Positions 1 through 27,301 of a DNA stretch of 27,301 nucleotides are shown one piece after another. The position numbers and the translations under genes are program-made. The notes under the pieces are model-generated. The model was given only the letters and a program-made list of their open reading frames with translations. It was not told where the DNA came from and did no database searches. The DNA is taken from the IMG/VR virus record IMGVR_UViG_3300021387_000895, positions 1-27,301 of that record, one strand, 5' to 3'. The stretch is from a virus (lineage: Duplodnaviria; Heunggongvirae; Uroviricota; Caudoviricetes). Numbering within the stretch: the first letter of the stretch is position 1; every line of letters starts with the position of its first letter.

Positions 1-53
1 CTTCCAATTTTTTCCGGGGGATATTTTAGGAAATTGGTTTTGGAGTTGATTAC

Positions 54-704
54 ATGACTTACTATGTCGCAGGCATTCCTTATTCTCCAGATGACATATA
101 CCATCATGGTATAAGAGGTCAGAAGTGGGGATTGAGGCGTTTTCAGAATGATGATGGTTCTCTTACCGAAGAAGGTAAGAGGAGATATGGGACTAGTGAA
201 AATTTCGAAAACTACAAACAGTATAAAGCTGCTAAGTCTAATTATAGATGGGCGAAGGCAGCAAATTACGCTACTCTTCCTACTGGTATTTTGTCTCCAT
301 TTCATTTAGCAACAATGTATAACAAAAATTTGAGAAAAGCTCAGTACAAAGAGGCAAAATCAAATTATGAAGATAGCATGAAGAAGGCTACCGGTAGGGA
401 CCTTGCTAAAGAGAGAAAAGAAAGAGGAAAAGTGGCACTTAAGGCTGCCGGAGTTTTAGCTGGTGCGGCTCTCGCAACTTATGGTGCTTACAAGTTATCG
501 CAAGTAATTGATAAAGGTGACAGCGAATGGCTAAAAACCGGTAGGGATAATGCTGAACTAGCGATTTCGGCAATAGGGAAAGACAAGGTTTCAGCGAGCA
601 TATTCGAGAAGACAGGTAATGCAATAAAGTATTACACCGGCCATACTAATAAAAGGCGAAGCGCATCGATGACGAAACCAGTTGCTTTATTAAATGCTTA
701 TTGA
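54..704 (+). CDS. Conserved-leader (HxGIxGQKWG) family protein, copy 1; putative virion cargo protein
   Basis: N-terminus MTYYVAGIPYSPDDIYHHGIRGQKWGLRRFQNDDGSLTEEGKRRYG; Lys/Arg-rich; hydrophobic segment AAGVLAGAALATYGAYKL. Motif resembles DUF7211 as I recall it (unverified). Function inferred. Confidence 0.8.
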   Translation: MTYYVAGIPYSPDDIYHHGIRGQKWGLRRFQNDDGSLTEEGKRRYGTSENFENYKQYKAAKSNYRWAKAANYATLPTGILSPFHLATMYNKNLRKAQYKEAKSNYEDSMKKATGRDLAKERKERGKVALKAAGVLAGAALATYGAYKLSQVIDKGDSEWLKTGRDNAELAISAIGKDKVSASIFEKTGNAIKYYTGHTNKRRSASMTKPVALLNAY

Positions 705-918
705 TAAGTTTTTTCGCACTGTAAACATGTATTATAGTAGAAGGACACAGAATGTGCGTTGGTTGTTCGGATTTAACACTGACCACTAATTTTTTTGTGT
801 TAAAACTACTTAAAAACTAATCAATAAGCCTCGAGTAACTATATTTGAAGTAGCACTATACAATACTGAAAGTAGAAATTAAGTGCTTAAATAGTCGTCG
901 AAAGTCGAGGTGAAGTTG

Positions 919-1254
919 ATGGCTAAAGAGATTAAAGAATCTGATTACTTAGGTCCTCCAGCTTTAACTCCTGAAGATGCAGAGGATGAACTAGTTTCAA
1001 TGGCTATCAACCTTGCAAGGCAGAGATTAGCTGATGGAACTGCAAGTAATCAACTAATAGCTGAAGTAATAAAAATGGGTACGTCAAAAGAAAGACTTCA
1101 AAAGGAAAAATTGAAGCGTGAGAACGAAATGCTTAAAGCAAAGACTGAAGCTATAAAATCTCAAAAGCATGCTGAAGAATTAGCAGCTAATGCTATTAAG
1201 GCGTTTAGAAGTTATTCGGGCGTTGACGTAGAGGATGATTACTTTGACTATTAA
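919..1254 (+). CDS. Putative terminase small subunit
   Basis: ~111-aa helical/coiled-coil protein (PALTPEDAEDELVSMAINLA...GTASNQL...ENEMLKAKTEA) upstream of the HNH gene and terL. GAGGTGA RBS at 907-913 favours ATG 919 over GTG 910. Function assigned from position and recalled family similarity only. Confidence 0.55.
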   Translation: MAKEIKESDYLGPPALTPEDAEDELVSMAINLARQRLADGTASNQLIAEVIKMGTSKERLQKEKLKRENEMLKAKTEAIKSQKHAEELAANAIKAFRSYSGVDVEDDYFDY

Positions 1255-1663
1255 AAGAAGCTATTCAGAATTAAAAAAACTAAAAACATTTGAGGATAGA
1301 TTTAATTATTTAAAGTTGTCTGCCGTAATAGGAGAAAAGACTTTTGGTAATGAGCGATATTTAAATCAAAGGTTTTATGGATCAAATGAATGGAAAGATT
1401 TTAGGCGTAAAGTTATAATAAGAGATAACGGATGCGATCTAGGTCTTGAAGGATACTCTATTTACGATAAAATGGAGATCCATCATATTAATCCTATAAC
1501 TATGACGGACATTGAGCAATGCAGTGATGCTCTTATGGATATGGAAAACGTTATATGTGTTTCGAGTAAAACACATAAAGCTATTCATTATGGAGATTCT
1601 AGTTCACTCCCTAAAGATCCTATAGTTAGGAAGCCTAACGATATGTGTCCTTGGAGGAACTGA
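1235..1663 (+). CDS. HNH endonuclease (packaging-associated)
   Basis: RDNGCDLG...EIHHINP...ENVICVS..THKAIH metal-finger pattern; adjacent to packaging genes, as for HK97 gp74-type HNH proteins. Confidence 0.85.
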   Translation: MITLTIKRSYSELKKLKTFEDRFNYLKLSAVIGEKTFGNERYLNQRFYGSNEWKDFRRKVIIRDNGCDLGLEGYSIYDKMEIHHINPITMTDIEQCSDALMDMENVICVSSKTHKAIHYGDSSSLPKDPIVRKPNDMCPWRN

Positions 1664-1811
1664 GTGAGGTGAACTCAAAATGACTTACTATGTAGCTGGG
1701 TTACCTTACTCAGCTGAACTCTACCACTATGGTATACAAGGTCAAAAGTGGGGCTTAAGAAGGTTTCAGAATCCGGATGGAACAAGAACTCCTGAAGGTA
1801 AGATAAGGTAT
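1662..1811 (+). repeat. 150-bp direct repeat copy A (RBS + 44 leader codons), partner at 3057-3206
   Basis: Manual alignment: 18 upstream nt identical; 6 mismatches in 132 coding nt, all synonymous third positions. Confidence 0.95.
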
Positions 1812-2153
1812 AAAACTAAAGAAAGAACTAATTGGGAAAATGAAAGACTAAGTACAAAGCAGATTTTGAAGAATACTTCTAAAGAATTCAAATATAGTCA
1901 TCCAATTATGGCTCCGATTTTAAAAGGGATTGGTATTGGAGCTGTTACATATTTATTATCTAGAAAGATTTCATCCAAGGCTTCAGATTTAATTGATTCA
2001 GGTAATAATATTGTTATTGGAGCTGGAGTTGCGTCTGCTATTTTAGGTATTGTTGGTAAGATGTCTGCTTCATATATTATTGGATCTGGAATAGGCGAGG
2101 CTATGAACTCGTATAATGTGATTAAGAATAACGAATATCCTAGTAAGAATTAG
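1680..2153 (+). CDS. Conserved-leader family protein, copy 2
   Basis: MTYYVAGLPYSAELYHYGIQGQKWGLRRFQNPDGTRTPEGKIRY leader; two Gly-rich hydrophobic stretches in the C-terminal half; RBS GAGGTGA. Confidence 0.8.
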   Translation: MTYYVAGLPYSAELYHYGIQGQKWGLRRFQNPDGTRTPEGKIRYKTKERTNWENERLSTKQILKNTSKEFKYSHPIMAPILKGIGIGAVTYLLSRKISSKASDLIDSGNNIVIGAGVASAILGIVGKMSASYIIGSGIGEAMNSYNVIKNNEYPSKN

Positions 2154-2172
2154 AGATGCGAGGTGATTGTGT

Positions 2173-2517
2173 ATGGAAGAAAGTATTCTTAGAACTATTC
2201 AAAGTAAACTCGGACCTGATTCAGACTATGGTGTTTTTACTTCTGATATTCTTATTAGTATTAATAGTGCTATTTCAGTTCTTACTCAGCTTGGGATTGG
2301 ACCAGAAGAAGGATTTAGGATAACTGGAGAAGAAGAAACTTGGTCGCAGCTTGTTGGTGATGCAAAATACCTCGAGATGGTTAAAGATTATATATTCTTC
2401 AAAGTTAAGTTAGCATTTGATCCACCTTCTAATTCTTCATTAGTTACTTTCTATAAACAAGAATGCAATGAACTTGAATGGAGACTAAATGTTGCTGTAG
2501 ATCCAGGAAAGCATTGA
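2173..2517 (+). CDS. Head-tail adaptor/connector protein (gp6/gp15-like)
   Basis: SILRTIQSKLG...DILISINSAISVLTQLGIGP..GF.I...W...VKDYIFFKVKLAFDPP...ELEWRLNV pattern and size typical of phage connectors. GAGGTGA RBS supports ATG 2173. Confidence 0.7.
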   Translation: MEESILRTIQSKLGPDSDYGVFTSDILISINSAISVLTQLGIGPEEGFRITGEEETWSQLVGDAKYLEMVKDYIFFKVKLAFDPPSNSSLVTFYKQECNELEWRLNVAVDPGKH

Positions 2518-2542
2518 CTTTCAAGCATAATGTTGGTATAAT
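2514..2542 (+). promoter_or_regulatory. Sigma70/SigA-type promoter with extended -10
   Basis: TTGACT (2514-2519), 17-bp spacer, TG at 2534-2535, TATAAT (2537-2542). Confidence 0.85.
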
Positions 2543-2571
2543 ATTAACATTACAGTTTGGAGGTAGTTATA

Positions 2572-3003
2572 ATGAAAAGATTAGTTGCTTTAGTTGTAAT
2601 GTTTCTGGTTTTTCAAATAGTTGCTTTCGCTTCTGTAGATATCGATCTTGATTCTTTAAGTGAATACGAATTGTTCGAACTCCAGATGGAAGTACAAGAA
2701 AAGCTTTATGAATACGATCCTTCTGCTGGGTTTATAATGTATCCTGGTGTCAGCATTGTTGGTAAGAATTTTGAAGCAGGATCATATGTTGTTAAAGTTG
2801 TTGAACCGATTGAGAACGAATACGATTTTCCGCCATATATAACTATATGGAAAAATGAAGATGTAATTGGAAGTATTATGCGAGAAGACTTTGTTGATGA
2901 CCCAAGTTTTAGAGAAAAAGATGATGTGTATCAGTGCAATTTAATTGACGGCATGTGTTTTGAATTGAATTATGGAGTTTTTCAATTCATAAAACGAAAA
3001 TAG
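2572..3003 (+). CDS. Moron: acidic exported protein with Sec signal peptide
   Basis: GGAGG RBS at 2559-2563 supports ATG 2572. MKRLVALVVMFLVFQIVAFA-S is an n/h/AxA signal peptide; mature part is D/E-rich; own promoter and terminator. Confidence 0.8.
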   Translation: MKRLVALVVMFLVFQIVAFASVDIDLDSLSEYELFELQMEVQEKLYEYDPSAGFIMYPGVSIVGKNFEAGSYVVKVVEPIENEYDFPPYITIWKNEDVIGSIMREDFVDDPSFREKDDVYQCNLIDGMCFELNYGVFQFIKRK

Positions 3004-3018
3004 AATATGCCGATAATC

Positions 3019-3046
3019 CGCTCCTCAATCGAGGGGCGTTTTTTTT
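3019..3046 (+). terminator. Rho-independent terminator
   Basis: CGCTCCTC-AATC-GAGGGGCG stem-loop (one G-U pair) followed by a T8 run. Confidence 0.9.
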
Positions 3047-3056
3047 ATGTCTTTAC

Positions 3057-3206
3057 GAGTGAGGTGAACTCAAAATGACTTACTACGTAGCTGGGTTACC
3101 TTACTCAGCTGAACTCTACCATTATGGTATACAAGGCCAAAAGTGGGGCTTAAGAAGGTTTCAGAATCCTGATGGGACAAGAACTCCTGAAGGTAAGATT
3201 AGGTAT
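3057..3206 (+). repeat. 150-bp direct repeat copy B, partner at 1662-1811
   Basis: See copy A; encodes an identical 44-aa leader. Confidence 0.95.
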
Positions 3207-3767
3207 AGAGAAAATGGGACTGGAAATTCTGGTTCTGCATCGTCAAATGGTAAAAACGAAAAACTGAAGAAGGCAGCAAAGATAGCGTTAATTACAGCAG
3301 GTACTGCAGCGGCTGCCTATGGTACATACCGTTTGGCTAAGAGTGGAGCTTTGAACGATGTAGCCAGTAAAATAGGCAATACAGCACGTTCTTTATCGAA
3401 CGGAACAAAGAGCAAAATTGTGGATTCGATTAGTAGACATAAAGCAGATAGAGAATTGAATACGGCTCGATCGAAAGAAAATGCTAAAAGAATGAAGGAT
3501 GCAATCAATGCATTTAAAATTCCTGACGATGAGCTTTTGAGTAGAATAGGACGATTAGAAAAAGAAGCTGAATATAGAAAACTTATATTAGAAAGTATTG
3601 AGTATACCCCAAATCCAAAGAATAAAGTATTTGTTGATGCGGGTAAGAAAGTTGCTGGTACTTTTCTTGCTGGTGCTGGTACTTATGCAATTAAAGCTCT
3701 GCTAACAAAGAAATTTAGTCCAAAAGAAGCTGCAGATTATGTTGCTCCGAAACCTAAGAAGAAATAA
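3075..3767 (+). CDS. Conserved-leader family protein, copy 3
   Basis: Leader identical to copy 2 for 44 aa, then unrelated; hydrophobic segments AAKIALITAGTAAAAYGTYRL and VAGTFLAGAGTYAIKALL; basic tail PKPKKK. Confidence 0.8.
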   Translation: MTYYVAGLPYSAELYHYGIQGQKWGLRRFQNPDGTRTPEGKIRYRENGTGNSGSASSNGKNEKLKKAAKIALITAGTAAAAYGTYRLAKSGALNDVASKIGNTARSLSNGTKSKIVDSISRHKADRELNTARSKENAKRMKDAINAFKIPDDELLSRIGRLEKEAEYRKLILESIEYTPNPKNKVFVDAGKKVAGTFLAGAGTYAIKALLTKKFSPKEAADYVAPKPKKK

Positions 3768-3779
3768 AGGAGGCATTCT

Positions 3780-5534
3780 ATGTCTCTTTCAAATACTGCT
3801 ATACCTATTTATTATGGAAGATTTAGAGATGCTGTTTTAAGAGGAGAAATTCCAGTTTGTCAAGAAATCTCGATGGAAATGAATCGTATCGATGATTTGA
3901 TTCGAGACCCAAGGTATTATTACGATGATCAAGCTGTAGAAGGTTTTGTCAAGTATTGTGAGCAAGAACTAACATTGACTGATGGATCAGATCTGCATTT
4001 GCTTGATTCGTTTAAGTTATGGGCTGAGGAGATATTTGGTTGGTATTACTTTGTTGAAAGAAGTGTGTATGAACCGTCTCCAGATGGCCATGGCGGTAAA
4101 TACGTAATAAAAACTGTTAAGAAGAGGCTTGTAAATAAGCAATTTCTTATTGTTGCCCGAGGAGCAGCAAAGTCGATGTATGCATCATGTATACAAAGCT
4201 TTGTTTTAAATATTGATGGATCTACAACTCTTCAGATAACGACTGCTCCAACAATGAAGCAGGCTGAAGAAGTAATGTCTCCTATTAGAACTTCCATTAC
4301 AAGATCTAGAGGTCCATTATTCCAATTTCTTACTGAAGGGTCACTTCAAAATACAACTGGTTCCAAAGCAGATAGAGTTAAATTAGCATCCACCAAAATA
4401 GGTATTCAAAACTTTATTACTGGTTCGCGAATAGAAGTAAGACCGATGTCAATAGATAAATTACAAGGTTTAAGACCAAAGGTATGCTCAGTTGACGAAT
4501 GGCTTTCTGGAGATATTAGGGAAGACGTTATAGGTGCGTTAGAGCAGGGAGCTTCTAAGGGTGGTATTGAGGATTATATAATTCTAGCCACCAGTTCGGA
4601 GGGCACTGTTCGAAATGCAGCCGGTGATGATATTAAAATGGAGCTTATGAAGATACTTCGTGGTGAGTATAAAAATGATCACGTATCTATCTGGTATTAT
4701 AAGCTTGATGATATTAGCGAAGTGGCCAAACCCTATATGTGGGTAAAAGCTAATCCTAATCTTGGTAAGACAGTTTCATATGAGACTTACCAATTGGATG
4801 TCGATCGTATGGAGCATGCTCCAGCAGTTCGAAACGATATTCTTGCTAAAAGATTTGGTATTCCAATGGAAGGTCATAGTTATTTCTTTACATATGAAGA
4901 AACTCTGCCGACAAATAGAAGAAACGACTTTTGGAAAATGCCATGCGCTTTAGGTGCTGATCTTTCCCAGGGTGATGACTTTTGTGCATTTACATTTTTG
5001 TTTCCTCTTAGAGATCAATCATTTGGTGTGAAGACTAGATGCTACATTACTTCTTTAACTCTTAATAGGCTTCCTATGTCTATGAGACTTAAATACGAGG
5101 AATTCATGAAAGAGGGTAGTTTAATCGTTCTTGAAGGAACGGTTTTAGATATTATGGAGGTTTACCAGGATCTCGATAAGTATATTGAAGAGTCTGGATA
5201 TGAAGTATTAGCATTTGGTTATGATCCATACAACGCAAAAGTATTCGTTGATCAATGGGCTTTGGAAAATGGTGATTATGCTATAGAAAAAGTTCCGCAG
5301 GGATCAAAAACTGAATCGGTTCCTCTTGGCGAAATAAAGAATTTAGCAAGTGAGCGCATGCTTTTGTTTGATCAGGAGCTTATGACATTTTGTATGGGAA
5401 ACTGCATAGCACTTGAAGATACAAATGGTAATAGAAAGCTTCTTAAGATGCGTAAGCAAGAGAAGATCGATGCTGTTGCAGCGATGCTTGATGCTTACGT
5501 TGCTTATAAGGCATATAAAGAGGTTTTTGAGTGA
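3780..5534 (+). CDS. terL: Terminase large subunit
   Basis: 584 aa; Walker A-like VARGAAKS, Walker B CSVDEW, TSSEG motif III region, nuclease GADLS and KIDAVAAMLDA. Confidence 0.95.
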   Translation: MSLSNTAIPIYYGRFRDAVLRGEIPVCQEISMEMNRIDDLIRDPRYYYDDQAVEGFVKYCEQELTLTDGSDLHLLDSFKLWAEEIFGWYYFVERSVYEPSPDGHGGKYVIKTVKKRLVNKQFLIVARGAAKSMYASCIQSFVLNIDGSTTLQITTAPTMKQAEEVMSPIRTSITRSRGPLFQFLTEGSLQNTTGSKADRVKLASTKIGIQNFITGSRIEVRPMSIDKLQGLRPKVCSVDEWLSGDIREDVIGALEQGASKGGIEDYIILATSSEGTVRNAAGDDIKMELMKILRGEYKNDHVSIWYYKLDDISEVAKPYMWVKANPNLGKTVSYETYQLDVDRMEHAPAVRNDILAKRFGIPMEGHSYFFTYEETLPTNRRNDFWKMPCALGADLSQGDDFCAFTFLFPLRDQSFGVKTRCYITSLTLNRLPMSMRLKYEEFMKEGSLIVLEGTVLDIMEVYQDLDKYIEESGYEVLAFGYDPYNAKVFVDQWALENGDYAIEKVPQGSKTESVPLGEIKNLASERMLLFDQELMTFCMGNCIALEDTNGNRKLLKMRKQEKIDAVAAMLDAYVAYKAYKEVFE

Positions 5535-5556
5535 TGTTGAGTGAGGTGAATTTAAA

Positions 5557-5979
5557 GTGACTTACTATGTTGTGGGATTGCCTTACTCTTCAGAACTTTT
5601 TCACTTTGGTATAAAAGGTCAGAAGTGGGGATTAAGACGCTTTCAGAATCCAGATGGAACCCTTACACCGGAAGGAAAGTCGAGATATGGAACTGTTGAG
5701 AGCTATAACAAAGCAAAGAATAGATCTAAAGCAGTAAAGATTGCTGTTTCTATTGGAGTTGCTTCCGTTATAGCTGGATTAGCTATATACGGCGGTTTAA
5801 AATTAAAGAACACAAATACTAGTTTTGTGGATTCAGCTTTTAGCAGTAGTGATTCTTTGTCAAACCTATTTGATAAAACGGTATCCGACATTACAGATTT
5901 CTCTTCTATCGATAATGCTAAAACTGCAGAGAAAGAGCTAAAGCGTATGCGATATGAATTGAATCGCAATTTGAGGTGA
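5557..5979 (+). CDS. Conserved-leader family protein, copy 4
   Basis: GTG start after GAGTGAGGTGAA; MTYYVVGLPYSSELFHFGIKGQKWGLRRFQNPDG; TM-like IAVSIGVASVIAGLAIYGGLKL. Confidence 0.8.
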   Translation: MTYYVVGLPYSSELFHFGIKGQKWGLRRFQNPDGTLTPEGKSRYGTVESYNKAKNRSKAVKIAVSIGVASVIAGLAIYGGLKLKNTNTSFVDSAFSSSDSLSNLFDKTVSDITDFSSIDNAKTAEKELKRMRYELNRNLR

Positions 5980-5980
5980 T

Positions 5981-5991
5981 AATCAAAATGG
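5981..5991 (+). repeat. AATCAAAATGG motif copy 1
   Basis: Exact 11-mer also at 9760, 11771 and 26344; this copy overlaps the start codon at 5988. Confidence 0.7.
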
Positions 5992-6596
5992 CATATATGG
6001 TCGCGGGTATCCCGTATTCTTCTGAATTGTATCATTGGGGTATAAAAGGTCAGAAGTGGGGATTAAGGCGTTTTCAGAATGAAGACGGTACTTTAACAGA
6101 AGAAGGTAAAGCTCGATATAGACGAGAGATTAATAAAATGGCATCTAAGGATGCTCAAAGAGTATCTGATGCTAAAGCTGCATATGGAACTGGAGCTGGC
6201 ACAAGACGTAAGCTTCTCAATAAAGAGATTAATCAAAAGCTTAAGAATCCAGATTATAGGAAGGCTTATGAGCAGGCCAGTCAGCATGTTAACGTTCCAA
6301 AGTCTCTAAGGAAAGCCGAATCGTTACACAGGCATGCCGGGACTTTTGAGCGCGGTCAGAGACTTGCTGACAGTGGAAAGAAGGTTTCTAGCAGCATTTT
6401 AAAGGCTGTTGGTGGAGCTGCTTTGACAGTCGGAGGAGCTTATGCCGCAGGGAAATTAAACGTGATGAATGGTGGTAATAAGGCTACTTCGAACGTGATA
6501 TTAGCTATTGGCGGAATATCGGCAGCAACTACACTTGGTAAGGGTGTACGCGATGCTTATCAAGTTAACTATTACGAGCGTAATAAAAAGTTTTAG
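5988..6596 (+). CDS. Conserved-leader family protein, copy 5
   Basis: GAGGTGA RBS at 5973-5979 supports ATG 5988 (MAYMVAGIPYSSELYHWGIKGQKWG); two Gly/Ala hydrophobic stretches near the C-terminus. Confidence 0.8.
   Translation: MAYMVAGIPYSSELYHWGIKGQKWGLRRFQNEDGTLTEEGKARYRREINKMASKDAQRVSDAKAAYGTGAGTRRKLLNKEINQKLKNPDYRKAYEQASQHVNVPKSLRKAESLHRHAGTFERGQRLADSGKKVSSSILKAVGGAALTVGGAYAAGKLNVMNGGNKATSNVILAIGGISAATTLGKGVRDAYQVNYYERNKKF
6069..6121 (+). repeat. 53-bp exact direct repeat copy A, partner at 7226-7278
   Basis: cgttttcagaatgaagacggtactttaacagaagaaggtaaagctcgatatag is present identically at both positions. Confidence 0.95.
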
Positions 6597-6613
6597 ACGG
6601 TGGTGAACTCCAA

Positions 6614-7561
6614 ATGACTTACTATGTCGCAGGTATCCCTTATTCTCCAAATGACATATACCATCATGGTATAAAGGGCCAGAAATGGGGATTAAGGCGT
6701 TTTCAGAATGATGATGGCTCTCTTACCGAAGAAGGTAGGAGGAGATATGGGACCGATAGCCTTGGAACTAATTCAAATAAAAGTCTTAGGCGATTTTTAA
6801 CAAATGACTTTGGCCCTCTTCAGAATAGTAAATTAAGAAATAAAAGAGAAGATCGTCTTAAAAATAAGGTTGATCAATTAAAGCGTGAAGGTAAGGATTC
6901 TACAAAGACTGAACGAAAATACGAAGCCCAGAAGCAAAAGAATATCGACTATGAGAAGTATACTGCTAATACTAGTACAAAGAAACTTATTGCTCAGTCT
7001 TTACTTATGTCTAATTATGGTGCTCGTAAATATAGGGAAGCTAGAGCAAGAGGAGCAGGACGAGTAAGAGCTATGGCTTCAACGGCATTTTTCAATACTC
7101 CTATTGGATTCGCTGCAACCAAACTATCTGAAAAGAAGGAGTATGGCGAATTTGTTCATAGCGATTCTTCTTTTAGTCAAGAGCTTTACCATTGGGGAAT
7201 AAAAGGGCAAAAATGGGGAGTGCGCCGTTTTCAGAATGAAGACGGTACTTTAACAGAAGAAGGTAAAGCTCGATATAGGAATAATCCCGATGCTGCAAAG
7301 AAGTACATTAAAGAAAACTGGATAAACTCTTATAATAAGACAGTAGATAGAATTAATCCAAAGATTAATGAGATTAATAAAAAGTACGAAGGTGTTGATT
7401 TTAATAAAGATAATGATGCTTATGAACGATATAACAAAGAAATGACATCTATGATGGATGAAGTTGCTAACAAAGTATTTGACGAAGATTATGGCGAGAT
7501 ACTAGAAATAAGCGGTCTAGGCAGAGATTGGATGGATAAACACGGCTGGAATGATCTGTGA
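6614..7561 (+). CDS. Conserved-leader family protein, copy 6 (two-unit fusion with two motif copies)
   Basis: N-terminal leader plus a second internal ELYHWGIKGQKWGVRRFQNEDG at nt ~7181, preceded by EFVHSDSSFSQ. Confidence 0.85.
   Translation: MTYYVAGIPYSPNDIYHHGIKGQKWGLRRFQNDDGSLTEEGRRRYGTDSLGTNSNKSLRRFLTNDFGPLQNSKLRNKREDRLKNKVDQLKREGKDSTKTERKYEAQKQKNIDYEKYTANTSTKKLIAQSLLMSNYGARKYREARARGAGRVRAMASTAFFNTPIGFAATKLSEKKEYGEFVHSDSSFSQELYHWGIKGQKWGVRRFQNEDGTLTEEGKARYRNNPDAAKKYIKENWINSYNKTVDRINPKINEINKKYEGVDFNKDNDAYERYNKEMTSMMDEVANKVFDEDYGEILEISGLGRDWMDKHGWNDL
7226..7278 (+). repeat. 53-bp exact direct repeat copy B
   Basis: Identical to 6069-6121. Confidence 0.95.
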
Positions 7562-7578
7562 TAAGTAGGTGATCATGC

Positions 7579-8529
7579 ATGACATACTACGTCGCAGGCA
7601 TTCCTTATTCTCCAAATGACATATACCATCATGGTATAAAGGGCCAGAAATGGGGAGTAAGACGTTACACTAATCCCGATGGTACTTTGACAGAAGAAGG
7701 GAAAAGACGATACGGCACTATTGAAAATTTCAATAGAGCTCAAGAACAGAGAAGACAGAGGATTGACGATAGTAGATGGGCTAGTGCTGCCAGAGGAAAT
7801 GAATTGCTTAATGATCGACAGGCAGTTAAGCGTAAAGCGGCTATTAGTGCAGCCGTGATGATTGGTGGTAGTTTAGTTGCTACTGGTGCTATGGCCGGCC
7901 TTATGAGGAAAGCGAAAGTTGATCCTCAGAAGGCTGCAAAGTATGCTTCAACTGCTACCAATGCTTTAGTAAAGCTTGGTATACTTGGAACAGCTGTGAA
8001 CGCAGCTAGAGATATTCATAATGCTAAGCAAGTTGAAAGACGAGATAAGACTGAAGCATTTAAGAAGAGTAGGACTAGTCAAAGTAAATCTTCAAATGGA
8101 TCTTCTAGTTTAAATAGGTATTCTAATAATAGAAATACGGCAAATGTTAAGGTAAGTGGAAGCAAGTTCAAAACGGTTGCTAAAGTTGGAGCAGGTCTTG
8201 CAGTAGCTGGTGCGGCTGTTTATGGAGCTAAGAAACTGAATGACATTGTCACTAAGGGTAATAATGATTATTTAAATGCTTTGCAGGGCGAGAGACTTTC
8301 AAAGTTATTTGAATCGGCTCAAAAAGATGCTAAGAAAAATAAAATTGATTATTATCTTGGACGAAAAACATCCCAGCAAAGAGATCGCGAAACAAAAAGA
8401 ATTAATGATATGTTAGATTACATGCGTAAAGCATACGATCAAGACTTTGAACGTCAAAAACATTCTAGTTTCATAAATAAGGCTTCTAACGCCATATCCT
8501 ATTATAATAAGGCACGTAAAAAGAAATAA
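7579..8529 (+). CDS. Conserved-leader family protein, copy 7
   Basis: MTYYVAGIPYSPNDIYHHGIKGQKWGVRR leader; three Ala/Gly hydrophobic stretches; very basic; C-terminal similarity to copy 1. Confidence 0.8.
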   Translation: MTYYVAGIPYSPNDIYHHGIKGQKWGVRRYTNPDGTLTEEGKRRYGTIENFNRAQEQRRQRIDDSRWASAARGNELLNDRQAVKRKAAISAAVMIGGSLVATGAMAGLMRKAKVDPQKAAKYASTATNALVKLGILGTAVNAARDIHNAKQVERRDKTEAFKKSRTSQSKSSNGSSSLNRYSNNRNTANVKVSGSKFKTVAKVGAGLAVAGAAVYGAKKLNDIVTKGNNDYLNALQGERLSKLFESAQKDAKKNKIDYYLGRKTSQQRDRETKRINDMLDYMRKAYDQDFERQKHSSFINKASNAISYYNKARKKK

Positions 8530-8541
8530 AGGGTGATCATT

Positions 8542-9882
8542 ATGCCAACAATATTTGAACGTATCCAGCATGGCTGGAACGCATTCAGGGGCAGAGATCG
8601 CCCCGATTTTCAGAACTATGGGTCTGGAACTTATAATCGACCAGATAGAAAGCGACTACGATCTGGTAATGAAAGAACTATCATTACAGCTATTTACAAC
8701 CGAATAGCTATGGATGTCGCGGCTAACAAGATTGAGCACGTTAGAGTGGATGAGAACGACATCTATCTTGAAACTGTCAAAGATTATCTTAATGATTGTC
8801 TTACAGTTGAAGCCAATATCGATCAGACTTCAAGAGCTTTCTTCCAAGATGTAGTAATTTCCATGTTTGATGAAGGATGTGTAGCTATAGTTCCTACTGA
8901 GGCTACTGTTGATCCTTCTAAATCATCTTCCTTTATTATTCAAAGCATGAGGGTTGGTAAAATAGTTCAATGGTATCCACGACATGTCAAGGTTGAAGTA
9001 TATGATGATTTAACAGGTCATATTAAGCAACTTACATACAGTAAGAGCGTTGTAGCCATTATTGAAAATCCTTTTTATGCGGTTATGAACGAACCGAATT
9101 CAATACTTCAACGATTAATTAGAAAATTAAACATGCTCGATGCTGTGGACGAACAGGCAAGTGCTGGTAAGCTGGATCTGATCATTCAGCTCCCATATGT
9201 CATCAAGTCTCAAGCAAGGCGAGAGCAGGCTGAAAATAGAAGAAAAGACATTGAACATCAGCTATCTGGTACAAAATACGGTATTGCTTATACCGATGGT
9301 ACCGAAAGAATTACTCAGTTAAATCGACCCGTTGAAAACAATTTAATGGGTCAGATTGAGTATCTTATGAATACTCTTTATTCACAGCTTGGTATAACTC
9401 CTGAGATACTCAATGGCACGGCAAATGAAGCTACGATGCTTAATTACAATAGTCGAACCATTGAGCCTATTTTATGTGCAATTGTTGATGAAATGAAACG
9501 TAAGTTCCTCACAAAGACTGCACGGACTCAGGGGCATTCCATAATATTCAGCAGTGAGCCGTTCAAGCTCGTTCCTGCGGGTAAGATCGCTGACATTGCT
9601 GAGAAGTTCGTTGCGAATGAGATTCTCACTCCTAACGAGCTTCGTTCTATTGCTGGTTTTAAGCCTTCGAAGGATTCAAGTGCAAACGAGCTTCGAAATC
9701 GTAGACTTAATGAGCCAGCAGAGGAGCAACCTATGCCACAAGGCGATGAGGTTGATCCAAATCAAAATGGCAGTTATGAAGATGATGGATCTTATGAGCA
9801 AGGTCAAGGCGATTCAGACAATATAGCGGATATGTCGATGACTGAGTTTAGTAGGATTGCATCTAATTCTAATACTGCGTAA
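8542..9882 (+). CDS. Portal protein
   Basis: ~446 aa between terL and the protease-capsid gene; AIYNRIAMDVA, LIIQLPY, QLGITPEIL.GTANEATMLNY..RTIEP, LTPNELRS motifs typical of HK97-type portals; acidic C-terminal tail. ATG 8542 preferred over GTG 8533 on RBS spacing. Confidence 0.92.
   Translation: MPTIFERIQHGWNAFRGRDRPDFQNYGSGTYNRPDRKRLRSGNERTIITAIYNRIAMDVAANKIEHVRVDENDIYLETVKDYLNDCLTVEANIDQTSRAFFQDVVISMFDEGCVAIVPTEATVDPSKSSSFIIQSMRVGKIVQWYPRHVKVEVYDDLTGHIKQLTYSKSVVAIIENPFYAVMNEPNSILQRLIRKLNMLDAVDEQASAGKLDLIIQLPYVIKSQARREQAENRRKDIEHQLSGTKYGIAYTDGTERITQLNRPVENNLMGQIEYLMNTLYSQLGITPEILNGTANEATMLNYNSRTIEPILCAIVDEMKRKFLTKTARTQGHSIIFSSEPFKLVPAGKIADIAEKFVANEILTPNELRSIAGFKPSKDSSANELRNRRLNEPAEEQPMPQGDEVDPNQNGSYEDDGSYEQGQGDSDNIADMSMTEFSRIASNSNTA
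9759..9774 (+). repeat. AATCAAAATGG motif copy 2 (16-bp AAATCAAAATGGCAGT)
   Basis: Within the portal 3' end, ~130 bp before the capsid gene; 16 bp identical to 26343-26358. Confidence 0.7.
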
Positions 9883-9902
9883 TTTTTTTTGGAGGTATTT
9901 CC

Positions 9903-11759
9903 ATGGACGAAAAGTTTGACTTTGGCGGATACGCTACTAAGAATGATCTTCTTTGTTCTGATGGTCGAACGATTCGAAAGGATGCCTTTAAGGACTGTGA
10001 TGGCGCTAGCGTACCATTAGTTTGGCAGCATAGCCATGGTAAGCCTAGCGACGTTCTTGGTCACGCATTACTTGAAAATCGTGATGATGGCGTGTACGCA
10101 TATGGAGTCTTTAACGATACTGATTCTGGCAAGAATGCTAAGGAACTTGTCAGGCATCGCGACGTTAAGGCTCTTTCTATTTATGCAAATCAGCTTGTTC
10201 AGAAGGGGTCTGATGTTCTTCACGGTATGATTCGTGAAGTTAGTTTGTGCCTTGCTGGTGCTAATCCGGGTGCTATGATTGAAGACCTTTCTTTCGAACA
10301 TTTTGACGATGAGAACACTGAATTCGATGCGATGATCTATAACGGCGACAACATCGAGCTTGTTCATTCTGATGAGCCCAAGGAGTTAATTAAAGAGATG
10401 CCTGTGATCGAGCATGCGGATGAGCCTAAGGAAGAGCCTAAAGAGGCTCCTAAGGAGGAAAAAGAAATGGCTAATGAGCAGAATAACGAAAAGACTGTAA
10501 AGGATGTTTACGAGAGCCTGACTGATGAACAGAAGCAGGTTGTCAATTATATGATCGGTTATGCCGTTGAGCAGGCCAAGGGCGGCGATGCTTCCGGCGA
10601 AGAGGAGGACGAGAAAGAAATGAAGCAGAATGCGTTTTATGGTGAGGAGAACTTCCTGAGCCACGCGGAAATCACCGAGGCTATGGCCGATGTTATTAAG
10701 GACGGCAAGAAGTATGGTACTCTGAAGGATTCTCTGGAGCATCATATGGAAGAGGGTGTCCTGGCCCATGCCCAAATCGATACTACTGATATGGAGCTGC
10801 CTACTCTGACCAATCAGCAGTATAAGACTCAGTTTGGTTATGGTATTAACTCCCCTGAGTTCCTGTTCCCGGAAGCTCGTACCCTGTCTAATGTGCCTGA
10901 GTTTATCGGCCGCAACACTGACTGGGTGAAGGTTGTTATGAATGGTGTTCATCGTACCCCCTTCAGCCGTCTGAAGTCTCTGTTTGCTAACATCACTGAG
11001 GACGAGGCTCGTGCGAAGGGCTACATCAAGGGCAATATGAAGAAGAATGAGTTCTTCAGCCTGATGAAGCGTACCACAGTTCCTCAGACAGTTTATAAGA
11101 AGCAGAAGATGGATCGTGATGACATCACTGATATTACCGATTTCGATGTTGTCGCCTGGATCAAGGGCGAGATGCGCGTAATGCTTGATGAGGAAATTGC
11201 TCGTGCTATCCTGATTGGCGATGATCGTCTTGTTAATGATGACGACAAGATCTCCGAGGAGCACATCCGTCCTATCGTCAGCGATGCTCCGCTGTTCACT
11301 ATCAAGACTATTGTCACTCGCGGTGCTGATGAGTTTGCGACTGCTAAGAATTTCATGCGTTCTGCGATCCGTGCTCGTAAGGACTACAAGGGCTCCGGCA
11401 ATCCGACTCTGTTTACCACTGAGGATGTTCTGACTTCTATGCTGCTGATTGAGGATGGCATTGGCCATTACATCTATAAGAGTGAGTCTGAGCTGGCCAC
11501 TGCTCTGCGTGTCTCTAACATTGTGACTGTTCCTGTTATGGAAGGCTACAAGGATACCACTGGTAATGATCTGATGGGTGTTATTGTTAACCTGAAGGAC
11601 TATAATGTTGGCGCTGATAAGGGTGGCGAAGTCAATATGTTCGATGACTTCAATATCGATTACAACCAGTACATCTATCTGATTGAGACCAGGTGTTCTG
11701 GTGCTCTGATTAAGCCTTACTCTGCTATCGCCCTGTTTGCTGCTAAGGCTGGTGCCTAA
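9903..11759 (+). CDS. Prohead protease-scaffold-major capsid protein fusion
   Basis: N-terminal ~130 aa resembles HK97-type prohead proteases (FGGYAT, VPLVWQH, GHA, ALSIYAN, REVSLCLAGANPGA); acidic linker; C-terminal HK97-fold capsid-like region (EEIARAILIGD, FDDFNIDYNQYIYLIETRCSGAL); strong codon bias. Confidence 0.9.
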   Translation: MDEKFDFGGYATKNDLLCSDGRTIRKDAFKDCDGASVPLVWQHSHGKPSDVLGHALLENRDDGVYAYGVFNDTDSGKNAKELVRHRDVKALSIYANQLVQKGSDVLHGMIREVSLCLAGANPGAMIEDLSFEHFDDENTEFDAMIYNGDNIELVHSDEPKELIKEMPVIEHADEPKEEPKEAPKEEKEMANEQNNEKTVKDVYESLTDEQKQVVNYMIGYAVEQAKGGDASGEEEDEKEMKQNAFYGEENFLSHAEITEAMADVIKDGKKYGTLKDSLEHHMEEGVLAHAQIDTTDMELPTLTNQQYKTQFGYGINSPEFLFPEARTLSNVPEFIGRNTDWVKVVMNGVHRTPFSRLKSLFANITEDEARAKGYIKGNMKKNEFFSLMKRTTVPQTVYKKQKMDRDDITDITDFDVVAWIKGEMRVMLDEEIARAILIGDDRLVNDDDKISEEHIRPIVSDAPLFTIKTIVTRGADEFATAKNFMRSAIRARKDYKGSGNPTLFTTEDVLTSMLLIEDGIGHYIYKSESELATALRVSNIVTVPVMEGYKDTTGNDLMGVIVNLKDYNVGADKGGEVNMFDDFNIDYNQYIYLIETRCSGALIKPYSAIALFAAKAGA

Positions 11760-11770
11760 TAGTTAGTTAA

Positions 11771-11781
11771 AATCAAAATGG
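11771..11781 (+). repeat. AATCAAAATGG motif copy 3
   Basis: Intergenic, between the capsid and head-closure genes. Confidence 0.7.
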
Positions 11782-11794
11782 GAGTGGCTAACGC

Positions 11795-12121
11795 ATGGCA
11801 AAGTTTTATGGAGCTGTAGGCTATATAGAGTATGAAGAGACCGCTAGGGATGTTCATGTTGAAAAGCCAATTGAGAGGATGTACAAAGGGGACTTACTTA
11901 GGAATAGTCGAAGACTTTCTAGTGGTCAGGATATTAACGACACCGTTACTATCTCTAATCAAGTAAGTATAGTTGCTGATCCTTATGCAATGAACCATAT
12001 TCACGCCATGCGTTATGTCAAATGGTCTGGGGCATGCTGGAAAGTCGATAGCGTTGACGTCCAGTATCCCAGGCTAATTTTAACGCTTGGAGGTGTCTAT
12101 AATGGCGAAAGCGAGGATTAG
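11795..12121 (+). CDS. Head closure/stopper protein
   Basis: MAKFYGAVGY...ISIVADPYA...MRYVKWSGACWKVDSVDVQYPRLILTLGG; size and position after the capsid gene. Confidence 0.7.
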   Translation: MAKFYGAVGYIEYEETARDVHVEKPIERMYKGDLLRNSRRLSSGQDINDTVTISNQVSIVADPYAMNHIHAMRYVKWSGACWKVDSVDVQYPRLILTLGGVYNGESED

Positions 12122-12407
12122 CTTAAGTGATATATTTCGGGAGCTATGTCCTAATGTTTACTTTCAACCTCCAGGAGGCCATAAACTTAAATACCCATGT
12201 ATCATTTATTCGTTGAATGGGCTGAGTAATCGTAGTGCGGATGATCTTTCTTATTATATAGAGAATGATGAGTATTCTGTAACATACATCACAAGAGATC
12301 CAGACGATGAAGTGATACGAAAAATAGCAAGATTACCGATGTGTAGAATGTCTAGACCATTTACTTCAGACAATCTCCATCATTATCCTTACGTTTTGTA
12401 TTATTAA
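12102..12407 (+). CDS. Tail terminator/completion protein
   Basis: NVYFQPP...LKYPCIIY motif typical of tail-terminator proteins; GGAGGT RBS at 12089-12094 supports ATG 12102. Confidence 0.7.
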   Translation: MAKARISLSDIFRELCPNVYFQPPGGHKLKYPCIIYSLNGLSNRSADDLSYYIENDEYSVTYITRDPDDEVIRKIARLPMCRMSRPFTSDNLHHYPYVLYY

Positions 12408-12422
12408 GATGGAGGTAGAAAA

Positions 12423-13403
12423 ATGGCTGTTGTCAAATGGGGAGAAAAGAAGAAACGGTATATAGAGTATGGTGTTTCGAAGGGCGTTCTTTATCCTAAT
12501 GGTAAAAAAGGTGTTGCTTGGAATGGATTAATAAGTATAAGCGAGAGCGCAAGTGGTGGAGAGCCTATAGATTTATTTGCTGACAATATGAATTATTGTT
12601 CATTCAGATCATTAGAGTTTTATGAAGCTACCATTGAAGCCTATACTTATCCTGAAGAATTTGAGGAATGCGATGGTACTTTGGAGATTGCGAATGGTAT
12701 TGGAATAGCTCAGCAAAGGAGATTACCATTTGGGTTGTGTTTTAGATCGGAAATAATTGATGCTGATGGTAATATTCGTAATGACGGATATAAGATACAT
12801 TTGATTTATAACGCAACAGCTTCTCCTACTGAGAAAGCGTATAGTACTATTAGCGATAATCCGGATGCTATTACATTTTCTTGGGAAATAAAAACAACAC
12901 CTTTTGTTATTAAAAGAAATAAAGCATCTTCGACCATTGTAATCGACACTACAAAAGCTGATTATTTGGCTGTCAAAGCTCTGGAGAATATTCTTTATGG
13001 CGATGATGAAAATGACCCAAGATTACCTAGTCCGAATGAAGTAACTAAGATATTGACTAATCTCAATGTAAAAAGAATTTTTATGGACGTCCTTTCAAAA
13101 GAAGGAAAATGGGTATGGGATACATTTAATTTTAATGTTGATACTGTTCCTATTGCAATAGATAGAGAATCGGAAAAGAGAGTATTGTTTAATCCAGGCC
13201 AAGATACTGAATATTCAGCTCCTTCCATAGCTTATACGATAATCGATGAAGGGGTTGAAAAGAATAAGTATATGGGGATTTTAATTGACAGCGTTAATCC
13301 AAGTGATATTGATTCTGATCTACATGAATCTCTTGATCTAATAGATTTAGGCGTAACAGAATCTGACGGTTTATACTATTATAAATACAATTTTTATGCT
13401 TAA
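12423..13403 (+). CDS. Major-tail-protein paralog with ~115-aa C-terminal extension
   Basis: First ~210 aa align by eye with 13416-14087 (GVAWNGL, ATIEAYTYPEEF.ECDG, GYK.H.IYNATASP.EK.Y.TI.D.PDAIT.SWE..TTP). Confidence 0.85.
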   Translation: MAVVKWGEKKKRYIEYGVSKGVLYPNGKKGVAWNGLISISESASGGEPIDLFADNMNYCSFRSLEFYEATIEAYTYPEEFEECDGTLEIANGIGIAQQRRLPFGLCFRSEIIDADGNIRNDGYKIHLIYNATASPTEKAYSTISDNPDAITFSWEIKTTPFVIKRNKASSTIVIDTTKADYLAVKALENILYGDDENDPRLPSPNEVTKILTNLNVKRIFMDVLSKEGKWVWDTFNFNVDTVPIAIDRESEKRVLFNPGQDTEYSAPSIAYTIIDEGVEKNKYMGILIDSVNPSDIDSDLHESLDLIDLGVTESDGLYYYKYNFYA

Positions 13404-13415
13404 GGAGGACCGATT

Positions 13416-14087
13416 ATGGCTGCTATTGTTTGGGATGAAACCGGTAAGAGGTTTTATGAAACCGGTGTAAATCATGGCGTATTATATCCTCAGAAGGCTG
13501 ATGGCACTTATGATAATGGCGTTGCATGGAACGGCTTAACCGGAGTTACCGAGAGCCCTGATGGCGCTGAGCCAAATGATCTTTATGCGGACAATATTAA
13601 GTATGCTTCTATTCGTTCTGCCGAGACATTTGGAGCTACGATTGAGGCTTATACTTATCCTGAAGAGTTTGCTGAGTGTGATGGTTCTGCTGCTCTGACT
13701 GATGGCGTTTACATTGGTCAGCAGTCTCGTAAGCCGTTTGCTTTCTCTTATCGTACTGAGGTTGGTAATGATACTCAGTCTGATAGTGATGATGGTTACA
13801 AGCTTCACATTATTTATAACGCTACCGCTTCTCCTTCTGAGAAGTCTTACGAGACTATTAATGATAGTCCTGATGCTATCACATTGTCTTGGGAGGTTTC
13901 TACTACTCCGATTCCTGTTAAAAATCACAAACCTACTGCTACGGTTGTTATTGATACAACTAAGCTTTCTGCTCAGGGTAAGACTAATCTCAAGACTTTG
14001 GAGGATAAGCTGTATGGGTCTGAAAATACAGATCCAACTCTCGTTCTGCCCGATGAAATTCTGTCTATTATGACTAGAACAGCTTGA
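13416..14087 (+). CDS. Major tail (tube) protein
   Basis: 223 aa; tail-tube motifs as above; AAGGAGG RBS; codon usage similar to the capsid gene. Confidence 0.9.
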   Translation: MAAIVWDETGKRFYETGVNHGVLYPQKADGTYDNGVAWNGLTGVTESPDGAEPNDLYADNIKYASIRSAETFGATIEAYTYPEEFAECDGSAALTDGVYIGQQSRKPFAFSYRTEVGNDTQSDSDDGYKLHIIYNATASPSEKSYETINDSPDAITLSWEVSTTPIPVKNHKPTATVVIDTTKLSAQGKTNLKTLEDKLYGSENTDPTLVLPDEILSIMTRTA

Positions 14088-14114
14088 GTATAATTTTAAT
14101 AATACAATATATGA

Positions 14115-14148
14115 GTGGTGAGGTATTCAGTTAGGCTGGCCTCACTAT
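14115..14148 (+). other. Bulged RNA hairpin between the tail tube and chaperone genes (possible terminator/processing site)
   Basis: GTGGTGAGG pairs with CCTCACTAT around TATTCAGTTAGGCTGG (inner CAG/CTG stem); followed by an AT-rich tract without a clean poly-U. Confidence 0.55.
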
Positions 14149-14173
14149 AATTTTTAATTAGGAGGAAACTGAA

Positions 14174-14587
14174 ATGATTACTGAAACTATTAAGTATTTT
14201 GATTATAATGGCGAAGCACGAGAAGAGCAGTTTAGCTTTAATCTTAGCAAGGCTGAGTGTATGGAACTCGAACTCGGCACTAGCGGAGGTATGCAGAATC
14301 TTATCGAACGAATTGTTTCCGAGAAGGATAATAAGAAGATGGTAGAAATCTTCAAGGAAATAATTCTTAAGGCTTATGGTGAAAAGTCTCCTGATGGTAA
14401 GTATTTCAGAAAGTCAGAGGCTATCTCTGCTGATTTTGCATCTACAGAAGCATATTCTGAATTGTTTATGAAACTTGCAACTGATGCGGAATATGCTGCT
14501 AAATTTGTTAATGGCATTCTTCCAGAGATTCCTAAGGATATTCAGGCAAGTTCTGAATTCATGAATAATGTTATTCCCGTAAAGTAA
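14174..14587 (+). CDS. Tail assembly chaperone
   Basis: Position after the tail tube gene; FNLSKAE, ILKAYGEKSPDG, AYSELFMKL motifs recalled from chaperones of similar phages. Confidence 0.65.
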   Translation: MITETIKYFDYNGEAREEQFSFNLSKAECMELELGTSGGMQNLIERIVSEKDNKKMVEIFKEIILKAYGEKSPDGKYFRKSEAISADFASTEAYSELFMKLATDAEYAAKFVNGILPEIPKDIQASSEFMNNVIPVK

Positions 14588-14604
14588 AAAGAAGGTGACA
14601 GAGA

Positions 14605-15156
14605 ATGCTTCAGTTAATAGTCCCTAAAAGAGAATACTTTGATGATTCCAAACAAGAGTTCATCTATTATCCAAGATGTATTCTTAATCTGGAGCATTCT
14701 CTTGTTTCAATTTCAAAATGGGAGTCGAGATGGAAAAAACCATTTCTTAGTAAAGATCAAAAAACTTATGAAGAATCTGTGGATTACATTCGATGTATGA
14801 CCATAAACACAAATGTTGGTCAAGAAGCATATTTAGGTTTGACCAAAGAAGTATTTGATAGAGTAAGTGAATATATTAATGATTCGATGACTGCCACCTG
14901 GTTTAATGATAAGAATCAGACTGGAAAAGGTGGCGGAAGAGGACAGGTAGTTACGTCTGAATTAATCTATTATTGGATGATAGCTTTTAATATTCCATTT
15001 GAATGTCAAAAATGGCATCTGAATAGATTGTTAACTCTAATAAAAGTATGTGAGATAAAGAACGCTCCTTCTAAGAAAATGAAGCAGCGTGATATATACG
15101 CTCAGAATAGAGCCCTTAACGCTGCGAGGAAGAAAAGTCTTGGAACGAACGGGTGA
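14605..15156 (+). CDS. Second tail assembly chaperone-like protein
   Basis: LEHSLVSISKWES..KKPFL, TSELIYYWM...IPFECQKWHLNRLLTLIKVC; position between chaperone and tape measure; own RBS. Confidence 0.5.
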   Translation: MLQLIVPKREYFDDSKQEFIYYPRCILNLEHSLVSISKWESRWKKPFLSKDQKTYEESVDYIRCMTINTNVGQEAYLGLTKEVFDRVSEYINDSMTATWFNDKNQTGKGGGRGQVVTSELIYYWMIAFNIPFECQKWHLNRLLTLIKVCEIKNAPSKKMKQRDIYAQNRALNAARKKSLGTNG

Positions 15157-15548
15157 GTTTAATGTTGCAATTTAAGCAAACTGGCGGTTTTAAGAAAACT
15201 GCAAAACTTCTTGCTAAACTTGGAGAAGGCAATTTTTATAAAGGGTTAGATGCTATTGCTCAAAGAGGAGTATCTGATTTAGAGGCAGCAACTCCTGTTG
15301 ATACTGGCAAAACAGCTTCATCTTGGAGTTATACAATAAAGAAGTCTAAAGATGGAGCAACGATTAGTTTTAATAATTCAAACATTAATAAAGGTGTAAA
15401 TGTCGCCTTACTTATACAATATGGGCATGGCACTGCTCAAGGGGTGTATATAGAAGGTGTTGACTATATTAACCCGGCTTTGAAACCAATTTTTGAAGCT
15501 ATGGGTAAAAGAGTTTGGGAGGAGGTGACTCAGAATGCCAATGATTGA
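15153..15548 (+). CDS. HK97 gp10-like tail component
   Basis: ATPVDTGKTASSW and VALLIQYGHGT motifs characteristic of the gp10 family; GTG start overlaps the upstream TGA. Confidence 0.75.
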   Translation: MSLMLQFKQTGGFKKTAKLLAKLGEGNFYKGLDAIAQRGVSDLEAATPVDTGKTASSWSYTIKKSKDGATISFNNSNINKGVNVALLIQYGHGTAQGVYIEGVDYINPALKPIFEAMGKRVWEEVTQNAND

Positions 15549-18500
15549 TAAAAACGTAGTTCAAATGGTATTTGATAACAAACAATTTGAACAAGGCGTT
15601 GCCCAGAGTACGCAATCATTAGAAAAGCTTAAAAAAGGTCTTGAATTAGACAAGGCAACGGCTAGTTTATCTAATATTGAAAAAGCAGCTCATAGGTTAG
15701 ATTTATCTGGAATCTCGGATGGTGTAGAAAAAATACAAGAAAAGTTTTCCATGCTTGGCGTTCTTGGTGTCACGGCTATGCAGCGAATAGCTAATGCTGC
15801 TATTGATACTGGAACAAGGATTGTTAAGGCAATTTCTATAGACAACATTGGCGCTGGTCAACAGAAATACCAAACTCAAACAAAAGCTGTACAAACTATT
15901 ATTGCAGCTACTGGTAAGCCACTTCAAGAAGTAGAAACTGTGTTAAGTGATCTTATGAAGTATACTGACGAAACTTCATATGACTTCTCAGGAATGGTTT
16001 CTAGTATCGGTAAATTTACTGCGGCTGGTGTAGATCTAAAGATCGCCGAGAAAGCGATGGAAGGTATTGCTAATGAGGCTGCACGATCCGGTGCTGGCGT
16101 TCAAGAAGCAAACCGTGCTATGTACAATTTTGCTCAGTCATTGTCACAAGGTTCTGTAAAGTTGATAGACTGGAAATCAATAGCGTTAGCCAATATGGCA
16201 ACAAAAGAATTTAAAGAAGAACTGATAAAGACTGCTATTGCATCCGGAACTTTAACAAAGGCTAGTGATAAGACTGGCTATGTGATGAAGCAGACGAAGA
16301 AAGCAACTAAGAAAACTGCTGCTGAGTTTAAAAAGACAGAAGTTAATTATAAGTCTTTTGAAAGTACGCTTAGCGAGGGTTGGCTTACTTCCGATGTTCT
16401 GATTAAGACTTTAAATAGATATGCCGATACAACTACGGAAATAGGTAAAGCTTCATTCGCAGCTGCAAAAGAGTATCTTACTTTTGGCGATGTCATGCAG
16501 ACTATTGCAGATAGTGTTAGCTCTGGGTGGATGAGGACTTTTAAAGCTTTATTTGGTAATCTTGATGAAGCTAGAAATTTATGGACTCGCGTCGGTGACT
16601 CTATATTAAATTTTACTTCGATATTTACTGATGCTCGTAATGAGTTGGTAGAAGGATGGCATGAATTAGGAGGCTATAATACTGCTGTTGAGGCTGCTTC
16701 GAATCTTTGGCACACATTCATGAACATAGTTGAAGGTGTTAAGCAAGCTTTTGAAGAGATATTTCCTCCTATTACAGCACAAAATTTAGTTACTATTACT
16801 GATGAGATAGAGAAACAGACTAATAGACTTAAAAAATTATTTGGAATCGATACGGAAACTGAAATAGAAGAAACATATAATGTAATTATCGATAAAGCAA
16901 AAGAATTAAATCAAAATCTAAAAATAGGTGATCATAGCGATTATACTAGAGTTTTACAAGAATTACTTATTAAAAAGGGTTTTTTAGATAAAGGCCAGGC
17001 CGATGGTATTTATGGCCCTAAGACAGAAGCAGCTGTAAAAAAGTTGCAAAAAACATTAGGTGTAGATGTTACTGGGTCTTGGGATGACGCGACTCGTAAA
17101 GCTGCCATAGCACAGAAAACGTTTGCTGAAACTCAGGAAAAAACACGAACTGTAACAAAGAAAAATGTTGAAAAAGTAACAGAGAAGTACAAAGAGACTA
17201 TTAATTATGCAGAAAAAATAAATAAACTGTTGGGGCGTGGAGATCAGGGAGATCAGGTCAAGATGCTTCAAGAGCAATTGATTAGAAATAAATTGCTAGA
17301 TAAGGGGCAAGCTGATGGCGTTTATGGTCCAAAGACAGAAGCAGCTGTAAAAGAATTACAGAAGAAACTCGGAGTAGAGGTAACCGGGTCTTGGGATCAT
17401 GCAACCAGAGCCGCTGCGATGTCTAGTAAAATGTTTCAAAAAACAATTGAAAAAGAAAGAGAAGTATATAAGCCAACAGCCGGTTTGACAAAGAGCATGG
17501 TAGCTCTACAAAATATAGCAAAAGGTTTCTTTTCAATAATCAAGATTGGCAAAGATATCGGCGGATTTGTGATACGAGTATTCAAAGTATTTTTGGGATT
17601 ATTTAAGCCATTAATAAAACCAATTACGAGAATAATGGAAGTATTTGGTGTTATGTTCGAAAGTCTTGAGTGGGACTTAAGAAAAAGTGGCGGAATACTA
17701 GATACTTGGGAGAAAAATATTAGAAAAAAGCTTGGCCCATTAGGTAATTTTATTAAAAAAATAGCTAAGGCATTGCAAGGCTTTATAGATAGATTTTTGA
17801 TAGGATCAAAGAAATTAACTAAAAAGACATACGGATTAACAGATAGGGTTATTGTAAGATTTGATTGGTTTTTATCATATTTGAAGCATGAAATTAAGCG
17901 GACTAAGATTGGAAAGTTTATATTTGACACTTGGGATAAAATCAAACCGATCTTTGGAAATGTTAAAGAATTCTTAGGAAAATTTAAGGAATCTATTTCT
18001 GGATTCTTCAAGACCCTAACTAAGCCAATGACTGATAAAAAGGGGAATCCAGTTGGTTTTATAGATAGAATTAAAGAGGCTTTGAAATCATTCAAGGGTG
18101 TTTGGGATTGGATAAAGAAAACCTTTGGGAATTTGTTTGGTCCTAAAGATGCGTCAGGTGCGGAAAATTCTTTCAATTTATTAGAAGGTATAGGAAAAGT
18201 AATTAAGAAAGTAATCAAGTTTATAAAAACTATTAATATAGCACAATTAGCTTTATTCGCAACTGGTCTTATCGCAGCATTTAAGATGTATAAGCGTATT
18301 AAAGCTCCGATGGATGTAGTTACAAATATTGCCGAGATTCCGAAGAAGATATCTAAAGCTATTGGCGGTCATGATTCTCGAAAATGGCTTGATAGTATAG
18401 GTGAATTTGCAAAGAATATTGGCATAGGAGTGGCATTACTAGCTGCTTCTGTGTTTGGTATTGCTCAGCTTGATCAAGGAAAAGCATGGTCGGCGGTTGG

Positions 18501-21500
18501 TGTTGTTGCTGCTTTAATAGCTTTAGTTGGTGCTTTTGCCTTTGGAATGAAGAAGCTAAAACTCGATAGCGTTAATGTAAAAGGAATAATTAAGTTCACG
18601 ATAGCTGTTCTTCTTTTGACAAATTCTGTTGTTCAGCTTGCAAAATTACCTTTTGATAAAATGATGGGAGGACTTCTTGGTCTAACTATCTTACTTACTG
18701 AAATGATAGCATTTAGTAAGTTAATGAAAGGCGAGAAATTCCAGGTCGGTGGCATGACTGATTTAGGTGCTGGTATTAATCTAATGGTAAGCGCTTTAAG
18801 TGTTTTATCGAAGATGGATACCGGTAATATGATCAAAGGTCTTGTCGGTTTGGCTGTATTAATGACGGAACTTGGTGTTTTCTTAAGAATTACTAATAAG
18901 AAAGAGTTTAAAGCTGGACCTGGTGCTATGATAGGAATTGGCACAGCTGTTCTTATGATGGCATTGTCTTTAAAAGTTATTTCTAAGCTTGATTGGGGAG
19001 GCATATTAAAAGGACTAGTTGGTCTTGGCGCTATACTTCTCGAGCTTGGGCTATTTATGAGATTGACAAGCGGATTTGGATCTTCTAAGGGGCTACTTGG
19101 AATGGTCGGAATTGGTATTGCAGTCTTACTAATTGCAAAGTCATTAGAAGGTTTAGCAAAATTAAGTGTAAAAGGAATAATAAAAGGTATTGTTGGGTTA
19201 GGAGCAATTTTCTTAGAGATAGCTATTTTCATGAAGTTAATTAGCGAAAGAAATGCTCTAAGGCAGGTAGGTCTTGCAATGTCAATGGTCGGAATTGGCG
19301 TTGCTCTTTCGTTAATTGTAGCATCACTAAGGTCTTTGGCGAAATTAAAAACTAAAAGTTTAGTAAAGGGTATAATTGGATTAGGACTTGTATTTATAGA
19401 AATAGCAGCATTTATGAGACTAATTAGGGGTAGAAGATCCATTCGTCAATTCGGAAATGCACTTGCATTAATTGGTATTGCTGCGGCTATCAATTTGTTT
19501 GTTGTAGCAATAGCCGGATTATCCATGATAAAACCACAGGGTTTAGTAAAGGGTATAGCAGCTTTAGGAGCCGTATTCTTAGAAATAGGAATATTCATGA
19601 AGATGATAAGCGGTGGATCAGTGAGTCTTAAAGCTATACCAATGCTTATAGCAATTGCTGGATCATTGCTACTATTTGGCCTTGCATTGCTTGCTGTATC
19701 TAAAGTGCCTTGGTCTACTATAGCTGCATTTGGAGTTAGCTTTGGTATTGCTCTTAGTTCGATTAGCACTGCATTAGCTGTTCTGTCAAAGATTCCGATT
19801 ACTGGTGCATTAACAGCAGTTGCAAATCTTGATATATTTATTGCTAATCTTGCACTTGTTCTTGGAGCATTTGCTGGACTTCAGAAGCTAACTGGCGGAG
19901 AATTCGGTGAATGGATGAGGACTGGTGCCGAAGTAATTGGCGAAACAATAGGCGGATTCATTCATGGTATAATGAGCGGAATCAATAAAGATAAAGCTCC
20001 AAAGGATGGAAAGAGTTTAGCTGAGTATATTAAAGAGTTTATTGGTCAGATTAAATCTATTATTCCAGATTTAAAGGCTCTTGGTGAAGAAGCTAATGGT
20101 ATAAAGAAACAAGGTCTCAAGAAGATTGCAGATGCAATGGGGCAGTTTGTTCTTATTGCTGGTGAAATATTAGTCGTAAACATTATCGAGTTGCTGAACA
20201 GAATGGTCAACTTTGTTGATTTTAATAGTCGAACAGGAAATGGTGTAAAGAATTTTATATGTGATTTAAAAGAAATAGTTCCTTATTTAGTTGAGTTATC
20301 TCAGTCTAAAGGAACTATTAGTATAAAAGCATTAAAGAATATAACAAATGCTCTTGCTCAATTTGTATTAATGTCTGGAGAGATATTAGTTGTTGATTTC
20401 CTGAATATTCTTGATAAAATAAGCGATTTTGTTGGCAAAATATTTGGACAAAATGGTTTAATTAATTTTATAAATAAGATTAAAATGGTGTATCCTGTAT
20501 TGCAGGAACTCTCTCAAACCAAAGGAACAATAAACATAAAAGTCTTAAAGAATTTGTCTAATGGCTTGGCAGAATTAGTTTCAATGTCTGCTTATATTTT
20601 AGCTGTTGATTTCATAAGCTTGTTGAGTTCTATTCCTAGCTTTATAACTGGCAGCGATCCATTAATAGAGTTTATTGATAAGCTTGTCGTAATTGGTCCA
20701 AAGTTAGCTAATCTTTCTCAGACCCTTAAGGGTGAGATTAATGTAAAGGTGTTAAAGCATTTAGCTGATGGTCTTGACGCATTATCATTAATGGCTACTG
20801 CATCACTTAAAGTAAGTTGGCAAGAGTGGTTGAGAAATATTGTAGGCTTTATAAATGGAAAAGATAGCTTAGTCAATTTTGTAGATACAATGATCGCTGT
20901 TGCACCTAAACTTCAGCAATTCGGTGATAACACTGGTAATGTCAATATTAAGAATATTGAGAATGCCGCTGGTGCACTTGGTGCTCTTGCTGATGTTGCT
21001 AACAAGATTCCGGCAACTAATGGTATTTTGCAAGATATTGTTGGCGAACAGGATATTGGAACATTCGGTGATAGACTTGAGGCATTAGGTAAAGGTATTG
21101 CAAGTTTCGCTACTAAAACAAATAAAATCCCTAAGGATTACAGTTCCGATGGTGCCGTTAATACAATCAAAACATTGTCAGATGTCGAATCTGAGCTTAC
21201 TGCACATGGCGGTGTTGCCCAGTTCTTTGCTGGTGAGAAGGATTTAGGTACATTTGGTGCATCACTTGCTGAACTCGGAACTAACTTTAAGTCTTTCGCT
21301 GATAATACTGCTGGAATAGATGCTGCTAAGATTTCAAATCTTGCTGGTGGCCTTCAGGCTATTTCTGATGTAGTACAGTCTACTCCTGATTTCTACGCTG
21401 TTGATGATAGCTTTCAGGGGCTTCAGCATGCTATTGACTTGATTGGATATAGTTTAGATTATTCAGGGCTTGAAGAAGCTGGCGAAAAAATTGTGGAGAA

Positions 21501-22281
21501 TATGAAAACCGGTGTTGAAGAAGAGGAAGACGATATTACAACTGAAATCGATACATTGGTTTCTGCATTGGTTTCGATAGTAGAAGGATATTATGAGAAA
21601 TTCAAGAGTGCTGGTAAGTATATAGATGAAGGTATAAGAGATGGTATAAGCGCTAATTTAAGCATTGTTACTTCTATGGCCGAAAAGGTTGCCAATGATG
21701 CTTATATAGCGGCAAAGAATAAACTAGGAATTGCGTCGCCTTCAAAGAAAGGTGAAGAGTTAGGTAAGTTCTTCGATCTTGGCATCGAAAATGGACTAAA
21801 GAGTTATTCGGATAGAGTTGGCTCTACATCGACTGATCTTGCAAATAATATTGTTTCAAGTGCCAAGTCCTCGTTACTTAATTTAAATGATGTGATAAGT
21901 AGCGATGTTGATTCTTCACCAAAAATTCGACCAGTACTTGATGCTTCAAATTTTAGAAGTGAATTCAATTCTCAGATAGGAAACGGAATAGGATCTATTA
22001 ATACTGATTCAACAGTAGAAGTATCGGCGTCTTTCTCGAAAGCTCAGAATCTTGCTACTGGTATACAAAGTGATATTAATATGCTAAGAGATTCGATAGA
22101 AAGAAGCAATATAGATCTAGCTACTAAATTCGATGATTTAAACGAGCATCTTAATGCTATTGATCAAGATATTATGAACATGAGACTATACCTCGATGGC
22201 GATTCACTTGTCGGCGGTATTATTAAGAGAGTTGACTCCGGATTGGCCAGAAGGCGTTCGGTTTCTAGGAGGTCGAATTAA
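15535..22281 (+). CDS. Tape measure protein with two internal peptidoglycan-binding domains
   Basis: 2248 aa; N-terminal tape-measure domain (TDETSYDF..M...GIAN.AA.SG..RAMYNFAQSLSQG.VKL.DW.S); long amphipathic repeats; position before Dit. Confidence 0.95.
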   Translation: MPMIDKNVVQMVFDNKQFEQGVAQSTQSLEKLKKGLELDKATASLSNIEKAAHRLDLSGISDGVEKIQEKFSMLGVLGVTAMQRIANAAIDTGTRIVKAISIDNIGAGQQKYQTQTKAVQTIIAATGKPLQEVETVLSDLMKYTDETSYDFSGMVSSIGKFTAAGVDLKIAEKAMEGIANEAARSGAGVQEANRAMYNFAQSLSQGSVKLIDWKSIALANMATKEFKEELIKTAIASGTLTKASDKTGYVMKQTKKATKKTAAEFKKTEVNYKSFESTLSEGWLTSDVLIKTLNRYADTTTEIGKASFAAAKEYLTFGDVMQTIADSVSSGWMRTFKALFGNLDEARNLWTRVGDSILNFTSIFTDARNELVEGWHELGGYNTAVEAASNLWHTFMNIVEGVKQAFEEIFPPITAQNLVTITDEIEKQTNRLKKLFGIDTETEIEETYNVIIDKAKELNQNLKIGDHSDYTRVLQELLIKKGFLDKGQADGIYGPKTEAAVKKLQKTLGVDVTGSWDDATRKAAIAQKTFAETQEKTRTVTKKNVEKVTEKYKETINYAEKINKLLGRGDQGDQVKMLQEQLIRNKLLDKGQADGVYGPKTEAAVKELQKKLGVEVTGSWDHATRAAAMSSKMFQKTIEKEREVYKPTAGLTKSMVALQNIAKGFFSIIKIGKDIGGFVIRVFKVFLGLFKPLIKPITRIMEVFGVMFESLEWDLRKSGGILDTWEKNIRKKLGPLGNFIKKIAKALQGFIDRFLIGSKKLTKKTYGLTDRVIVRFDWFLSYLKHEIKRTKIGKFIFDTWDKIKPIFGNVKEFLGKFKESISGFFKTLTKPMTDKKGNPVGFIDRIKEALKSFKGVWDWIKKTFGNLFGPKDASGAENSFNLLEGIGKVIKKVIKFIKTINIAQLALFATGLIAAFKMYKRIKAPMDVVTNIAEIPKKISKAIGGHDSRKWLDSIGEFAKNIGIGVALLAASVFGIAQLDQGKAWSAVGVVAALIALVGAFAFGMKKLKLDSVNVKGIIKFTIAVLLLTNSVVQLAKLPFDKMMGGLLGLTILLTEMIAFSKLMKGEKFQVGGMTDLGAGINLMVSALSVLSKMDTGNMIKGLVGLAVLMTELGVFLRITNKKEFKAGPGAMIGIGTAVLMMALSLKVISKLDWGGILKGLVGLGAILLELGLFMRLTSGFGSSKGLLGMVGIGIAVLLIAKSLEGLAKLSVKGIIKGIVGLGAIFLEIAIFMKLISERNALRQVGLAMSMVGIGVALSLIVASLRSLAKLKTKSLVKGIIGLGLVFIEIAAFMRLIRGRRSIRQFGNALALIGIAAAINLFVVAIAGLSMIKPQGLVKGIAALGAVFLEIGIFMKMISGGSVSLKAIPMLIAIAGSLLLFGLALLAVSKVPWSTIAAFGVSFGIALSSISTALAVLSKIPITGALTAVANLDIFIANLALVLGAFAGLQKLTGGEFGEWMRTGAEVIGETIGGFIHGIMSGINKDKAPKDGKSLAEYIKEFIGQIKSIIPDLKALGEEANGIKKQGLKKIADAMGQFVLIAGEILVVNIIELLNRMVNFVDFNSRTGNGVKNFICDLKEIVPYLVELSQSKGTISIKALKNITNALAQFVLMSGEILVVDFLNILDKISDFVGKIFGQNGLINFINKIKMVYPVLQELSQTKGTINIKVLKNLSNGLAELVSMSAYILAVDFISLLSSIPSFITGSDPLIEFIDKLVVIGPKLANLSQTLKGEINVKVLKHLADGLDALSLMATASLKVSWQEWLRNIVGFINGKDSLVNFVDTMIAVAPKLQQFGDNTGNVNIKNIENAAGALGALADVANKIPATNGILQDIVGEQDIGTFGDRLEALGKGIASFATKTNKIPKDYSSDGAVNTIKTLSDVESELTAHGGVAQFFAGEKDLGTFGASLAELGTNFKSFADNTAGIDAAKISNLAGGLQAISDVVQSTPDFYAVDDSFQGLQHAIDLIGYSLDYSGLEEAGEKIVENMKTGVEEEEDDITTEIDTLVSALVSIVEGYYEKFKSAGKYIDEGIRDGISANLSIVTSMAEKVANDAYIAAKNKLGIASPSKKGEELGKFFDLGIENGLKSYSDRVGSTSTDLANNIVSSAKSSLLNLNDVISSDVDSSPKIRPVLDASNFRSEFNSQIGNGIGSINTDSTVEVSASFSKAQNLATGIQSDINMLRDSIERSNIDLATKFDDLNEHLNAIDQDIMNMRLYLDGDSLVGGIIKRVDSGLARRRSVSRRSN
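16905..17420 (+). repeat. Two tandem PG_binding_1-like domains, period 312 bp/104 aa
   Basis: L..GD....(T/V)..LQE.LI...LDKGQADG(I/V)YGPKTEAAVK.LQK.LGV.VTGSWD.ATR.AA occurs twice; the DG.YGP.T..AVK.LQ...G..VTG signature is that of PF01471-type domains. Confidence 0.88.
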
Positions 22282-22716
22282 ATGCAGTTTGGTTATTCTG
22301 GAGAACATACAGTTCTTATAAAGCCTTATAATGGAAATAAGACTTATAATTTGTGGGATGATTTTGCATTGATCCCAACTTCGAGATTATTTATCGCTTT
22401 ACCAAATCCACAATTTAGTTTCATTCAGATTCCTAGTAGTGGCTCAATAATAGATTTTAGTGAACGTAGAATTGGGCAATTACTTTATAGCCATTGCCAA
22501 GGAGAATGGGAATTTATAATTAATCACAACAGATGGAAGAATTCAAATTATGCAATTAATAGTTTTGAAGAAAGGATCAATGCTAAATATTCCGAAGTAA
22601 AATTGTCAGATAATCCTAATGAAGTATATGAGGGTAGAGTTTATATTCAGGGCGCTTCTTCCGGGAGCGATTACACAACATTGACTTTAGCTTATATTTT
22701 GAAACCAGTTACATGA
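22282..22716 (+). CDS. Distal tail (Dit)-like protein
   Basis: 144 aa directly after the tape measure; N-terminal half homologous by eye to 24069-25064; VKLSDNP..VYEGRV motif. Confidence 0.7.
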   Translation: MQFGYSGEHTVLIKPYNGNKTYNLWDDFALIPTSRLFIALPNPQFSFIQIPSSGSIIDFSERRIGQLLYSHCQGEWEFIINHNRWKNSNYAINSFEERINAKYSEVKLSDNPNEVYEGRVYIQGASSGSDYTTLTLAYILKPVT

Positions 22717-22732
22717 TGAAAGTGGTGATAAA

Positions 22733-24061
22733 ATGGCTATAGAGATATATAGAAATCTTCCATATGGAAAACCAAAATCGCGATTGCTGTTATATTCTAC
22801 TGCTTCCCCAACAAGTTATAATTTTATACCTGGAGTGTTAAAGAAAGAAATCAATAAATCTGAATCTTTTGAATTTGATATTTATCCTTCCCAAAGTAGA
22901 GGGTCATTAGATCCGGATTTGATTGAATTGAAGACTGGCTATCATTATATAAGCATTGAGGATACCAATACCAGTGGACCTCTTGGACAAATAGCTCCAA
23001 AGATAATGTTCTATGGACGTATATCCCATGTTGAATATGATTTACAAGGGAAAAGACACGTTACTTGCGAAGGGTTACTTTCTAATCTTTTGGATTTTCC
23101 TATGTTTAATCCTTATCATTCAGGATATAACGATCGAGACATTCCAATCGAAATACGTTCTGGCATACACAGAGTTGTTAATCGTACATATCTTGGTTTA
23201 TTTTATAATGCAATAAATGCTTATAGATGTGGAACTAGAAGAGACGACATAATACTTTGGGACCCTAACGATGATACGGAAATGCCAGAAATAACTAAAC
23301 AATACGAATCAAGTGAATCAGAAGAAGATCCAGATGCAGGATATTATAAGTATTTATACCCATGGGAGAAGTCAGTTGGAGAATTTATAGAATCTGAATT
23401 GATAGGTGTTTTCGGTGGAATTATTAAACTTGAATACGATGATGCATACGTGAATGGAATAAAAGGTCATATATCATGGATACAAGGTCCGGCAGAAGGT
23501 GTTATAAGAACGCAAAGTCAAAGCCAAGATATAATTTATGGTGATAATTTGTTAGATGCTACTCTTGAAGATACTAACACTGAATACCCAAGTGGAATAT
23601 TTCCGGTTGGTACGGATAATACGAATACTAAGATTTGGTTTGAAGAGACCATAAATTATGATGGTAGTAATAGAATTATTCCATGGGCTTATTATGGGAA
23701 TAATTATGTTGCAGATAGCATCAATACTTGTAAGGTGGTTAATTTCGACGATGCTAAAACATTTGATCAATTAGATGATATTAAAGATCTGTATGTAAAT
23801 CTCTATTGTAGTAGTAAGAAGTATAGAATTAATGCTAAAGTATTAGATAAGCATTATTCTGGCTTAGAGGATGAAACATATGCTCCAATAGATGTCGGAT
23901 ACACATATCATGTTGTCGTTCCATTTATAGGAAGACCGATAGAAGACGATCTTGTTTGCTTAAATTTAGAGTTGGATTTGAAAAATCTAGAGAATAGCAG
24001 CTATACATTCGGCGAGTATATTCCGCCGGATCTTATGAAGTCTAGATACATAACGGGGTGA
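22733..24061 (+). CDS. Baseplate hub/Tal-like tail-tip protein
   Basis: 442 aa after Dit; FEFDIYP, MFYGRI..VEYD..GKRHVTCEG.L..L.D, I.YGDNLLD, GY..HVV.P motifs resemble prophage tail hub proteins. Confidence 0.65.
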   Translation: MAIEIYRNLPYGKPKSRLLLYSTASPTSYNFIPGVLKKEINKSESFEFDIYPSQSRGSLDPDLIELKTGYHYISIEDTNTSGPLGQIAPKIMFYGRISHVEYDLQGKRHVTCEGLLSNLLDFPMFNPYHSGYNDRDIPIEIRSGIHRVVNRTYLGLFYNAINAYRCGTRRDDIILWDPNDDTEMPEITKQYESSESEEDPDAGYYKYLYPWEKSVGEFIESELIGVFGGIIKLEYDDAYVNGIKGHISWIQGPAEGVIRTQSQSQDIIYGDNLLDATLEDTNTEYPSGIFPVGTDNTNTKIWFEETINYDGSNRIIPWAYYGNNYVADSINTCKVVNFDDAKTFDQLDDIKDLYVNLYCSSKKYRINAKVLDKHYSGLEDETYAPIDVGYTYHVVVPFIGRPIEDDLVCLNLELDLKNLENSSYTFGEYIPPDLMKSRYITG

Positions 24062-24068
24062 GTTTGAT

Positions 24069-25064
24069 ATGGATGTTATTTATTTTGGGGCTCACTCCAT
24101 AGATATAACTGTTAATGGCGATCGTAGCTATAATACATGGACTGATTTTCATTTGATTCCAACATCAAAACCAATAGTATCTCAGGCTTCTCCAAATTTG
24201 AATATCGTTCAAGTTCCAACTATTAATTATTTCGTCGATTTGAGTGAAATTCAAAATGGCGGTTTAACTTTTGGTCAAAGATCTGGGGAATGGGAATTTA
24301 TAATCGATCATAATCAATGGAGTTCTTGGCTTACCGCTTACAACACAATAAAACAGAAATTGCATGGTAAAAGCGTGATTGTTAAGTTAACTGATGTTCC
24401 AGAAACGGACTATTATGGTCGTATATACGTAAGTAAGTATTCTCCAGGAAGCGAGTATACTACGATTTCCATATCTTATATCTTTAATTCCAATTCTGAA
24501 CTGGCTGTTACTTATCCGGATATTGACACAGATAGTCCTTACTATTCTGGTGGAGGATCTGGTGGAGGATCTAGTGGAGGCGGAAGTTCCAGCAGCGAAT
24601 CTAGTGACAGTCCTGTTTATCGTCCAACCGAAGCAGAAATACAGAGTTTTGTTAATGATGTCAAATCTTCTTCAAACATTACTGTATTGAATTACGGATA
24701 TTGGGTTCCAACTAAAAGTAATATGTATTTACGTGCTCAAGTATCAGAGAGTCCAAACACATATAAAAGTTATTATTATGATTCTAATTCATATACAAGC
24801 ATTCCCAAAAAATATTACGAAAACACAGGTAATTACGGGGTTACAGTTTCTGGAAGAATAAATAAAAATGGTACAAATTATTGTATTATCGCTAAACAGA
24901 ATGGGAGTTCAAGTACTTCTTCTTATATTTCTCATAGTTTAAGAAATGGATATGTAAATTTTTATATGGGGTATTCAACTTCTTCTGATAATGTTGTGGC
25001 ATATATAGGGTGCGAAACAATTGAATCAGAAGGTGTTATATACGCAATAGGTTATAGCAATTAA
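24069..25064 (+). CDS. Second Dit paralog fused via a Gly/Ser linker to an unknown Tyr/Ser/Asn-rich domain
   Basis: YNTWTDFHLIPTS...GEWEFIIDHNQW matches YNLWDDFALIPTS...GEWEFIINHNRW of 22282-22716; linker SGGGSGGGSSGGGSSSSESS. Confidence 0.75.
   Translation: MDVIYFGAHSIDITVNGDRSYNTWTDFHLIPTSKPIVSQASPNLNIVQVPTINYFVDLSEIQNGGLTFGQRSGEWEFIIDHNQWSSWLTAYNTIKQKLHGKSVIVKLTDVPETDYYGRIYVSKYSPGSEYTTISISYIFNSNSELAVTYPDIDTDSPYYSGGGSGGGSSGGGSSSSESSDSPVYRPTEAEIQSFVNDVKSSSNITVLNYGYWVPTKSNMYLRAQVSESPNTYKSYYYDSNSYTSIPKKYYENTGNYGVTVSGRINKNGTNYCIIAKQNGSSSTSSYISHSLRNGYVNFYMGYSTSSDNVVAYIGCETIESEGVIYAIGYSN
24546..24581 (+). repeat. 3 x 12-bp tandem repeat encoding the SGGG linker
   Basis: tctggtggagga tctggtggagga tctagtggaggc. 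Confidence 0.9.
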
Positions 25065-25079
25065 AGGGGTCGATTTGCA

Positions 25080-25472
25080 ATGTACATACACGTCAATCCT
25101 AACCCGAATGGCGTATATGTAGAGGACTGTGTAGTTCGAGCAATTTGTATAGCAACTGATAGATCTTGGGATGATGTTTACGCTCATCTTTGTTTGCAAG
25201 GTTTTATTATGAAAAATATGCCTTCAGTAAATAATGTGTGGGGAACGTATCTCAAGTCTATCGGTTTTGTTTCTTATCCATTGCCGACTAACTGTCCAGG
25301 ATGTTACACCATTCGAGATTTTTGCGATCAAAATAGGTATGGCACTTATATCTTAGCTACTGGATCACACGTTGTTTCTGTAATTGATGGAAATTACTGT
25401 GATGCATGGGATAGTGGCGACGAGATGCCTATTTCGGTATGGAGGAGAGAAATAAGCTATGGCAGGGTATAA
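25080..25472 (+). CDS. Putative papain-like/C39-type cysteine peptidase
   Basis: NPNP...EDCVVRAI, GSHVVSVIDG, DAWDSG give a Cys...His...Asp order consistent with a papain-like catalytic triad; fold not verified. Confidence 0.5.
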   Translation: MYIHVNPNPNGVYVEDCVVRAICIATDRSWDDVYAHLCLQGFIMKNMPSVNNVWGTYLKSIGFVSYPLPTNCPGCYTIRDFCDQNRYGTYILATGSHVVSVIDGNYCDAWDSGDEMPISVWRREISYGRV

Positions 25473-26007
25473 CGGTTATAATGGAATGCCAAACAATGGC
25501 ATGAATGCTGGATGGGGTAATGGCATGAATAACGGCTATAATGGTTATTCAGTTGCTCCGTCAAATTCTTACGGGAATTCTGGTGGCTGGAATAATCCAC
25601 AGCCTTCTCAACAGCCAGCAATCGAGTATCAGGAGTTTGTCCATGGTCGAGCTGGAGCAGAGGCATATCAGTTAAAGCCTGGCGTTAACAGACAGGTTCT
25701 TTGGGATGACGAGACAGATCGTTTTTACATCAAAGGTTATGATAATAACGGTCGTCCTCGCGTTCTTGCTGATAACGACTTCATCCCTCATGTCGAACCA
25801 GAGCCTCAGGTTCCGCAAATCGATTTGTCAAATTATGCTACAAAGGATGATCTTAAGCAGATGTTGTCTGAAGCTTTTAAGAACATTCAGCTTCCAAAAC
25901 CTAACATGACTGGATATGTTACTCAGCATGATTTAGACGTCGCTCTTTCTGGACTTTCTGTTGGAAACGGTGGAAGGATCGTGAGATTTGATGAATCAAA
26001 TGCGTAA
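25459..26007 (+). CDS. Hypothetical protein with N/G/Y-rich low-complexity N-terminus
   Basis: MAGYNGYNGMPNNGMNAGWGNGMNNGYNGY...; core V.G..GAEAY...PG...LWD.E.DRFYIK..D..G.P; C-terminal DLSNYATKDDL and NMTGYVTQHDL repeats; GGAGGAG RBS. Confidence 0.75.
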   Translation: MAGYNGYNGMPNNGMNAGWGNGMNNGYNGYSVAPSNSYGNSGGWNNPQPSQQPAIEYQEFVHGRAGAEAYQLKPGVNRQVLWDDETDRFYIKGYDNNGRPRVLADNDFIPHVEPEPQVPQIDLSNYATKDDLKQMLSEAFKNIQLPKPNMTGYVTQHDLDVALSGLSVGNGGRIVRFDESNA

Positions 26008-26281
26008 TTTCTTTGGTAGAAGTAATCCAAGTAATCAAGGGTTTAATCTTCCTGGTCCTTTTGGAAATATGGTTAGCATTGTTAATAAGTTTAAGCAGTT
26101 TATGCAAAATCCTATTGGCATGTTGATGAATTCAGGTATTAGCATTCCGGATAATATTCAAGGCAATCCAGAAGCAATTACTAATTATTTAAGATCATCC
26201 GGCCAAATGAGTGATGATCAGTACAACCAGGTTTCTCAAATGGCAAATATGGTTCAAGGTTTATTTGGTAAGAAGTTCTAA
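25988..26281 (+). CDS. Small M/Q/N-rich hypothetical protein
   Basis: 97 aa; overlaps the upstream gene; ends GQMSDDQYNQVSQMANMVQ. Confidence 0.75.
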   Translation: MMNQMRNFFGRSNPSNQGFNLPGPFGNMVSIVNKFKQFMQNPIGMLMNSGISIPDNIQGNPEAITNYLRSSGQMSDDQYNQVSQMANMVQGLFGKKF

Positions 26282-26342
26282 TCATGCGCAAGGTTAGGAC
26301 TTTTTATTTTGTCATTTAGTTTATTCCGACGAGCTCTAAGGA

Positions 26343-26358
26343 AAATCAAAATGGCAGT
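26343..26358 (+). repeat. AATCAAAATGG motif copy 4 (16-bp AAATCAAAATGGCAGT)
   Basis: Intergenic, ~50 bp upstream of ATG 26410. Confidence 0.7.
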
Positions 26359-26409
26359 GTTTCTTTGTTACTCAACAACTAAAAAATAATGTAAAGGGGT
26401 CAATTAGTT

Positions 26410-27297
26410 ATGTTAGTTGAATCTCAGAATCAGCAGCCTTCTGTGAACGTGTATCCTAATGGTAGTGGAAACTACGGTGGTGGTTTTGGTGACATGTTCG
26501 GTGGCATGGGCGGTGGCGCTATTTTCTTCTGGCTTATCCTGTTCTTCTTTATGATGATGTTCATGGGTAATTGGGGGAATAACGGTAATAATGGTGGCAA
26601 TGTTCAGTATGTACCTTATGGCGCTCCCTATATGATGGGCGGCTTTGGTGATAATTCAGCTGCTCAGGCGGTTCGCAATGGTTTTGATCAGTCTGCTATT
26701 ATTGGTGGTATTAATGGTCTTCAGAACCAGATTCAGACTGGCTTTAGCAATGCTGAGGTGTCTCGTTGCAACCAGCAGGCGAATCTGCTTGCTACGATGA
26801 ATGGCAATCAGAACGCTACTACAGCTGCTCTCAACGGCCTTAGTATGGGTCTCCAGAATTGTTGCTGTGAGAATAGGGCTGCGACTGCTGATCTTAAGTA
26901 TACTGTTGCTACTGAAGCTTGTGCTGATCGTGCTGCTGTTGGCGATGCGTTCCAGGGTCTTACCGCTCAGAATAACGCAAACATGAATGCTCTTATGAAT
27001 CAGTTTAACGCTGGCATCCAGTCTATTAAGGATCAGATGTGCAACGATAAGATTGATCAGAAGAATGAGCGTATTGCCGATCTGGAGCGTCAGCTTACCA
27101 TGGCGAATCTGGCTGCTTCTCAGAATGCTCAGACTGCTGCTATTCTTACTGATAATCTTGCTCAGACTCAGACTCTTGAGCAGTATCTGGCTCCTACTGC
27201 CCGTCCTGCTTACCTTGTGCAGAATCCGAATTGCTGTGCTCCGAATTGCTGTGCTCCGAATTACAATGCTTGCAATAGCTGCGGTTGTCGTCAGTAA
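26410..27297 (+). CDS. Gly-rich/TM/coiled-coil/Cys-rich hypothetical protein
   Basis: GGF/GGM repeats, hydrophobic AIFFWLILFFFMMMFM, Q/N/A-rich coiled coil with CCCENR, C-terminal CCAPNCCAPNYNACNSCGC; complete ORF with TAA at 27295-27297. Confidence 0.85.
   Translation: MLVESQNQQPSVNVYPNGSGNYGGGFGDMFGGMGGGAIFFWLILFFFMMMFMGNWGNNGNNGGNVQYVPYGAPYMMGGFGDNSAAQAVRNGFDQSAIIGGINGLQNQIQTGFSNAEVSRCNQQANLLATMNGNQNATTAALNGLSMGLQNCCCENRAATADLKYTVATEACADRAAVGDAFQGLTAQNNANMNALMNQFNAGIQSIKDQMCNDKIDQKNERIADLERQLTMANLAASQNAQTAAILTDNLAQTQTLEQYLAPTARPAYLVQNPNCCAPNCCAPNYNACNSCGCRQ
27226..27262 (+). repeat. 15-bp tandem repeat (PNCCA x2 plus partial)
   Basis: ccgaattgctgtgct ccgaattgctgtgct ccgaatt. Confidence 0.9.
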
Positions 27298-27301
27298 TTT
27301 A

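Follow-up and report, generated by a model that had tools for sequence, protein, structure and literature searches.

Introduction

In phage T4 the proteins that carry a capsid-targeting sequence (CTS), IPI-III and Alt, are loaded into the prohead core, processed by the protease and injected with the DNA (PMC9026906). The MuF polymorphic toxins of temperate phages join a constant N-terminal domain to a variable C-terminal toxin or enzyme (PMC3482391; PMC12226406), and fusions of the papain-like toxin Tox-PL1 to MuF, a head-packaged domain, have been described (Zhang et al. 2012, PMC3482391). The phiKZ-like giant phages (SPN3US) have several paralogous ejection proteins inside the head, which the prohead protease processes at a short motif also found in the capsid protein, and they package a virion RNA polymerase for early transcription (PMC10052503).

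The window analysed here is a stretch of 27,301 nucleotides (IMG/VR record IMGVR_UViG_3300021387_000895, positions 1 to 27,301) from a gut phage with a genome of 94.5 kb. It contains seven genes that share a module of Pfam family DUF7211. Their products resemble the T4 CTS proteins in that a short N-terminal peptide is common to otherwise different basic proteins, and the S78 prohead protease of the phage is of the same fold class as that of T4; by analogy, we propose that the DUF7211 proteins may take the same packaging route. There is, however, no sequence similarity between the two peptides. The CTS is 10-19 aa long whereas the DUF7211 module has ~45 aa and, unlike the CTS, recurs inside multi-unit proteins; furthermore, the candidate cleavage, after a histidine, lies before the tag, whereas the T4 site lies after it.

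As with the MuF toxins, a head-module gene joins a constant N-terminal domain to a variable C-terminal part; Tox-PL1 is found on both carriers and both are encoded beside the terminase and portal genes. The carrier domain is nevertheless unrelated, and MuF (PF04233) gave no match at E ≤ 1 in the whole 94.5-kb genome. Unlike MuF, DUF7211 is carried by 1-8 or more genes in each phage and is repeated within proteins; the majority of its tails are not known toxins, and the window shows no immunity genes. Like the phiKZ-like internal proteins, the DUF7211 proteins are paralogous and have a candidate protease motif in common with the capsid protein, but the two belong to different phage lineages, the phiKZ-like cleavage motif ends in Glu rather than His, and the phiKZ-like proteins lose long propeptides and have no common short tag.

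Results

Seven genes carry eight copies of the DUF7211 module

The seven genes are co-oriented on the + strand (54-8529) and carry eight copies of the ~45-residue module, which in each gene begins at residue 1 or only a few residues away from it. Gene 1 (54..704, 216 aa, pI 9.8) has its leader at aa 1-47 and an AG-rich helix at aa 125-148; gene 2 (1680..2153, 157 aa) has, behind its leader, hydrophobic stretches at about aa 76-94 and at aa 104-138; gene 3 (3075..3767, 230 aa) belongs over its full length to the phrog_32444 family; gene 4 (5557..5979, 140 aa) has a GTG start; and gene 5 (5988..6596, 202 aa, pI 10.2) also matches phrog_6291. Gene 6 (6614..7561, 315 aa) encodes a two-unit protein with leaders at aa 1-47 and ~178-226, the second being the eighth, internal copy, and gene 7 (7579..8529, 316 aa, pI 10.3) has hydrophobic stretches at aa 87-105 and 197-217. 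An earlier note on this DNA had placed seven such ORFs at these positions, with two copies in gene 6, and had put their sum at about 4.7 kb of the first 8.5 kb; all were found, on the + strand, and the measured total is 4,749 nt. The same note described a shared leader on diverging tails. The alignment agrees and shows the leader to be strongly conserved, with 25 invariant columns, His, Trp and Arg-Arg among them, in the first 45 residues of all seven N-termini and no significant likeness among the seven C-terminal parts (BLAST E > 0.02). A module profile of 46 positions built here scores each of the eight copies at 84-94 bits (domain E 1e-25 to 1e-28) and detects no ninth copy in the six frames of the whole 94.5-kb genome.

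By profile match the module is DUF7211 (PF23847), a resemblance already offered in the earlier note and now borne out by a match of the Pfam model to all seven proteins. The Pfam model covers only a 25-residue core, whereas the module here extends over ~45 residues. At the whole-protein level only the gene 6 product (45.6 bits) exceeds the gathering score of 27 bits; in a six-frame search 7175-7228 (31.2 bits) and 7621-7668 (27.9 bits) exceed it, and the other five copies, at 16.8-24.4 bits, lie below the cut-off. Pfam gives DUF7211 no function, and a literature search for DUF7211 and for the motif strings found no relevant paper. A search with the module profile, as the earlier note had suggested for the leader, returned 34,920 protein clusters at E ≤ 1e-3, a very large family. 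The top matches have 2-5 modules each, spaced every 100-600 aa, and their first module is nearly always at or near residue 1, as it is in nearly all of 149 relatives. PHROGs 32444, 7021, 6291 and 35934 are the same module by profile match.

The proposal that the cargo is swappable is supported at the DNA level, where a recombination break is visible at the end of the leader. Two gene pairs have leaders with 92-94% DNA identity (94% between genes 3 and 2), and identity drops to random exactly at the leader end. In the other pairs the peptide is kept with a third-position identity of only 33-57%, which indicates that selection acts on the peptide. Conservation of the leader by DNA-level gene conversion only is rejected, since this low third-position identity holds for most pairs.

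Position of the genes in the window and in related phages

The conserved DUF7211 slots are bordered on the left by the connector protein (PF24829; 2167..2517, +) and on the right by the portal protein (8533..9882, +), and DUF7211 genes lie on either side of the terminase large subunit (3780..5534, +). Beyond the portal lies a fusion of prohead protease (S78), acidic linker and HK97-type capsid protein (9903..11759, +), in which the protease domain occupies aa 1-130. Of the neighbours named in the earlier note, the HNH gene, the connector (there called adaptor), TerL and the portal are confirmed; the label terS is unsupported, as the ORF concerned (910-1254) matches only an unnamed PHROG. A scan for promoters and terminators over 1-10 kb was at chance level overall, so that it gives no guide to separate transcription of the seven genes, and megablast of the region against cultured phages gave no match.

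Across 77 IMG/VR loci from a single lineage, the DUF7211 genes are without exception co-oriented, and almost every one lies within the connector-terL-portal block, in the same two slots as in the window, connector to terminase and terminase to portal. A complete slot holds a median of 3 of these genes (range 1-8), which account for 60% of its non-core ORFs. The same layout is present in the cultured Faecalibacterium phage FP_oengus (gp69), Rhodococcus phage ReqiPepy6 (gp013/015-017) and Lactococcus phage 1706 (ORF7), and it spans phages of Firmicutes and Actinobacteria. ORF7 of phage 1706 has the same gene position before TerL as its counterparts in the window and has two copies of DUF7211 (41.8 bits against a gathering score of 27); its label in the authors' GenBank record, an annotation, is “structural protein”. 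Relatives also turn up in Clostridia genomes, on contigs at least 200 kb long, an indication of prophages.

The C-terminal regions

The C-terminal parts of the seven proteins are basic (pI 9.5-10.3) and helical, with long helices predicted, and are often hydrophobic. In five of the seven a hydrophobic helix rich in Gly and Ala ends in Y-G-x-(Y/K)-(K/R)-L, and six contain 19-residue segments with a Kyte-Doolittle mean of at least 1.2, the strongest being that of gene 4 (aa 59-77; mean 2.17). In a wider sample, such a segment is present in 35% of units and missing from 65%. The gene 3 protein has ~30 orthologues in its PHROG family at 37-62% identity, conserved over the full length. Genes are closely spaced head to tail, and none of the seven has a small immunity-like ORF downstream.

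In relatives, which carry up to 5 units in one polypeptide, Tox-PL1, GNAT, CW_7 and Gly-zipper domains are found behind the tag. The diverse cargo foreseen in the earlier note thus includes toxin-like and enzyme domains in relatives; no toxin or enzyme domain was recognised in the seven tails of the window, and an ESM Atlas look-up of two tails gave no usable match. AlphaFold2 modelled the gene 3 protein with a mean pLDDT of 48 from the sequence alone, rising to 57.5 when a 38-sequence alignment was supplied; neither value is high enough for a fold search. With that alignment the tag region is at pLDDT 41-67 and has no confident fold, so that no binding surface can be named. Complex prediction of the leader (60 aa) with the protease-capsid fusion scored 0.00, which is uninformative either way, and a PDB sequence search yielded no known structure of either the tag or the capsid fusion.

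A histidine motif at unit junctions and in the capsid linker

Upstream of the internal tags in multi-unit proteins lies a motif of the form hydrophobic-x-His-(Ser/Ala/Gly)-(Asp/Glu). In gene 6 it reads F-V-H-S-D (aa 180-184; 7151..7165, +), directly before the internal leader, and is a candidate head-protease site; the same motif occurs three times in the linker of the window's capsid fusion, as L-V-H-S-D (aa 153), I-E-H-A-D (aa 169) and L-S-H-A-E (aa 252). These two proteins are the only ones among the 29 in the window in which it is found. An unbiased motif search of the 36 aa before 189 internal modules returned [LIAMV]-[KR]-H-[SDA]-[DAE], which is enriched there 31-fold over the remainder of these proteins; the strict form, [LIVM]-x-H-[SAG]-[DE], precedes no more than 43% of internal modules.

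Across 51 protease-capsid fusions the motif is confined to the two domain borders, and the linker histidine has L/I/M/V at -2 in 87% and S/A/G/N at +1 in 80%. Over the 77 loci the density per 100 aa is 0.586 in the capsid fusion and 0.40 before internal modules, as against 0.005 in the rest of the DUF7211 proteins and 0.012 in other ORFs. In the linker and at the internal-module junctions the motif is 30-100 times above background; elsewhere in DUF7211 proteins its density does not exceed background (0.035 and 0.005 per 100 aa), and terL, portal, connector and tape measure have none in 82,000 residues.

That the junction motif is common to the capsid-fusion borders points to processing by the head protease and, through this, to residence in the prohead. 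The candidate site before internal leaders occupies the place held by the start Met in N-terminal copies, and no conserved site was found downstream of the tag. It is therefore probable, judging by these positions, that the tag is kept on the mature protein and not removed as in T4; the earlier note had supposed a T4-like removal of the leader, and the location of the candidate site speaks against this. Alternatively, the histidine motif could belong to the structure of the module and not mark a site of cleavage. We know of no description of a His-specific specificity for a head protease.

Discussion

On balance, and with moderate confidence, we favour the explanation that the seven genes encode internal head proteins, which would be docked in the prohead by the tag, cut at their junctions by the protease, and ejected with the DNA to act on the host. 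The DUF7211 module, a short basic peptide, would most likely dock each protein to some partner within the prohead during assembly; we guess that this partner may be either the protease itself or the acidic protease-scaffold linker within the capsid fusion. In fused units, as in gene 6 and in relatives, the head protease would cut after the histidine of hydrophobic-x-His|Ser/Ala/Gly, the same putative cut site that studs the capsid protein's own linker, and each freed unit would start just ahead of its tag and retain it. Once the DNA is packaged the basic proteins would stay with it, and at infection the two would exit together, whereupon the Gly/Ala-rich hydrophobic helices may act on the envelope or inside the new host, as may the cell-wall, papain-like or GNAT domains of relatives. 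Residence in the capsid, already suggested in the earlier note, has indirect support from three sides: the head-gene slots are kept across the lineage, a DUF7211 protein of phage 1706 is annotated as structural, and the candidate protease site is common to the processing region of the capsid protein.

The proteins could instead be unpackaged, late-expressed membrane or envelope proteins concerned with superinfection exclusion, lysis timing or wall remodelling in the producing cell. Their basic DUF7211 end would then be cytoplasmic, with the hydrophobic helix as anchor and the tail towards the wall, an arrangement that fits the hydrophobic segments behind the basic N-terminus in six of the seven proteins and in about a third of units more widely. 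The gene set is also variable and moron-like, and the CW_7, Gly-zipper or papain-like domains of some relatives could act on the wall. However, this would leave unexplained why the junction motif is that of the capsid processing region and is near-absent from ~180,000 residues of other proteins, why the position among packaging genes is fixed in phages of both phyla, and why the phage 1706 protein was labelled as it is; furthermore, most units have no hydrophobic segment. We consider it unlikely.

If the proteins are packaged, as we prefer, they might still be purely structural, that is DNA-condensing or scaffold-like head fillers which neutralise the charge of the DNA or set the density of the packaged genome and have no effector role once ejected. 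The uniformly high pI, the predicted long helices, the proximity of terminase and portal genes and the failure to recognise an enzyme domain in the window are all in keeping with this, and the phage has no separate scaffold gene. Copy number (1-8) and tails nevertheless vary widely among close relatives, which would be unusual for structural parts, and relatives join Tox-PL1, GNAT and cell-wall-binding domains to the same tag, so that a solely structural role seems quite improbable. Finally, that these are polymorphic toxins for interbacterial competition, following the MuF pattern with a different head-binding domain and paired immunity genes, is highly improbable: the fusions of the tag to Tox-PL1 and GNAT, the Tox-PL1-MuF fusions of prophage head modules (PMC3482391), the resemblance of leader-bounded recombination to toxin-cassette swapping and the apparent prophages in Clostridia would suit it, but the window's tails have no recognisable toxin domain, no small immunity-like ORFs interrupt the head-to-tail genes, and the gene 3 tail is a conserved family, not a polymorphic tip.

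A tentative extension of the favoured explanation, which may well prove wrong, is that DUF7211 is the loading tag of an unrecognised delivery system across Gram-positive phages. The invariant Leu-x-His-(aromatic)-Gly core of the tag would be an uncleavable look-alike of the His-specific protease site that docks each cargo on the capsid protein's protease-scaffold arm, and cutting at true sites, Leu-x-His|Ser, would divide multi-unit precursors, and the propeptide of the phage's own RNA polymerase, into the separate injected passengers. The range of such a system would run from phages of Lactococcus (1706) and Faecalibacterium (FP_oengus) to those of Streptomyces and Rhodococcus.

Were the internal-protein explanation true, ~35,000 clusters of uncharacterised phage proteins would share one logic of tag, protease code and variable passenger. 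It would give a handle for listing what is injected into gut Clostridia, lactococci and actinomycetes. It would also establish a head protease with specificity for His and provide a short peptide with which to load foreign proteins into phage heads. If it is wrong, DUF7211 stays among the largest unexplained features of head-gene modules.

The RNA-polymerase-like protein of the phage begins with L-S-H-Y-G...W-G. A profile-profile comparison gave no support for this N-terminus as a diverged DUF7211 (hhalign probability 2.6%, with only 12 columns aligned), and it was missed by both the module profile and PF23847. In its family (3,824 clusters), 20 of 27 long forms have hydrophobic-x-His at the point where the short form starts.

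Seven genes share a DUF7211 leader

The 94.5-kb contig is rated complete, and the window forms its first 27.3 kb. Seven open reading frames on the plus strand open with a shared leader, or tag, and are named by their start coordinates: 54 (54-704), 1680 (1680-2153), 3075 (3075-3767), 5557 (5557-5979), 5988 (5988-6596), 6614 (6614-7561; second internal copy at around residues 178-226) and 7579 (7579-8529). The leader consensus of the seven begins M-(T/A)-Y-(Y/M)-V-(A/V)-G-(I/L)-P-Y-S ... and continues H-x-G-I-x-G-Q-K-W-G-(L/V)-R-R ... D-G ... T-x-E-G ... R-Y, with 25 invariant columns within 45 residues of the alignment. Each copy scores 84-94 bits on a 46-position profile of this module, which found no further copies in six frames of the whole genome. 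The coordinates, invariant columns and profile scores confirm the shared leader described in an earlier note, and its suggestion of DUF7211 was right, since the 25-position Pfam model matches all seven proteins. The curated cut-off of that model is 27 bits; the two-copy 6614 protein lies above it at 45.6, and two single copies also exceed it in the six-frame search. Neighbouring genes encode an HNH endonuclease, a connector (PF24829), TerL, a portal and a fused S78 protease-capsid protein; the earlier labels hold for the first four, while "terS" (910-1254) is assigned by position only.

AlphaFold did not fold the tag with confidence (pLDDT 41-67, from a 38-sequence alignment), suggesting that it resembles a short linear motif or a hairpin that needs a partner. 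A PDB sequence search found no solved structure containing it. The 3075 tail (the part after the leader) is predicted with moderate confidence to form long helices.

Exchange at the leader boundary

The leader DNA of genes 54 and 6614 is 92% identical (83% at third codon positions), that of 1680 and 3075 is 94% identical (86%) and that of 6614 and 7579 is 81% identical; in these three pairs identity drops to random (about 25%) at nucleotides 130-150, where the leader ends. In other pairs the peptide is kept with just 33-57% third-position identity. Together these patterns point to recent leader-bounded exchanges on top of long-term selection for the leader peptide.

The tails are basic (pI 9.5-10.3 across the seven proteins), with no significant similarity among them. 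As a second common element, five of the seven proteins have a hydrophobic helix that is rich in Gly and Ala and finishes with Y-G-x-(Y/K)-(K/R)-L, and six contain at least one hydrophobic 19-residue segment. The idea of swappable cargo is supported by the collapse of identity at the leader end but does not extend to the 3075 tail, which belongs to a family conserved over its full length, with about 30 orthologues; not all tails, then, are free to vary.

Relatives fuse several units

A search with an HMM of the leader, as had been proposed, matched 34,920 clusters (representatives at 50% identity) at E<=1e-3, 23,077 of them at E<=1e-10. Architectures were taken from the best 149 relatives of the 34,920 clusters, the 150th match being the window's own 6614 protein. 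These have 2-5 modules each and reach 1,569 aa; the first module is nearly always at or near residue 1 and later ones follow every 100-600 aa, so that units encoded by separate genes in the window occur fused in these relatives. Few tails of the 149 were recognised by Pfam: GNAT in up to six, Tox-PL1/Gln_amidase (a papain-fold toxin) in four, CW_7 in two, and single instances of a sigma-70/HTH domain, a tape-measure piece and a Gly-zipper. Additional GNAT and Tox-PL1 fusions occur in single-unit relatives. Several multi-unit proteins (P0138, P0151, P0179, P0215) end in a bare module and one relative has a 35-residue gene before TerL that is the module alone (L010:594-701), which suggests that the module may do more than label tails.

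A histidine motif at unit junctions and in the capsid linker

When the 36 residues upstream of 189 internal modules were searched without bias for a motif, assuming one site per sequence, the result was [LIAMV]-[KR]-H(74%)/Q-[S/D/A]-[D/A/E]-[I/F/L], at variable distance from the module. The strict form, hydrophobic-x-H-[SDA]-[DAE], precedes 82 of 191 internal modules by no more than 40 aa. Per 100 aa it occurs 1.08 times in these upstream stretches and 0.035 times in the remainder of these proteins, a 31-fold enrichment. In relative P0037 (252 aa) a GNAT acetyltransferase sits between two modules, and the junction motif, as M-E-H-S-D, precedes the second. Downstream of the junction His the sequence resembles what follows the start Met in N-terminal modules (compare M-S-G-G-A-Y-I-E-G-N-T-L... 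with ...H-T-S-I-G-G-T-M-Y-I-E-G-N-T-L...), and a cut after the His would therefore yield a normal-looking N-terminus for the internal unit.

The capsid protein (9903-11759) is made as a protease-linker-capsid fusion with an acidic linker at about residues 120-305. In an alignment of 51 such fusions the motif is confined to the two domain borders (residues 120-180 and 220-300 of the window's protein) and is all but absent from the protease and capsid folds. All 51 have around six hydrophobic-x-His sites per linker; among 329 linker His, 87% have L/I/M/V at -2, 80% S/A/G/N at +1 and 69% D/E/A at +2. These sites are a candidate His-specific maturation code of the S78-class prohead protease. Across 77 IMG/VR loci, the density of [LIVM]-x-H-[SAG]-[DE] per 100 aa was 0.586 in the capsid fusion, 0.40 before internal modules, 0.005 in the rest of the DUF7211 proteins and 0.012 in other ORFs, with none in some 82,000 residues of TerL, portal, connector and tape measure. 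Only two of the window's 29 proteins contain the strict motif: the capsid fusion (L-V-H-S-D, I-E-H-A-D, L-S-H-A-E) and the 6614 protein, where F-V-H-S-D stands directly ahead of the internal leader.

With its hydrophobic P3, fixed P1 and small P1-prime, the His motif is in keeping with the kind of site that assemblin-fold prohead proteases generally use, the T4 site being L/I-x-E. In phiKZ-like phages the site is S/A/G-x-E (PMC10052503). From the motif distribution we infer that the head protease of this lineage cleaves behind His and takes multi-unit DUF7211 proteins as substrates; this would place these proteins inside the prohead. The 7579 protein has R-Q-K-H-S-S-F near its C-terminus (8440-8526), 20 residues before the stop codon; this resembles the junction motif and could be the relic of a lost downstream unit.

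Genomic context and hosts

In the 77 loci the DUF7211 genes are all co-oriented, and wherever core genes fall on the stretch analysed they form a single structural set (connector, TerL, portal, protease-capsid fusion, DUF7253, tape measure). Nearly all DUF7211 genes lie in the connector-terL-portal block. Complete intervals (40 distinct loci) hold 1-8 of them (median 3), which amounts to 60% of the non-core ORFs in those intervals; the window's seven are at the high end. The tag is not strictly limited to terminase-portal slots, since two DUF7211 genes of one relative (L010:8590-10999) sit in the interval from the tail-chaperone region to the tape measure, adjoining an Amidase_3 gene. By sequence, without Pfam confirmation, one of their tails has an N-C/H papain-like signature like the Tox-PL1 fusions.

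The layout of the window recurs in three cultured phages: Faecalibacterium phage FP_oengus (gp69, immediately before the portal gene), Rhodococcus phage ReqiPepy6 (gp013, gp015, gp016, gp017) and Lactococcus phage 1706, whose ORF7 has two DUF7211 copies (41.8 bits) and is annotated "structural protein" in its authors' GenBank record. Such phages are a known cross-phylum group with shared structural and replication blocks and an odd RNA polymerase (bioRxiv 10.1101/842583). Despite the window's G+C of 37%, its TerL (3780-5534) is about 74% identical over its full length to the TerL of Streptomyces BI-cluster phages (tblastn), in line with the supercluster of Actinobacteria and Firmicutes phages described earlier (10.1101/842583). 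Bacterial assemblies that carry the tag are mainly from Clostridia (Lachnospiraceae, Oscillospiraceae, Faecalibacterium, Clostridium leptum DSM 753); contigs of at least 200 kb among them suggest that temperate relatives exist.

Positions 2514-3048, which separate the connector gene from a DUF7211 gene, look like a self-contained moron: an ORF (2557-3003, 148 aa) whose N-terminus resembles a signal peptide and which matches nothing in Pfam or PHROG, the two top-ranking sigma-70-like promoter matches of the region (2514-2542, extended by TG; 2544-2573; 11/12 each) and, downstream, a strong terminator of hairpin and T-run (3019-3038).

Probable capsid cargo and its alternatives

The best reading of the DUF7211 proteins is, with moderate confidence, that they are capsid cargo. 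The earlier proposal of a capsid address label is partly supported, but without the T4-like removal of the leader by the prohead protease: the candidate site precedes the tag, so that the tag is probably kept on the mature protein. Ordinary late membrane proteins would fit the hydrophobic helices behind a basic N-terminus, but the shared His motif and fixed slot would then be unexplained. Were the proteins purely structural, DNA-condensing head fillers, neither the variable gene sets nor the toxin fusions would be accounted for. MuF-style inter-bacterial toxins are the poorest fit, as no toxin domain or immunity-like gene is recognised in the window.

T4 capsid-targeting sequences sit on internal proteins (PMC9026906), and the predicted design here is similar; however, there is no sequence relation, and the candidate cleavage site is upstream of the tag, not downstream. 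In MuF polymorphic toxins, Tox-PL1 and other toxins are joined to a domain that is packaged in the head and encoded next to the terminase and portal genes (PMC3482391). DUF7211 likewise carries Tox-PL1 in relatives and has such gene neighbours, but a MuF domain is absent from the genome. The system belongs to neither. Formally it comes closest to Pfam DUF7211, a family with no function assigned, and a literature search found no paper naming that family.

An RNA-polymerase-like protein

Outside the window, a gene at genome positions 90365-93262 (L167:566-3463) encodes an RNA-polymerase-like protein (phrog_4291, 965 aa) with the N-terminus M-L-Y-D-E-Y-G-I-Y ... L-S-H-Y-G-T-P-R-H-S-G-R-Y-P-W-G-S-G. 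That this is a diverged DUF7211 was unsupported (hhalign probability 2.6%, 12 columns aligned). In 20 of 27 relatives with a long N-terminus, hydrophobic-x-His-(S/G/A) occurs 18-24 residues before H-Y-G; in most of 86 short forms the start Met lies 19-23 residues before it, mostly 21-22. These long forms show the pattern of His in place of Met seen at DUF7211 junctions. As a lead only, this suggests that the polymerase is another head-protease substrate with a removable propeptide, and hence a virion protein.

What the first reader, a model, noticed from the sequence alone, without database searches (positions are those of the whole stretch)
10293..10775. Candidate prohead-protease cleavage code (hydrophobic-x-His) shared by the capsid linker and the leader family
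Seen: the linker between protease and capsid domains holds six hydrophobic-x-H motifs in ~160 aa: FEHFD (10293), ELVHSD (10356), IEHAD (10407), LSHAE (10656), LEHHM (10734), LAHAQ (10761). Every leader contains the same pattern (DIYHHG, ELYHYG, ELFHFG, ELYHWG), and gene 6614 has EFVHSD, nearly the same as the capsid's ELVHSD. Established: prohead proteases cut scaffold regions and internal proteins at short repeated motifs (T4 gp21 and phiKZ gp175 cut after Glu). Inference: this protease cuts at or next to His, maturing the capsid and trimming ~16-17 leader residues to expose xGIxGQKWG N-termini. His-directed maturation would be unusual.
Basis: partly seen in the sequence, partly recalled or inferred. 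Interest (0 to 1): 0.85.

Follow-up and report, generated by a model that had tools for sequence, protein, structure and literature searches.

The report
His-marked cut sites in capsid polyprotein
This gut phage makes its head protease, scaffold and coat protein as one chain whose spacer carries a conserved "hydrophobic-x-His" motif, most likely the protease's cutting sites; the same three residues open a tag on seven neighbouring small basic proteins, but no cutting has been measured.

Summary
Gene 9903-11759 encodes an S78 prohead protease, an acidic/helical scaffold-like linker and an HK97-fold capsid protein. This is the known "major capsid and protease fusion" family. In 151 representatives (50%-identity clusters), 90% of linker His residues have a hydrophobic residue at -2 (24% expected). 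No other residue type shows this, and capsid-domain His does not. The consensus is [LIMV]-x-H-[SA]-[DE]. Sites mark the end of the protease fold and the start of the capsid arm, and their number grows with linker length. The register matches proven prohead-protease sites (T4 L/I-x-E, SPN3US A-x-E then Ser), so cleavage after His is the best reading (about 0.7).

The "leaders" are Pfam DUF7211. All 238 copies examined keep L/I/F-x-H. They almost always accompany this fusion, three homologues carry the tag inside their own linker, and internal copies usually have a linker-type site about 11 residues upstream. Cutting at the tag's own His is less sure (about 0.4), because the next residue is aromatic rather than small.

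I found no published cleavage data. The scan has noted this link before on other DNA. Verdict: a new variant of a known kind.

The parts
9903..11759 (+). Protease-scaffold-capsid fusion gene (618 aa)
   Evidence: [quoted passage not shown]
9903..10292 (+). Prohead protease domain, aa 1-130; H43 and S92 invariant
   Evidence: AlphaFold pLDDT above 94 for aa 11-120, last strand 125-129; H43 is His in 151/151 representatives and H43 and S92 are invariant in the 80-sequence alignment
10293..10301 (+). Site 1, F-E-H133, directly after the protease fold
   Evidence: His in 151/151 representatives; -2 I/L/F/M; +1 S/G/A/D; +2 D/E; pLDDT falls below 50 from residue 133
10359..10367 (+). Site 2, L-V-H155 (then S-D), in the disordered acidic spacer
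   Evidence: His in 138/151 representatives
10407..10415 (+). Site 3, I-E-H171 (then A-D), in the variable acidic spacer
   Evidence: His in 92/151, 36 gaps; spacer copies vary in number between homologues
10620..10628 (+). Degenerate site M-K-Q242 (family consensus M-K-H-N-V-F); His lost in this phage
   Evidence: His in 81/151 representatives at this column, Gln here
10497..10751 (+). Scaffold-like helical region, aa 199-283
   Evidence: AlphaFold helices 199-226, 255-271 and 274-283
10656..10664 (+). Site 4, L-S-H254 (then A-E), at the N-cap of helix 255-271
   Evidence: His in 129/151 representatives
10734..10742 (+). Site 5, L-E-H280 (then H-M); found in a subgroup only
   Evidence: The column is gapped in about 90 of 151 representatives
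10761..10769 (+). Site 6, L-A-H289 (then A); predicted maturation cut that would free the capsid N-arm
   Evidence: His in 136/151, Tyr or Phe in 10; lies in a coil just before the HK97 fold
10770..11756 (+). Predicted mature HK97-fold capsid protein, aa 290-618, 37.0 kDa
   Evidence: Foldseek matches to mature capsids (GTA 6tb9, HK97 1ohg, Adephagia 8ec2; probability 1.0, about 320 aligned columns); mass
54..704 (+). Tag protein 1 (216 aa, pI 9.8); tag at 96-140, His17
1680..2153 (+). Tag protein 2 (157 aa); tag at 1713-1763, His16
3075..3767 (+). Tag protein 3 (230 aa); tag at 3108-3158; first 44 residues identical to protein 2
5557..5979 (+). Tag protein 4 (140 aa); tag at 5590-5640
5976..6596 (+). 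Tag protein 5 (206 aa from GTG 5976, or 202 aa from ATG 5988); tag at 6018-6071
6614..7561 (+). Tag protein 6 (315 aa), a two-module protein; tags at 6656-6700 and 7175-7228
   Evidence: Pfam DUF7211 45.6 bits against a cut-off of 27, two stretches
7148..7165 (+). E-F-V-H-S-D junction site in gene 6614; its His lies 11 residues before the second tag's His
7579..8529 (+). Tag protein 7 (316 aa, pI 10.3); tag at 7621-7668

Best explanation
Gene 9903-11759 is a self-processing head polyprotein. It has an HK97-type (MEROPS S78) serine protease domain (aa 1-130), an acidic disordered spacer plus two scaffold-like helical segments (aa 133-289), and an HK97-fold capsid protein (aa 290-618).

Inference: after procapsid assembly the protease cuts after His in [LIMV](P3)-x(P2)-H(P1), followed by [S/A](P1')-[D/E](P2'). 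The cut at His133 would free the protease. Cuts at 155, 171, 254 and 280 would dice the scaffold into acidic peptides of 9-83 residues that can leave the shell. The cut at His289 would create the mature 37-kDa capsid N-arm.

The seven neighbouring basic proteins begin with a DUF7211 tag whose first conserved residues are the same P3-P1 triplet (L/I-x-H). Their leaders before the His are 4-21 residues long family-wide and 15-16 here. This resembles the 10-residue T4 capsid-targeting sequence, which ends in the gp21 site. The tag most likely addresses these proteins to the assembling head. It is either trimmed at its His or held by the protease as a substrate-like handle.

Shown here: the motif, its family-wide conservation and its linker specificity; its position at domain borders; its co-occurrence with the tag and its fusion to it. 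Inferred: that it is cut, on which side of His, and by the phage protease.
For: (1) Enrichment. 90% of 1028 linker His in 151 representatives have a hydrophobic residue at -2, against 24% expected. Other residue types lie at 13-33%, and capsid-domain His at 33% against a hydrophobic-residue share of 34% there. The logo at +1 is S .31 and A .27; at +2 it is D .44 and E .17. The same holds in 120 closer homologues.

(2) Independent gains. 58% of lineage-specific linker His obey the rule. Extra copies of the type EELxHA[SD] appear in non-homologous acidic inserts.

(3) Position. H133 is invariant (151/151) and sits at the exact end of the confident protease fold. H289 (136/151) sits just before the HK97 fold.

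(4) Site number rises with linker length: Spearman 0.46, p = 3e-9, +1.5 sites per 100 aa.

(5) The register is that of proven sites of homologous proteases. T4 gp21 cuts after L/I-X-E and dices scaffold gp22 into fragments (PMC9026906). SPN3US gp245 cuts after A-X-E with a preference for Ser at P1', and has several sites per propeptide (PMC10052503).

(6) Tag. 238 of 238 DUF7211 copies have His, with L/I/F two residues before it. 209 of 238 lie within 27 residues of a predicted start.

(7) Linkage. Among viral contigs chosen by the tag alone, 28 of 28 with at least 9 kb downstream, and 42 of 43 with at least 6 kb, encode this fusion. In bacterial genome contigs the figure is 40 of 45. All 67 tag copies found in fusion-selected loci lie upstream of the fusion on the same strand.

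(8) Natural fusions. P0135, P0144 and P0173 carry a DUF7211-headed, site-free insert of about 150-340 aa inside their own linker, flanked by canonical sites.

(9) Ten of 16 internal tags have a hydrophobic-x-His 5-18 residues (mostly 10-11) upstream, against 7.7% of control windows.

(10) Lactococcus phage 1706 orf7, with two tags plus SLAHS and VILHS, is labelled 'structural protein' in the authors' GenBank record.

(11) The cargo proteins are basic (pI 9.5-10.3) and the predicted linker fragments are acidic (pI 4.1-5.0).
Against: There are no experimental termini for any member of the family in the literature I could reach. Summer 2011 and Garneau 2008 are not held.

His at P1 is not reported for any prohead protease in the papers I read, and I know of none.

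H133 is as invariant as the catalytic His, so a catalytic or structural role cannot be excluded without coordinates.

Four of the five His in the protease domain also have a hydrophobic residue at -2. Part of the pattern therefore lies in folded protein, where cleavage is not expected.

The tag's P1' is aromatic, not small. An upstream canonical site in front of internal tags makes cleavage at the tag's own His unnecessary.

Only 17 of 30 fusion loci with at least 8 kb upstream carry the tag, so the protease code does not need the tag.

Co-occurrence may simply reflect one phage lineage.
Confidence: 0.6

Rival explanations
1. The linker sites are cut as above, but the DUF7211 tag is not cut at its own His. 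The L-x-H-aromatic-Gly start acts as an uncleaved, substrate-like docking element, or is simply part of a small binding motif for the scaffold, shell interior, portal or DNA. It would keep cargo in the head. Internal tags would be freed by the separate canonical site about 11 residues upstream.
For: P1' is H/Y/W/F followed by Gly in 228 of 238 tags, against Ser/Ala/Gly in most linker sites. Conservation continues for about 15 residues after the His family-wide, and for about 30 in this window. Ten of 16 internal tags have their own upstream canonical site. Leaders can be as short as 4 residues.
Against: L/I/F and His are invariant in 238 of 238 tags, even where the rest of the tag is degenerate, as in the polymerase's RLSHYG...PWG. 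The window's own site 1 has Phe at P1', so an aromatic residue there does not exclude a site.
Confidence: 0.27
2. The His motifs are not protease sites. They are metal-binding or pH-sensing elements (His next to Asp/Glu) that control scaffold-shell contacts or scaffold release.
For: His followed by Ser/Ala and Asp/Glu, within a very acidic linker, could chelate divalent cations. His titrates near physiological pH (inference only).
Against: The strongest constraint besides His is a hydrophobic residue at -2 with a small residue at +1. That is a protease subsite pattern. Sites occur singly at domain borders and in disordered spacers rather than in clusters. Their number scales with linker length.
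Confidence: 0.06
3. The sites are cut by a host protease, as Staphylococcus phage 80alpha uses host Prp, rather than by the fused S78 domain.
For: There is a precedent of host-protease use in Firmicutes phages (my own knowledge; earlier scan note e1-1938466).
Against: The same motif is kept in phages of Actinobacteria (Gordonia, Arthrobacter, Streptomyces, Rhodococcus) and of Firmicutes (Lactococcus, Faecalibacterium), while the protease domain with invariant His43 and Ser92 travels with it in one chain.
Confidence: 0.05

Closest known systems
T4 gp21 prohead protease with scaffold gp22 and the capsid-targeting sequences (CTS) of the internal proteins IPI-III and Alt (PMC9026906)
   Same: A short site with hydrophobic P3, any P2 and a fixed P1. 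The scaffold is diced into several fragments. Short N-terminal propeptides end in the protease site and load variable, basic cargo proteins.
   Different: P1 would be His rather than Glu. The protease is S78 (HK97-type), not S77, and is fused to scaffold and capsid in one chain. The conserved part of the tag lies mostly after the putative cut, whereas the T4 CTS lies before it. Nothing has been tested experimentally.
SPN3US gp245 and phiKZ gp175 prohead proteases (PMC10052503)
   Same: An A-X-E motif at P3-P1 with a preference for Ser at P1'. Several sites per propeptide. Many ejection proteins are processed.
   Different: These are jumbo myoviruses with a separate protease gene and Glu at P1.
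[quoted passage not shown]
   Same: Direct homologues (46-54% identity over the full length) with the same three-part layout. The window's gene is a member.
   Different: The papers I could read describe the fusion but give no cleavage sites or motif.
HK97 gp4 protease and the gp5 delta domain (my own knowledge: cleavage after Lys103)
   Same: The same protease family (Pfam PF04586) and the same logic: an N-terminal scaffold domain is removed from an HK97-fold capsid protein.
   Different: The protease is a separate gene in HK97. The reported P1 is Lys, and no His rule is known.
Pfam DUF7211 (PF23847)
   Same: The 'leader' motif is this family. Gene 6614 scores 45.6 bits against a cut-off of 27.
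   Different: Pfam gives no function, and no paper in the searched library mentions it.

Membership tests
Peptidase S78 (HK97-type prohead protease, PF04586) | Profile match above the curated cut-off | tested here: met
   21.6 bits against a cut-off of 21, aa 7-93. This is marginal, but phrog_80 and phrog_3244 'head maturation protease' also match.
Peptidase S78 (HK97-type prohead protease, PF04586) | Conserved catalytic His and Ser | tested here: met
   H43 is His in 151/151 representatives. H43 and S92 are invariant in the 80-sequence alignment. Their assignment as catalytic residues rests on analogy, not on a structure comparison.
Peptidase S78 (HK97-type prohead protease, PF04586) | Proteolytic activity on head proteins | not testable with these tools
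   Needs expression or virion mass spectrometry.
HK97-fold major capsid protein | HK97 fold of the C-terminal domain | tested here: met
   Foldseek against the PDB gave probability 1.0 and E about 1e-12 to mature capsids (6tb9, 9ocb, 8ec2, 1ohg), with about 320 aligned columns. pLDDT is mostly above 90 for aa 400-618.
Major capsid and protease fusion family (phrog_3270) | Full-length homology: protease, linker and capsid in one ORF | tested here: met
   phrog_3270 E = 7e-213 over aa 3-611. tblastn covered 98-99% of the query in 243 phage records.
DUF7211 (PF23847) | Profile match above the cut-off of 27 bits | tested here: inconclusive
   Gene 6614 is above it (45.6 bits). The tags at 7175 and 7621 score 31.2 and 27.9 bits in the genome search. 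The other five copies score 16.8-24.4 bits but share the same invariant residues.
T4-type capsid-targeting sequence system | Short N-terminal propeptide ending in the head protease's site | tested here: inconclusive
   The sequence layout fits: leaders of 4-21 residues end in L/I-x-H. Whether the site is a protease site is itself an inference.
T4-type capsid-targeting sequence system | Tag needed for loading into the head, and cargo present in virions | not testable with these tools
   The only hint is that 1706 orf7, with two tags, is labelled 'structural protein' by its depositors.

The most novel reading that the evidence does not exclude
A large lineage of phages of Gram-positive bacteria uses a prohead protease with His at P1, a specificity not reported for this enzyme clan. 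Every capsid subunit carries its own protease domain. The tag's L-x-H-aromatic-Gly start would then act as a substrate mimic that docks cargo onto these roughly 400 built-in receptors per procapsid. The cargo would include basic membrane-active proteins, enzymes and the phage's RNA polymerase. One three-residue code would thus both load and release injected proteins.
Probability: 0.15. Interest if true: 0.8.

Novelty: new variant of a known kind. Interest (0 to 1): 0.6.

Why it matters
If it is true, it gives a simple, predictive rule for a widespread phage lineage. That lineage includes gut Clostridia prophages, dairy Lactococcus phages and hundreds of isolated actinophages.

- The rule predicts where the head polyprotein is cut and what the mature capsid N-terminus is.
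- It predicts which neighbouring genes encode proteins carried in the head.
- It would add a new P1 specificity (His) to the assemblin/HK97 protease clan.
- It would give a handle for loading foreign proteins into these capsids.
- Members can be grown in the laboratory (1706, FP_oengus, cluster DJ, AU and BI phages), so it can be tested directly by virion mass spectrometry.

Tried and rejected
- **Complex prediction.** Complex prediction with the protease domain (aa 1-136, alignment A2) and the tag (alignment A3) gave no verdict (score 0.09, mark 0.32). The tool could not be reached four times before that.
- **Solved structures.** A sequence search of the PDB with the fusion gave no hit, so no solved capsid of this family gives a first ordered residue.
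- **Literature.**
  - Summer 2011 (ReqiPepy6) and Garneau 2008 (1706) are not held.
  - Searches for cleavage data on the fusion family, DUF7211, Arthrobacter phage mass spectrometry and T5 pb11 found nothing relevant.
- **Near-identical phage DNA.** None in the phage collection.
- **Specificity switch.** I looked for a subclade that replaced His by another residue at all sites, which would have been a covariation test. None exists: all 151 representatives keep several His sites, and only the last site is sometimes Tyr or Phe.
- **Whole-proteome count.** The strict motif is not enriched outside the fusion: 2 found against 2.2 expected.
- **Autoproteolysis rejected.** I considered His-Ser type autoproteolysis, as at Nup98/PIDD HFS or GPS sites. 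Ala is as common as Ser after the His, which rules it out.
- **Exceptions to co-occurrence.** L204, L224 and L228 were checked with PHROGs. L204 and L224 show non-head neighbourhoods; L224 lies on a large contig that holds other tag loci. L228 has a terminase followed by tail-fibre-like genes, a possible misassembly. L197 and L242 were not scanned.
Full report
**Context**

The window is the first 27.3 kb of a 94.5-kb IMG/VR virus record, which CheckV rates complete. All long genes are on the + strand. They form a siphophage head and tail module:
- large terminase, 3780-5534;
- portal, 8533-9882;
- a 618-aa protease-capsid fusion, 9903-11759;
- tail genes;
- a 2248-aa tape measure protein.

Seven genes around the terminase and before the portal begin with the same roughly 45-residue sequence.

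**The observation**

Their residues and positions in the fusion protein are:
- F-E-H133;
- L-V-H155;
- I-E-H171;
- L-S-H254;
- L-E-H280;
- L-A-H289.

Six of the seven His between residues 131 and 290 have a hydrophobic residue two places before. All eight tag copies in the window have I/L-Y/F-H followed by an aromatic residue and Gly. Gene 6614 has E-F-V-H-S-D, with its His 11 residues before the His of its second tag.

**What the gene is**

The fusion matches phrog_3270 over its full length (E = 7e-213) and Pfam Peptidase_S78 at its N-terminus. It has full-length homologues, at up to 54% identity, in 244 phage records. [quoted passage not shown] The records also include Streptomyces and Rhodococcus phages, Lactococcus phages, and Faecalibacterium phage FP_oengus. 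Phage 1706 orf10 is a further member.

An AlphaFold model built on 80 homologues shows four parts:
- a confident protease fold, residues 1-130;
- a disordered acidic spacer, 133-195;
- helices at 199-226 and 255-283;
- a confident C-terminal domain.

Foldseek matches the C-terminal domain to mature HK97-fold capsids over about 320 columns. H43 is His in all 151 representatives, and H43 and S92 are invariant in the 80-sequence alignment. The literature I could read knows the three-part fusion but gives no processing sites.

**Is the motif more than chance?**

I collected 120 close homologues and 150 cluster representatives at 50% identity. In the representatives:
- 925 of 1028 linker His (90%) have LIVMFYW at -2.
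- Within-sequence shuffles give 247 ± 13.
- None of the other 19 residue types exceeds 33%.
- His in the capsid domain shows 33%, close to the 34% share of hydrophobic residues there.
- His is three times denser in the linker than in the capsid domain.

The logo is [L .42, I .20, M .12, V .11]-x-H-[S .31, A .27]-[D .44, E .17].

Conservation by column:

| Position | His in 151 representatives |
|---|---|
| H133 | 151 |
| H155 | 138 |
| H254 | 129 |
| H289 | 136 |
| H171 | 92 |

A further family site, M-K-H-N-V-F, has His in 81 of 151. It reads M-K-Q-N-A-F in this phage.

His residues at lineage-specific columns still follow the rule in 58% of cases. Extra copies turn up in non-homologous acidic inserts. 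So the rule is re-created independently and is not merely inherited. Site number grows with linker length (Spearman 0.46, p = 3e-9). No subclade has swapped His for another residue across its sites.

**How it most likely works**

The constrained positions are a hydrophobic residue, any residue, His, then a small residue. [quoted passage not shown]
- T4 gp21 cuts after L/I-X-E and dices scaffold gp22 into fragments that leave the head (PMC9026906).
- SPN3US gp245 cuts after A-X-E with a preference for Ser at P1', and has several sites per propeptide (PMC10052503).

The sites here lie at the exact end of the protease fold, within the disordered spacer, at helix ends, and just before the capsid N-arm. 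I therefore read them as cuts after His. They would yield:
- a 14.6-kDa protease;
- acidic peptides of 1.0-9.5 kDa;
- a 37.0-kDa mature capsid protein starting at Ala290.

This is inference. No terminus has been measured in any member, and the two papers most likely to hold such data are not available to me. I know of no prohead protease with His at P1 (own knowledge).

**The leaders**

The shared N-terminus is Pfam DUF7211. No paper in the library mentions it.

In loci of related phages I found 238 distinct copies, using a pattern that did not require His. All 238 have His, and all 238 have L, I or F two residues before it. The next residue is H, Y, W or F in 228. Leaders before the His are 4-21 residues long, and 29 copies are internal.

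Linkage to the fusion is tight in one direction:
- Among viral contigs selected by the tag alone, 28 of 28 (at least 9 kb downstream) and 42 of 43 (at least 6 kb) encode this fusion.
- In bacterial genomes, mostly gut Clostridia, it is 40 of 45.
- Conversely, 17 of 30 fusion loci with at least 8 kb upstream carry tags, always upstream and on the same strand.

Three distant homologues carry the tag inside their own linker. It heads a site-free insert of about 150-340 residues that is flanked by canonical sites.

Among 16 strictly internal tags, 10 have a hydrophobic-x-His, mostly of the H-S-[D/E] type, about 10-11 residues upstream. Only 7.7% of control windows do. The window's E-F-V-H-S-D is one of these.

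Phage 1706 orf7 carries two tags and two further L-x-H-S sites. Its depositors call it a structural protein. Gordonia phage Duffington has tags on gp16, gp18 and gp19.

The window's tag proteins are basic (pI 9.5-10.3), and four have Ala/Gly-rich hydrophobic segments. The linker fragments are acidic.

**Reading of the tag**

The layout parallels the T4 capsid-targeting sequence: a short N-terminal peptide that ends in the protease site, placed on variable basic cargo. Two points keep me from accepting leader trimming outright. The residue after the His is aromatic rather than small. And internal tags bring their own canonical site, which suggests that the tag needs a free N-terminal stretch of about 10 residues rather than a cut at its own His. 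I give about 0.4 to cleavage at the tag's His and about 0.3 to an uncleaved docking role. The complex prediction for protease plus tag gave no verdict.

**Rivals**

A metal-binding or pH-sensing role does not explain the hydrophobic -2 and small +1 positions, nor the border positions. A host protease is unlikely, because the motif and the fused protease travel together across phages of Actinobacteria and Firmicutes. Chance is excluded.

**Earlier notes of this scan**

The scan has flagged DUF7211 tags 42 times in at least 32 genomes. At least one of those notes makes the same His link (e1-5335038), and one covers 54-8529 of this window (e1-5398176). I treated these notes as leads. One lead held here: the phage's RdRP-like RNA polymerase (phrog_4291, genome 90365-93262) starts with R-L-S-H-Y-G...P-W-G, so it keeps the L-x-H-Y-G start.

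**Verdict**

The leader-trimming part is open. This is a new variant (His at P1, fused protease, tag conserved after the site) of the known scheme in which a prohead protease works with a capsid-targeting tag.

Noticed in passing
G000 genome 90365-93262 (L248:566-3463), outside the window: The phage's 965-aa RdRP-like RNA polymerase (phrog_4291, E = 0) starts with a diverged tag, S-R-L-S-H-Y-G-T-P-R-H-S-G-R-Y-P-W-G. It keeps L-x-H-Y-G although the K-G-x-K-W-G core has decayed. The polymerase may therefore be head cargo too.
   Followed up: partly
window 9903-10292 (protease domain): Four of the five His in the folded protease domain also have a hydrophobic residue at -2 (W-Q-H43, L-G-H54, V-R-H85, V-L-H107); the figure is 74% across the family. 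H43 is the likely catalytic His. The others could be self-digestion sites or structural residues. Unexplained.
   Followed up: partly
window 1680-2153 and 3075-3767: These two tag genes encode identical first 44 residues and then diverge completely. This suggests recent duplication or gene conversion of the tag with swapped C-terminal parts.
   Followed up: no
window 1235-1663: An HNH-endonuclease-like ORF (motif H-H-I-N-P-I ... H-K-A-I-H) sits among the tag genes upstream of the terminase, as in related phages.
   Followed up: no
window 12423-13403 and 13416-14087: Two adjacent paralogous genes share a conserved N-terminal region of about 200 residues; the first has an extra C-terminal domain. 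They resemble the duplicated major tail protein described for cluster AU and related phages.
   Followed up: no
window 15535-22281: The 2248-aa tape measure protein holds two copies of a repeat of about 55 residues that looks like a peptidoglycan-binding domain (L-D-K-G-Q-A-D-G-x-Y-G-P-K-T-E-A-A-V-K), plus a long series of hydrophobic repeats.
   Followed up: no
G000 genome 27309-27767 (L249:310-768), just past the window: This is the only other strict [LIVMF]-x-H-[SA]-[DE] match in the 94.5-kb proteome (L-I-Q-H-A-D-E at residue 36 of a 152-aa phrog_20016 protein of unknown function). It may be chance: 2 found against 2.2 expected outside the fusion.
   Followed up: partly
L003:2077-3789 (Gordonia phage Duffington gp16): This 570-aa protein has two H-x-T-L motifs in its first 120 residues (2H-phosphoesterase-like by eye), then nine hydrophobic-x-His motifs between residues 175 and 344, then an internal DUF7211 tag at residue 358. 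It looks like a cargo polyprotein that carries an enzyme.
   Followed up: no
L003:8333-8944 (Duffington gp21, between the portal and the fusion): A coiled-coil-like basic protein starts with ...P-L-E-E-L-F-H-E-Y. It has the E-L-x-H start but lacks the K-G-M-K-W-G core. This may be a second substrate class.
   Followed up: no
window 8533-9882 (portal): The portal has I-Q-H-G at residues 11-14, near its N-terminus. Three of its six His have a hydrophobic residue at -2, which is not significant. Portals are processed in T4 and SPN3US.
   Followed up: no
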